From the IMG/VR virus record IMGVR_UViG_3300045988_176106: 64,000 bases of DNA, one strand, 5' to 3'. Positions within the stretch are counted from its first letter, which is position 1, and every line of letters begins with the position of its first letter. Under the pieces are notes generated by a model. The model was given only the letters and a program-made list of their open reading frames with translations. It searched no databases and was not told the DNA's origin. Shown here in pieces: positions 1 through 64,000 of the stretch. The position numbers and the translations under genes are program-made. This DNA is from a virus.

Positions 1-2
1 AA

Positions 3-371
3 ACACAAGAAATCCGTAGTGATTTTGTTATAGGATCAGTTATTCCAACAGGTAGACGAGAAGTCTACACTGTTATTACTGAACATGGACATTCTTTAAA
101 GGTTACAACAAACCATTTATTTTATGCATATAACGGAGATGTATATTCATATATCTCTATTGATGATGGGTTAGAAGTTGGACATAAGGTTTTAGTTACT
201 GACTTATTTTATAATGAAGAACTAGAAGCAGATATAGAAAATGTGAATCAATATGGAGATCTTTTAGAATCAGAAATAGTAGCTATAGAGTATTCTGGTA
301 TAGAGGATGTGTACGACATAACAGTAAATCTGAATTCTAATTTCTTTGCAAATGGTATCTTAGTTCACAAT
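3..371 (+). mobile_element. Mini-intein (Hint domain), C-terminal part; C-terminal splice junction HN|C at 371/372
   Basis: Block B-like T-x-x-H (KVTTNHLFY). Block F/G VYDITVNLNSNFFANGILVHN is followed by a +1 Cys (TGT 372-374). Only about 45 aa lie between block B and block F, so there is no room for a LAGLIDADG/HNH endonuclease domain. Confidence 0.8.
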
Positions 372-890
372 TGTGAACTTAATAAGATTAATAAAGCTCC
401 TATAGGTTCACAATGTATATATGAACAAACATATTTAAGACAATCTATTGAGGGGTACCTAGAAGAGTTTAATGCAGATCCAAGCAGAATAACTGAAATG
501 CATCTTATATCCGAATTATCAGAATTAGACCTATACGAAAGAAGAGCTACATTAATGTTAGCTCTACAAGACCAAAATATGTCTCAAGAAGATTTTTACG
601 GATTTGATGCCAATGGTGGGCAAATAATAAAAGAAGATGTATCTAAATATTTCAATATAAAAGAGCGTATCAAAAAGAATCGCTTAAAAATATTAGAAAC
701 ATTAATGGCCACAAGAAAAGACGCTGCAAAAGTTGCAGTAGATACACTTCAAAGTGGAGTATCATCAGAAATGGCATCATTAGCATCCAAAGTTGATATG
801 ATATTAAAAAATGTCGGAAATTCAAGCGGTGGTCATTATGTAGATCCAGCAATTCAGGAATTCTTAAATGCCAAGAAAAAAGAGCAATAA
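3..890 (+). CDS. Intein-containing protein, 5'-truncated by the window edge (C-terminal half of a mini-intein followed by a 173-aa C-extein of unknown function)
   Basis: The frame of the listed 243..890 ORF stays open back to nt 3, so the GTG at 243 is not the real start. Translation reads ...GRREVYTVITEHGHSLKVTTNHLFY...VYDITVNLNSNFFANGILVHN|CELNK... Stop TAA at 888-890. Confidence 0.8.
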   Translation, partial: TQEIRSDFVIGSVIPTGRREVYTVITEHGHSLKVTTNHLFYAYNGDVYSYISIDDGLEVGHKVLVTDLFYNEELEADIENVNQYGDLLESEIVAIEYSGIEDVYDITVNLNSNFFANGILVHNCELNKINKAPIGSQCIYEQTYLRQSIEGYLEEFNADPSRITEMHLISELSELDLYERRATLMLALQDQNMSQEDFYGFDANGGQIIKEDVSKYFNIKERIKKNRLKILETLMATRKDAAKVAVDTLQSGVSSEMASLASKVDMILKNVGNSSGGHYVDPAIQEFLNAKKKEQ

Positions 891-1323
891 GAATAACAAG
901 AATAATGGTATATATTTCAATAAAAATGATATGTATAAGAGCGGTATGTTTAAGTCTGTCAAAAATAGACAGTATATGAAATACCGCTCAGCATATGAAT
1001 ATGCATTTTTTGAAAAACTTGAATCTGACCCAAATGTTATAAAATATTTGGCTGAAGCTATACATATACCATATGTGGACATAGACTTAAAAAAGAGAAC
1101 ATATATTCCTGATGTCCTGGTTCTTTATAAAGATGGCAGAATGGAGCTTTGCGAGGTTAAACCAACTATAATGCTTAAAGATCCAAATGTGCAACTAAAA
1201 GCAAGGGCAGCAGTAAGGAAAATAAAATCTACTGGCAAAAATATGTCATTCAGATTTATAACTGAAAATGACCTATTTAAGAGTAATAAAGAATATTTAG
1301 CTATACTGGATAAAATAAAATGA
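868..1323 (+). CDS. PD-(D/E)xK nuclease, TnsA-N-terminal-like / restriction-endonuclease fold, with a basic N-terminal tail
   Basis: ATG start overlaps the upstream gene by 23 nt. Core RSAYEYAFFEKLESDPNVIKY...YIPDVLVLYKDGRMELCEVKP gives the S-x-x-E ... PD ... E-x-K layout typical of TnsA_N-type nucleases. Confidence 0.6.
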   Translation: MPRKKSNKNNKNNGIYFNKNDMYKSGMFKSVKNRQYMKYRSAYEYAFFEKLESDPNVIKYLAEAIHIPYVDIDLKKRTYIPDVLVLYKDGRMELCEVKPTIMLKDPNVQLKARAAVRKIKSTGKNMSFRFITENDLFKSNKEYLAILDKIK

Positions 1324-2993
1324 ATAAAGATTTATGGCAATATGTTACATCTTTCGATATAGAAACTACATCATTAACTCCTAATGGCAATATAACTTTA
1401 GATTATAATGGTGTAACCAGGAATATAGGAAAAGGTAGAATATGGTCTATAGGTGCATACGGAAGAAGTAAGGATAAAACTATTGCCAAAGAATTCCATT
1501 ATGATCCAGATAGTGTTATAGATAAAAAAGCAGAATGGAATGCCCTAAAAAATAAAGAGTTCTACTCTACGAATAAGGTCGTAAGAGACTATTTTGAATA
1601 TGATACTGAAAATTTTAGAAACAATGATATTTACAGGCATATAGATGATGATATATTTGGCGATGGTGGCAATAAGAGGGGCATGATATTAATACAAAAC
1701 TCTCAATTTGAAAGAAGATGGATGTCTTCACTGCCATATTCAGAAATGTTGTCTATACATCGTAATATGATAGAATCTCAAATGTACAATGGTGAAAGGG
1801 TAAATCAGTTGTACAGACCGGCGGAAGTGAGTAGGCATTTACAAGATGCCAAGAATGCCAAAACACTAGCGGCTAGTGATAAAGCATACGACAGAATGAT
1901 TGAAGCTTATAAAGAGATAGATAAGAGAATCTCGTCTTTACCAGCAGGTCAAAATAAATTTTATGTAGCAGACCTTATGGATTTTACTGCAGCAACATTG
2001 ACAAAGGCAGCTGCTCAAGGTAAAGTCCCTGAATCGTATTCTAAAATGGGTCATAATGTTGACTTCTTGGCAAAGTTAATGCTTGGAGAAGAAGAGATAC
2101 ATGGAGCCATGTCAGATGCTAGACAGCAGTATGCAATATTCAAAAAGATGAATATGATAAGAGAAGAGCTTGTATCTGGTAGTTTATCTGACGAGACAAA
2201 AGATATATTTACAAGGATGAGAGAAGCTGAACCATACCTAAGAGAAGTTATGGGTATGAAAGTTTTAAAATCTAATATTCAAAAATATAAAGAGACTGGC
2301 AAATTTGATACAAGACGTAGAGCTGGAGATGCAACTATAACAATAGTTGACAATATCAGTGGTGAAGAGAAGAATATATCTGTTCCTAAATATGTATATA
2401 CTGGATCAAAAGAAGATTCTATAAAACGTATAATGGAAGAGGTAGACAAATATGGCAACACATCTGCAAAGAGGCATCTTGATGACGCATGGGCTAGGTC
2501 TAGTGGTAATATAGATGATTTTATAGATATAATAAGAAATATAGACTCTCCGTCGATAAATAATATAGAGAATTTAGCAGATAATGCTGTAGAGAGCATA
2601 TTGTTAGGTGGAACTGTAGATAGCGATACAAAAAAGCTCATAGAAGAATCATCAAAAATAGACCATAAAAAAGAGTTTATACGAAAAGCAGAAAACATAT
2701 ATGACACTAGAATAAAAAATATACCAGTAATTGGTGAGCTATTACCAAGTAACTTCAAAAAGGGGTATGGCGTATTAGGTCTAGGAGCCGCTGCATTAGG
2801 ATTATATGCGTCAATGGATTCGTTTGATGATGATTTAAAGGTTAGGGCAATAAGAGAAGATCAACAAAGGCTAAGACAAAGACAATATGCAGACCCAACT
2901 ATAAGACAATTCCAGTCACTAGATTATGCATCAATGCCAGCTGGTGTAGGAAAAGCTAACTGGGAGGAGCGGAATAAACACTATGAGTATTGA
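1320..2993 (+). CDS. DEDDh (DnaQ-like) 3'-5' exonuclease domain protein with a long C-terminal extension ending in a Gly-zipper hydrophobic segment
   Basis: ATGA overlap with the upstream gene. ExoI FDIETTSL; ExoII-like LIQNSQFERRW (Glu where Asp is usual); ExoIII H-x4-D in EEIHGAMSDARQQ. C-terminal GYGVLGLGAAALGLYA. Confidence 0.6.
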   Translation: MNKDLWQYVTSFDIETTSLTPNGNITLDYNGVTRNIGKGRIWSIGAYGRSKDKTIAKEFHYDPDSVIDKKAEWNALKNKEFYSTNKVVRDYFEYDTENFRNNDIYRHIDDDIFGDGGNKRGMILIQNSQFERRWMSSLPYSEMLSIHRNMIESQMYNGERVNQLYRPAEVSRHLQDAKNAKTLAASDKAYDRMIEAYKEIDKRISSLPAGQNKFYVADLMDFTAATLTKAAAQGKVPESYSKMGHNVDFLAKLMLGEEEIHGAMSDARQQYAIFKKMNMIREELVSGSLSDETKDIFTRMREAEPYLREVMGMKVLKSNIQKYKETGKFDTRRRAGDATITIVDNISGEEKNISVPKYVYTGSKEDSIKRIMEEVDKYGNTSAKRHLDDAWARSSGNIDDFIDIIRNIDSPSINNIENLADNAVESILLGGTVDSDTKKLIEESSKIDHKKEFIRKAENIYDTRIKNIPVIGELLPSNFKKGYGVLGLGAAALGLYASMDSFDDDLKVRAIREDQQRLRQRQYADPTIRQFQSLDYASMPAGVGKANWEERNKHYEY

Positions 2994-4098
2994 TAACGAA
3001 ACATTAAAACAGCGTAAATCCAAGGCGTTTCAAAGAAAAGTTGATCAAATAGATTTACAATGGGACCAAACTGGTAGAGGTTCATCCTTTAAAAAGAATA
3101 TAGATTATGCTAAAACTATATTCAAGGTTGATAATAATGGTGCTCTTAATACAGGTCTTAGATTTGACAAAAGGAAGATAACAGGTGGATTTGAAGATTT
3201 GGCATCAAAATATGACAGTATGAAAAAGTCTGGCATATCAAATATAGAAGATGTCATGAAGATAAGGTCACAATCTGCAGCAAGGGAACAAACATTTGCA
3301 CAGAGATGGCTTGGTTACGGACATAAAGATTTTCAAACACTTACAACTCCAAGATCAGGGGGAGGTATTGGTAATTTATATATGATGCCTTCTTATGAAG
3401 CATTTGCAACAGCCGGTGTTGGAACTCACTTAAATAGGGCAGCAGCATTCGCATCTGGTATCGGGTTAAAAGATGACCTTATGAACTCAATAGGTGTTGC
3501 AACTGCACATCAAAAGAAAATTATGGCATCAAAAAGTGTTGGCAAGCTTGACAAGTTATTTGCAGGTGTTGCGCCAATGATGGGGGCAGTGTTTTCAGGT
3601 GCAGAAGCATTACCATATTTGACAGGAGAGAAAGAGTCCACCATTACGGATAATGCTATAGTTAGCGTTGCAGGAATGGCTTTATCTTTAGCTGCAGGAA
3701 CATATGGATTTAGGGTTGGAAAAGAACTTACACATGCTGCAACATCGCTTATTCCTAAATTCTCAAAACAAGGTCAAACATTAGGTAAGTTAAGTAAGGC
3801 CCGTGGAGGCCTTAAAATGGCAACTGGTGTAACAGGTGGTCTAGCTGGAGGTATTGGCGCTACATTGGCTGTAGATATGGCTGTAGACATGTTTAAAACA
3901 GCTTCTGACCAGAATAACTCTATCAATAGAGTTAAGAACGCACTGTATAGAAACGATATGGTTGGCAATACATCTGTAAACACTAATCAGCTGTTAACTA
4001 GTAGACAAAAGGCTATGTCAGCATTAAGTAAATCATCATTGAACGATAAAGCATATATAATGGGCAACGAAGCAGCAATACTAAAAGGAATATATTAA
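2983..4098 (+). CDS. Gly/Ala-rich protein with several hydrophobic (membrane-like) segments; function unknown
   Basis: ATG overlaps the upstream stop. Segments FAGVAPMMGAVFSGAEALPY, IVSVAGMALSLAAGTYGF and TGVTGGLAGGIGATLAVDMAV. No catalytic motif recognised. Confidence 0.75.
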   Translation: MSIDNETLKQRKSKAFQRKVDQIDLQWDQTGRGSSFKKNIDYAKTIFKVDNNGALNTGLRFDKRKITGGFEDLASKYDSMKKSGISNIEDVMKIRSQSAAREQTFAQRWLGYGHKDFQTLTTPRSGGGIGNLYMMPSYEAFATAGVGTHLNRAAAFASGIGLKDDLMNSIGVATAHQKKIMASKSVGKLDKLFAGVAPMMGAVFSGAEALPYLTGEKESTITDNAIVSVAGMALSLAAGTYGFRVGKELTHAATSLIPKFSKQGQTLGKLSKARGGLKMATGVTGGLAGGIGATLAVDMAVDMFKTASDQNNSINRVKNALYRNDMVGNTSVNTNQLLTSRQKAMSALSKSSLNDKAYIMGNEAAILKGIY

Positions 4099-6050
4099 TG
4101 GGTGTTATACCAATAGTTGATGAAAGTAAAATAAAATCTCCTGTAGAAATAGATATTTCAGATGATAAAGTTGCAGGCAGCATACTTGGACTATATGAAA
4201 CATACTGGAAAGATTATCTAAAGAAAAAGAACTATAATACAGATCCTAATGAAATGTGCAGAATCTGCCAGATGAATCAGATTAAAAAGTTTGGTGAGAT
4301 AACAATAGAATGTAGTGGTCCAAAAACAGTTGTAGGCAAAATGCCAGATGAGATTAAGGCTAATTTCTCAGACGAAGAACTTGATAAGATAGAGCAAACT
4401 AAAAATCCATATGCATGGGCAGATGCAAATATAGATATAGATCAGCCAGACCCTGATAAAAGACTTTTTGCAAGAAGATGGCATCAAGAAATGATGGTAG
4501 TATGCTCTGCCAAAAAGAAAACTATTAGATGTGGACGACGTGCCGGTAAAACATTTGGTTTAGCAATAGACATCGTAGACAGACTAATAAAAAATGAAAA
4601 CTACCAAATCCTCGTAGTGACCCCATTTGAATCTCAAGCAAAAGAGATAACAGATACAGTAAGAAAACTATTAAGAAAAATAAATCCAGAAATAGGATCA
4701 TGGAATTCTTTGGTTACACAGTCTGTAGCATCACCTTATCAAAAGATAACACTAAAAAATGGTTCTACATTAAAAGCATTTACAGCAGGTAATGATGGTG
4801 GATCAATTCGTGGTCAAGGTGCAAACTGGCTTATAATTGACGAGGCAGACTTTTTAACTAAGGCTGCATTTGACTCTGTAATAGCAATTCTGATGGATAA
4901 AAAAGACACAGAATTTACATGTACGTCTACACCTATGGGTGAGAATATATTATTCAAATTATCAAATTCTAAAGAGTATAAAGAATTCCACTTCCCATCA
5001 TTCGTAATCCCTCATTACAGTGATGAGATGGATAAAGACCTTAGGTCTTCTACCTCTGTAATGGGCTATATACAAGAGATCCAAGCAGAGTATGGTGTAG
5101 CAGATAATGCAGTTTTCCAAACTGAATTTATCACAAGAGCAGAAGAGACAAAACTATCAGCACCAATAGTTGATGTACTGATGAATAGACAAGATTATAT
5201 ATTAATACTTGGATGTGACTGGAACGCGGACAAAGTTGGTACAAGAATATGTATTGTTGCATATTCTAAAAAAGAGGATAAGGTTTTTGTATGCTCTATG
5301 GACAATGTGAGAAAAGAGGGGTGGACTCAAGTTGCAGCTGTTGAAAAAATAAAAGAGCTTAATAGGCAGTATATTCCTGACTTTATATTTGTTGATGAGG
5401 GTTTCGGTGAAGCAAACGTGCAACAATTAAAACTTGTTGCGCTAGACTCATATGGAAAACTTCCAAAGGATCATCCAGATTTAAGATTGGCGAATGTACA
5501 ACCAGTAAACTTTTCATCTACATTGGACCTAGTGGATGTTGTTACGGGAGAGATACGTAAAAAATACTATAAAAACTTTATGGTAGAAACAGTGAAAAGG
5601 ATGCTTGAAAAAGGTCTTATATCGTTAAATAATAAGTTAGCAGAACCCATAGTAGAGCAAATGAAGGGCTATGTTGTAAAATCTAGGAATGCTTCTGGAA
5701 GAGAGATATATGAAGCTAAGAACCCAGAAGTTGGTGATCATGACCTAGATGCCTTTATGATAGCGGTATGCGGCCTTCACATGAAATATGAATCAATCCT
5801 TGACACTAGAAGATATTCAGAGTATACAATTTTGCCTTTTGAAAAACAGACGTCTAAGGGTTATAATAGTCAAACTACTATAGAAAAAAGAAAAACAACT
5901 GATGAATTATCCAGAGATGCTAAAAAACTTTATGGAAGAGCTGGTTTAGTTAGACCAAGTTCTGGAAGAGCTGGTAAGCTTATTACTAGAAGTAGTGCAT
6001 ACGGTAAATTCAAGGATTATAGATCAAATATGAGTAAAACATATAGATAG
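4098..6050 (+). CDS. terL: Terminase large subunit (ATPase + RNase H-like nuclease)
   Basis: Walker A CGRRAGKTFG; Walker B/catalytic WLIIDEADF; C-terminal nuclease-type acidic motif GDHDLDAFMIAV. About 140-aa N-terminal extension with CRICQ...C. TAATG overlap with the upstream gene. Confidence 0.9.
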   Translation: MGVIPIVDESKIKSPVEIDISDDKVAGSILGLYETYWKDYLKKKNYNTDPNEMCRICQMNQIKKFGEITIECSGPKTVVGKMPDEIKANFSDEELDKIEQTKNPYAWADANIDIDQPDPDKRLFARRWHQEMMVVCSAKKKTIRCGRRAGKTFGLAIDIVDRLIKNENYQILVVTPFESQAKEITDTVRKLLRKINPEIGSWNSLVTQSVASPYQKITLKNGSTLKAFTAGNDGGSIRGQGANWLIIDEADFLTKAAFDSVIAILMDKKDTEFTCTSTPMGENILFKLSNSKEYKEFHFPSFVIPHYSDEMDKDLRSSTSVMGYIQEIQAEYGVADNAVFQTEFITRAEETKLSAPIVDVLMNRQDYILILGCDWNADKVGTRICIVAYSKKEDKVFVCSMDNVRKEGWTQVAAVEKIKELNRQYIPDFIFVDEGFGEANVQQLKLVALDSYGKLPKDHPDLRLANVQPVNFSSTLDLVDVVTGEIRKKYYKNFMVETVKRMLEKGLISLNNKLAEPIVEQMKGYVVKSRNASGREIYEAKNPEVGDHDLDAFMIAVCGLHMKYESILDTRRYSEYTILPFEKQTSKGYNSQTTIEKRKTTDELSRDAKKLYGRAGLVRPSSGRAGKLITRSSAYGKFKDYRSNMSKTYR

Positions 6051-6064
6051 GAATAAAATTAGAT

Positions 6065-6484
6065 ATGAATGCTAACAATATAACAGTTACAAATGAGACA
6101 GTACAATCGGATGTTGGCATATGCTATTTTGATCCAATTGATGAAACTATAAAAGAGATTGGTTCTAGCTATATTTTAAGTAGCAATTCATATGGCCCAA
6201 TAGTACATAAGCTGATGGTTGCAGTTTCATCTAAATCATTGTCAAAAGTTAGCATTAAGCTTGTAGAGTCTGAAGACTTAAGTAGTAAACTAGATATAAA
6301 ATTGTTACCTGGCGCAGTGACTCCTTCATATTATGAGTTTGATAATGTTCCAAGTTACAACAGTATAAATATAAATGGTCCGCTACAACCATATTCCCTG
6401 ATACCATTCTTTATGCATATAAAGGCAAAATCAGATATAGCGGCTATAAGCAACCTTCCTCTTGAGGTTTCATATGAATTCTAA
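6065..6484 (+). CDS. Hypothetical protein
   Basis: 139-aa ORF within the co-directional array. No motif recognised. Confidence 0.7.
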   Translation: MNANNITVTNETVQSDVGICYFDPIDETIKEIGSSYILSSNSYGPIVHKLMVAVSSKSLSKVSIKLVESEDLSSKLDIKLLPGAVTPSYYEFDNVPSYNSININGPLQPYSLIPFFMHIKAKSDIAAISNLPLEVSYEF

Positions 6485-6743
6485 TCAAGTAGAACTATCA
6501 GATGTAATGAAAGTGATAGAGGACTTAGTTAATGCTAAGTCCTCATTATTCGAGAAATTAAAAGATCTAAGAGTTGCTGTATCACAAGAAAAGAATCCAG
6601 AAATAATAACAGCAATAGTCTCACTATTCGGTAGTGATAAAGTAGTAAATGGTAAAGCATACATAACCTTTGAAATGGTTACTCAATGTATGAGAGTTGT
6701 TTATAAGGCTGGGGCAGCAAAAGCCTCTGAATTAATAAAATGA
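6474..6743 (+). CDS. Hypothetical small protein
   Basis: I prefer the ATG at 6474 (overlaps the upstream stop by 11 nt) to the listed TTG at 6462. Predicted helical, 89 aa. Confidence 0.65.
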   Translation: MNSNQVELSDVMKVIEDLVNAKSSLFEKLKDLRVAVSQEKNPEIITAIVSLFGSDKVVNGKAYITFEMVTQCMRVVYKAGAAKASELIK

Positions 6744-7321
6744 CAGACGCTACATTATTTACAGATTTAACTCAAAATAATATAACTGCGCAGCATAGAG
6801 CAGAATTATATCAGAGAATATATCCATTTATGGCTGAAGATTTTGTAAACCACCAAGATTTTACAACATTTATGGAAAACCTTACAAAATGGATGTCATC
6901 AATAGAGGAAAAGCTAACTAAGCAAGGTGCTGCATTAGCTAAGCATACTCACGGTATCACACCACATACACATACAATACCTCAGCACACACACATGATA
7001 CCACCTCATTTTCATCCTCATGCGTATGGACCTACGGGCCCTGTGCCATTAGTTACACTTGTTGAAACACCAAGATCAACACTTCCAAATAATATGCTTC
7101 AAACTCAAGTTCCTGAGGAGCCATCTGGAGTAAACTGGTCTACAGGAACAATACCGAATCCATATTCAAATACATCTGGGGCTACAACAAATCTTGTTAA
7201 CTCCATAGTTGTAGGATCCGGTACAATAGGTGATTCAACACCAAGGGCAAGAAGGTCTATAGTAAACCCACAAGCGGCAACACCAGTGATTCCGCCATAT
7301 TTAACACCTAATGTAGTATAA
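6740..7321 (+). CDS. Coiled-coil protein with an HxH repeat tract (putative metal-binding fibre/needle-like virion protein)
   Basis: ATGA overlap. N-terminal helical region (FMENLTKWMSSIEEKLTKQGAAL), then KHTHGITPHTHTIPQHTHMIPPHFHPHAYGPTGP, then a Pro/Thr/Ser-rich tail. Confidence 0.8.
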   Translation: MTDATLFTDLTQNNITAQHRAELYQRIYPFMAEDFVNHQDFTTFMENLTKWMSSIEEKLTKQGAALAKHTHGITPHTHTIPQHTHMIPPHFHPHAYGPTGPVPLVTLVETPRSTLPNNMLQTQVPEEPSGVNWSTGTIPNPYSNTSGATTNLVNSIVVGSGTIGDSTPRARRSIVNPQAATPVIPPYLTPNVV

Positions 7322-7329
7322 GGACTTTT

Positions 7330-9222
7330 ATGGAATTAGAAAGAAAAGTGTCCTCTACGGACAACACTGCATATGCTACTGCTTATGCACAACAAATTGT
7401 TGACCATTTTGCAAAAGCTTTGCAAGAAAACGGATGCTTAATTCAGGTTCCAGCATCTTTATATATAGAATTAGATAATCTTCATAATCAAATAACAGAT
7501 TATATAGATAGTGCTATAAATTCAGCATCATTAATAGATGATGGGTCTAGTAATGCAAAACAAGATCAAAATGGTGCCACTAATACTGAAGATAGTAATA
7601 CAACTGAAAATGGTATAACTAACGCAGCAGTTGCATCTGCTATAAGAAAAGTAAGTAATGACTGTTTTAACTGCTCAATTCCGAAACCAAAGTTTGACTT
7701 CTCTGGCATATTTGATAGATTAATAGCGGATATACAATCTGCGCTAAGTCAATTTGAACATATGTTTAAATATAAAAAGTCAAATGTATGTCAATACTCA
7801 TACTTCTTTTCGTATTTATGTATACCAGACCTTTTAAAACTTTTATCTCTTATATTAGCAGCGATAGTAAAATTAATGTCAAATATTAATTTGCCTAGAA
7901 TAACTATTGCAGCTTTCATAAATGGAATTTTATCTGCTATAATAGAGGCTTTGGTAAAGAATATATCTATACTTGCTAGATTCGCACTTACTCCTGTATT
8001 GTGTATATTAGATGCAATTGATTCCATAATCGGCCAACTGCCAACACCAGAAAATATAAGACAATCTTCATCAGAAGATCTTAAAAAACTTGGCGTTAGT
8101 GAAGAATTCCTAAATGGAACATACGATACAAATCTTAAAAAACAGACTGCAAGCCTAAGAGATGCTTATTCATCAAGAGTAAATAATCTTTCAAATTCTG
8201 CAACATCATCTATTCAATCTTACGCAGAAGAAACATTTGCTCCACTTAAAAATACAATAAATAAGAGTGTAGAGTCTTTAAATAATAGCATAGCTGAATT
8301 AGCAGCATTATTAAATCATTATTCATGTGAACCATCTAGATCTGGAATATCTATATCAAATTACTTATCGAATATTTCAGAATTAATGGCACTGGCAAAT
8401 CTATTAAGATATATAATAAGATTTAAAGCAGGAAAGAGTGCGTATGAAAAACTGTGTAATACTCCAGTCGATGGAAGTAACGCACTAAATGATAATGATG
8501 TAGGTGATATAGCTGGAAACCTATCTGTTGAAAATATAGGATCTATAATAGCAGAGACTATTGAGAGCGATGTTGAAATAATAACAGATGACAAAGGTAA
8601 TCCAACTGCATTTATAGTTGATAAAGATAATAAGAATAAGGATTCTAATCCAAATAATTTATCATTTTATTCATGTAATCTTGAGGACTTTACAAATTCT
8701 GTAAAAATCCCTAATATAATAAAAGAGATAGTTGACAACGGTATTCCAACTGATAATATACCTGGACTTCCTAATGGTGGATGGACAATAACAATAACTC
8801 CTGAAGATAAATTTACTACTCCACCAGATGATAAAATGATAGTGCCTATACGTGATGATAATGGATGGGATCTTCCAGATCATATTAGAAATATCGTATC
8901 ATTGATAAGTAAATACGACGGCACAGTAAAAAACCCAAAAACAGAAGCAGATATAATCTTTGTAAATGATGATTATATTAATAAACTTATAAATAAGAAG
9001 ACTCCTAGTCTTCCTACAAATAATGTTACAAATCCTGATGGTACAACAACTGCTATAACTACAAACGGTACAGAAGGTATAACTCCAGTAAGAGAAAGAG
9101 AATCTGTTCGTAATATCGTTGCAACATTGTCCCCAGGTAATAATCTCGGCATCAATATGTTAGATTGTGCTAGTGATGAAGAGTTGAACAATATATTGAA
9201 AAACCTTGGCGGAGATATTTAA
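7330..9222 (+). CDS. Large hypothetical protein with a central cluster of hydrophobic helices
   Basis: AGGA Shine-Dalgarno-like site 5 nt upstream of the ATG. 630 aa. Central region YSYFFSYLCIPDLLKLLSLILAAIVKLM...ITIAAFINGILSAIIEALV...FALTPVLCILDAIDSIIG. Confidence 0.8.
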   Translation: MELERKVSSTDNTAYATAYAQQIVDHFAKALQENGCLIQVPASLYIELDNLHNQITDYIDSAINSASLIDDGSSNAKQDQNGATNTEDSNTTENGITNAAVASAIRKVSNDCFNCSIPKPKFDFSGIFDRLIADIQSALSQFEHMFKYKKSNVCQYSYFFSYLCIPDLLKLLSLILAAIVKLMSNINLPRITIAAFINGILSAIIEALVKNISILARFALTPVLCILDAIDSIIGQLPTPENIRQSSSEDLKKLGVSEEFLNGTYDTNLKKQTASLRDAYSSRVNNLSNSATSSIQSYAEETFAPLKNTINKSVESLNNSIAELAALLNHYSCEPSRSGISISNYLSNISELMALANLLRYIIRFKAGKSAYEKLCNTPVDGSNALNDNDVGDIAGNLSVENIGSIIAETIESDVEIITDDKGNPTAFIVDKDNKNKDSNPNNLSFYSCNLEDFTNSVKIPNIIKEIVDNGIPTDNIPGLPNGGWTITITPEDKFTTPPDDKMIVPIRDDNGWDLPDHIRNIVSLISKYDGTVKNPKTEADIIFVNDDYINKLINKKTPSLPTNNVTNPDGTTTAITTNGTEGITPVRERESVRNIVATLSPGNNLGINMLDCASDEELNNILKNLGGDI

Positions 9223-11006
9223 TGGACGCATTAGACGCTCACATCATAATGGAGACTAATTATCTACCTATTGGTGATAGAAAAATATTTTCCAACGCTG
9301 TAAAAACTGCCAATAAGATTCCTAAAAGAAGATTAGATACACCAGGATATTCATATTTTGGATCTAGAAGATATTATAGGAATGACGAATCTGGTTATAA
9401 AGGTCATGAGTATGACCTGTTTGAATATTCCAGAATAATAGATACAGAAGCAATTGTTGCTAGGGCTTTTGAAAGAAAAAGAGCCCTAATATTTAAAAAT
9501 GGATATTTCTTCAAATCAAATAATGATGCTAATATAAAATATATTAAGCAAAGATTAAGAGAGATAGAATATGTATCCGGCGTTACATTTAAGTCTTTTG
9601 TTGAGGAATTGACAAATAACCTTATTATGTTTCATAATGCATACGTTGTACTTGTAAGAGATAAAGACAAGTCAAACGGAAAAACTGTATTTATAGATGG
9701 CAATGAAGTTGAACCTATAGCTGGATGGTTCAATCTTCCAACTGAATCAATGCAGCGGAAGATAAAACCAAATGGTGAAATATCTGTATACAGGCAATAT
9801 ATAGATTCTAATAATTTTAGAGTCTTTAAGCCAGAGAAGATTGCTCACCTAACCTATAATAAACGTACAGGGTTTACTATGGGTACACCGCCATTAGAGT
9901 CTGTAAAAGACGATATAATGGCATTAAGAAGAATCGAAGAATCAGTAGAAACATTAATATATAAGTCCCTGTTCCCACTTATCCACGTCAAAGTTGGTAC
10001 AGAGTCAAAGCCGGCAACTATATTAAGCAATGGTGAAGATGAAGTGGCTTCTATGACTAGTGTTATGTCTGATTTGGATGATTATGGTGGTGTAACTACA
10101 AACGAAAGAGTTGAGATAAAAGCTATAGGTGCAGAATCTTTAGCTCTTCGTGTTGAGTCATACCTAGAATATTTCAAAGATAGAGTAATGCTTGGTCTAG
10201 GTGTTTCAGATCTTGATATGGGTATAGGTGATTCATCTGGTAAAGCTACAGGTCAAATCGTATCTCAGACACTAAAAGAAGCAGTAATAAATATGCAGCA
10301 CGTAATTGCTGACTTTATTACACATAGATTCTTTAAGCCTCTTCTAGTAGAGTCTGGCATGTACTCTGCAGAGTATGAAATATCTGATGAAGATCTAGTT
10401 TCGTTTGAGTTTAATAATGTAGATCAGGATTCTCAAATAAAATCAGAATCTCACATATTGAATATGTTCAATAGCGGACTACTTACATTTAATGAGGCTA
10501 GAAAAGAGAACGGATATAGAGAATTATCTGAAGAGCAAATAAAGGATATAGGTAAAGAGAAGGAATATATACTTCCTCCAACAGAGGTTGACTTAAATAA
10601 AGCCTCTGCTGAATCTACTAGAATATCTGCACATGCAGCATCAGTTGCGTCAAAAGAAACTAATAGTTCTGGAAATTCTACAAAAAGTGATGGAAGTAAA
10701 TCTGAAACAAGATCAAAAGTTTCTCCTACAAACCAGTATTCTGACTCGTTAGAGTTATGTTCTCCAATAGATTTGCTAGATAGTATCGCAAAATCTAAAA
10801 GTGATATTAATATAACCTCTCAAACGATATCAAATTATTTAAAATGCAGCATTGACAAAACGAACATATTTTCAGATAATATAATAGATGATATAAGTTC
10901 TCTTGCAGCATTAGAAATATCAGAGTTAAGAGATAACGAAAATACAATAAAGGATATTGACAATATCCTATTTGACACGTATATTACATTAGGGGACTTA
11001 GTTTGA
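9222..11006 (+). CDS. Portal protein (putative)
   Basis: 594 aa, immediately upstream of the protease/scaffold and capsid genes. Acidic, no TM segments, with general portal-like N-terminal pattern (TEAIVARAFERKRALIFKNGYFF...). The call is mainly by synteny. Confidence 0.65.
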   Translation: MDALDAHIIMETNYLPIGDRKIFSNAVKTANKIPKRRLDTPGYSYFGSRRYYRNDESGYKGHEYDLFEYSRIIDTEAIVARAFERKRALIFKNGYFFKSNNDANIKYIKQRLREIEYVSGVTFKSFVEELTNNLIMFHNAYVVLVRDKDKSNGKTVFIDGNEVEPIAGWFNLPTESMQRKIKPNGEISVYRQYIDSNNFRVFKPEKIAHLTYNKRTGFTMGTPPLESVKDDIMALRRIEESVETLIYKSLFPLIHVKVGTESKPATILSNGEDEVASMTSVMSDLDDYGGVTTNERVEIKAIGAESLALRVESYLEYFKDRVMLGLGVSDLDMGIGDSSGKATGQIVSQTLKEAVINMQHVIADFITHRFFKPLLVESGMYSAEYEISDEDLVSFEFNNVDQDSQIKSESHILNMFNSGLLTFNEARKENGYRELSEEQIKDIGKEKEYILPPTEVDLNKASAESTRISAHAASVASKETNSSGNSTKSDGSKSETRSKVSPTNQYSDSLELCSPIDLLDSIAKSKSDINITSQTISNYLKCSIDKTNIFSDNIIDDISSLAALEISELRDNENTIKDIDNILFDTYITLGDLV

Positions 11007-12652
11007 ATCATTTTTCAGAAAAGTCAGGAATCCCAATTATAGTTGATATAGATAGAGATCTTGAAATAAAAATTCAAGACTCTATTAAATCTGGAAGTTT
11101 AAAAAGTGTTACCGTTAAAATGGAGGCAACACATTCCGGAAAAGTAAATGGGAACTACTGGTATTACTCTCCATATGGAATGAGTAATGGAGCTAAAAGT
11201 TTTATTCGCCCATACGCCAAAAGGGTTACAAGAGATCATTTAGATGATTCTGAAACACTTGGCCGCGTAATAGAGGCAAATTATATTTCCTATAGTGATG
11301 CTCCAGAAAAATTACTTAATCCTGTAAATAAAAACTCTATTAGAGAGATAAAAGATTTTATAAAAAGCCCTAATTACAGAAAAAGTGATTATAAAGGGTT
11401 GGGTCATGTTGAGCTTATAGCAAAGATTACAGATCCAGACGCCATTAATAAGATATTAGACAACAAATATGTTTCTGTATCTGTTGGCGGTAATGCTAAA
11501 TCTGCTATATGTTCTGTTTGTGGTGAAAATGTTAAAAATGACCACAGGCATATGAGGGGAGCACAATATAATGGCGAACCATGCTTCTATATTGGAGGAG
11601 ACATGGTTTTTGAACATGTCTCATATGTAGATGTCCCTGCAGATAAAAAAGCAGTATCAACATTAATACGAGATGCTGAAGAGCATAGATCGTATTTATC
11701 AATATTAGATTTTGAAACATCAACACAAGGCAATACAACAATGGTAAAACTGGACGATCTTGATAAGTCAAATACAATCCTTGTAGACCACGCTAAGGAA
11801 TTAGGTATTAAAGACTTTGTATGTCCTACAGACATCAAAGATAAATCAAATTATGTATTTATCGAGGAACAATCATTTCCTATTTCTGATGCATTAAGTG
11901 CATCATTGGTTAAAGATTTCTTCGTTACAAAAATTGAAGATTCAGAAGATAAACAGAGTATCTTGCAACTTGTAGATGAAAAACTAGCTGAGCTTGGGGT
12001 ATCAGATTACACATCTGTAATTGAGGGCGCCAAAGCAACTAAAGATCCAGAAAATGTAGTTAAAGACAGTCTAGACACTGGTGCATTAGCTGATTTAGTT
12101 GTAGCTAAAATTCAAGATTCATTAGGAATTAAAGCTAGTTCATATCAAAGTGCAAGAACTAAAGCATTAGCAAAAGAAAATCAAATACTTTCAAATAAAG
12201 TTGCTGAATTAGAATCACAACTTCGTGATTCATTAGTTTCTCAAATTTCAGCTCTTGATAAAATTGAAGACTCTGATAAAATAGAGAGATTGAAAGAAAG
12301 ATCAATTGATTCTCTTATGGACAAATTGCAAGACATCAAAGATTCTCAGTCAAAAGAAGTAAAAGAGGATAAAGAAGATAAAGATGTCAAAAATGAAGAG
12401 GGTACTGAAGTAAAAGACTCTCAAGATAAAAATACTCTTCCTAAAGATGGAATCGCAATCACAGACTCCGTTGATGGTGAAGGGCAGACAGATACTGGTA
12501 AAGAAGGCGAACCTCAGAATGAAATTAAAGACTCAGAAAGCCTAGTCTTTAAAGATAAAAAAGAACTTGAAGAAGCGTACAGAAAAGTTCTGAAAGAGAA
12601 AGGCCTAACAAAAGCTTTACAATTTAAACGCAGTGCAAAAATTGCTGCATAA
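11003..12652 (+). CDS. Prohead protease (HK97 gp4 / S78-like) fused to an acidic coiled-coil scaffold-like C-terminal domain
   Basis: S78-like landmarks: RDHLDDSETLGRVIEANY, GLGHVELIAKITD...YVSVSVGG and FEHVSYVDVPADKKA (compare the family EVSLV..PA motif). A Cys/His insert CSVCGENVKNDHRH. The C-terminal 300 aa are K/E/D-rich and helical. TTG start at 11003 overlaps the portal stop; the first in-frame ATG is about 40 codons downstream. Confidence 0.6.
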   Translation: MNHFSEKSGIPIIVDIDRDLEIKIQDSIKSGSLKSVTVKMEATHSGKVNGNYWYYSPYGMSNGAKSFIRPYAKRVTRDHLDDSETLGRVIEANYISYSDAPEKLLNPVNKNSIREIKDFIKSPNYRKSDYKGLGHVELIAKITDPDAINKILDNKYVSVSVGGNAKSAICSVCGENVKNDHRHMRGAQYNGEPCFYIGGDMVFEHVSYVDVPADKKAVSTLIRDAEEHRSYLSILDFETSTQGNTTMVKLDDLDKSNTILVDHAKELGIKDFVCPTDIKDKSNYVFIEEQSFPISDALSASLVKDFFVTKIEDSEDKQSILQLVDEKLAELGVSDYTSVIEGAKATKDPENVVKDSLDTGALADLVVAKIQDSLGIKASSYQSARTKALAKENQILSNKVAELESQLRDSLVSQISALDKIEDSDKIERLKERSIDSLMDKLQDIKDSQSKEVKEDKEDKDVKNEEGTEVKDSQDKNTLPKDGIAITDSVDGEGQTDTGKEGEPQNEIKDSESLVFKDKKELEEAYRKVLKEKGLTKALQFKRSAKIAA

Positions 12653-12679
12653 TAGCTACTAATAGCGGAGTTTTAAAAT

Positions 12680-13552
12680 ATGTTTTCACCATATTCTATT
12701 AATAAAAAACAAAATACAAAACACTATAATAAAGGTGACTGGCAGACCCCAGCGGTGATGTTCTCTGAGGGTATGCACCCTGCAGGCCAGTTTATGCCTG
12801 CCCCATACTTGCCATTTGTTCGTGGTAAGGGCGAAGAAGTATACACCCATGTAGTTGTATCAACTGGTAAAGTTGTTGCATTTGATAGCAATGGTTATTT
12901 GGTTCCAGCTGGTATCCTAGATTCTGATGCTGCTTACACTGTAGTAGATGTACAAGAAGGCGTTGTTGGTCCTGATGGTAATCCTGTAGTAGCTGGCGAA
13001 AAAGTTGCTGACAAAATGAAAGCTGCCGGTATTACAGTTTCTGCCCCAGTAGGCGTTGCATTCTTCGACTACCTGCGTAACCCAGGCGGCGATGGTATTA
13101 ACCCACTGGATCTGAACTTCCAAAACTTAAATTATCAAAACCGTGTAACATTCACTACTGACTATGTAATTGAATTGCCTATTGTTGAGAGCGATGAAGT
13201 TTATGCTAAAGCTCCTATGGCTGGCATTGCTGCATTTATTGCTGCTAAAGGTCCTAATGCTGGGACTGGTACAGTTGCTGATTTCACCACAATTAAACCT
13301 GGTGATTTTGTAACATTTGATAAAAATTCTAACTTGATCGTTACTACAGATAAGACAGGCGACAAAGTTATTGGTCAAGTATTGCAAGTTGTTAAACCTC
13401 GTGCAAATAGCATGTTGAAATATGTTCGCACATCATCAAATGGTGGCGGTGAATTGAATAAGATGCCTGGTAGTGCGACTGATGGTGTTGGTCACAAATT
13501 ATCATATTCTGGTGGCTATGGCTTAGTTCGTGTTAACCTTATAAATAGATAA
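12680..13552 (+). CDS. Abundant head protein (decoration or auxiliary capsid protein candidate)
   Basis: GGAG Shine-Dalgarno site upstream. 290 aa. Shares the high-expression codon style of the adjacent capsid gene (CGT, CTG, GGT, NNC). Its position matches lambda D relative to E. Confidence 0.8.
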   Translation: MFSPYSINKKQNTKHYNKGDWQTPAVMFSEGMHPAGQFMPAPYLPFVRGKGEEVYTHVVVSTGKVVAFDSNGYLVPAGILDSDAAYTVVDVQEGVVGPDGNPVVAGEKVADKMKAAGITVSAPVGVAFFDYLRNPGGDGINPLDLNFQNLNYQNRVTFTTDYVIELPIVESDEVYAKAPMAGIAAFIAAKGPNAGTGTVADFTTIKPGDFVTFDKNSNLIVTTDKTGDKVIGQVLQVVKPRANSMLKYVRTSSNGGGELNKMPGSATDGVGHKLSYSGGYGLVRVNLINR

Positions 13553-13583
13553 TATAGCAAAATAAATTAGGAAAATACATAAT

Positions 13584-14807
13584 ATGTCTACAACAGAAGA
13601 AAAACTGAATATCAGAGACGAACTACAGACCTTACACTCTCTGTTTAAAAACAACGGTCGAGATATCACTGGTGAAGTGATGTCAATTAAAGATACATTG
13701 GCAACTCCGAATATCGCTACAATTATGAAGCGTGTTATTGAGGAAGTTGTTCTTGAAGGTATCGAGCCAAATCTTATTGGTCAATCATTGCTGCAACGTA
13801 TCGAATTCAATGGTCCATATGTTACTGAAGTTAAATTCCGTACACTAGGCGCAATTGATGTTGGTGATATCTCTATGGCGGAAGGCCAAGAATATCCAGA
13901 ATTCAGCACCACTAACGGTGGTGGACAAGTAAGCGCCATTATCGGTAAATACGGTTTGGCTGTCCGAATCACTGAAGAAATGCTGAATAACAACCAATGG
14001 GACGTTGTTGGTTATACCCTGCGCGAACTTGGTAAAGCTATGGCTCGTGCACGTGAAGAAAACATCTTCAATGTAATTAATAACGCGGGTGTTGTTGTAT
14101 TTGATAACTTGCACCCTAACCAATCTCTGTTAGGTCGTACAACTGGTCGTGATCTGTCTGGTGCTGGTAACGGTTCATTTACAGCTGACGATATGTATGA
14201 TATGTATGCATCAACTCTGGAACGCGGATTTACTCCTGACGTAATTCTGTGTCACCCATTGGCTTGGGCAACATTTGCTAAAGATCCAGTTCTGCGTGAA
14301 TATGCTCTGCAAGGTGGTGGTTTGAATGACTGGTTCAACACAATGCCTAATGCTAACGTAGGTCAAGGTAAATTTATTCCTGAAGTTTGGCGCAATGCTA
14401 ACCGCCTGTCTGGTGATACTGCTTTCAATCCTACTGCAAATGAACGCGTTGGTACACAAGAAAGTACATTCAACTTCCCATCATACTTCCCTGGAACTGC
14501 TGGTCTGCGCATTATAGCATCTCCACATGTACGTTTTGATCCAGTAGCCAAAACTACTGACATCATCATGATTGATACTAAAGAACTTGGTGCTCTGTGT
14601 GTTATCGAGAATCCTACTATGGATGAATGGGATGACCCAGCACGAGACATCAAAAAAGTTAAAATCCGTGAACGCTATGGTATTGCAATCTTTAACGAAG
14701 GACAAGCTATTTCTGTTGCTCGCAATGTAAGCATCGAGCCTAATGAAATTGTTCTGCCTCCTCAAGCAATTGTTAATAATATCCCACGTATTCAACGTAA
14801 AGACTAA
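13584..14807 (+). CDS. Major capsid protein (HK97 fold type)
   Basis: 407 aa, downstream of portal and protease. N-terminal delta-like helix, then the pattern LATPNIATIMKRVIEEVVLEGIEPNLIG...VKFRTLGAIDVGDISMAEGQEYPEF. Arg is almost exclusively CGN here, versus AGA in neighbouring genes. Followed by a strong terminator. Confidence 0.85.
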   Translation: MSTTEEKLNIRDELQTLHSLFKNNGRDITGEVMSIKDTLATPNIATIMKRVIEEVVLEGIEPNLIGQSLLQRIEFNGPYVTEVKFRTLGAIDVGDISMAEGQEYPEFSTTNGGGQVSAIIGKYGLAVRITEEMLNNNQWDVVGYTLRELGKAMARAREENIFNVINNAGVVVFDNLHPNQSLLGRTTGRDLSGAGNGSFTADDMYDMYASTLERGFTPDVILCHPLAWATFAKDPVLREYALQGGGLNDWFNTMPNANVGQGKFIPEVWRNANRLSGDTAFNPTANERVGTQESTFNFPSYFPGTAGLRIIASPHVRFDPVAKTTDIIMIDTKELGALCVIENPTMDEWDDPARDIKKVKIRERYGIAIFNEGQAISVARNVSIEPNEIVLPPQAIVNNIPRIQRKD

Positions 14808-14837
14808 TATAAACCCATAAGTGTTTATTGGCTAATT

Positions 14838-14872
14838 GGGAGGTAGGGTCTACTCCCTACCTCCCTTTTTTA
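14838..14872 (+). terminator. Rho-independent terminator after the capsid gene
   Basis: Perfect 11-bp stem GGGAGGTAGGG / CCCTACCTCCC with a 6-nt loop (TCTACT), followed by TTTTTTATT. Confidence 0.9.
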
Positions 14873-14887
14873 TTGGATTAAAAATAT

Positions 14888-15475
14888 ATGCAAATAAAAA
14901 TTAAATTAGTTGGCTCATCATTCTTATTTGGTGAAAAGTTCTCTATGATAAGAGGACAAGAAAAAGTTCTCGATTCTGACAAATTAAATATTGCAGATCT
15001 TGAAATTATCTCACATTACATTCGTTCAGGTACACTGGAATCAACTGCCAATGCTGATGATATTATGAGCATTGCTCTTGAGTTGAGAGAGCAAGTTTCA
15101 AATGGCGACACAGATAAAGTGTTTCATCTTCAAAATGAGGCATCTGTAGAAGTTGTTGATGCAGAGATTGTTGATGAAAATGGTAATGTTACAACAACTG
15201 CTGAAATTCTGGAAAGAAAACAATTGAAATCAGATATGGAAACATTTGTTGCAGATAAAGTTGTTAATGCTAATGGAGCTCAAGCTCTTGTAGCACTTAA
15301 AAATTCTCCATATCAAACTAAAGAAGATTTAGAGTACGCATTAAATGCAGAAGTTGAATCTAAAAATCGTAAAACAGTTGTAGCGTTAATTGAAGAGCAA
15401 TTAGCCGCTCTTAATACTAAACAAGAAGAGCAGATTCAAGAAGAAGAACAAGAAGAAGTAGTATCAGAAGAGTAA
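14888..15475 (+). CDS. Acidic hypothetical protein (C-terminal E/Q-rich tail)
   Basis: 195-aa ORF after the terminator, ending ...QEEQIQEEEQEEVVSEE. No clear Shine-Dalgarno site; an internal ATG (MIRGQEK) is an alternative start. Confidence 0.65.
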   Translation: MQIKIKLVGSSFLFGEKFSMIRGQEKVLDSDKLNIADLEIISHYIRSGTLESTANADDIMSIALELREQVSNGDTDKVFHLQNEASVEVVDAEIVDENGNVTTTAEILERKQLKSDMETFVADKVVNANGAQALVALKNSPYQTKEDLEYALNAEVESKNRKTVVALIEEQLAALNTKQEEQIQEEEQEEVVSEE

Positions 15476-15482
15476 CATAATT

Positions 15483-16520
15483 ATGTCAGATAATATATTA
15501 AAAGTATTAAATTCAGAAGATGAATTAAAATTTATGCCATTAAAGGGCGCTATAAAACTTAAATTATCTGGCAGTTACTTTCCATATGCGCTTAATGAAC
15601 ATATATCTCTTAAAAGAATTCATAATAAAGAAGGAATAAATCATTATTCTAAATCGTATAGTGATATGTTCAGAATAGATGAATTCAGAAAAGAGGAAGT
15701 AGATGTAGAGTATAAGGATGGCGTAATAACAATTATTCCTAAAGAGATGTTTCAGGACAATTCCAAATACGCCCTTTACATTGATTCCGGTTTAATGAGT
15801 ATATCAAATGTTCATCAAATAAATGGCAATGATACTGATCTTATATCAAGCACCCTTAACGATAAAAATGTTTTAATAAAAGTTTCGTCAGGGTTTCTCA
15901 ACGAAAATAATAAAATATTTGTAGCTAGTGTATCTATTGAAGGGCAGCTTGTAGAAAACTCTAAGCTAATAACAGTTCCTAGTAATATTAATATTAGAGG
16001 AGTAGATATTTCATTTAAAGATGGATTTATCCCTCATATAGACGATGAGATATCAATAACTGTTACAGCATCACAAATACTTGATAAAGATTTTAAATTA
16101 GAATTTGGAACTGGCACAGCAAGCCCATTAGAAGATAAAACTCCTAAATCTACATCTGGTAGGATAGGCGAATCAGACCTGAAAGAGTTTTACAATGGTT
16201 TAAGTGGATCAAATACAGCTAAAACGACTAATGGTGTAACTACAAGTTCTGTATCATACAGACTTGAAGTAAGACAGCCATCAAAAGCTATGATCGTATT
16301 TGATAAAGAAATAGATAAAGACACTACAGATATAAATTCATTTGATGTAGAATTTATGGAGGCATTTGATAATTACCATTTATCCATGATGGGATTATAT
16401 GAATTGCCGAAGTATATATTAGAATTCTCTATAATTAGGGGTGGAAAAGTATTACAAATAGAGCTAATACAAAATGTAAACCCTAGTGCACCAAATGTAA
16501 TACGTAGGTGGAAAGAATGA
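15483..16520 (+). CDS. Hypothetical virion protein, possibly Ig-like beta-sandwich domains
   Basis: 345 aa. A segment such as VDVEYKDGVITIIPKEMFQDNSKYALYIDSGL resembles bacterial Ig-like (SbsA/Big-type) strands. This is a weak call. Confidence 0.7.
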   Translation: MSDNILKVLNSEDELKFMPLKGAIKLKLSGSYFPYALNEHISLKRIHNKEGINHYSKSYSDMFRIDEFRKEEVDVEYKDGVITIIPKEMFQDNSKYALYIDSGLMSISNVHQINGNDTDLISSTLNDKNVLIKVSSGFLNENNKIFVASVSIEGQLVENSKLITVPSNINIRGVDISFKDGFIPHIDDEISITVTASQILDKDFKLEFGTGTASPLEDKTPKSTSGRIGESDLKEFYNGLSGSNTAKTTNGVTTSSVSYRLEVRQPSKAMIVFDKEIDKDTTDINSFDVEFMEAFDNYHLSMMGLYELPKYILEFSIIRGGKVLQIELIQNVNPSAPNVIRRWKE

Positions 16521-18031
16521 CAGAGTTAGTAGACTATAAAAAGCTTGCAGGAGATAATTATCTTGTAAGGGATCCAGAATTTAAAACTGGGCCAACATTT
16601 ATATATAATACTATTGGAACATTTGCTATCCCATCTGTACATTCTACATTTGACGGATTTGAAGGTCCACCAAGAGCAATCAAAAAAGAGCTTATAAGAG
16701 AAAAAGTCCAAAAGGATAATGGTAAAACTAAGTATGAGACTGTGGAAAGAACAACATTCTTATATAGAGAGCCATTTCATACTTTTAAATACTTTGAAGC
16801 TTTGGGATCTACATATGGCATGCATGAGATAATAAATGACAGAGAAGCATTTGATGGGTCATTCGCATCTATTATAGATAGATGGAAAACTGAGCCTGCA
16901 TATATTGAAAAAATGAATGCACTAAGATCATCTAATGGATATTCATATAACTCTTCTACTATAAATGGTTGTGCCATAACTATACATGCAAATATACAAT
17001 CTGATGGCGAAGTATCATATTCATTTAAAGATCAGATAAAGAAAGACCAATATGACAATGACTATATAGACATACATATTGGGGAATTCCATCTTATGCC
17101 TAATACACCAAGAAATATTTATAGGTGTAATTTGGCATATGATATACAGTTTATAGAAAAAGGTTCTGATAATTTTAATTCAAATATGGATAAAACAGCA
17201 CCTATGCTAACAGGAATTCCAAAACCTAAAGCTACAGAAGATTCTCCAGTAGAATTTTATTTCGGAACAACAAGGTTAGTAGACGAATCGAGTCGCCCTA
17301 AAGAGTTCTATGAAAAAGATTTAAATATAAGACATCCACAATATCTTGAGGCAGGTGCACAAATAAGATGGAAATCTATGAGTGAGCAATGTCAATCATG
17401 GGTAAGGATATATGATGGATTAGATCTAAAGCGTGTAATGTCAAAGAATGTATACAAACCTGGCGCGTATGTATGCAACTCAAAAGTCAAAGTAAATCTT
17501 ACAAAGCTAACAAAGCTTATCAAACAAAATAATCCTGTACCATTATCTACATTTAAAGTTATAATATATCCACCATCATATAATGTACTTGCATATGATG
17601 TAATAGACAGAGTTTCTCATCCTCATTTCTCTATGTTTATATATGAAATGGACTATATAGACTTTGATGTACAAAGAAATTTCAAATCTAGTGGTGGATT
17701 TCAATATTCAATAGAAATATATCATAACGATAAAGAAACTCTTTTGTTTAGAGATTCTACGTCAGATGAGGTAGAAAGATATATAGCTCCACAATATGCT
17801 AATATATTAAAATATGGACTATGGTATCATCATACTAATGGTAATGATTTAAAAACAATAGGAAGAGAATTCCCTGAATTCTCACATACATTCTTAGAAT
17901 ATAAAGGTATAAAAACAGAGGATTATGGAAAAATACGATACTATCCTAATGAGTCATTAATTAAATTTATTGAGAGCAATGGCGGCGTATATATTTCTAT
18001 AACCACATATGATGGAACTAAGAGAGAATAA
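16517..18031 (+). CDS. Hypothetical virion protein
   Basis: I prefer the ATG at 16517 (ATGA overlap with the upstream stop) to the listed GTG at 16508. About 504 aa, no motif recognised. Confidence 0.75.
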   Translation: MTELVDYKKLAGDNYLVRDPEFKTGPTFIYNTIGTFAIPSVHSTFDGFEGPPRAIKKELIREKVQKDNGKTKYETVERTTFLYREPFHTFKYFEALGSTYGMHEIINDREAFDGSFASIIDRWKTEPAYIEKMNALRSSNGYSYNSSTINGCAITIHANIQSDGEVSYSFKDQIKKDQYDNDYIDIHIGEFHLMPNTPRNIYRCNLAYDIQFIEKGSDNFNSNMDKTAPMLTGIPKPKATEDSPVEFYFGTTRLVDESSRPKEFYEKDLNIRHPQYLEAGAQIRWKSMSEQCQSWVRIYDGLDLKRVMSKNVYKPGAYVCNSKVKVNLTKLTKLIKQNNPVPLSTFKVIIYPPSYNVLAYDVIDRVSHPHFSMFIYEMDYIDFDVQRNFKSSGGFQYSIEIYHNDKETLLFRDSTSDEVERYIAPQYANILKYGLWYHHTNGNDLKTIGREFPEFSHTFLEYKGIKTEDYGKIRYYPNESLIKFIESNGGVYISITTYDGTKRE

Positions 18032-18553
18032 ATGGCAAATATTGAATTAAGACTTTCTACTGGTAGTGCTACCAATAAATCAGTTTCAAATATTAGAGAC
18101 TCTATTGGCGGGAAAATGGCCGAATCTGGTACAATATCTCATATAATAACAGAGAACTCATTCAAATTAAATGACGTATGGGATGATATAAGTCAGGCTG
18201 ATAATGCATCTAATACATCTGATTATAGATGTTTATATATTTACAATAATCCAACTGGACCAAATAAGGGCCCATTTTTGGGCACAAAAATATACGTTGG
18301 TGGTGTAACATATGCTAAATTTACGTTAGCCAAAGTAGATGCAAAAAATACAGATGCTAATATAGCAGCATCAGAAACAACACCTCCAGATGGTATAACA
18401 TTTGAAAAATATACAAAAGAAAATCCATTAAGACTTGATACACTTGATGCAGGTGACAGATACGCAATATGGATTAAGCGAACAGCAGAGAATGTATCTG
18501 GAGCAGGGGAAATTAGAGAAGCATTTGAGCTTAATATTGTAGGTTCAGACTAA
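18032..18553 (+). CDS. Hypothetical virion protein
   Basis: 173 aa; TAAATG junction. Motifs LRLSTGSATNKSVSNIRDSIGG, YRCLYIYN and YAIWIKR look like a conserved phage family that I cannot name with confidence. Confidence 0.75.
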   Translation: MANIELRLSTGSATNKSVSNIRDSIGGKMAESGTISHIITENSFKLNDVWDDISQADNASNTSDYRCLYIYNNPTGPNKGPFLGTKIYVGGVTYAKFTLAKVDAKNTDANIAASETTPPDGITFEKYTKENPLRLDTLDAGDRYAIWIKRTAENVSGAGEIREAFELNIVGSD

Positions 18554-18568
18554 TATAAAGGATAAGAG

Positions 18569-20224
18569 ATGGCAGAGATAGAATATGGAAGTTCAGGCAG
18601 TACTAGAGAATCAGTAATGGATTATTTTGATATCTACCTGCCATCTAGTCTTCTAGATCAGTTTGAAGACAGGGTTGATAACTCTTGGGCCCCTGTAAAC
18701 GGATTGACACCGTGGGAATCACCTTCCGGAAGGGATGCATTAAATAAATCTATATTGGCTATGGCATCCGGATTATTTGATAACGTTCCTACACCTAGAT
18801 ACCCAGATGAATGTGGATTCAAAAAATTTAAATTTGATAGAATTTATAAAAGTTATGATACTGAACAGTCTATATCAGATGGGGTAGATATAAATATATC
18901 TGGACAATCTTATTTTTCAAATGAATTAACAAACAGATTATTTAGACATAAATTTATGTCGCCACTTATAAAGGCGTCTAACCCTAGTGAATTAGAGTAC
19001 TATAATTCAGAGATTAACATTGGTGTGACATCAACAGTATTATCTTTATTAATAAATAATTATATAGTTAATAGTGGATCTACTTTTATCGGCAATAAGA
19101 ATTTTGTAAAAGCAGAAGAAAAAAGCAGAAAAGTTCTTGATGGTGGAACATCTAATAGAACAGTAATGATACCAATAATGATATCCAGAAATTTGAACTA
19201 TGGTGAAAATGCCCCAAATGGAATACAGATAGATGTAAATGCCTATAATACTATAGAGTTGGATCAGGATTTTTCTGAAGACCTAAACAAGCAGAAAATT
19301 TTTAATGGTGTAACATTTTTAGGGTATAAGAAGAAAATTACTGGTGTTTCAGTTGGCGGTGCACATTCATACAATAATGATAGCAACATTATAAACGCTA
19401 TAAGATACACAGTAGGTCAAAAATCATTTGCTGTTGCATCAACTGTTCATTGCGAGGGAAATAAGTATTCTGAACTCACATTGATTCCAAGCATTGAGAG
19501 AAATGCCAATTTGGCTTTATCAGGATTAAAATATGATAAGTTGCCAAAAATAAAAAGTCCAACCGAGTTTTTCGTATACATCAATAAAATATATGAGGAT
19601 GGAGGCAGCTACTATATAGATATATTTGTTCCAGATAAAACTATTAAAGTTTGGAATCAAGGGATAAATAATTATGAAGATAAAAATGTAAAGGATATTA
19701 AAATATCTAATATATCTAAAGCTTCAGCAATGATAAGTGTTAATGTATGGAACTATATAGATCCATTTTCGGGAGTTTCAGACGAAAAAAATTCTAATCC
19801 TAAAACGCCGATGTTCGAGGGTGTAGATAGTAGATCTTTACCTGGATTACTAAATAATAATAAAAATTTACACAATCTATTTATAAATAGTATAACAGGA
19901 ATGTCAACATATGGAGTGTCAAATCCAGTAGTTGTCGGATCAGCATTTTCAGATACATCTAATACATTTTGCGGATCATCAATCGTAAAAGATAAATTCT
20001 CAAAAGGCGCCTATATGGTTATTATAGTAGGTATACAATACAATCCATATCTTGAAGACGACTTTATAGGAAGCAAAGTTAAAAGTTCATTTATGTCATA
20101 TATAAATGAGTTTACCCCATCATCGTCTAGGTATGACGGAAGTCTTAGTCAAATTGCCGATATGTTTGGTGTAAGTATAAACTTTAGGCCAATAGGAGGC
20201 AAAACAGATGTATTTGAAGCTTGA
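18569..20224 (+). CDS. Hypothetical virion protein
   Basis: 551-aa ORF with AAGGA/AAGAG upstream of the ATG. No motif recognised. Confidence 0.8.
   Translation: MAEIEYGSSGSTRESVMDYFDIYLPSSLLDQFEDRVDNSWAPVNGLTPWESPSGRDALNKSILAMASGLFDNVPTPRYPDECGFKKFKFDRIYKSYDTEQSISDGVDINISGQSYFSNELTNRLFRHKFMSPLIKASNPSELEYYNSEINIGVTSTVLSLLINNYIVNSGSTFIGNKNFVKAEEKSRKVLDGGTSNRTVMIPIMISRNLNYGENAPNGIQIDVNAYNTIELDQDFSEDLNKQKIFNGVTFLGYKKKITGVSVGGAHSYNNDSNIINAIRYTVGQKSFAVASTVHCEGNKYSELTLIPSIERNANLALSGLKYDKLPKIKSPTEFFVYINKIYEDGGSYYIDIFVPDKTIKVWNQGINNYEDKNVKDIKISNISKASAMISVNVWNYIDPFSGVSDEKNSNPKTPMFEGVDSRSLPGLLNNNKNLHNLFINSITGMSTYGVSNPVVVGSAFSDTSNTFCGSSIVKDKFSKGAYMVIIVGIQYNPYLEDDFIGSKVKSSFMSYINEFTPSSSRYDGSLSQIADMFGVSINFRPIGGKTDVFEA
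20194..20199 (+). promoter_or_regulatory. Shine-Dalgarno site (AGGAGG) for the 20208 gene
   Basis: AGGAGG lies 8 nt upstream of the ATG at 20208, inside the 3' end of the upstream gene. Confidence 0.75.
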
Positions 20225-21506
20225 TGATAACCCAAAAAGTTCATTAAGATATCCTTCACTCTCATTAAACCTAAAGGTTGTATTTGATAATTACAGAGTT
20301 AGAACTTTTAAAAGTTTATATAATAATAAAACAAACACTATTAAAGAGAAAACATTTAAAACTCAATACAGGGTTAAATTTGGCGATACGACATATAAGT
20401 TTGTAGATATATATTATATAAATAAAAAACATGTATTCAGAACAAAATCATTCCTGTCAGAATATATATCGTATTCATTATCTGAAAAAAGGATAAGATA
20501 TAAATCTGGATATCGTTTTAGTGTTGCGAGTAAAAGAGAGCATACGCTTACATTTAGAAGTATATTTAAAGTTAAATTTGGACATGTTAAACGTACAATA
20601 AAATTTAAATCTAGATATAAAAATGATAATGTGAATGGTAGAGTTTATAGATTTAAATATTACGACTACTACAGTTATCAAAAAACTAAAAAATCTGAAT
20701 TTAAGTATATAGGAAGTTATATATCAACACATGTAAAAGATGCTCAATATAGGTTTACTTCTGAATACAGAAATGATGACTCATTCCTATTAAATATAAG
20801 CGAGGGATATACAGTAGATGCATCAGGCGGTAAAATAATAATAGATCCAGAAATCTTAAAGCTTAATATTGCAAAAGATAAGATACGTGTATTCTTTAAT
20901 ATGCCGCCATTATTTATAAACTACTGTTTTACTATGGATTCTCAATTTGCACCTATAGCAGTAGAAGATTCAAAATATGTTATAAATATATCAAACATAT
21001 TATCAAGAGCATCTGTAGATATATCAGATTTACTACCATATATCTCTTTATCTATATATAGACATAATACAGAAAAAGTAGATACAAGAGTTATAAGGGC
21101 GGGCAATATATTTGTATCTGAAAATGTGTACGACCATAATGTATTCTCAAATCTATTATATAAGCGAATAGATGTAAGAGACGAATCAATACATATAGGT
21201 AAATCTTCTATTGTTCCATCAGATTCTCAATTATGGAATATTAAAATCAGAAATAATGGAGAATGCTGTCTTAATAGAGTTATCAAAATTAAATCTGGTA
21301 AAGTATCTTGTTATATTCCTAATATTACTATTAGACATAATGTTAATAAGATGTATGAAGATACAACTCAGCAATCTGAATTTGTAGCTAATGGATTTAG
21401 ACGTATCCCTTCGACATATGTAAGTAAAATGAAAATTTCTGAAATTATGGAAAAAGCTAAAAAATCCAAACTTGACGAATGGACAAGACCAGAACGTGAA
21501 TTTTAG
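20208..21506 (+). CDS. Hypothetical protein with a very basic, aromatic-rich N-terminal half
   Basis: 432 aa. Residues about 15-190 are K/R/Y/F-rich with alternating beta-like patterns (FRSIFKVKFGHVKRTIKFKSRYKNDNVNGRVYRFKYYDYYSYQKTKKSEFKY). Confidence 0.8.
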   Translation: MYLKLDDNPKSSLRYPSLSLNLKVVFDNYRVRTFKSLYNNKTNTIKEKTFKTQYRVKFGDTTYKFVDIYYINKKHVFRTKSFLSEYISYSLSEKRIRYKSGYRFSVASKREHTLTFRSIFKVKFGHVKRTIKFKSRYKNDNVNGRVYRFKYYDYYSYQKTKKSEFKYIGSYISTHVKDAQYRFTSEYRNDDSFLLNISEGYTVDASGGKIIIDPEILKLNIAKDKIRVFFNMPPLFINYCFTMDSQFAPIAVEDSKYVINISNILSRASVDISDLLPYISLSIYRHNTEKVDTRVIRAGNIFVSENVYDHNVFSNLLYKRIDVRDESIHIGKSSIVPSDSQLWNIKIRNNGECCLNRVIKIKSGKVSCYIPNITIRHNVNKMYEDTTQQSEFVANGFRRIPSTYVSKMKISEIMEKAKKSKLDEWTRPEREF

Positions 21507-21517
21507 AGTGATATAAA

Positions 21518-23440
21518 ATGATTAAAGCACCAAATGGCGATATTTTAATTGATAAGAATATAACAGGAATTGAAAACCTGTTAGAACTTATAGTTGATGC
21601 AACAGGACTCCAAAAGGGAGATATAAGAATAGATGAATCTACTATTAGGGAAGTTTCTGAAAAAGACAGAAATACCGCTGTTGATGTTGAGATTACTAAA
21701 GGCGGCCACACAAATAGAGTGGTCGCCTATTATAATAGGGTATCACTAGCAGAAATAGGTAATGTCGAAGCAGAAAAAAATAACGCTGCCGTTTTAAATT
21801 ATATAGATGGAGAGAACGGCGACTTTAGTACAGCATTTAATGACAAAGCTATTAAGACTAAACTAAAGCAAACAGTGGCTGATAGAGTTAATATCCCTAG
21901 TGATGAAATAGTAGTTGAATCAATTGATTACAGCAAAAAATATGAAGGCTATACATCTGTAACATTTAAAATGAACGGAGATGATGCTAAAACTGTAAAG
22001 GATAATTTTACTGTTAAATCATGGTATGTTCCGCCAATATATACAATTAATGATGAAGATTTCGACAGGAAGCTTGGTACTCCAAATGATTTTTCAGACA
22101 GGGTATTTATAGAAGTAAAAAATGATAGAGATCTTTTATTGGATACGAGTAGACATGTGGCAAATGGACGTAGAAAAGCTAATAATCCATTATTTTTCCC
22201 TAAAGGCAATATAACAGATTTTGAATCGACAAATTACAGTTATGGGAATACTGATGATGAGCTTGTTGGGTACTTAGTTGATGCGTATCACACTAGAGAG
22301 ATACAGGATTCTGGTAATAATAAGTATGAGATAACCGAAGTCAAACAACTCGAAAATGGATTCTCTAAAGTATGGGTTGAAAATAAAAACAAAGACATAA
22401 TAGACCGTAATGGATTTTACAAAATAAGACAATTTGATCTTAATCGCCATGCACAATGGGCAATATTTAAAAATGAATTATCAGACACGGTAAAATATGT
22501 TCACGGAGTTATACAAGGATCCTGGAAATATAAAGAGTTTTATAGTGATGATAATAAAAGATATACTATATTTTATTCAACTAAGGAAGGATATTTGATA
22601 TATCCAATAGAAGACTTATTAAATAGCTTAGGCCTTAAATATGAAAGTCAATTAAGATATCTTAATCCCGATCCTAATGAAAGAGTAACACCACCTAGTG
22701 ACTTTAAAATCCCAGAACTCACAGACGATAAAAGAAAAGAGTTAGATAGATATTTTAAAATTAATAAAAAATATAAATCATTAGATATACAACTTTATGG
22801 CGAAGATAGTATTGGATTATTTAATCTTAAATATGGCCAAGTATTTAAATTTGAGAAAAAAGAAGTAGATAATAATTCTTATAATGAATCTGGGAGTCCT
22901 GCATATAAAATACGTGGAACTGCAAAAATACTACAGAGAGAATATGACTATAACCGCAATGACATCATAAATGATGAGAATAAAACGTATTATTCACACT
23001 CAAATTATGGAAGGATATATAAATATAACGGAGACGCTGTATATTTTGCAAAAATGACAGCAGGAACATCACATTCTGACGAAGAAATAAGAGAAGAAAA
23101 AGAACTCATAAAAAGAGAGATATTTAATAGGTACGGTTTGCCTTACAATAAGATAACTATAGATTGGGATAAAACTTTATCATCAAATTTCGATAAAATA
23201 TATTACAATGTAAAACAGGCTGTATCATGTAAAGAAACTTCCGAAAAATTAATACCTGTTTATAAACGTATAACTCCTGAATTCACAGGACGCCCAGCAA
23301 TAAGTGCTGACATAAGATATATAAATAGACAAGAATTAAAATATACAGTAAGTAATAAGTACCCTCTTGAAAGAGAAGTTCGTAAACTTCCAGAAGATAA
23401 AAACTCTGTAGAAGAATATTATTATTTCTCAGGCGGTTAG
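21518..23440 (+). CDS. Hypothetical virion protein (paralog-like with the 23443 gene; carries a recurring ~45-aa module)
   Basis: 640 aa. Modules include DKAIKTKLKQTVADRVNIPSDEIVVESIDYSKKYEGYTSVTFKMNG and EEKELIKREIFNRYGLPYNKITIDWDK. Confidence 0.8.
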   Translation: MIKAPNGDILIDKNITGIENLLELIVDATGLQKGDIRIDESTIREVSEKDRNTAVDVEITKGGHTNRVVAYYNRVSLAEIGNVEAEKNNAAVLNYIDGENGDFSTAFNDKAIKTKLKQTVADRVNIPSDEIVVESIDYSKKYEGYTSVTFKMNGDDAKTVKDNFTVKSWYVPPIYTINDEDFDRKLGTPNDFSDRVFIEVKNDRDLLLDTSRHVANGRRKANNPLFFPKGNITDFESTNYSYGNTDDELVGYLVDAYHTREIQDSGNNKYEITEVKQLENGFSKVWVENKNKDIIDRNGFYKIRQFDLNRHAQWAIFKNELSDTVKYVHGVIQGSWKYKEFYSDDNKRYTIFYSTKEGYLIYPIEDLLNSLGLKYESQLRYLNPDPNERVTPPSDFKIPELTDDKRKELDRYFKINKKYKSLDIQLYGEDSIGLFNLKYGQVFKFEKKEVDNNSYNESGSPAYKIRGTAKILQREYDYNRNDIINDENKTYYSHSNYGRIYKYNGDAVYFAKMTAGTSHSDEEIREEKELIKREIFNRYGLPYNKITIDWDKTLSSNFDKIYYNVKQAVSCKETSEKLIPVYKRITPEFTGRPAISADIRYINRQELKYTVSNKYPLEREVRKLPEDKNSVEEYYYFSGG

Positions 23441-23442
23441 AC

Positions 23443-24768
23443 ATGGAAACACTTTTAAGTAGAAATACTGATACTAAAAACAATCTAAAAAAACAGATTG
23501 CAGATATGAAAGCAGTTCCAGAATCATATATAGAAATATTAGGCATAGAAGAAGACAAAAATGGTGAATATGGATCAATTAATGTTAAATATTCGTATGC
23601 TGGCGAGGAACATACTGTATCTGTATTAAGATCAATTTTAAACACAATTTCTATATATAGTCCTTCAAGAGGAAGGACATATGACCAGGAATACAGTATA
23701 TTTTCTGATATGGATCTAAATAGTTGGACAAAAGATAAACATCTTAAACTTGTATGTGACCAGCTAGATATACCAAGTAGTGAGGTACACCTAGAAGATA
23801 TATCCATAAGTTTTAATTATTATAATGATATAGTAGTTGGTGCAATTATAGCCGCAAATGAAAATTCTCAATATACGTGCGGCGAATTATATACTAGAAC
23901 AGTATACTATGCTCAGAATTATATTAATGCATATACAGATAATATAAAAGAGTTATCACCAAAAACATTTAGGCATGATTATGTTGAGGAGTATATAAGA
24001 CTGTATAATGATTACCCTGGAGACATCCCATCTGATAAATTATTAGAGTTAGAAAATAAAAAAATACAAGAAGCTGGTAGAGAATCGTTTTTTGTAAAAA
24101 CTCCAGGATATACATATAATCTAATGGAAACATATTATAAGGATGATTTAGCTATACATACTGGAGCTATATTAGAAAAATATTTATTGGGGACACCTAG
24201 CGGCAGGAATATTTATAGCACAAGCATAGCATATTCATGGGGGGAATATAAATGGGGCGTAGAACACTGTCTTATTGCTGGATTAAGAACAGATGGTGGA
24301 AATGATAATATATTCGGAATGTTTTCTACAAGAAAATTTAATATTACAAGAGATTTGGTTCAGGTTATGCCAAAAAGAGGGTATATCAGAAATAGTACAA
24401 CAAACAAATCTATATATCTTTCAAAAAGTAATAACTCTAATTATTATATAGAATCTATAAAGCATATTGAGGGATCAAAGTTTAAGCTTAGATCAGACCC
24501 GCATTCTGGTACTGTTATATACTATTCTGGAATAAAGTTAAAAGATTCATATAACGATAATGAACTTGAGGAAGTTAGAAATTCTATTATAATGGGAATA
24601 GAAGACCAACTATATAATGTGTATAATCTTCCAAGATCAATTGTTAGACTTGTATTCACGAGTCAGATTAAACTTAAATATAATGATAGTGTATCATTAG
24701 ATGTAAGTTATAGTGATACAATGATGAAATCTGGAATATTTACTATTAAAATAGTATATGAGAAATAA
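23443..24768 (+). CDS. Hypothetical virion protein (shares modules with the 21518 gene)
   Basis: 441 aa. Modules include TKNNLKKQIADMKAVPESYIEILGIEEDKNGEYGSINVKYSYAG, DKHLKLVCDQLDIPSSEVHLEDISISF and ELEEVRNSIIMGIEDQLYNVYNLPRSIVRLVF. Confidence 0.8.
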   Translation: METLLSRNTDTKNNLKKQIADMKAVPESYIEILGIEEDKNGEYGSINVKYSYAGEEHTVSVLRSILNTISIYSPSRGRTYDQEYSIFSDMDLNSWTKDKHLKLVCDQLDIPSSEVHLEDISISFNYYNDIVVGAIIAANENSQYTCGELYTRTVYYAQNYINAYTDNIKELSPKTFRHDYVEEYIRLYNDYPGDIPSDKLLELENKKIQEAGRESFFVKTPGYTYNLMETYYKDDLAIHTGAILEKYLLGTPSGRNIYSTSIAYSWGEYKWGVEHCLIAGLRTDGGNDNIFGMFSTRKFNITRDLVQVMPKRGYIRNSTTNKSIYLSKSNNSNYYIESIKHIEGSKFKLRSDPHSGTVIYYSGIKLKDSYNDNELEEVRNSIIMGIEDQLYNVYNLPRSIVRLVFTSQIKLKYNDSVSLDVSYSDTMMKSGIFTIKIVYEK

Positions 24769-24770
24769 AA

Positions 24771-25442
24771 ATGAATAATAGAATGCTTATAAACTCTATA
24801 TCAATAGGATTTAAAGACGAGACAAAAACAACGCTTACAGGTGTTGTTTTTGATTTTGATCTTAATCCATTTTATGCATCAATAAGAGATATAGAAATAT
24901 CTTTTCCAACTGAAATATCATTTTCGGAGGATTTTATAGTTCGTTTAAATGAAATGATATTCAGAAAGTCTGTATGGATAAGTAATTACATAAAAAGAAA
25001 AAATCTCAAATTGACATACGAAGAGATATATGCGATATGTAGAGACTATGTTATATGTGCTATAGTTTCTGATGTTGCAAATCTTTTATATGGAACATCA
25101 TCTAAGAATGAATCAGTTAAAAAGATTCTTGGCGATTTTACTGTAGAAAGAACTAAATCATCTAATTCTGGTAATAATAATTCTAAGATAGCCGATGAGG
25201 CTAAGGAATGTGCCGAGTCTATATTAGCATTAATAGACGATATGTCCAGAGTTAAGGCTATGGGATTTGTAAAAGGTGAAAATAACTGTGGAAATAAATC
25301 TAGTAATAGATTATGGCATAGTCCTAAATTTCTTAGCAAAATGCCTATAGGGGCAAATAAGATATTAGAGTCTGACGGAAAACTATATAAGACTGGATAC
25401 GGATATGGCAACGAATCAGAGCCCCTTTATACAAGAAATTGA
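24771..25442 (+). CDS. Hypothetical protein (head-tail connector/neck candidate by position)
   Basis: 223-aa ORF between the orphan virion block and the neck/sheath genes. Confidence 0.7.
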   Translation: MNNRMLINSISIGFKDETKTTLTGVVFDFDLNPFYASIRDIEISFPTEISFSEDFIVRLNEMIFRKSVWISNYIKRKNLKLTYEEIYAICRDYVICAIVSDVANLLYGTSSKNESVKKILGDFTVERTKSSNSGNNNSKIADEAKECAESILALIDDMSRVKAMGFVKGENNCGNKSSNRLWHSPKFLSKMPIGANKILESDGKLYKTGYGYGNESEPLYTRN

Positions 25443-25926
25443 TCTAAGACATGAATTCCAGATGCTGTTTTCTGGAGGAGAGTTCGTAAAAAAGGGTGAG
25501 ACTTACATATATAGAAAAGTAAGAATCAAAGATGGCTCAAAAGAGAAATGTTCATGTTGGAATAATATATCAAATGAGGGCAGATCTGACTGTCCTCATT
25601 GTGATGGGATAGGATATCTATGGGATGATGTATTGCTTAAGGGTCATATGTGGATGCCTAGAAATACACTAATGCCGGGAGAAAACTCTTATAAATCTTA
25701 CGGAGGTAAGGCCGGCAGACTCAACAACTCTGAATGGTTATTGGCAACATCTTATTCTTTAGACTTTTCTGATAGAGATATAATATACCGCCCAGAAGTA
25801 GATGATAGTGGAAAAGTAATACTTCCAATAAAATCAAAAAAGACATATTATATAACATCTGTATATAGATATGGTTTCGATTTTGATAGGGAAGATTTTA
25901 CAGTCTTAGGGTTATCAGAAGTATGA
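25405..25926 (+). CDS. Neck/head-tail joining candidate with a DnaJ-type zinc-finger motif
   Basis: ATG at 25405 overlaps the upstream gene by 38 nt. CSCW-x11-CPHCDGIGY contains C-x-x-C-x-G-x-G. Confidence 0.7.
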   Translation: MATNQSPFIQEIDLRHEFQMLFSGGEFVKKGETYIYRKVRIKDGSKEKCSCWNNISNEGRSDCPHCDGIGYLWDDVLLKGHMWMPRNTLMPGENSYKSYGGKAGRLNNSEWLLATSYSLDFSDRDIIYRPEVDDSGKVILPIKSKKTYYITSVYRYGFDFDREDFTVLGLSEV

Positions 25927-26681
25927 CAATACAAGTAAACAATGAAAATGATTACGCACTAGATCGTCTCCATAGAATGTCTATTGATAATAGCTTTGTT
26001 GTTACAAACCCAGACGAAGTTTTAAAGAATTATAGGAAATTGACGATTGACAAATTCATAGTATTCCTGTATTCTTTACTAAGCAATAAAGAGATGATTT
26101 TAGAAAACCCTGAAAAGGGTATTGGGCCAAAAGATAGAAATAAATTCTCATTTACAGAGATTTATCCAGATTACGGCGATGTAACTAACACTCATAACAA
26201 TGTTACTTTTGAAATATGGAGCAGAGCTCCGGCAACATTAAAAGCTACAGCAGTATCAACAAATTCCACTAAATGGAATAAGCCAAGGACATTATTTGAA
26301 AAGAAAATGTCAGATGGAGATACATATGAGTTTAAAGAATTTATATATGAAAATATATTAAAATTTACAGTTTGGTCAGAAAAAGCAGATGATGCTAGAA
26401 GATTAGCAACATCATTAGAAAACTTTTTTGCCGATAATTATCATGTATTAAGGATGCATGTAGGCGGACTATATTATGAGGGCAGAAGCCCAACAATATT
26501 ATCCTCAGACTTTGGTTCAAAAAGATTATTCGGAATACCCTTGGTTTATAAAGTAATAACTGAGGAACCTGGATATACACGACGTGGAAATATAGTATCT
26601 ATCGATACTTCATTACAAATAGTTGACTCTTTATTAAACGAAGAGCTCGAAGAACTACAAAAAAGAATAAATAAAAATTAA
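25923..26681 (+). CDS. Tail terminator / tail completion protein candidate
   Basis: ATGA overlap; 252 aa, immediately upstream of the sheath gene. The call is by position only. Confidence 0.7.
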   Translation: MTIQVNNENDYALDRLHRMSIDNSFVVTNPDEVLKNYRKLTIDKFIVFLYSLLSNKEMILENPEKGIGPKDRNKFSFTEIYPDYGDVTNTHNNVTFEIWSRAPATLKATAVSTNSTKWNKPRTLFEKKMSDGDTYEFKEFIYENILKFTVWSEKADDARRLATSLENFFADNYHVLRMHVGGLYYEGRSPTILSSDFGSKRLFGIPLVYKVITEEPGYTRRGNIVSIDTSLQIVDSLLNEELEELQKRINKN

Positions 26682-26696
26682 TGGAGCATAATATTT

Positions 26697-28943
26697 ATGG
26701 CTACATATGAAAATCTACCAGGCGTAAATCTGGAGCTTTTAGACGGTAATTTAAGAGTAGACGCTACATCAGATGCCAATCGTGTCTTAATTATCGGTCG
26801 TGCTGAAACAGGTACATCTGGAAGAATATATAATGTTGGTGACACCAACAAGGCTGCTAATACATTTGGCCCAGAATCTCCTCTGATCAGGAAGATGTCT
26901 GAGGCTCGCTTAGGTGGTGCAACAGAAGTATCTCTATATCGTATTGGTGGATCTCCAGCATCATTAAATGGTCTATGGGGTGAAGGTTCTCAACTTGCAA
27001 CAGTAGAAGAATCTGTTGTAGCTGGTGACAGCTTCCGTATTTATTGCGGTCCTCGTCCTAGCAACGATGGTAAATCATGCTTGATCGTATTCAAGGGTAA
27101 AAATATTGTTTACTCTAACGTTCCTGGTTCTGAAATTGACCTTAACCAAGTAACAGTTACAGGGTTTGATGAAACAACAGGTGTTGTAATCGGTACTCCT
27201 ACTGAACCTGTTCTGATGTCAAACATTATCCCAGTAACCAAAAAAGGTGAATCAAATCACATTAGCAATGGCGTTAATACAGAATTTAGACTTATTGGTA
27301 CAACAAAAACTGATAACGTTACAAATGTTGTTGTTAAAGTTAATGAAGAAGAGAAAACATCTGGTACAGATTACACTCTAACAAAAGACACTTTAAATAA
27401 CTACTGGAAAATAAAATTCAATTCTGCACAAGATGCACGTGCAAAAATTAATGTAACATATGACTATATCGCTACTGGTAATGAAGCTGGTGCAGCTGTA
27501 TTCAGCGGCGACGGCGCTAAAACTAAATTTGTTTTAGCAGGCACTCATCCTAGCAGCAATGTTACCGTTGACCGTGTTGTAGTTGCTGGTGTAGATAAAA
27601 CATCTGAAGCCACAGTTGAAGACAGCGACGATAATCTAAGCAAAGCGCTTGTACTGCAAACTGCTCCAGGCGATCAAGAAGCAATTGCTGTTGACTACAC
27701 TATTGCTAAAACAGGATCTTCAGTTCCTGGTACATTTAAAGAAGGTAAAGACAGCCTGAACTGTACATGGAAAGAATACTACGAGATTCTTTACGCTGGG
27801 CTTAAAGATCTTGAAACAGTAAATGCAATGTCTGTTGTTACAGACTACGCTATCGTTGATGCACCAAATATTGCATCTGGTTCTACTGCCAAAGACAGAC
27901 TGGAATATGTATATGTTTCAGAAGAAGATGGCGAATACAAATTCGAATGGTCTACATCTAAAGTTGTATATCGTAAAGGCAGTGGTACCACATTGAACTC
28001 CTCTGAGGCAGATATTAACGGTAACGGACAACCTATCGTTTACAGACGTTATCATGAGGCTGATTTTGCACACTTGCTGGCAGAATTCGCATACAATATC
28101 TCTGAAAATGAACAATTTACACTTGTAACAATTGGTACATCAGTTCCTCAAACTACATCTACATTTGCAGTTAACAAATGGGTTGGATCTGCTCCTACCT
28201 ATGATGCCGCTGGTAATATCATCACTAACGGTACTGGTCTGCTTGGTGTTCGCCATATGGTAGAACGTGCTGACCAAGCTCAAGGTTACTACAAAACTTC
28301 ATCTGGCTTCGTTGACGGTGTTGTTCAAGTAGATAGTAATGGCGCCAACATTGACATTGGTAAATACTTATCAGTTGTTCCACAATTAGTTATTACTCCA
28401 GCTAGCTCATCTACTGGTACATCAACCAGAATCACAAATGCTGCAGCTATCTATGCTGGTCTATTAACAACAATTGTAGCTGGTAACTCTACTACAAATG
28501 CTCCTCTGCCAAGATTGAGCCTGCCATTTGAGATGAAGAAAACCAAATTGAACCAACTGTCTAGCGCCGGTTATGTAACATTCCAAACTAAGAATAACAC
28601 TGTTCGCGTAGTGTCTGGTGAATTGGCTACTAACATAAATTCAGACTATGATTATGTTTCTACATCAATCATCATCAACTCTGTTATTACTGGTATTCGT
28701 AACGTATGTATTCCTTACATTGGTAAGGGTCTAACAGAGGCAACTAAAGTTGCTCTTGATACAGCTATCGAATCTGTACTTGACCAAGCAGTTGCTGCAG
28801 ATGCAGTAGTTAAATATGCTCACGTTGTTAACCAACCTACTGTTATCAACGGAAAAGGTACTTTAAACGTAGCGTTAACAATCGTTCCAGCCTTCGAGCT
28901 TCGTGAAGTTAACGTAGCAGTTAAATTAGCTTTAGATCTTTAA
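26697..28943 (+). CDS. Tail sheath protein
   Basis: 748 aa. N-terminus MATYENLPGVNLELLDGNLRV... and the C-terminal region ...LSSAGYVTFQTKNNTVRVVSGELATN... are typical of contractile sheath proteins. High-expression codon style, followed by the tube genes and a terminator hairpin. Confidence 0.85.
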   Translation: MATYENLPGVNLELLDGNLRVDATSDANRVLIIGRAETGTSGRIYNVGDTNKAANTFGPESPLIRKMSEARLGGATEVSLYRIGGSPASLNGLWGEGSQLATVEESVVAGDSFRIYCGPRPSNDGKSCLIVFKGKNIVYSNVPGSEIDLNQVTVTGFDETTGVVIGTPTEPVLMSNIIPVTKKGESNHISNGVNTEFRLIGTTKTDNVTNVVVKVNEEEKTSGTDYTLTKDTLNNYWKIKFNSAQDARAKINVTYDYIATGNEAGAAVFSGDGAKTKFVLAGTHPSSNVTVDRVVVAGVDKTSEATVEDSDDNLSKALVLQTAPGDQEAIAVDYTIAKTGSSVPGTFKEGKDSLNCTWKEYYEILYAGLKDLETVNAMSVVTDYAIVDAPNIASGSTAKDRLEYVYVSEEDGEYKFEWSTSKVVYRKGSGTTLNSSEADINGNGQPIVYRRYHEADFAHLLAEFAYNISENEQFTLVTIGTSVPQTTSTFAVNKWVGSAPTYDAAGNIITNGTGLLGVRHMVERADQAQGYYKTSSGFVDGVVQVDSNGANIDIGKYLSVVPQLVITPASSSTGTSTRITNAAAIYAGLLTTIVAGNSTTNAPLPRLSLPFEMKKTKLNQLSSAGYVTFQTKNNTVRVVSGELATNINSDYDYVSTSIIINSVITGIRNVCIPYIGKGLTEATKVALDTAIESVLDQAVAADAVVKYAHVVNQPTVINGKGTLNVALTIVPAFELREVNVAVKLALDL
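27264..27704 (+). repeat. Two tandem ~70-aa beta-rich insertion domains inside the sheath protein (protein-level repeat)
   Basis: Unit 1: SNGVNTEFRLIGTTKTDNVTNVVVKVNEEEKTSGTDYTL...KINVTYDYI. Unit 2: FSGDGAKTKFVLAGTHPSSNVTVDRVVVAGVDKTSEATVE...AIAVDYTI. Confidence 0.6.
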
Positions 28944-28951
28944 TAAAGAAT

Positions 28952-28973
28952 AGGAGAGGGTAATCCTCTCCTT
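28952..28973 (+). terminator. Stem-loop after the sheath gene (probable partial terminator/attenuator)
   Basis: AGGAGAGG gtaat CCTCTCCT: 8-bp stem, 5-nt loop, 9 nt after the sheath stop. The downstream T-tract is weak (TTAAC). Confidence 0.6.
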
Positions 28974-28991
28974 AACAATCAGGATAAAATT

Positions 28992-29666
28992 ATGTCAGAA
29001 TTTAAGGAATACCACAGCTTTGGTGGTGTAGATATCACACCTGTATTCGGTAGCAAAGTATTCGGCGAAATGTCAATGGTTTCTTACCGTGTAGACAGAG
29101 AGAAAGCCCCTGTATTTACAATGGGTTCTCCTGATGCCAAAGCAATTGCACGTGGTAAACGTTATGTTTCTGGAGCTTGTGTCTTCACTGTATTCGACCG
29201 TGACTCTCTGCTTGAAGCGATGGATGAACAAGATAATACAACCGTTTATCTAAGCAAACATGAGTCTGCAAACTACCAACGTGGTGGTATTTACAGTCAA
29301 ATTAATGGTGGTAAATATCAGGACGGTTATGCATCTACTGCTGCTTCTGCTGCAACTAGATCAGGCGGTACAGTTGCTGCTGACTACAACTTCACTGCAA
29401 ACAGTCTTACTTCTAATACAAACATCAATAACGCATTGCGTACCAAAACGAAAGCTAACCTTGCCGACCAAGTATTGGCATTTGATATTAGCCTTGTTGC
29501 TACAAATGAATATGGTCATACATCTAAGATGGTAATCTACGGTGTAGAGCTTATGAGTGAAGCTGGTGGTGTGTCTGTTGATGACCTTGTTCTAGAAAAA
29601 CAAATGTCATTTATTGCTAAACGTGTTTCTAACTGGATGGCAATTGACAGCTATAATAGCAAATAA
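28992..29666 (+). CDS. Tail tube protein
   Basis: 224 aa directly after the sheath gene, with AGGA 7 nt upstream of the ATG and high-expression codons. It is the founding member of three tandem paralogs. Confidence 0.75.
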   Translation: MSEFKEYHSFGGVDITPVFGSKVFGEMSMVSYRVDREKAPVFTMGSPDAKAIARGKRYVSGACVFTVFDRDSLLEAMDEQDNTTVYLSKHESANYQRGGIYSQINGGKYQDGYASTAASAATRSGGTVAADYNFTANSLTSNTNINNALRTKTKANLADQVLAFDISLVATNEYGHTSKMVIYGVELMSEAGGVSVDDLVLEKQMSFIAKRVSNWMAIDSYNSK

Positions 29667-29693
29667 TAATTACTAATCCTTTCGGAGCCACAT

Positions 29694-31085
29694 ATGTCAT
29701 ACGACAATATACGAAAGGGAGAGTATCATTCAGTGGGTGGCGATGCCACCCACATTATTTTTAACTTTCCTGGATACGGCGCACTGTATATGGGAAGTTT
29801 GATATCTCTCTCATATCAGACATACAGGGATAAAGTACCTGTCTACAATCTAGGAAATACTAATATTGATGGGTTTGCTATTGGGAAGAGATATGTAGCT
29901 GGCTCTATTATAAAAGCAATGTTTCTAAATGATGACCTTAGGGCATTCTTAAATGAAGTATCAAAAGATATAGGTCTAAATAAAGATATAGATTCTATAT
30001 ATCAATTAAAATATGAAAATTCTAAAACATATCATCATCTTATGATGGATGATATATTGCCATTCGATATAATAATAGTATTAAGCTCTGAGTACGGAAA
30101 TTTTTCAGTATCAGAAGTAATATATGGCGCAACACTTATAAATTCTGGTCAAGTACATTCTATACAAGACCTTATTGTTGAGAACACAATATCATTTGTA
30201 GCTCGTGATGCTAGACAGACTCTTGAAAGTTTGAATTCTACAAAGTACAATATAACTACAGGTGGTGCAGGAACAAAGGCATCTGAACTCTCAGATACAT
30301 CTAATACAAAATACAAATCAGATAAATCAAATAGTAATCCAGATCAAGAATGGTTTAAAGATGCTTTAGAGAAATATAAGTATCAGGCAAATCTTGATGG
30401 ACAACTTACTGCAGATGAGCAGAAAGTTATATCAACATTATCCCAATTGGCAGGATTAGGAGAAGATCCTAATTATAATTGGGAATCTTTACCGGCTGAA
30501 TATAAAATATATAAAAATGACCCATATACAAATGGCGGCACTAAAAAATATGTATATCCAAAATCTCAAGATATAGATTCATCATCTCTTACTGCACTAG
30601 ATAAAGGCGATAAATTTATAGTTGACGATGGTGATACATTAGTGTGGACAGGGGGTGTAAAAACATCTACGGGAAGTGACTATAGTGGTAAATTTACTAT
30701 ACGTCTCTTAGGAATAGATACTCCTGAAACAGAACATAAGGACCTGAAGCCACAAGAGTATGGATATAAAGCATCAGATTTTATGAAAGAGTATGTCAAA
30801 TCTGGCAAATGGGATCAGGATGTAAGAGATGGTGTAGTTAAAATTGCTGGCACAGATGTTTATGGCCGTACACTAGTGTATAATTATAATTATGTACTAG
30901 CAGCTGTATCTGCTGGCACTGCACATTATATGGACGGCGGTGTCAAACAAATAGGCGAATCAGAGGATAGAAGAGCCAAGCTCAATGAAGCCGCATTGGA
31001 AGCTAAAAGAGAAAAACGTGGGTTATGGGGAACTGGCAATACAGTAATAATGCCGTCTGTTTGGCGTAAAAATAATAAGAAATAG
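29694..31085 (+). CDS. Tail-tube paralog fused to a C-terminal staphylococcal nuclease (SNase/thermonuclease) domain
   Basis: GGAG 6 nt upstream of the ATG. The N-terminal ~175 aa align by eye with the tube protein (EYHSVGGDATHIIF / EYHSFGGVDITPVF; AIGKRYVAGS / ARGKRYVSGA; FDIIIVLSSEYGNFSVSEVIYG / FDISLVATNEYGHTSKMVIYG). The C-terminus carries DDGDT...FTIRLLGIDTPETEH...YGYKASDF...DVYGRTLVY...AKREKRGLWG. Confidence 0.85.
   Translation: MSYDNIRKGEYHSVGGDATHIIFNFPGYGALYMGSLISLSYQTYRDKVPVYNLGNTNIDGFAIGKRYVAGSIIKAMFLNDDLRAFLNEVSKDIGLNKDIDSIYQLKYENSKTYHHLMMDDILPFDIIIVLSSEYGNFSVSEVIYGATLINSGQVHSIQDLIVENTISFVARDARQTLESLNSTKYNITTGGAGTKASELSDTSNTKYKSDKSNSNPDQEWFKDALEKYKYQANLDGQLTADEQKVISTLSQLAGLGEDPNYNWESLPAEYKIYKNDPYTNGGTKKYVYPKSQDIDSSSLTALDKGDKFIVDDGDTLVWTGGVKTSTGSDYSGKFTIRLLGIDTPETEHKDLKPQEYGYKASDFMKEYVKSGKWDQDVRDGVVKIAGTDVYGRTLVYNYNYVLAAVSAGTAHYMDGGVKQIGESEDRRAKLNEAALEAKREKRGLWGTGNTVIMPSVWRKNNKK
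30612..31031 (+). other. SNase (thermonuclease) domain of the tube-paralog fusion
   Basis: Matches S. aureus nuclease landmarks: DGDT (D21), R in RLLGID (R35), IDTPE (D40, T41, E43), YGR (R87) and the terminal K..GLW. Confidence 0.85.
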
Positions 31086-31093
31086 GATAGTGA

Positions 31094-31918
31094 ATGAGTA
31101 CAATAACCGCATTAGTTGATAGAGATGATGGAACTGTGGATACAGTTTATGCATCTGAAAATAGAGATGGAAGTGTATCATTGACTACCGTAAACTCGGG
31201 GACTGGTGAAACAAGAAGTGGAGCCAGTCCAAAAGGAACTGCTAGGGCAGCTAATACTTCTAATAGTTCAAATAAGAATTCTAAAACAGGCACATTGTAT
31301 CATGCAGATGTAGACGAGATAGAAGTTAAAGGTAAGAGACAACCAAAAGGTCATAGCTTCGTAAACGGCCTGTATAATAAATACTATTCATCGAGTGACT
31401 GTATGATCTATATAGAAGATATATGGCTTGATAAAGTTTCTGGCATAGGTATAAATGAGTCACTGTCTAGTGTTCCTATATATACAATAGGAAATTCTAG
31501 GTACAGTTTTCTATCAAGAGGAAACAATATAGTAACTGGTTTCATATCTATAAATAAATGTACTAAAGATTATTTGCCAATAGTTCTGGAAAATATAAAT
31601 AAAAATTCTGAGTTTAGAAAATTGACCCCATATGAACAAATGCAGCTTACATCTGAAGAGTTGAGAGTATACAAAGAAAAAGAAGCTGCAATGGAATCTG
31701 GTAAGGTGTCTAATAAATCTGTATTAGACTGGGCAGACTTAGATACATTTAATATAACTATATCATACAATAACGGAGACCCAACTATGGCTGGTGTAAA
31801 ACAATATGTTGATATACAAGAAATAAGAATAATAGGGTTCGAAACTAGTATAGATATAGGAAGTGATGGACAACTAATAGATGGCTACAGATTTATAGCT
31901 AAAGAAGTAAGAGGATAA
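31094..31918 (+). CDS. Third, more diverged tail-tube paralog with a ~95-aa Ser/Thr/Asn-rich N-terminal extension (tube initiator or terminator candidate)
   Basis: VPIYTIGNSRYSFLSRGNNIVTGFISI parallels APVFTMGSPDAKAIARGKRYVSGACVF. The C-terminal FNITISYNNGD...IIGFETSIDIGSDGQLIDGYRFIAKEV parallels FDISLVATNEYG...IYGVELMSEAGGVSVDDLVLEKQMSFIAKRV. Confidence 0.7.
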   Translation: MSTITALVDRDDGTVDTVYASENRDGSVSLTTVNSGTGETRSGASPKGTARAANTSNSSNKNSKTGTLYHADVDEIEVKGKRQPKGHSFVNGLYNKYYSSSDCMIYIEDIWLDKVSGIGINESLSSVPIYTIGNSRYSFLSRGNNIVTGFISINKCTKDYLPIVLENINKNSEFRKLTPYEQMQLTSEELRVYKEKEAAMESGKVSNKSVLDWADLDTFNITISYNNGDPTMAGVKQYVDIQEIRIIGFETSIDIGSDGQLIDGYRFIAKEVRG

Positions 31919-31919
31919 T

Positions 31920-32414
31920 ATGTCATTAACAGTAGACGAAGTAAAAGGCCTAAGTACATTACCGGAAGATGATCTTACAGTTGAAGAAGCAATAGAGATA
32001 TCACAGAAGCTTGAAGAGGAAAAAGATAAAGAGGTCCAAGAAGAGTCAGAGATGTCTCTTATAGTTAAAACATTAGCTATGCTTGAGGATGCTCCAACAG
32101 AGGCAGATATTGAGAATTGGAAATCTCAATACGGAACAATACATATATCAACTATACTTAATGGATCAGATTTGTACTTGTGGCGCACCTTGCGTAGACA
32201 AGAATATAAACAATTAATGAAAAGTGGATTCTTAAACGAAGTTCTTCGCGGAGAAGAAGCTATAGTTAAAAAATGTTTACTATATCCTAAACCAGACGAA
32301 AAGTTTATGGCAACATCAAGCGCGGGTGTAGTATCATCACTAAAAGAACAGATAATGTACAAATCTTCATTTGTGCCAGAGTCTATAGCTTTAAGCCAAA
32401 TAAAGGTTATATAA
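31920..32414 (+). CDS. Acidic small protein, tail assembly chaperone candidate
   Basis: 164 aa with an acidic N-terminus, located between the tube genes and the giant tail-internal proteins. The call is by position only. Confidence 0.55.
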   Translation: MSLTVDEVKGLSTLPEDDLTVEEAIEISQKLEEEKDKEVQEESEMSLIVKTLAMLEDAPTEADIENWKSQYGTIHISTILNGSDLYLWRTLRRQEYKQLMKSGFLNEVLRGEEAIVKKCLLYPKPDEKFMATSSAGVVSSLKEQIMYKSSFVPESIALSQIKVI

Positions 32415-32415
32415 T

Positions 32416-32946
32416 ATGAATGCAATAGGTGTCAAATCAGGAAGCTTAATAATTCCATTTAACGATACTGATATAGAATTAGGTGGATATATCTATAGGA
32501 ATCTTATAGTTATTGCAAGAATGCTTAACTCCGTAGAGCTACAAAGAATACTTATGATGGATCTCGAGAGGGGTTATGTAAGAGAAGAGCTATACGAGGA
32601 TATATTTAGAGAATGCTATATATCAATTCCTGGAATAGTTGGAGATATAAATTTTGATGAGGCACCTGCTGGATTTATAACAACTGTCGCTAGTGTAATA
32701 CTATCTAAATCATTAGAGTATTCTACTGACCCACAAAAGGCATTTGAAAGAGATAGAGAATCTGTGTCTTTATTAGATCAAATGGCTGCAATAGTTTCCA
32801 GATATATGAACACTCCATACCTAGAAGTTGTAGAGCTTCCAGTAAATAAGTTATTTGAATTGTATGCAATATGTCATGCGACATATCCAGAGCATGTAAA
32901 AGAAATAGTTGTAGAAGAACCACAAAACAATATTCCTCCGGTGTAA
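32416..32946 (+). CDS. Tail assembly chaperone candidate
   Basis: 176 aa, immediately upstream of the giant ORFs. The call is by position only. Confidence 0.55.
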   Translation: MNAIGVKSGSLIIPFNDTDIELGGYIYRNLIVIARMLNSVELQRILMMDLERGYVREELYEDIFRECYISIPGIVGDINFDEAPAGFITTVASVILSKSLEYSTDPQKAFERDRESVSLLDQMAAIVSRYMNTPYLEVVELPVNKLFELYAICHATYPEHVKEIVVEEPQNNIPPV

Positions 32947-32948
32947 TC

Positions 32949-35900
32949 ATGTCAGCACAAAATTTAGCAGCAAATATATTTGGTCGCAAAGTATTTGACG
33001 AAGGTATACAACCAGGGGATGTAAAATCCCCATATAATATGTATACTTCAGACGATGTAAATACGTATGAAGATATACAGGCTACAAAAGAAATTATAGG
33101 CTCTATAACAAAGTATGGATTATCAGCAGGTGCATTATTTACAGTAAAAGAGCTACTAAAAAGACAAAGCGCACAAAATAAGCTTAGAGACTATATAACT
33201 CTAAGTTATCTATCTGAATCAATTAACGGAACAGCAGATGATGCTGTACGAGCATACGGCGGGAGAGTCACCTTAACGAACTTAGCAATGAATACTGCTA
33301 GGGCGTTTGAGGAGCTCTCCCCTTTTTCTATTTTAAAGACATTCCAAACATCTCATATTATGCAGCCGTTTGCAACAAAAACTGGCGAGCATTTCTTCAC
33401 ACCAGAATTATTAAAGTACCAGAAAAAATATTTCGAAGAGCTTGCACATAAGTATGGCAATAGAGGTATAACATCCGCCGACATATCTACAGGCATATTA
33501 TATAAAGACGGCAAATTATTTTCATCTAGTGGTGAAGAAATAATAAGCAATGCAAGACTTGTTACATCTGAATGGACAGGACATACAGGTGGCCATGATG
33601 AAGGGTCAATGTATAACAAAATTTTAAGAAGACATATCTTGCGTCATCAAGATATGAGTGCACAGTCAAGAAAAGAAATATTTGATTTGTCTAAAAATAT
33701 ACTTGATACAGAGGCACCATTTACTGTTATAGCAGATACAAAAGACACAAATATTAATAAAGGCTGGATAAAATCTGTAATAGGCCAAGGTGTAGCACAA
33801 GGCTTTAACATGGTTAATGAACCATTAGGATTCGTTGAAGAACTTGGTGGCACATTATTCAATGAAAACAATAGCGTATTTAGATTTATAAATAAATATG
33901 GGAAAATAAATCCGCATGCAAATGCGGATATGAAAATAGCCGACTTGGCAGTTGGTTACGTTAGGCATGGCGCTGTTAAACTTGGGATACTTGGTGCGGC
34001 ATATTATACATTAGATAATATGGCCAAGGTAATTGGAACAAGTGGTAGTGGATATGATCAGGGTATAATAGAGGGCGTATCTACAACGGCTGTAAATGCA
34101 AAAATAGCATATGCTGAAATGGTGTCAGATAGATTCGAAGAGTATACTACACAACAAGAATATGTTGCACCAGGATCAACATCATTATTAAGATTAGCCG
34201 GGTTCCCATTAGTAGGAGCTATGCTTGCAGGTACGGTAGCATATAGTAAGCGTGTAGTTCCATCTGTATTATCAGATGAGGGATATAAAGCTGGACAAAG
34301 AATGGCCCATACACAGGGCGATGTAATAAGTTCTGGAGTTTCACAGCTTGTAAGTAACACATCTATAGAGTCTTCATTGGGTAGAATAGGAAATACCAAA
34401 AAATGGGCAATGAGAGGTGCTTTAGCTGGACTTGCATTAGCATTACCATTTTTACCTGGAGCACTAGCTGGTGAATCATCTGATTCAATAAAAGACAGAT
34501 ATCTGTACGGCGAAGATGTAGAACAAAGATCAAATGCATTATGGTTTTCAGGATCAACAGATATAGAAGGTGGAGGTATAAAATACTTCACTAAAAACTG
34601 GTATCAAAGACTGATGGCCGGGAATAAAGACAAAATATTATATGGAGATGGGGATACAAAAGAGGAGCTTAATCCTTTTCTAAATCCAATAGATTATCTA
34701 CAAAATCCGTATAGACTTGAAGAAATGCATCAGGATGATATGCCTTATCCAATATGGGGTATGGATGTATCTGTTGGCGGATGGGCCGGTAAAATATTTG
34801 AACGAACAATAGGTCAAATAATAAAACCGGACAGAATAAATCCAAATATGGCGCAGTTAATGGAAAATCCTAATTCAATAGATCAGGATTACTACGCTAG
34901 TGATGAAAATTCATATGCATTCGCTTATAACTTCGGGGATATAACAAGAAAGCCTAGTTTTGAAGTTCCAGTAAATTACTCAAATGTAGAACAGTCATTA
35001 ATAAACGATGACATGATAACAAAAAGGAAGAATTTAACATATTCTCCATATGCAGAATCAGCGCAATATATATATAATTCTGCATCAGACTATATAGGTC
35101 TTAAAGGATGGGCTATATCAGGAGCTCTAAGTGAATTTGCTGTTGGAGATTTTTCTCAAAAGGATCAATTAGCAAGATCAGGTGAATCAACAAATGTAGC
35201 AAGAGAGTTTGTAGAGCAAAACCTTGGTGGATTATTCGGCGCAGCAGATATACTTCGCCGTATAGTTCCAATGTCATCTAGCGTATTGTATGATAGAGCT
35301 AATCCATTACATAATAGCGTTGCTCCATCTTGGCTTCCAAGTGGAGAATATTATACAAACTTTTCAAAGGGTAATTATTATGGACATGTTGATCTAGGCT
35401 ACGATAGAATGCCTGGATTAGGATATGAATATTATAACCCAGAAGTAAAAGGTTTAAATCTAGAAGATTATCCTGATATACATAAATTTAAAGTATTATC
35501 AGATGTTGCATACGGTTCAAGTGAATTCTATAACGCAAAAGAGCTAATGGAGTCTAAATATAACTCTGGAGAGATGACGGAATCTGAAATAGTAATATAT
35601 GAGACTACATGGGATCAATTACAAAGACGTGCGCAAAAGAAAACATTTGCAGAGTATAAAACGGACGAAGATTATGACAATGTATCGGTTGGTGGGGAAC
35701 TTCTTGGCAAATTATGGGAAACAATAACACATAATGCAGAACTTCCAACAGAAAGGCTTACATTCTTTAGACCTGCCGGTAAACTATTACACCAAAGAAC
35801 AGCAATAGAGGATTATGAAAAGACTCAACTTATTGCATCTGATACAGCATTATGGAATGAACCATTCAAGCATTTTATAAGACCATTTATGGAGGAAAGT

Positions 35901-36773
35901 TATAAAACTTTCGATAAATCATATATTCCTGAGCATACTCAAGAAAAAAGAAATATAGATAATTACTTTGATGCATTAGAATACTATAAACAAATGAAGG
36001 TTTATAGAGAAAACGCTAAAGGTAATTTATTTATGGCAAATCAGGCCAAAGCTAAAGCATATAAAACAACATATGGTGCATTAGCATCAGGACTAGATTC
36101 TGAATCAGATGTAAGTTCTGCATATATGGGTTTATCTAGCGAAGAGAAACAATACTTTACTTCATTCGTTAATGCAAAAGATTCCGATAGAGAAAGAATA
36201 GCGTCTATTGTCGATGGTAATAATATATCAGAAATATACAAGATGTTATGGAGTAGGAAGGATGTTATAGAGTCCGGAGGAGATATATCAGAATATCTTC
36301 AAGATGAAGAGCAGCAACTTATACAAAGCAATCGTCAAGTATACAATGCTTATGAAAGAAGTGGAGATGCCGATATAGGCATATCATTTAGGGAATATCT
36401 ACAAGAAAAAAGAGCAGAGAAACTTATAGTAGATGCAACAGGTATGCCTGACGAAGAATTTGCAGGATGGGACCCAAGATTAAATGTAAAAGATATAAAA
36501 CTTAGAACATTAAATATTGGTGGAGAGAATGCAATAGAATTCGGATACTATCAGGATGACCAAGATGATCTAAAAAGACAATCGGCAATATTAGCAGAAG
36601 ATCAAGTAACTACTCAATTAAAATCTATAAGAAGAACAAAAGCTCAGCAAAGATTTGATACCTCAAATATGATAAAAGATGAATTATATCGTAATGGTAT
36701 AAGAGCAGTAAATGTAAATATAAGCAATAGTGGTCATGGTGATTTTGATATGACCGTATATAATAGGCAATAA
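32949..36773 (+). CDS. Giant tail-internal/ejection protein candidate (1274 aa) with three hydrophobic segments in its first half
   Basis: I prefer the ATG at 32949 (2 nt after the upstream stop; MSAQNLAANIFG...) to the listed ATG at 32871. Hydrophobic segments GAVKLGILGAAYY, LLRLAGFPLVGAMLAGTVAY and ALAGLALALPFLPGALAG. The C-terminal two-thirds is aromatic-rich. Confidence 0.8.
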   Translation: MSAQNLAANIFGRKVFDEGIQPGDVKSPYNMYTSDDVNTYEDIQATKEIIGSITKYGLSAGALFTVKELLKRQSAQNKLRDYITLSYLSESINGTADDAVRAYGGRVTLTNLAMNTARAFEELSPFSILKTFQTSHIMQPFATKTGEHFFTPELLKYQKKYFEELAHKYGNRGITSADISTGILYKDGKLFSSSGEEIISNARLVTSEWTGHTGGHDEGSMYNKILRRHILRHQDMSAQSRKEIFDLSKNILDTEAPFTVIADTKDTNINKGWIKSVIGQGVAQGFNMVNEPLGFVEELGGTLFNENNSVFRFINKYGKINPHANADMKIADLAVGYVRHGAVKLGILGAAYYTLDNMAKVIGTSGSGYDQGIIEGVSTTAVNAKIAYAEMVSDRFEEYTTQQEYVAPGSTSLLRLAGFPLVGAMLAGTVAYSKRVVPSVLSDEGYKAGQRMAHTQGDVISSGVSQLVSNTSIESSLGRIGNTKKWAMRGALAGLALALPFLPGALAGESSDSIKDRYLYGEDVEQRSNALWFSGSTDIEGGGIKYFTKNWYQRLMAGNKDKILYGDGDTKEELNPFLNPIDYLQNPYRLEEMHQDDMPYPIWGMDVSVGGWAGKIFERTIGQIIKPDRINPNMAQLMENPNSIDQDYYASDENSYAFAYNFGDITRKPSFEVPVNYSNVEQSLINDDMITKRKNLTYSPYAESAQYIYNSASDYIGLKGWAISGALSEFAVGDFSQKDQLARSGESTNVAREFVEQNLGGLFGAADILRRIVPMSSSVLYDRANPLHNSVAPSWLPSGEYYTNFSKGNYYGHVDLGYDRMPGLGYEYYNPEVKGLNLEDYPDIHKFKVLSDVAYGSSEFYNAKELMESKYNSGEMTESEIVIYETTWDQLQRRAQKKTFAEYKTDEDYDNVSVGGELLGKLWETITHNAELPTERLTFFRPAGKLLHQRTAIEDYEKTQLIASDTALWNEPFKHFIRPFMEESYKTFDKSYIPEHTQEKRNIDNYFDALEYYKQMKVYRENAKGNLFMANQAKAKAYKTTYGALASGLDSESDVSSAYMGLSSEEKQYFTSFVNAKDSDRERIASIVDGNNISEIYKMLWSRKDVIESGGDISEYLQDEEQQLIQSNRQVYNAYERSGDADIGISFREYLQEKRAEKLIVDATGMPDEEFAGWDPRLNVKDIKLRTLNIGGENAIEFGYYQDDQDDLKRQSAILAEDQVTTQLKSIRRTKAQQRFDTSNMIKDELYRNGIRAVNVNISNSGHGDFDMTVYNRQ

Positions 36774-36775
36774 AT

Positions 36776-39700
36776 ATGGATCCAATTAAACAACCTAAAT
36801 TATTACTAGGTGGCGCAATAATAGGCGCTATGTCACAAGACCCAGAAGACCATCCAATAGCATCTGCATTAGGTATGGGAATAGGAGCTTATGTAGGTAA
36901 TTCACTGCAAATATCTAAAAGGGTATCTAGAGCTAGAAAAGAAATAGCAGACGATATATCATTTAACAGGGCTGACCTTTCTGGATACAGGGGATTGTCC
37001 AGAAGGGCAGCTAATAGGTTCGTAGATAAATTTGCTAGGAATGCAAAAGAAATGCATATGAATCTAAGTGCCCAAGCATATGCATCTCTAAATATAGGTA
37101 GATTTGGTAGTAACACAAGCAGTAGAGAAGCGCAGGTTGCTCTGTCTGAAATGCATAAACTTACACAACAAGGTATGCAGTCATACAAAGAGGCCGTAAA
37201 AAGAAACTTCTCAATGATATATGGACAAGATATAACATCTGTTATTGGCAATGATTTGTTCGACAATATATTTGAGTCATGGTTAAACAATAAAAACCTT
37301 GAGCAGATAAAACAAACATTGCCTACCCATATAAAAGATAAAAATGTGTTATCTGCTCTACTTAGCTCTTCAATGCCTAATGCAATAACGGGCGTATTAG
37401 ATGCAGAAACTGGACTCCTTATCCCTACATCTAGCCTACAAAAACTAAACCTTTCTAGTGTACCAGAAACAAACTTTAATAGAGGTAAATCTCTTGATCT
37501 AAGTATAAGTGCAACATCAGAACAAAAGACTGGTGCAATAAAAGAATATCTTGTAAAAGAACTTAATTATCCTGAAATAGAGGCATTTAGAGTAGCCTCA
37601 AATATAGGTAATAATACTGAAAACAGCAAGATAAGCTTTGAAGGTAATAAGATAAGTATAACAAAAGATGGTGTTACTGGCTCATTACATATGGAAGAGT
37701 ACAGTAAAGATGGATCTAAATTTGTATCTAAGGGCGGGAATATATATTCTGCTGAATCATATAATCAATTCCAGCTTCTTGGCGACAGTACAAAAGTAAA
37801 AGGCAATATATATACAAATACAAGTGGACCATTTTCATCATCATCTCCAGAAGTAAAATCACAAGTATTTACTCCTGTAGAGTCAATGCTATTTGAACAC
37901 TTAAATACAAATAAATCTCTTGAAGAGGTATCTAAGAAATTTTCTGACAGAATAGAATATATAGGTCCTAAAACAGATTTAGTAAAACTATCTGATATGC
38001 CTATAAAAAATAAACTTACTAATATAAGTGAACAATTTTACCGTAATGATATAACAAGAGAGATACAGGGTATAAGATCAATTAATGCAGAAGAGTATAA
38101 AAATATTATTGAAAATATAGAAATAGATAGGATGAGAAATGGCCTTAATCCTGGATTCAATAATATAAGACACTCTGACCAGGCAAAAGTGTTTATGGGT
38201 GATAATAATAAATCCGTATATACCGGCATAGTGTCATCTCCTGATCGTGATGCTACATATGCATCACGAGGAAATATATCTGTATCTGGTGATAATAGCG
38301 AGCTAAATAGAGCTGTTAAGGAATTATCAAATAGTGGTGTAGATGCATCATCATTTAATGGTGTTAAAAGTATAGGATTTAACGCTGTTGGATATGATTA
38401 CAACTATAGCTTAGGAAGCTGGGTAACTGGTACTGCTATAGGCGACGGCCAATCAATAATACAAGAGTCAGATTATACCGTTAGAAAAGCAACAACTATA
38501 TCACTTGGCAACAAAGATTTTGTAGCATCTAGTGATGCAGCAGAAAAGATACAGTCACTTATAAACGGTACAAATGAGGGACCGGTTACATTCAAAGGTG
38601 GAGAACTTTTAGGTTTTTCAAATGGCGAAGAAGTAAGGGCACCTAGACATTTTGAAACAGTAGAATTATCACAAGTAGTAAACTCTGCAGGAAAATATAA
38701 ACTAATTGGTGCCGGCACATCATCTCTATCAAACAATGATGACAACATTGTAAAACTATTCGGAGATCTTAAATCTAATGCAATCGTATTGGATAAACAT
38801 TCTTATAGAAAAGCCATGTACGGATATGCAATGTCAGAACTTGGACTTGTATCAGCAGATACTTCAAACGGGCTTAAGTTTTCTATAAATAAGTTTAGCG
38901 AAATAGGTAAGAATAATTTTCACGCTTTAGTAACTGGACTTATGGCTGCAGATGAAGAGCTGGGAAATACAGGAGAAGGAACTAAAAAATTCTTCGATAG
39001 ACTTCTAAACCTTGTAGACACATCTGATAATAGCAATGCTAGAAGAATACGAGAATATCTTGAAAATAATTCTAGTATAAATTTTGGCGCACAATGGATG
39101 GTTAGAGGATCTGACACGAAAATAGGTTCACAGATATCTGAAGCAGATAGGGCTATTAGAAAGTATAGATTTAGCCCTGATCAAGATACCCTAAAGAATA
39201 TAGTAAATAGAATAGTTGATTCTACAGAATTAGATTCCGAAGGCAGAATAAGTCCAGCAGGAAGAGAATTCGCTAGAATCAAAAAAGAAATAGACGTTTC
39301 TGGTAAGGTTAGTGATGCTAACCAATCTAAACTTATAGGTGCTATATTCGCAAACAATGCGATGTCAGATGGTAAATCGTCTCAAACAGCAATGTCTACA
39401 ATGATAGACATGATAAGTAAAATTGGCTCACAAGCTAACTCTACTGTAAAATTAAATCTTGCCGGGGTTGATATAGATGTAGATCCTAATAATATAGAAA
39501 AAAGTATAGCTAAATATATCAAAGAATCATCATCAAGAATGATTGACTATTCAAATGGCAGAATAAGTCCAGATGATATGTTTAAATCATTACAAGATGA
39601 TTTTTCATCATTATATGGAACTATAAGAAAAAATAATAGGACTGCATTAGGTATGAGTTCATTTGGTGTATTACAAGAGGGCACAAGGGAACTTACAGGT

Positions 39701-41770
39701 TCTAATACTGTAAAAGCAACTATGGACTGGATGGCATCAGATCAACTTAGAGCAGCTGGACTATCTATGGAGTCATTAGAATTACTTGGCGAAGCAAATG
39801 AAGATGCTAGATATGAGCTAAGGTCTAGGAAACTACAAACAATGGTCGAAGGACAAAGTATAGATTCTATATTTGGAGATGATCCTAAGGCTATAAGAGA
39901 CTTATTCGAATCTAGAAATAGAGAAGAATTTGCTGCTAAACATCTGAGAGATCTCGTAAACAATGATGGGGTTGCATCTGTTAAATTAGTAGTTCCAGAT
40001 GGAATGTCATCTAAAAAGATAGGATTAAAATCTTTATCTATAAATCTCCTGAACAGTGATAATAGCGGTATAAAAGATATAAATGGATCAGACGTTATGG
40101 CTGATATAGATAAGCTAAAACGTAATACCCTAGTGTCAATGATGGAATATCAAAGAGCTATCAGAGATGGCGAAAACCAAAGGTATATAGATATAGCAAA
40201 AGAATCATATCTAAAGGATCTTGAAGAACTTAAGGCAAAATTAAAATCTACCAATACTACAGTAGCAAAAGCTGCCACAAGAAGAACTGCCAGAAATGGT
40301 GTTACTGCAACTGCAATTTCTTTAACAGGCGCTGCAGAAATTATAAGGGCAGAAGAGGAGAAAGCTGGACGTAATGCTGTATTCTTAAATGAAGAGACTG
40401 CTAGAGCATTAGGATTTAAACTAAACAGAAAATCTAAATCTCCGTATGAAATAAAAAATAGTTTAGGCTTAGTAATACGTACACCTGCATCAAGTTCATT
40501 AAGTGCACAGGCTGTAACATTCTTTGTTGATCCATCTATAAAGCAAAATGGTACAGTTATATCTATGGGCGAAAACCAGTTAGCATCAGCATCTGGGGAC
40601 CTTGATGATGACAAAATACATGTATTTAGAGCAGACGATATAAATAACCCTAAATTAAATAAAGAATTAAGAAACTTGATGAGATTACAAAATGATATAT
40701 TTGTAAATGAAAAAGAGTTCTTAAAAACATTTAATACAAAAATGGCGGAGATGGAACAATATGGAGTTGTAAATCCTTTAAAGTCTGGAGCAAAAACTGT
40801 TGCAGAAGATCAATTCCAGGAAAATATACTTAAACAGGTTAAATCTCAGCAACGTAAATTTAGTGCTGCTGAGATAACCGAGTTCCAACAGCTACTATCT
40901 CAATCAATAGAAAGTAAAAGAAGAGCTGACTTATCTGAAGCTGTAAAAGTATTAGGGATTGATGATCCTGCTAGGAAAGTTATAGAAGATTCTATTAATA
41001 AAAGAGCATTTATGGCTCAGGCTGTAGCCGGAGCAATGCAAGAGAACGTACTTAAAACTGTTCGTTCTGGATCAAATGCGAATTCATTATTAGAAACTAT
41101 AGCATCCATGAGGGAATCTGCAGGTAGTAGTAGGTTTGCATCATATAGCCAAATAGGTGAATGGGTAAAAGGTGTAACCCCTGAAATATTTAACGGCGCA
41201 GAACACTTTGTCGATATTGGTAATTTTATAGGAGATGCAGTATCCACATATGGCGCTGATATAACTCTAAATAATCCAAATATGGTTGGTTCTAAATATA
41301 CTGGTAAACAGGCTGATAAAATAGAGGCAGCAATACCTAGAATACCAAAAACAGTGGCAAGAGAAGCAGATATTAGCCAAGAAGTATTGTCAAAAGCTGC
41401 AACTAATGCTACTATTGATACTGCTACTGATATAGGAAATCAAATTATTTCAACTATAAAAGCTAACAAGAAATCAATACTCTTAGGTGGATTAGGATTA
41501 GGAATAGTAGGATTAACAGTTGGGGCAGAGTCACCAAGTACAACCTCTCCAATGTATAATTCTCCTACTGCAAGAACAAATCCTACATTGCCAGTAATAG
41601 AAAACAATTCTGCATACATAACAGATGGCGCACAGGCACAATCTGTATCAGTTGCCGGATATCAAATAGATAATAGAAGTAACGACAGATTGAAGCAGTC
41701 ATTAAGAAGTATGCTTCAAGGTGATTCTGTGTCAAGAAGTACAATTAGGTTCCAGAATCAAAATTATTAG
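36776..41770 (+). CDS. Tape measure protein candidate (1664 aa)
   Basis: Directly upstream of the gpD-like hub gene, as in P2/Mu-type tails. Long, largely helical/low-complexity sequence. Gly-zipper segments at the N-terminus (LLLGGAIIGAMS, ALGMGIGAYVGN) and near the C-terminus (ILLGGLGLGIVGLTVGA). Confidence 0.5.
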   Translation: MDPIKQPKLLLGGAIIGAMSQDPEDHPIASALGMGIGAYVGNSLQISKRVSRARKEIADDISFNRADLSGYRGLSRRAANRFVDKFARNAKEMHMNLSAQAYASLNIGRFGSNTSSREAQVALSEMHKLTQQGMQSYKEAVKRNFSMIYGQDITSVIGNDLFDNIFESWLNNKNLEQIKQTLPTHIKDKNVLSALLSSSMPNAITGVLDAETGLLIPTSSLQKLNLSSVPETNFNRGKSLDLSISATSEQKTGAIKEYLVKELNYPEIEAFRVASNIGNNTENSKISFEGNKISITKDGVTGSLHMEEYSKDGSKFVSKGGNIYSAESYNQFQLLGDSTKVKGNIYTNTSGPFSSSSPEVKSQVFTPVESMLFEHLNTNKSLEEVSKKFSDRIEYIGPKTDLVKLSDMPIKNKLTNISEQFYRNDITREIQGIRSINAEEYKNIIENIEIDRMRNGLNPGFNNIRHSDQAKVFMGDNNKSVYTGIVSSPDRDATYASRGNISVSGDNSELNRAVKELSNSGVDASSFNGVKSIGFNAVGYDYNYSLGSWVTGTAIGDGQSIIQESDYTVRKATTISLGNKDFVASSDAAEKIQSLINGTNEGPVTFKGGELLGFSNGEEVRAPRHFETVELSQVVNSAGKYKLIGAGTSSLSNNDDNIVKLFGDLKSNAIVLDKHSYRKAMYGYAMSELGLVSADTSNGLKFSINKFSEIGKNNFHALVTGLMAADEELGNTGEGTKKFFDRLLNLVDTSDNSNARRIREYLENNSSINFGAQWMVRGSDTKIGSQISEADRAIRKYRFSPDQDTLKNIVNRIVDSTELDSEGRISPAGREFARIKKEIDVSGKVSDANQSKLIGAIFANNAMSDGKSSQTAMSTMIDMISKIGSQANSTVKLNLAGVDIDVDPNNIEKSIAKYIKESSSRMIDYSNGRISPDDMFKSLQDDFSSLYGTIRKNNRTALGMSSFGVLQEGTRELTGSNTVKATMDWMASDQLRAAGLSMESLELLGEANEDARYELRSRKLQTMVEGQSIDSIFGDDPKAIRDLFESRNREEFAAKHLRDLVNNDGVASVKLVVPDGMSSKKIGLKSLSINLLNSDNSGIKDINGSDVMADIDKLKRNTLVSMMEYQRAIRDGENQRYIDIAKESYLKDLEELKAKLKSTNTTVAKAATRRTARNGVTATAISLTGAAEIIRAEEEKAGRNAVFLNEETARALGFKLNRKSKSPYEIKNSLGLVIRTPASSSLSAQAVTFFVDPSIKQNGTVISMGENQLASASGDLDDDKIHVFRADDINNPKLNKELRNLMRLQNDIFVNEKEFLKTFNTKMAEMEQYGVVNPLKSGAKTVAEDQFQENILKQVKSQQRKFSAAEITEFQQLLSQSIESKRRADLSEAVKVLGIDDPARKVIEDSINKRAFMAQAVAGAMQENVLKTVRSGSNANSLLETIASMRESAGSSRFASYSQIGEWVKGVTPEIFNGAEHFVDIGNFIGDAVSTYGADITLNNPNMVGSKYTGKQADKIEAAIPRIPKTVAREADISQEVLSKAATNATIDTATDIGNQIISTIKANKKSILLGGLGLGIVGLTVGAESPSTTSPMYNSPTARTNPTLPVIENNSAYITDGAQAQSVSVAGYQIDNRSNDRLKQSLRSMLQGDSVSRSTIRFQNQNY

Positions 41771-41779
41771 GAATAAGAA

Positions 41780-44700
41780 ATGTCAAGATTTACCTTTTCA
41801 ATAAATGGAATATTGGATATAGAACCAGTTTCTGTTGATAAAGTCAATAAATTTTATACAACACAAAATGAGTTCTTAAGGGACACATCTGTATTGACAT
41901 CTAAATCTCGATTTGCGGAGTCGCTACATTTAGCGACTTTCGCATTCGATTTGTCTAAAAGTGATAGTGTCGAAGAAATGTGTGACCTAATATCTATATG
42001 TAGGTCATTCCCATATATGTTCATAAGGTGTGAAGCTATGGGAACATCAGACTTAAGTATGCTAGGCTTAAGTATTGGTGATGGATACTTCATGTACGCA
42101 CTGCATGAATATGAAATTGAATTAGGTGCATCAGACAATATGCAAGGGATGGCTTTTGTATCTTTAAGATTACAAACTATCAACTGGAAACCTCTAGCAA
42201 AAACAATAAAATTCATATCTATAAATCAGCAATCTGAGTCAGAAAACAATTCTAAATCAATCTCCTCTAAATCTAAAAAATCCGGAAAATATAAAACAGA
42301 GTACGAGTTAAATCCTGGCGACTCTAACTTAATGAAAAAGTTAGTAGACTTTTACAGAAGGGATGTTGACAACTACAAAACACAAATAATAAATCAAGGT
42401 TACAATAGAGACTTTGACCTTTATCTTGGATACCCTATTGTATTTACAGATGCAGTTAAGTTGCATCGTGAATTACATGACTTATGTTGGGGAGAAGCAA
42501 GAACTTTTAGAATCCTTAAAAAAGTTGATTTGGCCGGAACAGATGCAAAAGATGGTCAACAAACAAATGCGAATATATCTGAAGTAAAATCTGATGAAGA
42601 AGTTAGATTTGATGAAACAGGTAGAATAAATGTAGGGTGGAAAAGAGAATTAATAGGCGGAACTAATTCTACAAAAAATAAAGATAATGTAGCAATACAA
42701 TCTATAAATATAAGAAGACGTAATAGATTTGCTAACCAAACAATACAGGATTTTAGTTATCCATATTGCCAATATCTTGGACACTCTCCTACAGAAATAA
42801 ATATATCAACAGTGACAAATCATGAAGAAGGAATGGATGCGGCATCTGCTGCAATGGCAATTGACCGCGTAGATGAATTTACAAAAAATATTAGAGTTAC
42901 ATATCCTGCATTAAAAGGTTTAGATGTTATAGCTATTGAAAATCCAATAGTTAATGCTATGGGTGTAAAATATGTAATAATAGATTCATCTCAGTCATCT
43001 ACAACTGGAAACATGAATAATATTATTACAAATAACTATTCATTTGTAGAGTCTGATTCTACAGACTTCTTGGAGAATAGTAAATTTGTAAAAGCTTCAA
43101 GTAAGGAAGCTTATAACGATATATTAGCTCAAGCAGAGACAATAAAAGATCTGCTAGCAATGGCCAATATAGAATCTAAAAAGGGTGCTAACACATCATC
43201 ATTAAAAGATGTGCTTGATAAGATAAACAAGCCTATAATAAAGGCTATTGATGAATATAAAGTTTATATAGATTCGGCAGTTAAAAAGGCTGATGATCCA
43301 ACAGCTGATATAGGCTTATTCCTTGAACCTATGCTTAGAAGCAAAAAGTATAAAAACATGACAGACACAGAAAAGTCTACAATGTTTATCAAGGAATACC
43401 TAAAAGCAATAAAAAGTCATTCGGCAACACAGTCTGAGGAAAGGGTTTTAAGAGAGCGTCTTAGAAGCTTTGAACAGGCAGTTACAAGAGCATATAAGGA
43501 TGCTCTTGGTAGCTCATTTAATAAATACACTATTGATGCATTATCTAAAGACCTAGAAAAAGAAAAAGAATACTATAAAACTCATAAAAGTAGTACATCT
43601 TTTTCTGGTGAAGCAATTCCAGATATGAAATATAAAGAAATATTTCATGATATGCCAAAAACAGAAGAGTATTCTTCATATAGAGATTTGCCATCATTGC
43701 CATTCGTGTATGACCAACAAATATTTGATGGCGAAAAGATAATGGCCAAATGGGAACAATCTTCTCCGCTTATAGATGAGATACTTGAAGATACAAATTC
43801 TATGGTGAATGGACCTGGAAGCAGCACTGACAGAACAAATAACTTCACAAAGGTCAACGCTGTTGCATCATCTGGAACTATAAATCCAGACGGAACTGTA
43901 TCTGCCGGCAGTGTAGATAGTGTAAATGGACAACTAGATGCTAAAACACTTAAAGGTGCACAATTAGGTGTACATGGTGCATCTGGAATATGGCTAAAAG
44001 ATTTATCATCAATAATGAAATATGTTCGTATATCGTCTCCTTTTGGTATGAGACGCGGAGGATTTCATCATGGCATAGACTTAGCTGGTCCAACAGGAAC
44101 TCCTATATATGCAGCAGCAGCAGGTAAGGTTACTGTAGCTTCCAATAGAGGAAGAGGTGGTAACTCTGTATATATTCAACATTCTGGGGGTATAACAACA
44201 TGGTACATGCACTTAAGTGCTTTTGCTGTTAAACCTGGACAACCTGTAATAGCTGGCCAACTAATAGGATTTTGTGGAAGCACTGGACATTCAACTGGCC
44301 CACATTTACATTATCAAGTAAATATAAACGGCAAGCCTGTAGATCCTGCCGCATTCCATAATTCAATAAATGGAGTAGCACGTCAAAGCAATCAACAAAA
44401 TATCACTCCTCCAGATTCAATCAAGAAGAAAAGTTGGTTAGAAAACCTTGGTGCATCAATTGCCGGAACCAATGGACAATCTGCAATAGGGTTAGGTATA
44501 ACTCCTGCAGGATCAGATAAGCAAAAAGCAAAAGATGGATTGGCATTGCCAAAAGAATCAGCAGCTATGCAATCTGCAGTCGCCAATGGATACCAACCAT
44601 TTACAGACTATAATTCTTATAATCTAGGTAAAAGCGGAGACCTTAAAGGTGTAGCAGCAGCATCTAGTGCTGGGTTTACAAGCCAAAAAGGTACATCACT

Positions 44701-47700
44701 TATAAATAGCACATTGCTTAGAGACTATGCAGGATCAATAGCAGCAATAGAGTCAAGGGGAAGATTAAATCCTACTGGAAATGAATCATATTTAGGTATG
44801 TATCAAATAGGTCTAGATGGACTTATGGATATAGGATGGATAAGAAAAACAGCTCCAAGACATAAATCATCGTTATACAATGATGCATATTGGACAATCC
44901 CAGGAGGATATAAAGCCTTTATATCTAGTAGAGAATTACAGGACCAAGCATTTGTATTATATACTCAGAAGAACATAGATTACTTGTCTGCTAAGCCTGG
45001 ATGGAATAAATTAACATTCCAGGATAAGGTATTGGCATTAGCTATGTCACATAATGGTGGACATAGCGCAGGATGGAAAGCGTTACAGGGCAAAGATAGT
45101 TATGATGGAAATCGTACATCTAGACAGCAATATGGTAGAGTCGCAATGTCTCTTTCAGCAGCTGTTGCAAAAGGTACTGCAGGTGTCGGCATGTTCAGTA
45201 GAGACGCTGCAGGGTATACATCAAATTATTATGACAATGTAGCTGTACAGCGTAATAATGAGTCAGTAGAATTTAATACCGATCCTACGCCTTGGGATCC
45301 TGAACTTCAAGGTAAGGCAAGAATTTCTAACATGGTAAAAGATTACACATGGGGGCTTGAGAAACTTATTCCAACATATAAGGTTTATCTTGTCCATGGT
45401 AATAATGAAAATACATTATTTAAACTTATAAATACCAGTGTGGAAGCAGTATATTATGAAATATCTACTGTAAGGAATATCCGTGTAGAAATGGCAAACC
45501 AAGATAATCCTGTTGCTGTTGCATACTTTGAAGTCCTAAACTCTTTAAATACATCAACAGATCCAACTACTGGTTATAATACTGCAGATAAACTTGGTAA
45601 TACTAAACTTGATATAACATCATTAGGAAGTGATTTTGCCAATGTAGTTGCTATGGATCAAATAAGACTTAAAGCAGGTAATAAAGTTCAAATAAGAATG
45701 GGTTATGGCAACAAAATAGATGACCTACCTGTAATCTTTAATGGTCTTATTACAGAGACAGATGGCGGAGACGTTGTAAGAGTTGTAGCAGAAGGATACG
45801 GAAGAGAACTTCAAAATGAGTTAATATTTGCCGGAGATGTATTGCCATTTACTACCTTTGCTAGTGATACTTCTGGTAGATATATTTCTGCAGCAATTGC
45901 AAGAATAGTTAAGAATGCTAGACTTCAACATTTTGGTGCAAACCCAAAAATTCTTGGAGAGGATGTAGATACAAACTCTACAGGAACTGCAGCTCAAGGA
46001 GTATCTGGACAAAGCGGATTCTCATTATCTAACTCACTATGGAATTCCGAATCAGGTGAATTCTTCTTCTACGATTTTAAAGGTCCAACTGATCATTTAG
46101 AAAACTTCTGGCTGATGAACGTTGATATGGTTGATAGATTCTTCGTTACAGAATGGAATGATTTATTTCCATTCTCTCTTAACGACTATTTTGTTAATTT
46201 CCCCGTTTTAAATAAAACAGTATGGGATGTCATAACAACAGGAAGAAGATTATTCCCTTCATCAGTATCTCTTGTTAAAAACATAGGTGCTAGATGCACA
46301 TTATTTACAGGAATAAAAGAACAGCTAATGGTAGGTTATGAAACTACACATTCTGTTGCATCAGAAGTATTTAGTAATATAAATGGCGGACTACTAGATA
46401 AAGAAGAGCAACATGCTCAAGAGGTTGAAGAGGTAGCAAATGCTACAAATATAAAAGGTAGTTTGGGCATCCCTGTAAATACAACCAATGGTATAAAGAA
46501 AAGACAAAAAGAAACAACAGCTAAATTTGAGGTGCTAAGAGATAATCCTGGACAAGTTGCAGATGCTGTAAGTTCTGTCATGGATTCAAGAACTATAGAC
46601 CCAACTGCATGGGTTCCTGCTACAAACTTCCATATGTTTAGTAGTGCTACTAATATAATTAGTAATCAGCTTAGATTAAATCAGGATATTATTACACAGG
46701 CAAATGTCGAGTATGGTTCAGACCCAGGAGACTTTGGAACTGGTAAAAACAAAATGTTCGATATGAAAAGTAATGGTGGATTAATGCCAGCATTCGTTAA
46801 ATCATCTTATCTAAGTGATAGCACATTAAATACAGAAGGTATGGCTATAAAAACTGGACAAGGATATCTTCTTGAAGAGTTAGAAAAAATGTATACCGGA
46901 AGTGTAATAATATCTGGAAATCCAGATGTTGCTCCAGGAGATTATGCTTATATATCTGACTCATTAAGACAGATGAGTGGTGTAATGAAGTGTAGGGAAG
47001 TTCAACATATCTTGACTGAAGACGACGGATATATTACAATAATTACACCAGGAATGTTTGTTGAACCTGCAACACATTTATATTCTTCACTGTATATCAA
47101 GCTAGGAATGTTCTATTCTATGTTAGCTCAAGGTCAGAGAGAATATGCTCTTGTATCTGTAAACTCATCACCAACTGGTGAGATGTACAGCAAGTTATCA
47201 ATAGCTCCTACTAATATAGGCTTTTGGAGTGTTGGATGGGCTACGGCAGGATCATTAGCATCAGTAGCTGCATCTGGAATGTTGCTTAAAACAGCCGCAA
47301 CTCGTATATCTGCTGCATTATGGGGTCCGATAACAGGTCATATAGCATCTGGATGGGCACGATTTAGTAAGGTAAACTTCATAGTAAGAGGTTTATCATC
47401 TATGAAAGGTGCATTAGGTGGAGTATGGGCAAGAATCGTAACAGCAGGAAGAACTATAAGTACAGCAATAAATGCTGTGAGAACTGTTGGAATTGTATCT
47501 AGTATAGGTTCGGGTGGACTTATAATGGCAGCTGGTATAACAATAATTGTAGCAGCAGTAGTTATAGCTGTATGGGGTATTCTTAAAAATGTTTGGGAAG
47601 CAAACAAGGAAAGAATAACCATGAGACATAGAGCGTTAATGAAAATGCCATTAACTGTATATGGTCAAGAATATACAGCTGGTCTATTAGGATGGAATGA

Positions 47701-47836
47701 TGAATTAAGTCCTATAGAACTTCAGGTTAGAAACCTTAAAACCACATGGGAGAATTTAGCTAAAGTGTGGGGAGCTACAAAAGATACAAGTGCATCAACA
47801 AAAGCCAGAATATTATATTCAATAGCGACTGACTAA
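41780..47836 (+). CDS. Giant baseplate hub fusion (2018 aa): unknown N-terminal region + M23 peptidase + lytic-transglycosylase-like domain + gpD/gp27-like hub + C-terminal transmembrane cluster
   Basis: AGGA 8 nt upstream of the ATG. The domain motifs are listed in the three sub-features below. The hub-type ending reads ISGNPDVAPGDYAYISD...MSGVMKCREVQHILTEDDGYITIITPG. Confidence 0.85.
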   Translation: MSRFTFSINGILDIEPVSVDKVNKFYTTQNEFLRDTSVLTSKSRFAESLHLATFAFDLSKSDSVEEMCDLISICRSFPYMFIRCEAMGTSDLSMLGLSIGDGYFMYALHEYEIELGASDNMQGMAFVSLRLQTINWKPLAKTIKFISINQQSESENNSKSISSKSKKSGKYKTEYELNPGDSNLMKKLVDFYRRDVDNYKTQIINQGYNRDFDLYLGYPIVFTDAVKLHRELHDLCWGEARTFRILKKVDLAGTDAKDGQQTNANISEVKSDEEVRFDETGRINVGWKRELIGGTNSTKNKDNVAIQSINIRRRNRFANQTIQDFSYPYCQYLGHSPTEINISTVTNHEEGMDAASAAMAIDRVDEFTKNIRVTYPALKGLDVIAIENPIVNAMGVKYVIIDSSQSSTTGNMNNIITNNYSFVESDSTDFLENSKFVKASSKEAYNDILAQAETIKDLLAMANIESKKGANTSSLKDVLDKINKPIIKAIDEYKVYIDSAVKKADDPTADIGLFLEPMLRSKKYKNMTDTEKSTMFIKEYLKAIKSHSATQSEERVLRERLRSFEQAVTRAYKDALGSSFNKYTIDALSKDLEKEKEYYKTHKSSTSFSGEAIPDMKYKEIFHDMPKTEEYSSYRDLPSLPFVYDQQIFDGEKIMAKWEQSSPLIDEILEDTNSMVNGPGSSTDRTNNFTKVNAVASSGTINPDGTVSAGSVDSVNGQLDAKTLKGAQLGVHGASGIWLKDLSSIMKYVRISSPFGMRRGGFHHGIDLAGPTGTPIYAAAAGKVTVASNRGRGGNSVYIQHSGGITTWYMHLSAFAVKPGQPVIAGQLIGFCGSTGHSTGPHLHYQVNINGKPVDPAAFHNSINGVARQSNQQNITPPDSIKKKSWLENLGASIAGTNGQSAIGLGITPAGSDKQKAKDGLALPKESAAMQSAVANGYQPFTDYNSYNLGKSGDLKGVAAASSAGFTSQKGTSLINSTLLRDYAGSIAAIESRGRLNPTGNESYLGMYQIGLDGLMDIGWIRKTAPRHKSSLYNDAYWTIPGGYKAFISSRELQDQAFVLYTQKNIDYLSAKPGWNKLTFQDKVLALAMSHNGGHSAGWKALQGKDSYDGNRTSRQQYGRVAMSLSAAVAKGTAGVGMFSRDAAGYTSNYYDNVAVQRNNESVEFNTDPTPWDPELQGKARISNMVKDYTWGLEKLIPTYKVYLVHGNNENTLFKLINTSVEAVYYEISTVRNIRVEMANQDNPVAVAYFEVLNSLNTSTDPTTGYNTADKLGNTKLDITSLGSDFANVVAMDQIRLKAGNKVQIRMGYGNKIDDLPVIFNGLITETDGGDVVRVVAEGYGRELQNELIFAGDVLPFTTFASDTSGRYISAAIARIVKNARLQHFGANPKILGEDVDTNSTGTAAQGVSGQSGFSLSNSLWNSESGEFFFYDFKGPTDHLENFWLMNVDMVDRFFVTEWNDLFPFSLNDYFVNFPVLNKTVWDVITTGRRLFPSSVSLVKNIGARCTLFTGIKEQLMVGYETTHSVASEVFSNINGGLLDKEEQHAQEVEEVANATNIKGSLGIPVNTTNGIKKRQKETTAKFEVLRDNPGQVADAVSSVMDSRTIDPTAWVPATNFHMFSSATNIISNQLRLNQDIITQANVEYGSDPGDFGTGKNKMFDMKSNGGLMPAFVKSSYLSDSTLNTEGMAIKTGQGYLLEELEKMYTGSVIISGNPDVAPGDYAYISDSLRQMSGVMKCREVQHILTEDDGYITIITPGMFVEPATHLYSSLYIKLGMFYSMLAQGQREYALVSVNSSPTGEMYSKLSIAPTNIGFWSVGWATAGSLASVAASGMLLKTAATRISAALWGPITGHIASGWARFSKVNFIVRGLSSMKGALGGVWARIVTAGRTISTAINAVRTVGIVSSIGSGGLIMAAGITIIVAAVVIAVWGILKNVWEANKERITMRHRALMKMPLTVYGQEYTAGLLGWNDELSPIELQVRNLKTTWENLAKVWGATKDTSASTKARILYSIATD
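44030..44347 (+). other. M23 (LytM-type) metallopeptidase domain
   Basis: SSPFGMRRGGFHHGIDLAGPTGTPIYAAAAGKV...YMHLS...GSTGHSTGPHLHYQVNINGKPVDP, containing the HxxxD and HxH zinc ligand motifs. Confidence 0.85.
44714..45076 (+). other. Lysozyme-like / soluble lytic transglycosylase-like domain
   Basis: GSIAAIESRGRLNPTGNESYLGMYQIG...AFVLYTQKNIDYL...ALAMSHNGG: an E-S catalytic-type motif followed by G-x-x-Q. Confidence 0.6.
45362..47066 (+). other. gpD (P2) / gp44 (Mu) / gp27 (T4)-like baseplate hub region
   Basis: NKVQIRMGYGNKIDDLPVIFNGLITETDGGDVVRVVAEGYGREL plus the family-typical C-terminal pattern G-x-P-x-(V/L)-x-P-G-D ... V-x-H ... GY-x-T. Confidence 0.6.
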
Positions 47837-47837
47837 T

Positions 47838-48506
47838 ATGAGTAATACATTAGCTTCAATGGCATACTCAGAGATCGGAGAGATACAATCAGTATCTCTC
47901 CAAGGATCTCAAATATTTGTTGTTGTAAGATTAGTTGGAGAGACTCTATCAGACATGATGGGTAATCCTGTGCAGTGCGGACAATACCTTGTTGGTATAC
48001 CTAAGGGCGCACCAGAGCATACTGCTACAATGGCTGAACTTTTAATACCAATAAATATTACGTATGCTACACAAATATCAGACCCTAAATTTCTTATAGG
48101 GGCGAGAGTTCAAGTATTCTTCACAAAAGAAGGATTTCCTACTGGCTGTATATTAATGGCAAATTCAGATTCAAGAATTATATCTAGAAGAGCCATGTTT
48201 GATTACAGACTTTCAAACAAAGACAAGATATTCGATTCAAAATTAAAAGACAAATTAAAGAATCGCGGTATTCTTGAAAATTTCACAAAACTATCAAATG
48301 AAGTATATGACACAACATTCCATAAAGGATTCGTAGGTACATACGGCGAATCTCAAAATATGTTTATAGCAACAGCATCAGATATGGAGGATATAGTAAA
48401 CTTTGAAGAAAAAGTTGATCCAAATGTTGTAAGAACTGATAGTTATAAAACAATAAGAACAAAAGAATGTTATATGCCAACAACTGTTTTTACAGGTAAA
48501 ACATAA
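47838..48506 (+). CDS. Baseplate central spike protein (gpV / Mu gp45-like OB-fold)
   Basis: 222 aa, directly after the hub. EIGEIQSVSLQGSQIFVVVRLVGE and GARVQVFFTKEGFPTGCILMANSD fit the gpV pattern (G-x-V ... rV-x-V ... G-x-x-V-x-V-x-F ... G-x-(I/V)-L). Confidence 0.6.
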   Translation: MSNTLASMAYSEIGEIQSVSLQGSQIFVVVRLVGETLSDMMGNPVQCGQYLVGIPKGAPEHTATMAELLIPINITYATQISDPKFLIGARVQVFFTKEGFPTGCILMANSDSRIISRRAMFDYRLSNKDKIFDSKLKDKLKNRGILENFTKLSNEVYDTTFHKGFVGTYGESQNMFIATASDMEDIVNFEEKVDPNVVRTDSYKTIRTKECYMPTTVFTGKT

Positions 48507-48826
48507 TGTTAATAAGACCATCTCCAGACAGTACAACACTAATAGATATAAGAGAAGATGTTACATCTATGTCATCTGGTAGTATGTCTATATCTACACA
48601 CAAAGATTATGGAGTTTTTGTAAACGGGCCAATGTCTGTATCATCACCACCAACATCAGTAGTGTTTGGAGGATTCTATAAATTTAATCCTGTTGCAGTG
48701 TCAGGTATTCCATCAACAATGATTACACCTGTGCCAACATTTGAGATAACAGTTCCTACTAAAAATGTAGGCATACAGTCAGCAATAAATGGTGTAGTTT
48801 TAAGTACAGTTACAGGATTATTCTAA
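48506..48826 (+). CDS. Small baseplate-region protein, unknown function
   Basis: 106 aa; TAATG overlaps on both sides. No PAAR motifs seen. Confidence 0.7.
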   Translation: MLIRPSPDSTTLIDIREDVTSMSSGSMSISTHKDYGVFVNGPMSVSSPPTSVVFGGFYKFNPVAVSGIPSTMITPVPTFEITVPTKNVGIQSAINGVVLSTVTGLF

Positions 48827-49245
48827 TGTTAATAGAAGAAATAAATAAAGATATTATAACCGATGACTATGGTGACGTTATAATGCATAACGGAGACATA
48901 TATACATCATCTAATCAAAATCTTATTGCGCTGACAAATGCCAGACACAGATTAATGTCTGGATCATCAGATATGTACCTGTACAATATTTATGGTGCAA
49001 ATCTTCACAAATTTATAGGAAGACCGGTAACTGATTCTTTAGCTAGAGAAATTGTTAATAGTATTAAAAATTCTTTTACAGAAGATAAATTCTTTTCTGG
49101 CGATAACTTCCAAATAAACTATGTACTTGATGGACAAAAAATATTATTTAAGATTGCAGTAGGAACAGATTATCAATTTACAAGAAATAAACAATCAGAG
49201 GTGAATATAGTATTTTCACCTGTAACCGGAGTTTCTTATGTATGA
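48826..49245 (+). CDS. Baseplate wedge protein, gpW / gp25-like
   Basis: 139 aa. NLIALTNARHRLMSGSSDMYLYNIYGANLHKFIGRPV fits the gp25/W signature shape (L-x-T/S ... YG-x-x-L ... G-x-P). Positioned between the spike and the J-like gene. Confidence 0.55.
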   Translation: MLIEEINKDIITDDYGDVIMHNGDIYTSSNQNLIALTNARHRLMSGSSDMYLYNIYGANLHKFIGRPVTDSLAREIVNSIKNSFTEDKFFSGDNFQINYVLDGQKILFKIAVGTDYQFTRNKQSEVNIVFSPVTGVSYV

Positions 49246-50392
49246 TCAATTAACTAATAAAGAGTTAATGACTCAAGAAATATCTGCGCGAATTAGTGAG
49301 AATACCGGTATTAACAATACCTCTAAATCCACTGTAGTAAGACATATTACAGACGCAATAACAGATACAGCAGTAAATCTTGTTGCATATTCCAATGCGG
49401 CAATAAATTCTACACATACACAATATGCTTCTGGTGATCTATTGACAAAGAATGCATATGAATTTGGTGTAGTAAGGAATATATACTCTGATGTATACAT
49501 TTCTAAAGATGATGCAATAGTTAATTTAGTAATGAGTGATGGATCAAAATTCCCTAAATATATGGATGGGAAAATAATAATAGAAGCTGGTAAAGTCTTC
49601 TTATTTGGTAGTGGTACATCAATAGAGGTTACTGAAAATGTATATGCATCTCATAATGAAACATCTATACCTATTCCAGCAAGAATAACTACATCCGATT
49701 CAACCGATATAAAGACCGGAACAAAAATAGATATATCAGATGATTCTAATCCAGTAACGATTGGTACATCTATATCTATAGACAGTAGTGTTTATACAAA
49801 TCTTTCTGAAGAGTCAGATGATAGTCTTAGAAGAAGAACAGTGTATTCTAAGATGCGAGTACACGGATCATCAGATTATTCTATAAGAGGAATATTATCA
49901 GGTATACCTACTGTTAGGTCTAGCAAAATAGTAAGAAAGCCTAATGATAGTAAAACATATATCTATATAACAACAGATAATTATCTTAAAAACTTTATAG
50001 ATGAGAATTATTCATTTATAAAATCTAAGATAGTGTCTGAGATGGATTACTTATCATCATCTGAACAGTCATTTGATGTGTTGATGCCAGAGGTATTATT
50101 ATTAGACGTATATTTTAAATATAAGAATACAACATCAAATATGGCAATGTCGGCCATTAATGAGTCTTTTAATTCTATATACACTCCTCTAATAACAGGT
50201 AATATAAATTTTGAAGATCTAGTTAAAGAAGTTAATACATACGGATTAGATATAACAATAGAGCATATTATAATACGGTCAGATATATATGGCACAATTG
50301 CAGATATATCATCTGGAGATTTTGCTGTACCAGATACAGCAATATGTGCATTAAGTCAGGCTACATCTATAGGTTTAGAAGAATCGGAATAA
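49238..50392 (+). CDS. Baseplate J-like (gp6/gpJ family) wedge protein
   Basis: 384 aa. NAAINSTHTQYASGDLLTKNAYEFGVVRN resembles the Baseplate_J A-x-G-x-x-L-D ... G-(V/L)-x-R motif. Synteny is W-like then J-like. Confidence 0.55.
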   Translation: MYDQLTNKELMTQEISARISENTGINNTSKSTVVRHITDAITDTAVNLVAYSNAAINSTHTQYASGDLLTKNAYEFGVVRNIYSDVYISKDDAIVNLVMSDGSKFPKYMDGKIIIEAGKVFLFGSGTSIEVTENVYASHNETSIPIPARITTSDSTDIKTGTKIDISDDSNPVTIGTSISIDSSVYTNLSEESDDSLRRRTVYSKMRVHGSSDYSIRGILSGIPTVRSSKIVRKPNDSKTYIYITTDNYLKNFIDENYSFIKSKIVSEMDYLSSSEQSFDVLMPEVLLLDVYFKYKNTTSNMAMSAINESFNSIYTPLITGNINFEDLVKEVNTYGLDITIEHIIIRSDIYGTIADISSGDFAVPDTAICALSQATSIGLEESE

Positions 50393-50393
50393 T

Positions 50394-51824
50394 ATGATCA
50401 AGCAAAATAACTCAATAAATATATTGACTAAATACTTTGCTCAATGGTCTGCACCATTCAATAATAATTTCTCTAATATATCAAAGTTACTATTACCATA
50501 TTCTGATATAGTAAATTCAAATATAGACAAGGTTGTAAACCTTGTCTTACAAAGATATAGAAATAATGATTTAGAGTGCTATAATAATATTTATAGACTT
50601 CCATCATTTGGCAAATATAAGTCAATAAAAGCTGAAACACACAGAATAAAACATTTAGACGGCAGAGTTGAATTAATCGGTAAAAGAGATATAGATTATG
50701 CCGGATCGTTCACATCAAATTTCTTTACACAATTCCCAATAACAGGATTCGAGTTAACAGAAATACCATTATCATTAAATAAAAATTATTTTAATGAAGA
50801 GTTATTTCCTGGTACAAAAATATTTGATAAAAAGTTATCAACAGACTGCACATTGTATATATCTCCGGTAGGACAAAATCAATCAGTATTTAATGTTGTA
50901 ATAATGGGATCTGACTCTAAAGGCGAGACCATAATAGAGACATTAAAGATTAATAAAGAATCCTCTTCAGAAACGTTCTATAAGTACAGTTATATCTATA
51001 AAATAGAAACACCAAATAGCATCACAATATCAGACAGACTAGATTTATCAAAATACCATTCTATTGATTCCGATGTAATACCACCAAAAAGAATAACAAA
51101 TAAGTATGGAGACTTTATATCTCCTTATTTAGAATACAATGATTCATCAATAATAATATATGATCAAACCGGTATAGTTAGAAGTGAAGAAATAAGGTTT
51201 GACACAGAATCAAATCTTAAATCAATATATTTAACTAACTCTTCTGATATAATTTCACTAGATGAGGCTGGATGGATTAATACATATAAACCATATCCTA
51301 TGTATGACCTTATAAATGCTAATGGCAGTTTAAACAATAATCCGTTTATATTTGTAGAAGAAGAAGAGAGTAAAATTGGATATAATGTAAGATGCAGAAT
51401 TTTTGCTCACGATATAGCAAAAAGATATAGAAGCGATAAAATTAAAATAACATTATATAATGGCGACGATGTATTTTATCTAAATAAATTTGGACAATTA
51501 TCAAATGATGAAAATACATGGATAAGCTCTGTATCATCTGCAGATATAATAAATTTATCCGTTCAATGCACAAACACTATGCCATATATCTTCTCGGTTA
51601 CAACACTGGATAATAAAGTGTTTTACGCTGCATCATATCAGGACGCATCCAATAATATGATGTTGATGGGCGGTATAACAAACATGTTTGTATTCAATAG
51701 AGAATTATGCTTTGAAATTGATAATAAGTTTTATACTGCTAAGCCAATAAGACATATATGGATGCAATATGATGATAATGAGATAGTTTTAGATTCAGAT
51801 TATAAGAGTATAGAGTTGACATGA
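50394..51824 (+). CDS. Baseplate/fibre-attachment protein (gpI position), hypothetical
   Basis: 476-aa ORF following the J-like gene. No motif recognised. Confidence 0.75.
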   Translation: MIKQNNSINILTKYFAQWSAPFNNNFSNISKLLLPYSDIVNSNIDKVVNLVLQRYRNNDLECYNNIYRLPSFGKYKSIKAETHRIKHLDGRVELIGKRDIDYAGSFTSNFFTQFPITGFELTEIPLSLNKNYFNEELFPGTKIFDKKLSTDCTLYISPVGQNQSVFNVVIMGSDSKGETIIETLKINKESSSETFYKYSYIYKIETPNSITISDRLDLSKYHSIDSDVIPPKRITNKYGDFISPYLEYNDSSIIIYDQTGIVRSEEIRFDTESNLKSIYLTNSSDIISLDEAGWINTYKPYPMYDLINANGSLNNNPFIFVEEEESKIGYNVRCRIFAHDIAKRYRSDKIKITLYNGDDVFYLNKFGQLSNDENTWISSVSSADIINLSVQCTNTMPYIFSVTTLDNKVFYAASYQDASNNMMLMGGITNMFVFNRELCFEIDNKFYTAKPIRHIWMQYDDNEIVLDSDYKSIELT

Positions 51825-52447
51825 TTAAACTTAGGGAATATAACATAAACCCATTTAAAAGAAGCGAGAGATATACTTCTTATAGTGATAATATAGGAGA
51901 AAAGTATCCAGCACTGTTAATAGAAAACTTTGCAGGATACATCTCTGTATATGATGGGGAGATAATTGTAGACGGAGAAAGTTTTCAATTATCTAATAAG
52001 AAAATAGGCGATGTATATAAACATTTGAAAGAGAAAGGCATTAGCGTAAAAGTTTATAAAGGTATGGAACATATACCAGCTATAATGCTGATAAATTCAT
52101 CAAATATAGATATAGTAACATCAACTATAGACAGGTCTCCTTTTGACATATATTTAAATAAATCAAAAAATCTTATCTCGATGATTCCATACTCTTATAA
52201 AGATGACGTTAAGATAGAACCAATTGATAATCATACAATTATAAATGGGAAAATAATAACAGACTCATCAAGGAATGGTGATGATATAAGTTTTAGGCAT
52301 CATGCTAAAAACTTTATTTTAAATATGTCAGATATAAATATAATAAGAGATATAGATTCTATATACAGTATCCCTCAAGTAAAGCAGTCTGTTATAGACT
52401 GGAACAGAATGGTAAAAGGTGAATCAAATGCCAACTATACAATATAA
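51821..52447 (+). CDS. Hypothetical baseplate/fibre module protein
   Basis: ATGA overlap; 208 aa. Confidence 0.7.
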   Translation: MIKLREYNINPFKRSERYTSYSDNIGEKYPALLIENFAGYISVYDGEIIVDGESFQLSNKKIGDVYKHLKEKGISVKVYKGMEHIPAIMLINSSNIDIVTSTIDRSPFDIYLNKSKNLISMIPYSYKDDVKIEPIDNHTIINGKIITDSSRNGDDISFRHHAKNFILNMSDINIIRDIDSIYSIPQVKQSVIDWNRMVKGESNANYTI

Positions 52448-54164
52448 TATTACTATAAAGGGTACAAACTCTCATATAGTACAGCCGGAGATGGATATAG
52501 GGTTCTCTGAAATACCTTATACAAGATATCTAAAGCTGGCAGAAGATTTATCACAATCTTATCATCATACCAAATTTGGATGGGATAAACGCATAGATGA
52601 AAATGTAATTTATAGAGGATATTGGGTATCTGATAAAACTGTAATATCTAATACAAAAGGTATTTCATTTTTCCCAAAAATAAATAACGGAGAGATAGTA
52701 TTCGAGTTTGGCGATATCATTTATGATTATAGTGTATTTATAAATTCTAGAGACAGAGATAAATCCGGAATATACAAATTATATAAAAGGGGTGCCAGCG
52801 GCCCATATACATATATTGATAATAGTGACATCCCTATGGATGGAGTTTATAGTTATATAACAAATTCATACGCTGTCCCTGATAATAATTTTAAAATGAC
52901 CATAAAGATAGAGAAGCCAATATCTCCTAAGCTTATAGAATCAGGACTTGGTATATACACTCAGGATGAATTAGACTCTGCCGCTACAAGTATATCAACA
53001 CTATATAAAGATGATATAACATCAGATAATATATTGTCATACTCTGAAAAACCTTTTACTAAAAAGATAAAAGGTAAAACTGTATTATATTTAAAATTCT
53101 TCCCTATATACCCTAGTGTATCAGTATTTGATGATTCACTATCTCAGGTTACTATAGAGTCCGTTGACAATAAAAATGGTATAATATATATAGACGGTGA
53201 ATATGACAATCTAAATGTAATATATGGCATACTCCCAGAGCTAAAAATAGAAACTGGGATTGTGATAGATATATCTAAATCAATATCTCCAACAGATGAA
53301 ATAAATTTATTGTCTTTGTCCGAATATGATAATCAAGGGTTTATAATACCTAGTACAATAGATGATATAACCTTTGATGATAATGGTACATCTTATTCTG
53401 AAATGTCATTATCAATACCAGAAGAATATATTGGTTATTCAATATCGTCAGATACTGAAGTAAACATAAATGGGATATCAGCAAGGAATCCTAAATTTTA
53501 TACATCAAATAATGAGCAAGTTTTGTATGCCTCATTGCCAAATGACATAGGTTTACTTATAAATAAAATTGAACCTAAGGATGGCAAGTATGAATTTCCT
53601 GGGTATAAACCTGGTGGCCTATCTAGTATATATGGAATGTTTAAAAATAAGCATAATGGAGATATAAGGTTAGCCCATATATGCTTTACAAAAAAGGTTG
53701 AATCAGAACAACCAACTACTGGTAGTGTAACATTACAAATACAGGAAGATAAGGTTCATAAAATTATACATTTACCATCATGTGCATCTGAGTCGAGTAT
53801 AAGTATAAAAACAGAAGACAATAAAGATGTAGAGTTTAAATTTTATGCTCCTGATTTGGTAGAGATTCCAAAATACAGAGATATACAAACAGGAATAACT
53901 GTAACGTACAATTCTGTAATTCCAAATTCAAAAACTATATACATAAGAGACAAAAAGATAAACGAAGATTCATTATCTAACGTTATTTCAGAATATGGAG
54001 ATGATCTTTTAGGCTTATACGCTCTTTATTCTAGAGAGGTTAACTTAGATGTGTATGGTGTGAATTATAATAAAAATGAAATCCCATTAGGGACAGTAAA
54101 AACAAATATTTTATTTAGCGACAATGCTATAAAAGGTATGTCTGCAGTAATAAAAAATAGCTAG
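52428..54164 (+). CDS. Hypothetical baseplate/fibre module protein
   Basis: I prefer the ATG at 52428 (AAGGTG 7 nt upstream) to the listed GTG at 52419. About 578 aa. Confidence 0.75.
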   Translation: MPTIQYNITIKGTNSHIVQPEMDIGFSEIPYTRYLKLAEDLSQSYHHTKFGWDKRIDENVIYRGYWVSDKTVISNTKGISFFPKINNGEIVFEFGDIIYDYSVFINSRDRDKSGIYKLYKRGASGPYTYIDNSDIPMDGVYSYITNSYAVPDNNFKMTIKIEKPISPKLIESGLGIYTQDELDSAATSISTLYKDDITSDNILSYSEKPFTKKIKGKTVLYLKFFPIYPSVSVFDDSLSQVTIESVDNKNGIIYIDGEYDNLNVIYGILPELKIETGIVIDISKSISPTDEINLLSLSEYDNQGFIIPSTIDDITFDDNGTSYSEMSLSIPEEYIGYSISSDTEVNINGISARNPKFYTSNNEQVLYASLPNDIGLLINKIEPKDGKYEFPGYKPGGLSSIYGMFKNKHNGDIRLAHICFTKKVESEQPTTGSVTLQIQEDKVHKIIHLPSCASESSISIKTEDNKDVEFKFYAPDLVEIPKYRDIQTGITVTYNSVIPNSKTIYIRDKKINEDSLSNVISEYGDDLLGLYALYSREVNLDVYGVNYNKNEIPLGTVKTNILFSDNAIKGMSAVIKNS

Positions 54165-54172
54165 GAAAAATA

Positions 54173-57100
54173 ATGGCAAATTTACATTTAGATAGTGGCG
54201 CCCTTACACCTCAGCATGCTATTGAGGCTATAAACGAGGTATCACTTAATGTTGAAAACCTTAAGAATATAATAGGTGATGTAAATGGGTATGGCACTGG
54301 TATAGGTAATTCTTATAAGACATCTGTATCAGAATCTATAGGTGATTTCTCAAAGGTATCTCCTAATATTCCAGTAGGCGTTGTATTCTCCGACTATACA
54401 GACTCATTTAGCTCTGTGGGCATAAATGACTTCTATCTGACCCTTATTCCTATAGGTGATCTAACCATAAGAACTTCCGACAATAAAACGTATATAAAAG
54501 TGGAAGTAAATGATTTAAAAGAAGATAATCAATATTCTGTAATAGGTAGAAAATTATTATTCTTAAAAAATCCTATTGGAACATTTACCGTAAGTTACAA
54601 AGGTACATATCCTGGTTCTGAATATGGCGCAGGGTTTACACCAAACTGTATACCATCTCCATCTCTTCTTGCTGAAAACAAAATAACTAAACCTTCTGTT
54701 GTTAAAGTTTCAGACAGAGTATATGAGGTTACAGTATCTTCTTCAAATACATATGATAAGACTACATATCAGAAGAATGTAGATTTTGTATTAAAAGATA
54801 AATTTACAAAATTTATCTCTTCAACTGGTGCAATATTGGCTCCTAAAGAAGAAGTTTCAGTATGGAAACTATTCAATGGTGAATACCAGAAGATAGACGA
54901 TGCTAATATATATTTAATGTCTCCAAGTAAATATAGGTTTGAAACATCAATACCTATTAATACCTCAGACACTTTTGTATTGTCTGTTAATAACTGGACT
55001 GTATCAGACTCTCTTGCACTTCTATTTAAGTTTGCATTTAACCATTCTCACAATGGAGAAGAGCTAGGTTCTCAAATTTTACATAGTTCATTATCAGGAC
55101 TAAGAGCCAGCAGATATAATCAAGCTGATAGAAGATATGGTATATCTAATATACAAGGTGATGACCACCCTCAATATTTTAATAGGGAAGGGTATATACA
55201 AAATAATGATGGGAACTTTAATAATGCCATCATAGGTGATGTACTTATAGGGTCATCAGATCCTCATAACTTATATAACAATACTGTAGGAAATTCAAGA
55301 AAAATATATTTCGGAAGTGTATCTGATGCAGTATCATTACTGTATGATTTTGCTTTTAAAGGTTTAAAATTATACGGATCTGAAAATGGTCTAAAAATAG
55401 AGACGCACGCGAATCCCAATAATCCTGATAATTCATATGCAGTAGCGTTAGAACTTGATGGGAATAAGATATATTCAACCGGTGATAAAAACTCGTTACC
55501 AAATACCCTTAATATAGAGTCAAAAAATGGTGTAACTAAATTTGTAAACACAGAGGGTGGACTTAGCAAAATAATTGCTAAAACACTGAATATAAATGAC
55601 ATAGTTGCATCTGGTAATATAAGTATTACTGATCCTAGCTCTACATTAACAATTGGCGGAGTTAAATTTGCAAACTCAGATGGTAATGTAAATGTATCAT
55701 CAGAATCTGGAAATAAAATAACATTTGGTTCAGATGTTGACCTTTCAAATATTAATGTTGAAAACATGACCCCTAAAACAATTAATATCAAAGGCGAAGG
55801 AAAGATATTATTTGGTACACAGGACGGCGCAACATTAACAGAAAAAGACAACTCAATAGTTGTAACATCTAAACTACCAGTAGTGTTTGATGGCAGTGGT
55901 AAAAATACAGGCATTCAAAATAAGAATGCTACATATAATCCATATATGAACATATATACCTCTGCTAAGAATGGCGGATCATCAACACCAACAGACCATG
56001 ACACATATATAGAAGCTGGTAAAGGTGATATTTATTTCCTTAAAGATAGTACAGTCCCTCAGGTTGAAAATGGTATATCATACGGATTCGGAGATTCAAC
56101 ACCAGCAGGGTCTACAAGACTTGATAATTTAACATCATGGCCTAAATCAAATATACATGCATCAGTTGGTAATTTTAAATCTACCACAGTGGCTGTATCA
56201 TCTCTTAGAGAAAGAAGAGGTGTTAACTTCGGTGATGTTGGATCCATATATGTTACCGGTAGTGATACAGAATGTCCTCCAGGATGGATGGTTGTAGAAT
56301 CTAAGAATGGTGTAGTATTTGTTGATGCAAGAAGTGGGGCAATAGACTGTCAGTCTATGACCTATAGCACTATTACAACTGGTGATATAAAGGCATTCGG
56401 CAGCATAACTATAGATGAAAATCTTGGTGTAACAGGAAATACATCTGTTGCCGGAGATATAAGCTCAGAGAATATAAATGTAGTAGGCAAAGGTACATTT
56501 GGCACACTTGATATTAAAGGCACATCAAGATTTACTGGAGACGTATCATTTACAGAGAACGTAGGAATAAACTCCAACTTAAATGTAAACGGAACAATAA
56601 GCAGTAGCAACAGTATAAAAGGTAATGAATTATTCATTAAATCTAGATCTATACTGTCTGGCCCTGTTGATTTATCCGATTCGCTTAAAGTTGGCGGAGT
56701 ATCTTCTTTTGAGGGCGTTATAACAGCCGCCAGTGATTTACGTGTATCTGGGTCAATTAATTCTGCAAATGCAACTATAGAGAGAATATCTGCTTCATCA
56801 CTTAAAACTACAGAAGCAATAGATGCCAGAGGTGGTATAGCTTCATCTGGATTAATATCATCTACAGGCAATATAGAGACAACAAAAGATATTGTTGCGA
56901 ATATTGGTAGATTCTCTTCAAAATTAAGTACATTAGATTTTGATGCGCAAGGTTCTGTATCTATAAGTAAAACACTTACTGTTGAAGAAAAAGCAATATT
57001 TAATGGTCAGGCTGTAATAGGGTCAAAAGAAGCAGATAAACTTACTGTAAATGGTAATGCTATATTCAATAATGGCAAGACATCATTTGTAGGTGCAGTA

Positions 57101-58228
57101 GACGTTAATGATGATGCTACATTTAAATCTGACCTTAATGTAATTGGTACATTAGATTTGCAATCTAACGCAAATATACGGGGAAGTATAGATGTATCAG
57201 GCCCTGTAGTAGCATCTGCTAGTTTATCAGCAAAAACTATATCAACAGAAGAGCAAATGTATGTTGGATCTGATTTGAACGTTATTGGCATAACTAAGAT
57301 CGGTGGATCAATAGAAGTAAACGATGGCGCAATAATCAGGGGTGGCATATCTCTAGGTGAAGATGGTAAAATATTAACTGTGAGCAGTAACGCTCAATTT
57401 AATAATAATAAAACAATTTTCTCTGGAGAAGTTGATATAACAGATGTTTTAAATATATCTGGTGAAACTCATATCAACTCATCTATCACAATAGATGGTG
57501 CTCTTACAGCAGCTGGTAATACAACTGTTCAAGGTGTATTGACAGCAAACGTTGTTAGAACTGATGCACAGGCTGAATTTAGAGGCGGTATATCAGTTGG
57601 CAGACAAGCTAAATTAGAGGCTCTTGTTGTCGATGGTAAATCAATATTTAATAATGATGTAAACTATTATGGTACTATTGCTTACAACGGCGACATAACA
57701 ACACTATCAACATCAGTAGCTACACTTGGCACAGTTAACGTAACTAAGTTTATCAATCAGTCTGATAACTCGGGAACAAACCAATTTGCAGCATCAAGTA
57801 TATTCAATAACGATATAACAATTGCGGGCAACGCAACAATAAAAGGCTCTATAATATCTGGTACACCAACATCTGGTGTAACAATAGAAGGAAACTCTGT
57901 AACACTTAATGGCCCAACATCACTTATAACATCTAAAACAGCATTAATAGATAAAATAAGTGGCGGAGCTACTAAAGTGATAGGATCTATTTCCTCAAGA
58001 AACTCTACAGCAGCAACAAAAGCTGTAAGCCTGTCTAATAAACGCTACACAATAATGGATAATCTCTACGTAGAAGATTCTCAAGTTAACGCTAGTGATA
58101 TATTCTGTTTAGGAACATTATATGTAGGTGATATGCAGGTAATAGAGGTTCCTGGATCTAATAATAGATTTGATGAGAATTCTGCAGTGATGAACATACG
58201 TGCTGCTAGAGCTAGGTATGCCCCATAA
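54173..58228 (+). CDS. Long tail fibre protein (1351 aa) with an extended beta-helix-type repeat region
   Basis: AGGA 7 nt upstream of the ATG. Has an FNHSHNGEELG / GDDHPQYFNREGY segment. About 500 aa of degenerate short repeats is rich in G, S, T, N, V and I. Confidence 0.85.
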   Translation: MANLHLDSGALTPQHAIEAINEVSLNVENLKNIIGDVNGYGTGIGNSYKTSVSESIGDFSKVSPNIPVGVVFSDYTDSFSSVGINDFYLTLIPIGDLTIRTSDNKTYIKVEVNDLKEDNQYSVIGRKLLFLKNPIGTFTVSYKGTYPGSEYGAGFTPNCIPSPSLLAENKITKPSVVKVSDRVYEVTVSSSNTYDKTTYQKNVDFVLKDKFTKFISSTGAILAPKEEVSVWKLFNGEYQKIDDANIYLMSPSKYRFETSIPINTSDTFVLSVNNWTVSDSLALLFKFAFNHSHNGEELGSQILHSSLSGLRASRYNQADRRYGISNIQGDDHPQYFNREGYIQNNDGNFNNAIIGDVLIGSSDPHNLYNNTVGNSRKIYFGSVSDAVSLLYDFAFKGLKLYGSENGLKIETHANPNNPDNSYAVALELDGNKIYSTGDKNSLPNTLNIESKNGVTKFVNTEGGLSKIIAKTLNINDIVASGNISITDPSSTLTIGGVKFANSDGNVNVSSESGNKITFGSDVDLSNINVENMTPKTINIKGEGKILFGTQDGATLTEKDNSIVVTSKLPVVFDGSGKNTGIQNKNATYNPYMNIYTSAKNGGSSTPTDHDTYIEAGKGDIYFLKDSTVPQVENGISYGFGDSTPAGSTRLDNLTSWPKSNIHASVGNFKSTTVAVSSLRERRGVNFGDVGSIYVTGSDTECPPGWMVVESKNGVVFVDARSGAIDCQSMTYSTITTGDIKAFGSITIDENLGVTGNTSVAGDISSENINVVGKGTFGTLDIKGTSRFTGDVSFTENVGINSNLNVNGTISSSNSIKGNELFIKSRSILSGPVDLSDSLKVGGVSSFEGVITAASDLRVSGSINSANATIERISASSLKTTEAIDARGGIASSGLISSTGNIETTKDIVANIGRFSSKLSTLDFDAQGSVSISKTLTVEEKAIFNGQAVIGSKEADKLTVNGNAIFNNGKTSFVGAVDVNDDATFKSDLNVIGTLDLQSNANIRGSIDVSGPVVASASLSAKTISTEEQMYVGSDLNVIGITKIGGSIEVNDGAIIRGGISLGEDGKILTVSSNAQFNNNKTIFSGEVDITDVLNISGETHINSSITIDGALTAAGNTTVQGVLTANVVRTDAQAEFRGGISVGRQAKLEALVVDGKSIFNNDVNYYGTIAYNGDITTLSTSVATLGTVNVTKFINQSDNSGTNQFAASSIFNNDITIAGNATIKGSIISGTPTSGVTIEGNSVTLNGPTSLITSKTALIDKISGGATKVIGSISSRNSTAATKAVSLSNKRYTIMDNLYVEDSQVNASDIFCLGTLYVGDMQVIEVPGSNNRFDENSAVMNIRAARARYAP
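56381..57920 (+). repeat. Degenerate ~15-20-aa beta-helical repeats within the fibre (protein level)
   Basis: LGVTGNTSVAGDISSENINVVGKGTFGTLDIKGTSRFTGDVSFTENVGINSNLNVNGTISSSNSIKGNELFIKS... continues through ...TIAGNATIKGSIISGTPTSGVTIEGNSVTLNG. Confidence 0.75.
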
Positions 58229-58236
58229 TAAATGAC

Positions 58237-59961
58237 ATGAATACTATCACATATAACATAAAAATAGGAGGGGTCGAAAAGGCCCCTCATTTAGTGCAAT
58301 CTGATAACACTTTAAATACTATTTATGCAGTAGATACAAGAAGTTTAAATAAATCATTGTTCAATATAAGAAACACTTCTAAGGATAATGAAAATAGATT
58401 TATAAAGTTTGTATCTAAAACAATAAAGGGTATAACTGTAAAGTCTAATTCAGAAAATATATTAATAACAGATATATATGACAATGGTACACCATTGTAT
58501 AGAAAAACACCTATAAGATTTAAAGAATATGACTACATATTAATTAACGGTGTTAAGCCGGTATCCGATTCTAATTTTTTATACACAAATGATGATAGTG
58601 TTCATGTTTCTTATTACAAGAACAACTTATTGATATTGGAGTATGTAGATACAACATACCCTGTGTATATAAATTCCTCATACAAAAATTACGAATCAAT
58701 ATATTCTATAGATGGTAAAGTGTTTAAATCTGTATTTGATAAAGACCATTACACTATAACATGGAATAATACAGAAACATCGTACAAGGTATTAGATACT
58801 CCAATTTTTAATGTATCAGAATATTCTATTTATAATACTGACATGTTAAGTTTATTTATAAATAGCTTCATTATGAAAAGAAAAGGTATTAATTATTCTA
58901 CTATTAGGCACGGCCTTAATTTAGTAAAAGTAGAAAATGAAATAGCAAAGTATTCAAATAATGAGATTTTATTAAAAAATTCTGGTGTATCAAAAACTAA
59001 TATAAAGATATCTTTTATTAAAGACGGGGTGTCTGTAAAAGATATTCTAGGAAATTCTTTAGAGAATTATGAAATAGAACCCAAATATGGGTCAATTAAA
59101 CTACACAGATTTAAAGAAGAGATATCTGCAATATCTTATGATAAAGTTATAGTAGACTATTATTATTATGACTTTATATCTAATAATATAAAAATACCTA
59201 GATATATAGTAGACTCTTCTGAATATATATCTGTTGGGTTAACTAAGGATGGATTAAAATATTACGCTTATGATTCTTTTGGTTTTATTATATTTTCTAA
59301 CCATAAAATAAATAACTTGCCGTACGCAATAAATTTAGTTGATAAATCTCCTTTAAAATGGGAAATATCTGGACAGCCTGAAAATAGTGGCAATATGTAC
59401 ACTGGAGAAAAGGTAGCAGAAGATTTTATAGAGATATCAAAAATAAGCATTAAAGATATGTCAAAGCTTAAATATGTTTTAAATAAAAGACCATCCCTAC
59501 CAATATCTGGAGGACATGGGCTTAGAGAAATATATATTCCAAATCTTGCATATTGCAGAATAGTTATAGGAAAAGAAAAGGAATCGTATTTTAACTCTGG
59601 AGTTTCTGAGTTAAATGTAGGTATGTCAACCCAGGGAACATTATCATTGTATATGAGCACAGATACAAAAGTTGTATTTCAGCTAGACTACTCTAAAGAT
59701 AAATATAGTGATGATGTTGAATATGTTGATGAAGATATGCAAAAGGATCTAGATTTTAAAAATCCGACATTTATAAACAAGGACCCGTTAAAGTACGAGG
59801 TAATATATATAGATGGTAAAACATATTCCAAGCTTAATAGTATAAAGAAACACTATGATGACAAGGTTTATTTTATAGTAAACAAAGAGGACATAAAGCC
59901 GGGCTATAGATTTAGTGTAGTATACGGCGATTCAATCCCCACAATGGTGCATAAGATATGA
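58237..59961 (+). CDS. Hypothetical fibre-module protein
   Basis: 574-aa ORF. The start is uncertain: no Shine-Dalgarno site before the ATG at 58237, and a GC-rich hairpin lies within codons 11-18. GTG at 58294 is an alternative start. Confidence 0.75.
   Translation: MNTITYNIKIGGVEKAPHLVQSDNTLNTIYAVDTRSLNKSLFNIRNTSKDNENRFIKFVSKTIKGITVKSNSENILITDIYDNGTPLYRKTPIRFKEYDYILINGVKPVSDSNFLYTNDDSVHVSYYKNNLLILEYVDTTYPVYINSSYKNYESIYSIDGKVFKSVFDKDHYTITWNNTETSYKVLDTPIFNVSEYSIYNTDMLSLFINSFIMKRKGINYSTIRHGLNLVKVENEIAKYSNNEILLKNSGVSKTNIKISFIKDGVSVKDILGNSLENYEIEPKYGSIKLHRFKEEISAISYDKVIVDYYYYDFISNNIKIPRYIVDSSEYISVGLTKDGLKYYAYDSFGFIIFSNHKINNLPYAINLVDKSPLKWEISGQPENSGNMYTGEKVAEDFIEISKISIKDMSKLKYVLNKRPSLPISGGHGLREIYIPNLAYCRIVIGKEKESYFNSGVSELNVGMSTQGTLSLYMSTDTKVVFQLDYSKDKYSDDVEYVDEDMQKDLDFKNPTFINKDPLKYEVIYIDGKTYSKLNSIKKHYDDKVYFIVNKEDIKPGYRFSVVYGDSIPTMVHKI
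58268..58288 (+). other. GC-rich stem-loop just downstream of the fibre gene stop
   Basis: GAGGGGTC gaaaa GGCCCCTC: 8 bp including one G-U pair, with a 5-nt loop. It contains an AGGAGG-like tract and has no clear U-tract. Confidence 0.4.
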
Positions 59962-60350
59962 GGAAGTTTATTGAAAATCAGCAATTTAACTATGTTAATG
60001 ACATATTAAATCTATCGCTTCTTAATGGCAATATAAATAGACTTGGCATTGATTTTATAAATAGAAGCCTGCTGAGAGTATCTTTGCAAGCAAATCCATC
60101 TGTTGAATTTCTTAAAGAGTCATTAGACAGAATAGATAAACAGATTGAAGACTGGTACTCTGGATATGTTAAGAAAATAGATTTAGTAGAATCTAATAAT
60201 ATGTTTATACAGCTATTAAATCTGTCAACAGAAGATAGTGGATATTACTCTCTGTTTGAGATAGACACATCGAATTCCGACTCTGTTATATATTCCTTAT
60301 CAGACAAAGGTTATGTACTTAGCAGTTATGACGAGAAAGAACTATTATAA
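59958..60350 (+). CDS. Small hypothetical protein (fibre assembly/chaperone candidate by size and position)
   Basis: ATGA overlap; 130 aa. Confidence 0.65.
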   Translation: MRKFIENQQFNYVNDILNLSLLNGNINRLGIDFINRSLLRVSLQANPSVEFLKESLDRIDKQIEDWYSGYVKKIDLVESNNMFIQLLNLSTEDSGYYSLFEIDTSNSDSVIYSLSDKGYVLSSYDEKELL

Positions 60351-61132
60351 TGGAAATAAAGAAAACATTTTCTTCAGAGTCATTATTTTTTAATAAGATA
60401 ATACTTAAACCAAAAATATCAGATATTTTTGTAAAATCAATATCATCTATAAATAGTTCTGGAACAGTAACACCTATAATGACCAATCCTTTTTATATAG
60501 ATGATATAGTAAATATAAACAGTTTACATAAAGACTCAATAGCAATTGAGATAGTCTTCGAGCATAATAATTTTACGTCTAATACTGAAATATCAGATTA
60601 TATAGATGTAGATATATCTAGGATAAGAAGTAATTACACTGGTGTATTGAAAACTAAACCTGTCGAAATATTATGTAAAAATTATATAGCTCCTATAATA
60701 AAAATAGATAATAGCAACGGTGTTATAGTTTCTGCAGATGTAAGTGTAAGAGGCATATCTTCTGATGGAAGAACATTATTTAATGAATCACTTAATATAG
60801 GTATAGGTGATTCAAAAGAATATATATATAAAAAAGACGGCAATATAGAATTTGATAAGATAAGATTCTTTAAAGATGGCATAGTTAGTAAATATTCTAA
60901 ATCGACAAACATAGACACGTTTGATGAAGAGACAATTTATATTTGCCACCCTAAATATATAGATAGTTCAGAGAAAAAGAGTATATCGGAGAATATAGAA
61001 ATAAATAGCAACAATAATATCTTTATATTAAATAAGGATACATATAAGGTTGAATGTTCTATAACTGCTACAATACTTGATACATTGTCGTCTTATCCTA
61101 TAATAAAATATATAGGGGTAGTATCTAGATGA
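60350..61132 (+). CDS. Hypothetical fibre-module protein
   Basis: TAATG overlap; 260 aa. Confidence 0.7.
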   Translation: MEIKKTFSSESLFFNKIILKPKISDIFVKSISSINSSGTVTPIMTNPFYIDDIVNINSLHKDSIAIEIVFEHNNFTSNTEISDYIDVDISRIRSNYTGVLKTKPVEILCKNYIAPIIKIDNSNGVIVSADVSVRGISSDGRTLFNESLNIGIGDSKEYIYKKDGNIEFDKIRFFKDGIVSKYSKSTNIDTFDEETIYICHPKYIDSSEKKSISENIEINSNNNIFILNKDTYKVECSITATILDTLSSYPIIKYIGVVSR

Positions 61133-63750
61133 ATAATTTTTTAAATACATCAGAAAAGTATGTTGGGAATACTCCAAACTGGCAGTCTAATCTTATTGCA
61201 AAAGTTCAAGAAGATGGCAACAATCTAATATCAGATATAAATAAGCTCAACAATAAGATAACTAGCAATGTCGGTGAATTTGCAAAATATGTGGCCGCAT
61301 TAAGAGATAAGATGGCCGAAGCTGTAGATATGTCATTATCTATGGCCTCTATATCTGGCAATAGTAATACACAGTACGATATTTCGCCTAGTGTTATATA
61401 TTCATCAGAAAACGTTGTTGTAAAAAATAACTCTGTATATATAAAACCAAAAGTTGCAAATAGATATACAATAGAGAATATAGAAGTTGATACATCTGGA
61501 ACATATGGCAATTCTTCAGATTATGAAAATCAAAGGTTTTACAATAAAGATACTATAGTATCAGATACGCAATTTGAAGTAGAAAGATTTAACCTACCTG
61601 TGTCTGCTACCTATACAATAAGATTATCTAAATTGTCTCCAGTTAATTTAATATCTTTTAAAGATGTCAATTTTGGCGTAGACATACCAGAAATAGTATC
61701 AATAGATGTATCTTCAGATGGAAAATCTTTTAAACGTATACCGTTCACAGTATTAAATGACTCTTTAAGAAGTATACAGATAGACGAATCATTTGTTAGA
61801 GTTTTAAGAGTTACAATTGTTCAGGATAATGGATATATCTCTGATGGTAAAAGGAATAGATTTGCTATAGGCATATCAAATCTTTCGATTGGTATTACTA
61901 CAGTTGAAGAACATGGAGAGATAATATTTGGCCCATTTAATTCTGGATATGAAATTTTAAAAGCATCAATAGCTGCTAAAATAAATAATGATGGATACTC
62001 TTTTAATAATTCACAATTCTCTATTAGCCCAGATTTAACAACATGGTATGACATAAGCACTCCGTACTCTATAAGTGAAAAACCTAAACATTTAGATTTT
62101 AATAATATATCGGATGGGTCTATATCAACAGAAAACCCTGTAAGGGTTTTATATTTAAGAATAATATTCTCTGGTAAAAAATATAGCAATTCATATTCTG
62201 ATAATAGAGTACAGAAACATACACAAAGTATAACAAAAATAAATCCTGTAATAGTATCTCCATTTGATCTAGGAGAAAAATATATCTTAGGTAAACTTTT
62301 AAATAGTTATTATGGCGGAAGTATTACAACAACTTCTTACTCTGATATAACTGGGACTACAGACTATATATCATCTATAAAAAGAAATAATGAATATGTA
62401 TATAGATCTTTTGATAGTATGGGATATATGGGAGAAACTAAAGTAAGGTATACTCCTAAAAGATGCAGAGTTGAAAAAGATAATAAATATAAAATAATAT
62501 CTAGTGAGACTATAGAGCCCGAATCAGTAAAAGTATATTCATATTCAAATCCTATAAGAAGAGATATAAGAGTTGCAAATTCAGAAAATGTTGTACTAGC
62601 GTTTAATGAGCATGCCGGAGTGTATAGACTTACAGATGGGAATATATACAGGGATTTAGATTTAACATCTGGATTTTTTGAGTCATGCTTCCAATGGACT
62701 TTTAAGCCATATGAAAAAGACTTATATTTATATGGTCCATCAGGTGTAATAGTTCATACATTTAATGCTGGTGAACCTGTAAATCTTTTAGATTATTTTA
62801 CATTTATTGCTCCGTTCTCATCTGAGAAATCACCAGTAAATATGAAATTTAATAAGAAGTACCCAGAAGTTAAATTAGAAGATTCTGAATTTACTATAAT
62901 AGATGGAAAAATATTTGCACATAATAGCTCTGCTATTATAAACTCAGACTATGTAGTAAAGAATAAATTAGACATAACAACAGATTTTTCTATAAATAGT
63001 ATAGATATATACACTGATGATGTAAGATTGTCTAAAACTTCTGAATCATTAAATTCTTATGATGGATTAAAAGTTGCAAAACTGTTAAAGACTCAAATAA
63101 TTAAAGGGTCTTTAGAATTTTCATATAAGAATGCTTCAGTATTCACATTCCTTAAAGAAGTAGATTTTATAAATGGGATCGATGAATTTAATACCGGCAA
63201 CAGTATTGAAATACAATTGCCTAAGGGTGCTAATAAATTTTCATTAGGAAGGCTAATAGATCACTTTTCAGATTTAAATTTTGTAGGATATACAGACATA
63301 TTTAAGACACAAGTTTACTCTGAAGCAGAATTAATATATGCTGGAGATTATTTATTAACAGATGAAAATAATCAAACATATATAACATTAGCTGATAATG
63401 CAAAAACCCATGATTTAATAGATACATCTGTAATATTAGATACAAATATATCATCTGCTGGTACTGGATACTATTCTATTGATTACAATAATGGAATAAT
63501 ATATTCTCAATCTATAATTAGTGGTGATATAAGAGTTTCATATTTGTACTCAAATGTATTTATAGAGGGCCAAAGTATGGAAACAATAGATAAAGAAAAA
63601 TACGGAATATCTGGCAGAACTGTTACTGTAAAAGAACCATCAGACTCTGACACTTATGCTGTACTATCTTTATTAGAAGATTCTATAACGGTCAATATAA
63701 ATAAATCTCCAGTTGTATCAAATATAACATTAAATACAGTGATAGGATAA
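61129..63750 (+). CDS. Large fibre/receptor-binding candidate (873 aa), possibly with jelly-roll carbohydrate-binding-like domains
   Basis: ATGA overlap. Helical N-terminus. Segments such as SSDGKSFKRIPFTVLNDSLRSIQIDESFVRVLRVTIVQDNGY...RFAIGISNLSIG resemble discoidin/CBM-type sandwiches; this is weak. Confidence 0.75.
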   Translation: MNNFLNTSEKYVGNTPNWQSNLIAKVQEDGNNLISDINKLNNKITSNVGEFAKYVAALRDKMAEAVDMSLSMASISGNSNTQYDISPSVIYSSENVVVKNNSVYIKPKVANRYTIENIEVDTSGTYGNSSDYENQRFYNKDTIVSDTQFEVERFNLPVSATYTIRLSKLSPVNLISFKDVNFGVDIPEIVSIDVSSDGKSFKRIPFTVLNDSLRSIQIDESFVRVLRVTIVQDNGYISDGKRNRFAIGISNLSIGITTVEEHGEIIFGPFNSGYEILKASIAAKINNDGYSFNNSQFSISPDLTTWYDISTPYSISEKPKHLDFNNISDGSISTENPVRVLYLRIIFSGKKYSNSYSDNRVQKHTQSITKINPVIVSPFDLGEKYILGKLLNSYYGGSITTTSYSDITGTTDYISSIKRNNEYVYRSFDSMGYMGETKVRYTPKRCRVEKDNKYKIISSETIEPESVKVYSYSNPIRRDIRVANSENVVLAFNEHAGVYRLTDGNIYRDLDLTSGFFESCFQWTFKPYEKDLYLYGPSGVIVHTFNAGEPVNLLDYFTFIAPFSSEKSPVNMKFNKKYPEVKLEDSEFTIIDGKIFAHNSSAIINSDYVVKNKLDITTDFSINSIDIYTDDVRLSKTSESLNSYDGLKVAKLLKTQIIKGSLEFSYKNASVFTFLKEVDFINGIDEFNTGNSIEIQLPKGANKFSLGRLIDHFSDLNFVGYTDIFKTQVYSEAELIYAGDYLLTDENNQTYITLADNAKTHDLIDTSVILDTNISSAGTGYYSIDYNNGIIYSQSIISGDIRVSYLYSNVFIEGQSMETIDKEKYGISGRTVTVKEPSDSDTYAVLSLLEDSITVNINKSPVVSNITLNTVIG

Positions 63751-63754
63751 TATA

Positions 63755-64000
63755 GTGGATTTAAATAAAATATCTAGGCTTTTTGATTCATATTCGCCAA
63801 TAAATGAATCTACTATAAATAATGAAAGTTCAGATATAACACCGTTATCATTAAATAACGGTGTTTATACTGATAAAAATATTAGGGACACTTTTTGGAA
63901 TTGGCATAAGATATTATTTCATAATCAGGATAAAGTATATGAGATAACAGAGAGGGCTAATAAAGTGTACGAAAAAATGCTAAACTACACAACAGATATT
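63755..64000 (+). CDS. Next co-directional ORF, 3'-truncated by the window edge
   Basis: GTG at 63755 is 5 nt after the upstream stop. The frame is open to nt 64000 (VDLNKISRLFDSYSPINEST...KVYEKMLNYTTDI). It is absent from the ORF track because no stop lies in the window. Confidence 0.5.
   Translation, partial: MDLNKISRLFDSYSPINESTINNESSDITPLSLNNGVYTDKNIRDTFWNWHKILFHNQDKVYEITERANKVYEKMLNYTTDI

Follow-up and report, generated by a model that had tools for sequence, protein, structure and literature searches.

What would a protein with the fold of a phage tail tube do with a nuclease? The question is raised by the open reading frame at positions 29694-31085 (plus strand) of a 64,000-nucleotide stretch of viral DNA (IMG/VR record IMGVR_UViG_3300045988_176106), referred to here as the window. 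It is a single ATG-started frame of 463 amino acids with a Shine-Dalgarno GGAG 7 nt 5' of the start codon, and its product consists of three parts: a tube-fold domain, a linker, and a staphylococcal nuclease (SNase) domain (Table 1).

Table 1. Parts of the fusion gene and neighbouring tail genes in the window.
Feature	Position	Strand	Evidence
Tail sheath	26697..28943	+	PHROG 16991 'tail sheath', E 1e-68
Major tail tube protein (tube1), template of the paralog	28992..29666	+	PHROG 9206 E 1e-44; tube HMM E 5e-54; syntenic with 0305phi8-36 gp140 'tail tube'
Tube-fold domain of fusion (aa 1-178)	29694..30227	+	BLASTP, PHROG, AF2, Foldseek
Linker/tether (aa 179-305), S/K/T/D/N-rich	30228..30608	+	Identity and length comparison, AF2
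SNase (PF00565) domain (aa 306-450)	30609..31043	+	Pfam, PDB phmmer, AF2, Foldseek
C-terminal tail, P-x-x-[WHFY]-R, and stop codon	31044..31085	+	Invariant P454 and R458 in two alignments
tube3, weakly tube-like, slot of 0305phi8-36 gp142	31094..31918	+	hhalign, HMM
Two tail-assembly chaperone genes	31920-32414, 32416-32946	+	Syntenic with 0305phi8-36 gp143/gp144 'hypothetical tail chaperonin'
Tape-measure-like protein	32871..36773	+	Position and size; syntenic with gp145
Putative baseplate hub, 2018 aa, Peptidase_M23 domain at aa 762-856	41780..47836	+	PF01551 E 1e-33

Architecture of the fusion and its tail gene neighbourhood

The architecture proposed in an initial annotation of this DNA is confirmed: a tube-fold paralog is joined through a long linker to an SNase domain whose active site is intact. 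The homology of about 175 N-terminal residues to the adjacent tube protein is borne out by residues 10-171, which share 29% identity with the neighbouring 224-aa product of 28992-29666 (BLASTP, E 3e-18), and the low-complexity linker, put at about 130 residues, measures 127. Full-length homologues with 34-95% identity and the same architecture form at least 69 protein clusters, and the fusion is kept in at least 25 IMG/VR contigs of 65-188 kb. Since an identical protein is called on 15 independent contigs and 69 homologous clusters exist, an artefact or chimeric ORF is ruled out. Megablast of the 26-36 kb part of the window against 50,697 phage records gave no match, and by tblastn none of the deposited phage records had both halves of the fusion in one place (best coverage 40%). 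In their source annotations the homologues are called 'nuclease-like protein', 'endonuclease YncB', or 'staphylococcal nuclease homologue', and PHROG 452, which the fusion protein matches, is classed under nucleotide metabolism.

The fusion and its neighbour both match PHROG 9206 and PHROG 34314 (E 8e-20 and 1e-19, respectively, for the fusion), and the tube domain is the most conserved part of the fusion, with a mean pairwise identity of 69% in the family. Since a profile search of this domain against PDB sequences gave only chance matches (E about 1), a comparison of folds was needed. The AF2 model of the tube domain built with an 80-sequence family alignment has a pLDDT of 81.8 and shows the beta-sandwich of tube proteins, in which strands 36-51 and 58-75 make a long beta-hairpin; with the 24 fusion homologues only, the N-terminal domain stayed below 50 and was unusable. 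Foldseek against the PDB gave 87 matches at E<=1e-3, the best 50 of which all have the tail-tube fold and come from phages or contractile injection systems. Against BFVD there were 364 matches, and the best named ones are 0305phi8-36 gp141 and ME3. At E 1e-7 to 1e-5, the major tube proteins of HFTV1, phage 812, and lambda (gpV) are interleaved with chains of PVC/AFP baseplate entries, including 9qgl_5A and 6rao_F. The matches also include the neck/cap entries 8q01 and 6rap, in which the matching chains are the ordinary tube protein. Initiator, terminator, and major tube proteins share one fold, and therefore Foldseek does not discriminate among them; the distal position considered below is thus based on analogy and on what cargo the relatives carry.

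The linker is the variable part of the fusion, with a mean pairwise identity of only 23% and a length of 103-139 aa among 24 homologues. Its AF2 confidence is low, with two weak helices (216-232 and 240-252), and A196-S197 are its sole near-invariant residues in the 24-homologue alignment. A conserved cleavage site was sought in the same alignment, with nothing convincing. A match of the linker to PT-VENN (pre-toxin) is noise (E 0.065, 13.8 bits, with a cut-off of 20.3). At the other end of the nuclease, the conserved C-terminal tail falls outside the Pfam SNase model.

The order sheath, tube, tube2 (the fusion), tube3, two chaperones, and tape measure is common to the window, 0305phi8-36, ME3, KLEB27-3, and six metagenomic loci, and synteny is identical in metagenomic loci L004-L007, L009, L010, and L012. 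Residues 99-229 of tube3 match the tube profile with 81% probability by hhalign (E 1.3e-5; HMM E 2.6e-6), a weak tube-like gene follows tube2 in 5 of 6 other loci, and in KLEB27-3 the corresponding gene carries a tail tube annotation. The first chaperone gene matches PHROG 29362. Gene callers place the start of the tape-measure-like gene at about 32949, and a family search with its product gave no match. The putative hub parallels gp147 of 0305phi8-36, a hub that likewise carries an M23 domain (PMC2147016). Upstream of the sheath (24771-26681), two of three genes match 'virion structural protein' PHROGs. No further SNase or tube-like genes were found in the 64-kb window beyond the three adjacent ones, and the gene after the fusion is the tube-like tube3 and not an immunity or inhibitor gene. 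The best explanation is that the fusion gene, second in a row of three tube-like genes, codes for a minor structural protein of the tail.

The SNase domain and its relatives

The second half of the fusion had been described as an apparently active SNase, and the active-site residues are indeed present. Residues 335-445 match PF00565 over profile positions 1-105 of 107 (E 1.7e-13, 51.4 bits, cut-off 21), and PDB chains of S. aureus nuclease are matched by phmmer at E 4e-8. The AF2 model has a pLDDT of 80-96 across aa 300-460, and Foldseek aligns it with more than 45 SNase crystal structures at TM 0.62-0.67 and a probability of 1.00; the domain thus has the SNase fold of an OB barrel with three helices. 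All ligand and catalytic positions map: D19, D21, and T22 of the S. aureus enzyme correspond to D312, D314, and T315; R35 to R337; D40 and T41 to D342 and T343; E43 to E345; Y85 and R87 to Y390 and R392; Y113 to Y412; and W140 to W445. The position of K84 holds V389.

Across 24 homologues, which reach down to 36% identity, D312, D314, T315, R337, D342, P344, E345, and R392 are invariant. T343 is replaced by Ala in some of them; T41, its equivalent in SNase, binds Ca2+ via the backbone. Among the homologues, exceptions are P0020, with GKSR in place of YGR, and P0022 and P0024, with DADT in place of DGDT. The identity of the SNase domain in the 24-homologue set is 43%, and outside the invariant positions identity in the domain has fallen to 24-43%. 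Since the catalytic and side-chain Ca2+-ligand residues are invariant despite such divergence in the domain and in the linker, it can be argued that selection acts on catalysis, and the domain is probably an active nuclease.

The nearest stand-alone SNases were found by profile, a single-sequence search with the SNase half having given only a fragment. They are only 30-37% identical to the domain, which is therefore not a recent capture. A signal-peptide-like N-terminus is seen in 100 of the 117 that start with Met and in 0 of 119 internal control windows, and some carry the extracellular Excalibur domain. Judged from these sequence features, the nearest stand-alone relatives look exported. 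SNase enzymes need high Ca2+, far above the cytoplasmic level. The exported-looking relatives and the Ca2+ requirement together support an action outside the cell.

Proposed placement in the virion and possible functions

The initial annotation placed the fusion in the tube stack, at either the baseplate or the neck end. Indirect support for the stack comes from gp141 of 0305phi8-36, which occupies the same slot and carries the GenBank note 'identified as virion protein by mass spectrometry'. As for the two ends, the cargo of relatives is informative. A phmmer search gave 1577 family representatives. A C-terminal extension of at least 100 aa is present in 73 of 146 family representatives, and extensions reach about 750 aa. 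PG_binding_1 is found in 29 of 84 representatives of at least 330 aa; others carry SH3_3, Big_1, Cadherin-like, CarboxypepD_reg, or Phage_lysozyme. The slot between tube and the gene before the chaperones is occupied by a PG_binding_1 protein (P0102) and by one with a T4-type lysozyme (P0125) in loci with the same order from sheath to tape measure, and in the checked loci the cargo carrier is the middle tube-like gene. Peptidoglycan-binding and lysozyme cargo in this slot therefore favours the baseplate end over the neck, and the set of PG-binding, SH3, Ig-like, and lysozyme modules suggests that cargo at the distal tube end acts on the host envelope. In lambda gpV, T5 pb6, and SPP1 gp17.1*, the C-terminal domains are on the tube exterior. 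Since tube-fold C-termini point outward and extensions are as long as about 750 aa, it can be argued that such a bulky module sits at a tube end. On the other hand, PG-binding-type domains of baseplates may be purely structural, as with LysM of T4 gp53, P2 gpX, and Afp7, so that contact of the module with the wall is less certain.

A contig named as human oral metagenome carries the identical protein, and a 54% identical homologue (P0002) is on a contig with a record name starting HMPC; the clade of contigs of about 170-190 kb is thus at least partly human-oral. A scan of genome_contigs for prophage copies or host clues found nothing. Human dental plaque is a biofilm rich in extracellular DNA (eDNA).

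The best overall explanation, by analogy with known baseplates, is a virion-borne nuclease on a distal tube-adaptor ring that acts outside the cytoplasm; we hold it tentatively, at a little under an even chance of being right as a whole. Six N-terminal domains would form an adaptor ring at the baseplate end of the tube stack, analogous to T4 gp54/gp48, Afp5/Afp7, or siphophage Dit, with the C-terminus of the tube fold directed outward from the tube. From there, a flexible tether of about 100-140 residues would bear a non-specific, Ca2+-dependent nuclease of the SNase type, so that each virion may have about six of them around its baseplate. The nuclease would be silent during assembly in the infected cytoplasm, where free Ca2+ is sub-micromolar, and would be switched on by the millimolar Ca2+ of extracellular settings such as saliva or plaque. 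Its substrate may be extracellular DNA or RNA of the biofilm matrix, of a DNA coat on the cell surface, or of viscous DNA from lysed hosts, and its cleavage would allow a virion of very large size and slow diffusion to get to the cell wall or out of the lysate. The phage's own DNA would be shielded within the capsid and the tube lumen. Among the three roles suggested in the initial annotation, degradation of extracellular or biofilm DNA fits best. According to a 2022 review, active degradation of eDNA by phages has not been reported (PMC9145820), and therefore the proposed function is without experimental precedent.

A second suggested role, an attack on ejection, leads to a different explanation. 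The middle tube paralog of 0305phi8-36-like jumbo myophages could be a cargo-display ring at the tube tip by the hub, a counterpart of specialised Hcp/VgrG, and its SNase could be driven through the envelope on contraction and freed in the periplasm, wall, or cytoplasm as an effector against nucleic acids of the host, plasmids, or competing phages. Hcp, a tube-fold homologue, is known to bear DNase toxins at its C-terminus and to deliver them by contraction (PMC6730261) and is among the structural matches, and the tube-tip position implied by the lysozyme and PG-binding relatives suits this route, which would make the fusion the first nuclease effector delivered by a phage virion and mounted on the tube itself. 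However, we consider it rather unlikely. The Ca2+ need of the SNase far exceeds the cytoplasmic level, a non-specific nuclease in the cytoplasm would endanger the incoming phage genome too, and the fusion is followed by a structural gene where an immunity gene would be expected for a toxin. The nearest SNase relatives resemble exported enzymes and not cytoplasmic toxins, the slot cargo of relatives is aimed at the wall, and six external appendages of 30 kDa would need passage through the baseplate opening. An attack on ejection is thus conceivable but disfavoured.

Closer to the preferred reading of a nuclease on the baseplate is one of use on exit only, in which a virion-borne nuclease, or an unassembled excess of it, liquefies host DNA after lysis and frees large progeny, while adsorption and entry proceed without it. 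This reading has the Ca2+ switch and the extracellular action in common with the preferred one; a passage in PMC7232213 states that jumbo-phage plaques shrink as the supporting gel becomes more concentrated, which suits the preferred reading as well, and PMC9145820 puts forward eDNA degradation by phage DNases that lysis sets free as a hypothesis. Nevertheless, a soluble stand-alone nuclease would suffice for this, and the conserved covalent attachment to a ring of the tail, the tether of constrained length, and the wall-directed cargo of relatives argue for a function tied to the baseplate, so that exit as the sole role is unlikely. A module that does not cut at all, but binds nucleic acid or another ligand or is structural (for example, in binding to surface DNA as a receptor, or as a tail plug; compare Tudor-SN-type proteins), would agree with slot cargo that consists mostly of binding domains and not enzymes, and inactive SNase folds of the SND1 type exist (4qmg is among the Foldseek matches). 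It is made quite unlikely by the invariance of D314, D342, R337, E345, and R392 in a drifting domain. A place at the neck is doubtful to the point of being improbable: the paralog would cap the head-proximal end as a neck ring or tube terminator, with the nuclease employed in, for example, DNA-end processing or collar decoration. Tail terminators also use the tube fold, both tube ends are sheath-free, and neck/cap entries are among the structural matches, but these matches are to the ordinary tube protein, lysozyme or PG-binding cargo makes little sense there, and the usual place of neck and terminator genes is taken by those 5' of the sheath. Trimming of packaged DNA ends, the third role in the initial annotation, gained no support; the terminase already handles DNA ends. 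The baseplate half of the proposed placement is therefore favoured, and the neck half is disfavoured. Finally, the fusion could be absent from the virion and act as a late cytoplasmic nuclease that reuses a tube-like domain for oligomerisation, for example in host DNA breakdown or nucleotide salvage. Its annotations do name the nuclease only, and PHROG 452 has a metabolic class; yet the gene lies within a tail operon whose gene order is conserved, no other part of the protein is as well conserved as the tube domain, virions are on record as containing gp141, the orthologue in this slot, and the Ca2+ requirement speaks against cytoplasmic action, all of which makes this reading very improbable.

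Provided that virions contain the protein and that it is active, the phage would have a nuclease built into the structure of its tail tip. Degradation of biofilm DNA by it would be a natural example of what the 2022 review describes as unreported (PMC9145820), and a Ca2+-gated, self-silencing nuclease tethered to a tail would be of interest for the engineering of anti-biofilm phages.

Comparison with known systems

The closest counterpart is gp141 of 0305phi8-36 (YP_001429632, 'tail tube paralog'), whose gene comes directly after that of the tube and is followed by gp142, the chaperones, and the tape measure. Its tube domain is homologous to that of the fusion (tblastn E 2e-14, Foldseek E 1.8e-14, PHROG 9206), and with 502 aa it likewise has a long C-terminal extension, but one that contains no Pfam domain. 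Further proteins of this slot are ME3 gp31, KLEB27-3 gp027, and phage G gp179/gp180; those of ME3 and KLEB27-3 have no extension, and unlike the fusion none of the named slot proteins has the nuclease. The role of the second tube protein of phage G is stated as unknown (PMC8570332). For this open question, which concerns both phage G and 0305phi8-36, the cargo survey yields the hypothesis of a distal adaptor or display ring.

S. aureus nuclease A shares with the fusion its fold, the Ca2+ ligands D21/D40/T41, the residues R35/E43/R87, and Y85/Y113/W140, at 26-29% identity. In the fusion, however, the SNase lacks a signal peptide and forms the C-terminal part of a tail protein, Val stands in place of K84, and a conserved P-x-x-W-R tail is added.

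The initial annotation knew of no described tube-nuclease fusion. This holds for a phage tube joined to an SNase, for which none was found, but not for tube-nuclease fusions in general. A literature search for phage tube-nuclease fusions or a virion SNase gave only a remark on the BtI1 prophage (PMC2147016), and a comparative paper on jumbo phages mentions neither SNase nor tail tube (PMC7824862). [quoted passage not shown] 2017, in PMC6730261). As in the fusion, a tube fold of a contractile machine bears a C-terminal nuclease, and polymorphic cargo is placed on a conserved scaffold. The tube family and the nuclease folds are different: a Pfam search of the N-terminal part gave no Hcp (PF05638) match, and the Hcp chain 8gra_B is a distant structural match to the tube domain (Foldseek E 1.9e-4, rank 50). 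Hcp-ET proteins serve as toxins against rival cells, into which they are delivered, and are paired with cognate immunity genes, whereas the fusion has neither an immunity gene nor a T6SS cluster and is surrounded by a phage tail module. In the BtI1 prophage, an N-terminal SNase domain was noted on the baseplate hub (gp147 / T4 gp27-like) by Hardies et al. 2007 (PMC2147016). Here the phage lineage is the same and the SNase family is again on a distal tail protein, for whose use its authors also had no explanation; that SNase is on the N-terminus of a hub and known from bioinformatics alone, while the one of the fusion is on the C-terminus of a tube paralog. The phage tube-SNase fusion is thus unusual, with partial precedents in Hcp-ET and the BtI1 hub.

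T4 gp48/gp54, Afp5/Afp7, Pvc5/Pvc7, and siphophage Dit are paralogs with the tube fold, each of which makes up a single ring between hub and tube. Some of these adaptor rings carry LysM or carbohydrate-binding modules ('evolved Dit'), and there are three tube-like genes per system, as in the window; their genes belong to the baseplate cluster, whereas the fusion gene adjoins the tube gene. We know of no enzyme cargo on these rings. The Ig-like domain of lambda gpV is a C-terminal decoration outside the tube fold, as the cargo of the fusion would be. Tail lysins and depolymerases (T4 gp5 lysozyme, M23 peptidases of hubs, tailspikes) follow the same principle of a module on a structural protein of the tail; in the fusion, the carrier is a tube paralog of a myophage and the substrate would be nucleic acid. 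Therefore, if the proposed function is correct, a nucleic-acid depolymerase would join the lysins and polysaccharide depolymerases as a tail-associated enzyme.

Architecture and conservation of the tube-nuclease fusion

ORF calling in the window returned the fusion as one ATG-initiated ORF of 463 aa, preceded 7 nt upstream by a ribosome-binding site (GGAG), and each element described in the initial annotation lies where it had been placed. The N-terminal part is homologous to the adjacent tube protein as claimed: residues 10-171 align with the preceding 224-aa ORF at 29% identity (BLASTP, E 3e-18), and both ORFs match PHROGs 9206 and 34314. Towards the C-terminus, the staphylococcal nuclease (SNase) domain PF00565 was found at residues 335-445 (E 1.7e-13; 51.4 bits, gathering score 21), and S. 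aureus nuclease was matched among PDB sequences (phmmer, E 4e-8). In a pairwise alignment, D19, D21, T22, R35, D40, T41, E43, Y85, R87, Y113 and W140 of S. aureus nuclease A correspond to D312, D314, T315, R337, D342, T343, E345, Y390, R392, Y412 and W445 of the fusion, whereas K84 is substituted by V389; the landmarks D21, R35, D40, T41, E43 and R87 thus all have equivalents. The low-complexity linker between the two domains comprises 127 aa rich in S, K, T, D and N. Overall, the interpretation of the fusion as tube-fold paralog, linker and SNase domain is supported. Just past the last SNase helix and outside the Pfam model, residues 451-463 (31044-31085) contain invariant P454 and R458 in a P-x-x-[WHFY]-R motif (alignments A1 and A5); PxxWR-like endings also occur in bacterial thermonuclease homologues.

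When AlphaFold2 was given only the 24 fusion homologues, the SNase part was modelled with pLDDT 80-96 and the N-terminal part poorly; an alignment of 80 sequences from the wider family brought residues 1-187 to pLDDT 81.8. The full-length model superimposes on SNase crystal structures with TM scores of 0.62-0.67. In the tube-domain model, strands 36-51 and 58-75 make up the long hairpin of a beta-sandwich. Its Foldseek comparison with the PDB agrees with the proposed tube homology: of 87 matches with E<=1e-3, all 50 that were listed are tail-tube-fold proteins, among them the tubes of HFTV1 (1e-7) and phage 812, chains of PVC/AFP tube, baseplate and cap entries, lambda gpV, diffocin, a chain of the T4 baseplate-tube complex, and Hcp. 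The comparison with viral predicted structures was led, among named entries, by 0305phi8-36 gp141 (A7KUR5) and the major structural protein of ME3; phage G gp179 and gp180 match likewise.

The identical fusion protein was called on 15 contigs, one of them named as human oral metagenome (ERR589407, PRJEB6997), and a search of 5.8 billion proteins gave 69 clusters of full-length homologues with 34-95% identity, nearly all flagged PF00565; together these rule out an artefact or one-off ORF. The contigs bearing the clusters reach 170-190 kb, with one of 344 kb, and IMG/VR holds 25 loci with the fusion on contigs of 65-188 kb. The record name of the contig that carries P0002, a homologue with 54% identity, starts with HMPC. 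A clade of large uncultivated phages, of at least partly human oral origin, retains the fusion. Where sources name these proteins ("nuclease-like protein", "staphylococcal nuclease homologue", "endonuclease YncB"), the tube half is absent from all names, and both halves occur together in none of 50,697 deposited phage genome records.

Mean pairwise identity within the fusion family is 69% in the tube domain, 23% in the linker and 43% in the SNase domain. The linker is 103-139 residues long across the homologues, which is the pattern that a spacer with a defined reach would show. D312, D314, T315, R337, D342, P344, E345 and R392 are invariant (n=24), and T343 alternates with Ala; in SNase it is the main chain of T41 that ligates Ca2+. 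An active site that stays fixed in an otherwise diverging domain is the hallmark of an enzyme maintained in working order, as is predicted here for the SNase domain.

The tail module around the fusion

Features of the tail module in the window
Feature	Coordinates	Strand	Basis or remark
Sheath	26697-28943		PHROG 16991, E 1e-68
Tube	28992-29666	+	PHROG
Fusion (tube2)	29694-31085	+	SNase and tube-fold domains
274-aa weakly tube-like gene (tube3)	31094-31918	+	hhalign and HMM
Two chaperone-slot genes	31920-32946		PHROG and synteny
Tape-measure-size gene	32871-36773	+	position/size, synteny
1664-aa protein	36776-41770
2018-aa protein with Peptidase_M23	41780-47836	+	domain at aa 762-856
Baseplate wedge homologue	49238-50392

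The genes flanking the fusion are a 0305phi8-36-type myophage tail module, and their order is common to the window, Bacillus phages 0305phi8-36 and KLEB27-3, and Acinetobacter phage ME3. In 0305phi8-36, the slot is occupied by gp141 (502 aa), annotated as "tail tube paralog" and "identified as virion protein by mass spectrometry". RefSeq names gp140 and gp141 (NC_009760.1, 5110-7452) 'major head protein', as does the label of PHROG 9206, whereas the record notes read 'tail tube' and 'tail tube paralog'. Among all ORFs of the window, an HMM scan picked out exactly three as tube-like and a single one as SNase. The third, tube3, has an S/T/N/G-rich low-complexity extension in its first ~95 residues and resembles the tube profile weakly at residues ~99-245 (hhalign 81%, E 1.3e-5; HMM E 2.6e-6). 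The triplet of tube, tube2 and weak tube3 recurs in five of six other loci inspected; in the sixth, L041, the third gene gave no score. The 2018-aa protein is probably the counterpart of the 0305phi8-36 hub gp147, which likewise bears an M23 domain; if so, the tail would have a wall hydrolase besides the nuclease.

Several further features were observed. A perfect 7-bp stem-loop (GGAGAGG-GTAAT-CCTCTCC, 28954-28972) directly follows the sheath stop codon 5' of the tube gene, and could set sheath:tube expression ratios, either as an attenuator or by stabilising the mRNA. Relative to its paralog, the tube protein has a low-complexity, A/S/T/N-rich insertion of ~40-50 residues (aa ~95-160, a BLASTP gap) in the loop after a helix. 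The second chaperone-slot ORF (32416-32946) shares 76 nt with the longest tape-measure reading, but on identical contigs the tape measure is called from ~32949. In the most distant SNase-fusion phage (L009), the tape-measure-size gene (11213-16069, 1618 aa) has a precomputed Intein_splicing (PF14890) match, and an intein match also occurs in one tube-family representative (Pfam). Counting ORFs from 100 aa upwards, the window has 58; all likely real genes are on the plus strand, and the minus-strand ORFs are all nested inside plus-strand ORFs. GC content is 28-39%, peaking over the sheath and tube genes, and GC skew is positive in every 2-kb window but one.

C-terminal modules on the middle tube paralog

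With the tube domain as query, HMMER was run in full over 1.84 billion representatives and recovered 1577 family members. Among the 146 best members other than the query, 73 are extended C-terminally by 100 aa or more, and 53 have no extension. Pfam domains were surveyed in 84 representatives of at least 330 aa: PG_binding_1 is present in 29, CarboxypepD_reg, Cadherin-like, Big_1, CHB_HEX_C_1 and SH3_3 in a few, and Phage_lysozyme in one, and no nuclease besides SNase was found among the 84. The recognisable cargo other than SNase is cell wall- or surface-directed.

Gene order was inspected for three cargo-bearing representatives. P0102 (PG_binding_1) lies between a tube gene and chaperones plus tape measure, and P0103 (PG_binding_1 and a sub-threshold SH3_3) is immediately preceded by a tube gene and has a tape-measure-size gene (1598 aa) downstream. 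P0125 (L039, ERZ28614469 scaffold_1494, 7800-9164) is a tube paralog with a T4-type lysozyme in the same slot, retaining, as judged by eye, the T4-lysozyme-like E...D...T pattern. Translation against P0125 indicates that in-frame stops on this contig are read as Gln; under table 11, its tube and paralog genes look broken. P0072, a close relative with 49% identity and no extension, occupies the same slot. Tube-like proteins of this family often bear swappable C-terminal modules, and in the loci checked the variable module is on the middle paralog, which looks like a modular carrier; this makes the role of that gene directly testable. SNase domains were also seen in a 488-aa ORF, at its N-terminus, on an unrelated, high-GC human faecal phage contig (L043, MT835813.1, 3824-5290), and as an SNase-like stretch at ~1100-1250 of the 2317-position profile of PHROG 8809; these hint at SNase domains embedded in other very large phage proteins.

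Proposed position and action of the nuclease

Tube-fold proteins such as lambda gpV, T5 pb6 and SPP1 gp17.1* bear C-terminal domains on the tube exterior. Since a sheath covers the tube lengthwise, six 30-kDa appendages (up to ~80 kDa in relatives) would fit only at a tube end, and the lysozyme or PG-binding cargo of relatives would make functional sense at the distal one. In contractile systems, hub and tube are commonly joined through one or two tube-like adaptor rings, e.g. T4 gp48/gp54 and Afp5/Afp7, with which the three tube-like genes of the window agree. However, Foldseek does not discriminate between adaptor and major tube proteins, and LysM-type domains in baseplates can be purely structural; therefore, the distal (baseplate) end is favoured only modestly. 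Placement in the virion, as initially suggested, is supported indirectly and may be refined toward the baseplate.

SNase cleaves DNA and RNA non-specifically, as endo- and exonuclease, and strictly needs high Ca2+. A profile search gave 1143 relatives of the SNase half; the nearest stand-alone ones are 150-250 aa long with only 30-37% identity, are named thermonuclease, micrococcal nuclease or YncB, and in some cases carry an extracellular Excalibur domain. By a crude hydropathy test, 100 of 117 Met-starting stand-alone relatives have a signal-peptide-like N-terminus (internal control windows, 0 of 119), so the enzyme type looks like one acting outside the cytoplasm. We infer the following function. 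The nuclease would be inactive at cytoplasmic Ca2+ during tail assembly and become active once the particle is outside the cell, while capsid and tube lumen would protect the phage genome. Such a safety mechanism would make an inhibitor gene unneeded; none is apparent, the gene directly downstream of the fusion being structural. Likely substrates would be eDNA of plaque biofilm, cell-surface DNA, or the DNA gel of a lysed host. Plaques of jumbo phages shrink as the concentration of the supporting gel rises (PMC7232213), and they would be the chief beneficiaries of an enzyme that cuts through a mesh of DNA.

An effector injected into the cell would mirror the T6SS Hcp-ET proteins, among which PMC6730261 lists Hcp fused to HNH, pyocin S3 or colicin DNases; it is unlikely here, because SNase requires Ca2+, the incoming phage genome would be endangered, no immunity gene is present and relatives carry wall-directed cargo. 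A role confined to exit is decidedly unlikely, as it leaves the covalent link to a tail ring and the length-constrained tether unexplained. Two further readings are very improbable: a non-catalytic binding role of the SNase domain is contradicted by its invariant active site, and a neck position fits poorly with lysozyme or PG-binding cargo. A purely cytoplasmic enzyme, at odds with both the operon position and the virion record of gp141, is extremely improbable.

The initial annotation knew of no described tube-nuclease fusion. For phages, no description of a tube-SNase fusion was found in a body of literature with few subscription-journal papers, which is weak evidence of absence; the statement does not extend to T6SS, where Hcp-DNase fusions are known (PMC6730261). 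The nearest phage parallel is the BtI1 prophage, a relative of 0305phi8-36, whose baseplate hub carries an N-terminal SNase domain of "not obvious" utility (Hardies et al. 2007, PMC2147016). In phage G, the role of the second tube-like gene is stated as unknown (PMC8570332). The fusion combines two known themes, the enzyme-armed tail protein and the cargo-bearing tube homologue; a nuclease on a tube ring would be surprising to a specialist in tail structure, but not paradigm-breaking.

Follow-up and report, generated by a model that had tools for sequence, protein, structure and literature searches.

In T4 gp27-gp5 and in the Tal proteins of lactococcal siphophages, which combine a gp27-like N-terminus with a C-terminal M23 domain, a peptidoglycan hydrolase used for entry sits on the central tail-tip complex. 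Each of these systems has one enzyme, carried by a separate spike protein (gp5) or by a fusion much smaller than the one described here, and neither is known to have a hydrophobic tail or a fused module of the initiator type. Larger enzyme-bearing hubs have also been described. In cyanophage A-1(L), a myophage, the hub is a trimer of gp15, with a barrel core to which lysozyme, endoglucanase, and peptidase domains are attached; two activities have been demonstrated in vitro (Nat Commun 2024, PMC10966104). Bacillus phage 0305phi8-36 has gp147, which is 1903 aa long and annotated as 'baseplate hub protein; contains proteoglycan degrading domains'. Hardies et al. (2007, PMC2147016) placed it in the gp27/gpD family with HMMs (SAM E 6.5e-8), called it a 'hyperplastic homologue of T4 gp27', and described its transglycosylase, NlpC/P60, and M23 domains as exchangeable. 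[quoted passage not shown]

The window analysed here is a 64,000-nt stretch of IMG/VR virus record IMGVR_UViG_3300045988_176106. Its 2018-aa gene product probably forms the central baseplate hub in a member of the ME3/0305phi8-36 phage lineage, a hub that is 'hyperplastic' in that a conserved assembly scaffold bears exchangeable enzymes, and gene order, the match of its core to gp147, and the M23 domain make a hub carrying peptidoglycan hydrolases the best reading, as the earlier note had proposed. From the N- to the C-terminus, the protein would comprise two tube-fold-like domains and a helix-rich region forming an initiator-like part (Mu gp43 class), an M23 metallo-endopeptidase, a probably lysozyme-like glycan-cleaving domain in a slot where relatives hold other lysins, a hub core of roughly 640 aa, and a hydrophobic, membrane-like segment followed by a small conserved domain. 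The features are as follows:

36776..41770, + strand: 1664-aa gene in the tape-measure position, immediately 5' of the hub gene (size and position)
41780..47836, + strand: whole gene, encoding the probable 2018-aa 'hyperplastic' baseplate hub protein (ORF list and translation)
41780..42259, + strand: D1 (aa 1-160), the first of two beta-rich, tube-fold-like domains, containing a long helix (AF2 secondary structure)
42608..43099, + strand: D2 (aa 277-440), second beta-rich, tube-fold-like domain (AF2, HMM, Foldseek)
43100..43879, + strand: region rich in helices (aa 441-700), comparable to the corresponding domain of Mu gp43-type initiators (AF2, Foldseek)
44015..44389, + strand: peptidase M23 domain (aa 746-870; PF01551, PDB, NCBIfam)
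44654..45187, + strand: second putative muralytic domain (aa 959-1136), from an uncurated, probably lysozyme-like family (homologue set, alignment A3)
45257..47179, + strand: conserved putative hub core (aa 1160-1800), interrupted by a variable insertion around aa 1521-1610 (conservation profile, hmmsearch)
47222..47602, + strand: hydrophobic Gly/Ala-rich cluster (aa 1815-1941; hydropathy scan)
47612..47833, + strand: conserved C-terminal domain (aa 1945-2018), motif RHR..K.P..VYGQEYTAGL.GWN (alignments A1 and A5)
49238..50392, + strand: baseplate wedge (gp6/gpJ-like) gene, 3' of the hub gene (phrog_6 'baseplate wedge subunit', E 1.3e-11)

The best cultured relative is gp37 of Acinetobacter phage vB_AbaM_ME3 (KU935715), a 2329-aa 'baseplate hub protein' for which a literature search found no functional or structural study. 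It shares the gene position and the block order (D1/D2, enzymes including M23, hub core, hydrophobic segment, C-terminal region), with E-values of 6e-14 for the N-domain and 1.4e-51 for the hub and C-terminal region, but at 21-38% identity, and its enzyme slot holds a staphylococcal-nuclease domain and an M23 domain instead of M23 and the lysozyme-like domain. Similarly, gp147 has a conserved core, exchangeable peptidoglycan-degrading domains, D1/D2, and a position after the tape-measure gene, but its transglycosylase is N-terminal (PMC2147016), its NlpC/P60 and M23 domains are C-terminal, and it has no post-hub hydrophobic segment. From its published description, A-1(L) gp15 is alike in pairing enzymes on the hub; it differs in its size (about 900 aa) and in its tube initiator, gp18, which is a separate hexameric protein. 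The dual-hydrolase hub, regarded as unusual in the earlier note, thus has precedents in gp147 and gp15, and ME3 gp37 shares the whole architecture: the enzyme-bearing hub is a real but largely expected feature rather than a new concept. The modestly new points are that an initiator-like module is fused to the hub, that the lysin slot is swappable, and that the protein has a membrane-like tail.

The open reading frame runs uninterrupted from an ATG, preceded by AGGA 8-9 nt upstream, to a stop codon at 47834-47836. Other assemblies contain a near-identical full-length protein (P0001, 99% identity, 2018 aa) and a slightly more distant one (P0002, 92% identity, 2013 aa), while the C-terminal 1064 aa are present on five IMG/VR contigs at 93-100% identity. 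Full-length homologues measure 1958-2484 aa, and every block of the protein is conserved across the family. A merging of separate genes by sequencing or assembly error, one of the outcomes that the earlier note said would refute it, is effectively refuted and has a vanishingly small probability: nothing was found in its favour beyond the unusual length of the ORF, and the same unbroken frame recurs in independent assemblies, in relatives at 92%, 41-49%, and 21-28% identity, and, as an equivalent ORF, in the cultured phage ME3.

T4 gp5 cleaves itself, and a comparable maturation cleavage of a single chain could split it into an initiator-like part, lysins, and a hub that are distinct components of the virion, in which case the fusion would be only genetic. 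The enzyme modules are indeed flanked by low-complexity, poorly conserved, low-confidence linkers (aa 681-745, 871-958, and 1137-1160), and cleavage would solve the mismatch between a hexameric initiator and a trimeric hub known from Mu. Nevertheless, such a polyprotein appears unlikely, as neither a protease motif nor a conserved site of cleavage came to light, every relative examined keeps the fusion in one ORF (1770-2484 aa), and two tube-like domains per chain offer an alternative solution to the stoichiometry problem.

Upstream of the hub gene lie genes for a sheath (phrog_16991), two tube paralogues, chaperone-like genes, and two giant genes. This myophage tail module is syntenic with those of ME3 and 0305phi8-36; it is colinear with ME3 gp30-gp46, the hub gene standing between the gene in the tape-measure position and the baseplate-wedge genes. 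Judged by its sheath, the closest cultured phage is ME3 (39.6% identity), and the source is likely to be a contractile-tailed phage of roughly 140-190 kb belonging to the ME3/0305phi8-36 lineage. In position and size, the 1664-aa gene resembles ME3 gp36 (1603 aa) and 0305phi8-36 ORF146, annotated 'hypothetical tape measure protein', although no sequence similarity was detectable. Since the tape-measure position is occupied by this separate gene, as in ME3 and 0305phi8-36, it is very unlikely that the 2018-aa protein itself acts like a tape measure or is an internal tail protein that is ejected, in the manner of T5 pb2 or of the mycobacteriophage tape-measure proteins with M23 or lysozyme motifs and hydrophobic segments. 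Several PHROG matches are labelled 'tail length tape measure protein', tblastn finds matches in the tape-measure genes of siphophages, and the C-terminal hydrophobic segment is of the kind seen in such proteins. However, nearly all of the matches so labelled are confined to M23 (about aa 738-873), with the sole exception of phrog_4211, whose stretch spans aa 144-873, and beta structure, not an extended helical ruler, dominates in the first 440 aa and in parts of aa 1160-1800.

At the sequence level, the M23 domain is certain, in agreement with the earlier note. PF01551 matches aa 762-856 with E 1.1e-33 and 115.7 bits, against a cut-off of 28.7 bits, and M23 entries of the PDB match with E 6e-28; the nearest NCBIfam models are the DD-endopeptidases Pgp3, MepM, and ShyA. 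The motifs HHGID (from aa 763) and HLH (from aa 842) contain the zinc ligands H763, D767, and H844, which are conserved, as are H811 and H842 (alignment A1).

The earlier note had proposed a lysozyme/SLT-like domain from AIESRG (aa 989) and GMYQIG (aa 1006). Both strings are present, and aa 959-1136 define a real family (302 representatives at E<=1e-3) with a GxYQxG motif and invariant E991-S992, G1006, Q1009, G1011, W1038, Q1054, N1065, H1091, G1094, and D1109 (alignment A3). The domain is not Pfam SLT, and its lysozyme-like nature is probable but tentatively assigned, since it rests on sub-threshold matches: PF06737 is matched by 13 of 23 family members (best E 3.2e-5) and SLT by three, along with weak NCBIfam matches to AggPromo_Cterm. 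Searches with aa 959-1136 of the query itself returned no Pfam or PDB sequence match, hhalign against the SLT-type domains that its own homologues carry gave nothing significant, and no significant link to any characterised lysozyme emerged. In one family member, P0182, the domain is fused to a T4 gp5 OB domain. The same slot is filled in homologues by SLT (PF01464), a weak Phage_lysozyme2-like domain (sub-threshold PF18013), or a second M23; more distant relatives have SNase and M23, M23 and SLT, or VanY before the hub.

The N-terminal region of about 740 aa, in which the earlier note could name no motif, has a recognisable fold class: its first 700 aa or so appear to resemble a tail-tube initiator of the Mu gp43 class, as judged from AF2 and Foldseek. 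D1 is the most conserved N-terminal block, and its HMM matches gp147 at aa 259-404 (iE 1.6e-12). D2, with a CQYLG motif at aa 330, is modelled as strands (277-347), a helix (354-374), and strands (384-424); its HMM matches gp147 at aa 498-618 (iE 1.6e-6), and Foldseek relates it to tube-initiator and tube proteins. Helices follow between aa 448 and 676. With a model of moderate quality (pLDDT 60) and TM-scores of 0.14-0.23, Foldseek aligned this region over 318-364 columns to Mu gp43 (9ki1_u/0), Milano 8fqc_U1, and 7-7-1 9rku_A1 (E 3.6e-5 to 3.2e-4, chain identity checked), and among the BFVD matches, which reach E 1.3e-14, are 'DNA circulation, N-terminal' and pieces of giant proteins labelled 'baseplate hub'. 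At the sequence level, the N-terminus has no PDB profile match and no similarity to Mu gp43 (hhalign E>=0.056), and the only Pfam matches of the whole protein are Peptidase_M23 and a chance TCTP match, with no DNA-circulation or LysM family.

By hmmsearch, the core at aa 1160-1800 matches gp147 at aa 850-1408 (iE 3.2e-16 and 1.2e-9), as well as all relatives, and it would be the counterpart of T4 gp27, P2 gpD, and Mu gp44. The gpD/gp27-like hub of the earlier note thus stands as homology to the gp147 core and as gene order, whereas direct profile tests were negative or borderline. The core gave hhalign E 0.015 against T4 gp27 residues 285-351 and E 0.026 against Mu gp44 (family) residues 293-332, in a test that is underpowered, as its positive controls reached only E 0.005 (gp44 family against P2 gpD) and E 0.24 (against T4 gp27). 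The hub block had no PDB sequence-profile match, and the aa 955-2018 model, which is unreliable (pLDDT 36.5), gave no more than suggestive Foldseek matches, the best of them (E 0.009 at the lowest) being VgrG-like hub-spike proteins and tube proteins. What keeps the gpD-like assignment alive is transitive homology, together with gene order and weak signals from structure and profile comparisons.

Alternatively, the gp27/gpD-like ring could be built by D1-D2 (aa 1-440), whose two tube-fold domains per chain would be pseudo-hexameric in a trimer, leaving aa 1160-1800 as a lineage-specific module, such as a spike adaptor or a membrane-penetration body. Two tube-like domains define gp27-type hubs, D1 and D2 are conserved in gp147 upstream of the core block, and Phage_GPD (PF05954), the profile suggested as a check on the hub, matched neither the query (E<=1) nor 12 homologues (E<=5). 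Moreover, the match published by Hardies et al. covers gp27 domains 1 and 3 only and comes without residue coordinates (PMC2147016), so the gp27-like region of gp147 could be D1/D2. This arrangement is nonetheless improbable. With the N-terminal model, Foldseek ranks tube initiators (Mu gp43 class) and tube or Dit-like proteins highest, and its top 50 matches contain no gp27, gp44, or VgrG chain; VgrG-like hubs surface only for the aa 955-2018 model. D1, D2, and the whole N-domain gave hhalign E>=0.12 against gp27, gp44, and gpD, in contrast to the lower values of aa 1160-1800, which fall at colinear C-terminal positions. The N-to-C order also mirrors the Mu gene order, gp43 then gp44.

With aa 1160-1800 as the hub core, a trimer of the protein may cap the tube distally, and the spike would be the product of a downstream gene. 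Sheath contraction would drive this complex through the outer layers, where a local hole would be opened as M23 cuts the peptide cross-links and the lysozyme-like domain cuts the glycan strands. The hydrophobic segment would be hidden in the virion and might then insert into or anchor at the cytoplasmic membrane and help to form a DNA conduit. The C-terminal hydrophobic cluster of the earlier note is present by hydropathy: a strong transmembrane-like segment spans aa 1899-1941 (Kyte-Doolittle mean up to 2.76 over 19 residues), with a weaker one at aa 1818-1836. An equivalent post-hub segment is kept in most relatives, ME3 gp37 included, and is absent from gp147 and from the homologues L059, L063, L064, and L067. 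In the small domain that follows, R1949-Q1982 contains invariant and near-invariant columns (alignments A1 and A5).

The 2018-aa putative hub encoded in the window is the product of an intact and conserved gene that occupies the hub position of a tail block, and it carries a bona fide M23 peptidase domain beside a modular enzyme slot. The gene is a single unbroken ORF, with an ATG start, 2018 codons followed by a stop, and an AGGA string 8-9 nt 5' of the ATG. In the protein database, a 2018-aa cluster of 205 members is 99% identical to the window protein and a 2013-aa cluster is 92% identical, while the C-terminal 1064 residues recur at 93-100% identity in five IMG/VR contigs. More distant relatives (1770-2484 aa) are each encoded by one ORF. 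As independent assemblies and divergent relatives are all single-ORF, the polypeptide described in the earlier note is one true gene, and the alternative that an assembly artefact merged separate genes is ruled out by these same clusters, contigs and relatives.

From coordinate 243 to 60350, every ORF of 130 aa or more is on the plus strand, except for a few embedded antisense ORFs. The tail block contains the following features.

Features of the tail block around the hub gene
Upstream of the hub ORF: tail sheath (phrog_16991, E 1e-68)
Upstream of the hub ORF: two tube-family paralogues, three small genes, a 1300-aa gene and a 1664-aa gene
41780-47836, plus strand: hub ORF
44390-45256, plus strand: lysin slot of the hub ORF (aa 871-1159), which differs among the homologues P0003-P0018
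Downstream of the hub ORF: small genes and a gp6/gpJ-like wedge gene (phrog_6)

This block is colinear with gp30-gp46 of the Acinetobacter jumbo phage vB_AbaM_ME3 (ME3), the only cultured phage with a match to the sheath (39.6% identity). Its layout is also that of ORF145-151 of Bacillus phage 0305phi8-36, where a virion protein is followed by a hypothetical tape measure, a 'baseplate hub protein; contains proteoglycan degrading domains', a gpV-like and a gpJ-like protein. Compared with the gene orders of Mu and P2, the hub ORF lies where a gp27/gpD/gp44 hub is expected, that is, between the tape-measure gene and the spike/gp25/gp6-like genes. The downstream 222-aa gene was considered as a gpV-like spike and was not retained, since PHROGs, Pfam and the PDB give nothing for it and position is the one argument in its favor.

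The M23 endopeptidase, first read from the strings HHGID and HLH, is confirmed by PF01551, which matches aa 762-856 with 115.7 bits against a 28.7-bit cut-off and over profile positions 2-96 of 96. The HxxxD and HxH zinc-binding/catalytic motifs (H763-x3-D767, H811, and H842-L-H844) are at least 90% conserved in the homologues, and M23 chains of the PDB match the window protein at E 6e-28. The closest NCBIfam models are the Gram-negative DD-endopeptidases Pgp3, MepM, and ShyA. A Pfam scan of the whole protein gave Peptidase_M23 and a chance TCTP match only, with no DNA-circulation or LysM family. When Phage_GPD, SLT, and other Pfam families were sought in the query, the isolated domain and 12 homologues, M23 alone was found. 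PDB searches by sequence, and with profiles of the N-terminus (alignment A2), the second-domain family (A3), and the hub block (A5), likewise returned nothing besides M23, each of the three profiles giving no match.

Downstream of the peptidase, identity among homologues falls to about 12% across aa 880-1160, versus 40-75% in the flanking blocks. Homologues with an overall identity of 41-49% (21% for P0018) have unrelated enzyme domains in this slot, namely a Pfam-positive SLT, a 'GESGG..AVGKYQT' domain, a weak Phage_lysozyme2-like domain, or a second M23. Such unrelated enzymes in one slot of otherwise related proteins point to cassette-like replacement. In distant relatives, the modules preceding the hub core are SNase and M23 (ME3 and L062), M23 and SLT (L066), or VanY (L067), and two of them (L056 and L058) hold the uncurated second domain of the window protein together with M23. 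The pre-hub slot acts as a natural cassette site, in which no fewer than six kinds of enzyme occur: M23, SLT, weak Phage_lysozyme2-like, SNase, VanY, and the family described below. In the giant hub ORF of L066 (IMGVR_UViG_3300022663_000182), M23 (aa 387-474) and SLT (aa 551-666) lie between the N-terminal domains D1 (aa 66-228) and D2 (aa 774-889), and not after the helix-rich region as in the window protein, so that insertion sites vary within the family.

In the window protein, aa 959-1136, encoded at 44654-45187, hold the AIESRG and GMYQIG strings from which a lysozyme/SLT-like domain had been proposed. An exhaustive search with this domain yielded 302 representative proteins at E<=1e-3, of 150 to 4400 aa, in which the domain is mostly C-terminal in 600-1000-aa proteins and is sometimes associated with CHAP and, once, with a T4-gp5 OB domain. 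The family alignment (23 members) shows invariant E991-S992 and G1006..Q1009.G1011, plus W, Q, N, H..G, and D. Below threshold, the Rpf-type Transglycosylase-like family PF06737 matches 13 of the 23 members (best E 3.2e-5), SLT matches three, and the NCBIfam model AggPromo_Cterm (aggregation-promoting-factor C-terminal) also gives sub-threshold matches for the domain. Nevertheless, the query domain itself has no Pfam match at E<=10 and no profile match to the lysozyme-like superfamily (PF01464/PF06737), and no Pfam, NCBIfam, or PDB model is above threshold for the family. Comparison of the family by hhalign with the SLT-type domains of the homologues (E 0.17), with the domain types of the related proteins P0005 and P0004, and with T4 and hen lysozymes gave nothing significant. 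In view of the sub-threshold family matches on the one hand and the PDB and hhalign nulls on the other, the domain is probably lysozyme-like. As its 302 representatives have no curated model, this E-S/GxYQxG family is a candidate new muralytic family.

The earlier note regarded a hub bearing several enzymes as unusual, and this does not hold. Its statement that P2/Mu-type hubs usually comprise about 350-400 aa is correct (P2 gpD, 387 aa; Mu gp44, 379 aa; T4 gp27, 391 aa). Other enzyme-bearing examples are T4 gp5 and the Tal proteins. The exact block order of the window protein is already present in ME3 gp37, a 2329-aa 'baseplate hub protein'. In 2007, gp147, the 1903-aa hub of 0305phi8-36, was described as a hyperplastic hub whose cell-wall-degrading domains are exchangeable in the accessible text of Hardies et al. 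(2007, PMC2147016), and the A-1(L) gp15 hub combines lysozyme, endoglucanase, and peptidase domains whose activities were measured (PMC10966104). Enzyme-laden hubs are, thus, established and current understanding is not overturned; what is incremental here is the reading of the N-terminus as initiator-like, the cassette slot, the uncurated candidate muralytic family, and the conserved hydrophobic tail.

The best-conserved part of the window protein is aa 1160-1800, which matches ME3 gp37 at E 1.4e-51. With hmmsearch, the profile of this region matches gp147 at aa 850-1010 (iE 3.2e-16) and 1343-1408 (iE 1.2e-9). HMMs placed gp147 in the P2 gpD/T4 gp27 family (SAM E 6.5e-8; HHsearch E 0.015-0.11), as given in the accessible text of Hardies et al. 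(2007, PMC2147016), where residue coordinates for the gp27-like region are absent. The window protein is, thus, a homologue of gp147, a previously assigned member of the gp27/gpD/gp44 family. The gpD/gp27-like hub claimed earlier is supported by this homology and by gene position, but Phage_GPD (PF05954) is found neither in the window protein (E<=1) nor in 12 homologues (E<=5).

Direct comparison by hhalign gave borderline values. The hub core aligned with T4 gp27 residues 285-351 (E 0.015) and Mu gp44 residues 293-332 (E 0.026), both at a colinear C-terminal block, aa 1687-1756. The hub block was compared first with Mu gp44 alone and later with the wider gp44 family, for which IMG/VR scans added only relatives at least 65% identical; against this family, P2 gpD, and T4 gp27, E ranged from 0.015 to 0.087. 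The positive controls were equally weak, with the gp44 family matching P2 gpD at E 0.005 and T4 gp27 at E 0.24. The AF2 model of aa 955-2018, built from an alignment of hub homologues that left out the short lysozyme-domain homologues (misplaced by MAFFT in alignment A4), was poor (pLDDT 36.5). With this model, Foldseek ranked VgrG-like hub-spike proteins first, namely 8v3w_H (diffocin baseplate H), 7aef_q (Algoriphagus), and 6j0m_A (PVC), together with tube proteins (E 0.009-0.05). On balance, aa 1160-1800 are likely to form a gp27-class hub.

The N-terminal region had been described as devoid of any nameable motif, which holds for sequence profiles, but its best Foldseek matches are tube initiators. 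The AF2 model of aa 1-745 (pLDDT 60; pTM 0.54) comprises two beta-rich units with a long helix each (aa 1-150 and 277-424, corresponding to D1 and D2), followed by a helical region (aa 448-676). Its top PDB matches are 9ki1 chains u/0, 8fqc_U1, and 9rku_A1 (E 3.6e-5 to 3.2e-4), in alignments of 318-364 columns with low TM-scores (0.14-0.23), and the next are Afp7/Pvc7/Cis7-type initiators, tube proteins, and T5 tail-tip proteins of about 300 aa. Chain 9ki1_0 was verified as Mu gp43, which is described as a hexameric tube initiator that combines a tube-like and a helix-rich domain (PMC11915804). In BFVD, fragments of giant phage proteins were retrieved (E 1e-14 to 5e-12), one named 'Baseplate hub protein', as were 'DNA circulation, N-terminal' (E 7.4e-6), DUF6046, LysM-domain, and Dit-like proteins. 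Comparison by hhalign with Mu gp43 reached E 0.056-0.23 and gave nothing with P2 gpU, T4 gp48/54/19, or the phage's own tube proteins; no sequence profile places the region in the Mu gp43/Milano gp25/Afp7 class.

Two tube-like domains per chain are weakly suggested by the secondary structure, by Foldseek alignments that extend over about 400 columns although the matched proteins have about 300 aa, and by the hhalign match between D1 and D2 (E 0.044). HMMs of D1 and D2 match gp147 at aa 259-404 (iE 1.6e-12) and 498-618 (iE 1.6e-6), upstream of its hub core, and detect all other relatives, so the N-terminal module is lineage-wide. Such modules in gp147 are not described in the accessible text of Hardies et al. 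(2007, PMC2147016). In P0018, L056, and L058, an additional, strongly hydrophobic Gly/Ala-rich segment occurs at about aa 583-681 of the helix-rich region, besides the one following the hub; the window protein is without it.

These beta-rich domains, the enzymes, and the separate 1664-aa gene in the tape-measure position speak against the window protein being itself a tape measure protein, for which a largely helical ruler encoded right behind the chaperone genes is expected, and this reading was rejected. Matches to PHROGs labelled as such are nearly all limited to the M23 domain, with phrog_4211 covering aa 144-873.

The hydrophobic cluster noticed at the C-terminus is real and conserved in most relatives. 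It consists of a strong transmembrane-like segment (aa 1899-1941) and a weaker one (aa 1818-1836), and is followed by a conserved 75-aa C-terminal domain. ME3 and most other relatives have such a post-hub segment; gp147 and four others lack it. A conserved transmembrane-like tail on the hub would be relevant to inner-membrane crossing by large myophages, and both the C-terminal segment and the first 700 residues of these giant 'hub' or 'peptidase' genes gain putative, testable structural assignments.

In a possible mechanism, the distal tail plug would be a trimer of the window protein. If D1 and D2 both had the tube fold, this trimer might conceivably supply a pseudo-hexameric initiator ring, which would solve the mismatch of Mu, where initiator and hub stand at 6:3 (PMC11915804). 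After contraction, peptide cross-links would be cut by M23 and glycan strands by the second domain, while the hydrophobic segment may insert into, or be anchored at, the inner membrane. That a single trimeric polypeptide throughout the lineage of 0305phi8-36, ME3, and the window phage stacks two pseudo-hexameric rings, the tube initiator (D1 and D2) and the gp27-like hub, with the wall-cutting enzymes between them and a membrane-inserting end that joins the trans-envelope DNA conduit, seems rather unlikely. Were it true, one chain would unite three or four functions in baseplate and ejection that are otherwise kept apart.

Among the neighboring genes, a 176-aa ORF (32416-32946, plus strand) and the 1300-aa ORF (32871-36773, plus strand) share 76 nt, read in different frames. 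The 1300-aa gene may truly begin further downstream; otherwise, translational coupling or a frameshift would operate beside the chaperone-like genes. In ME3, gp34 and gp35 adjoin each other with no overlap of this kind. For the 1664-aa gene (36776-41770, plus strand), PHROGs and Pfam gave no match and no similarity to ME3 gp36 was detected, though its neighbors on both sides do match ME3, and it has one hydrophobic segment close to its C-terminus (aa 1567-1586). The second tube-family paralogue (29694-31085, plus strand; 463 aa) ends in a staphylococcal-nuclease domain at aa 330-449 (thermonuclease, E 4e-8; phrog_452 'endonuclease'). In ME3, an SNase domain is on the hub protein instead, and in BtI1 one was also placed on the hub, according to the accessible text of Hardies et al. 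(2007, PMC2147016). The nuclease, thus, seems mobile between tail proteins in this lineage.
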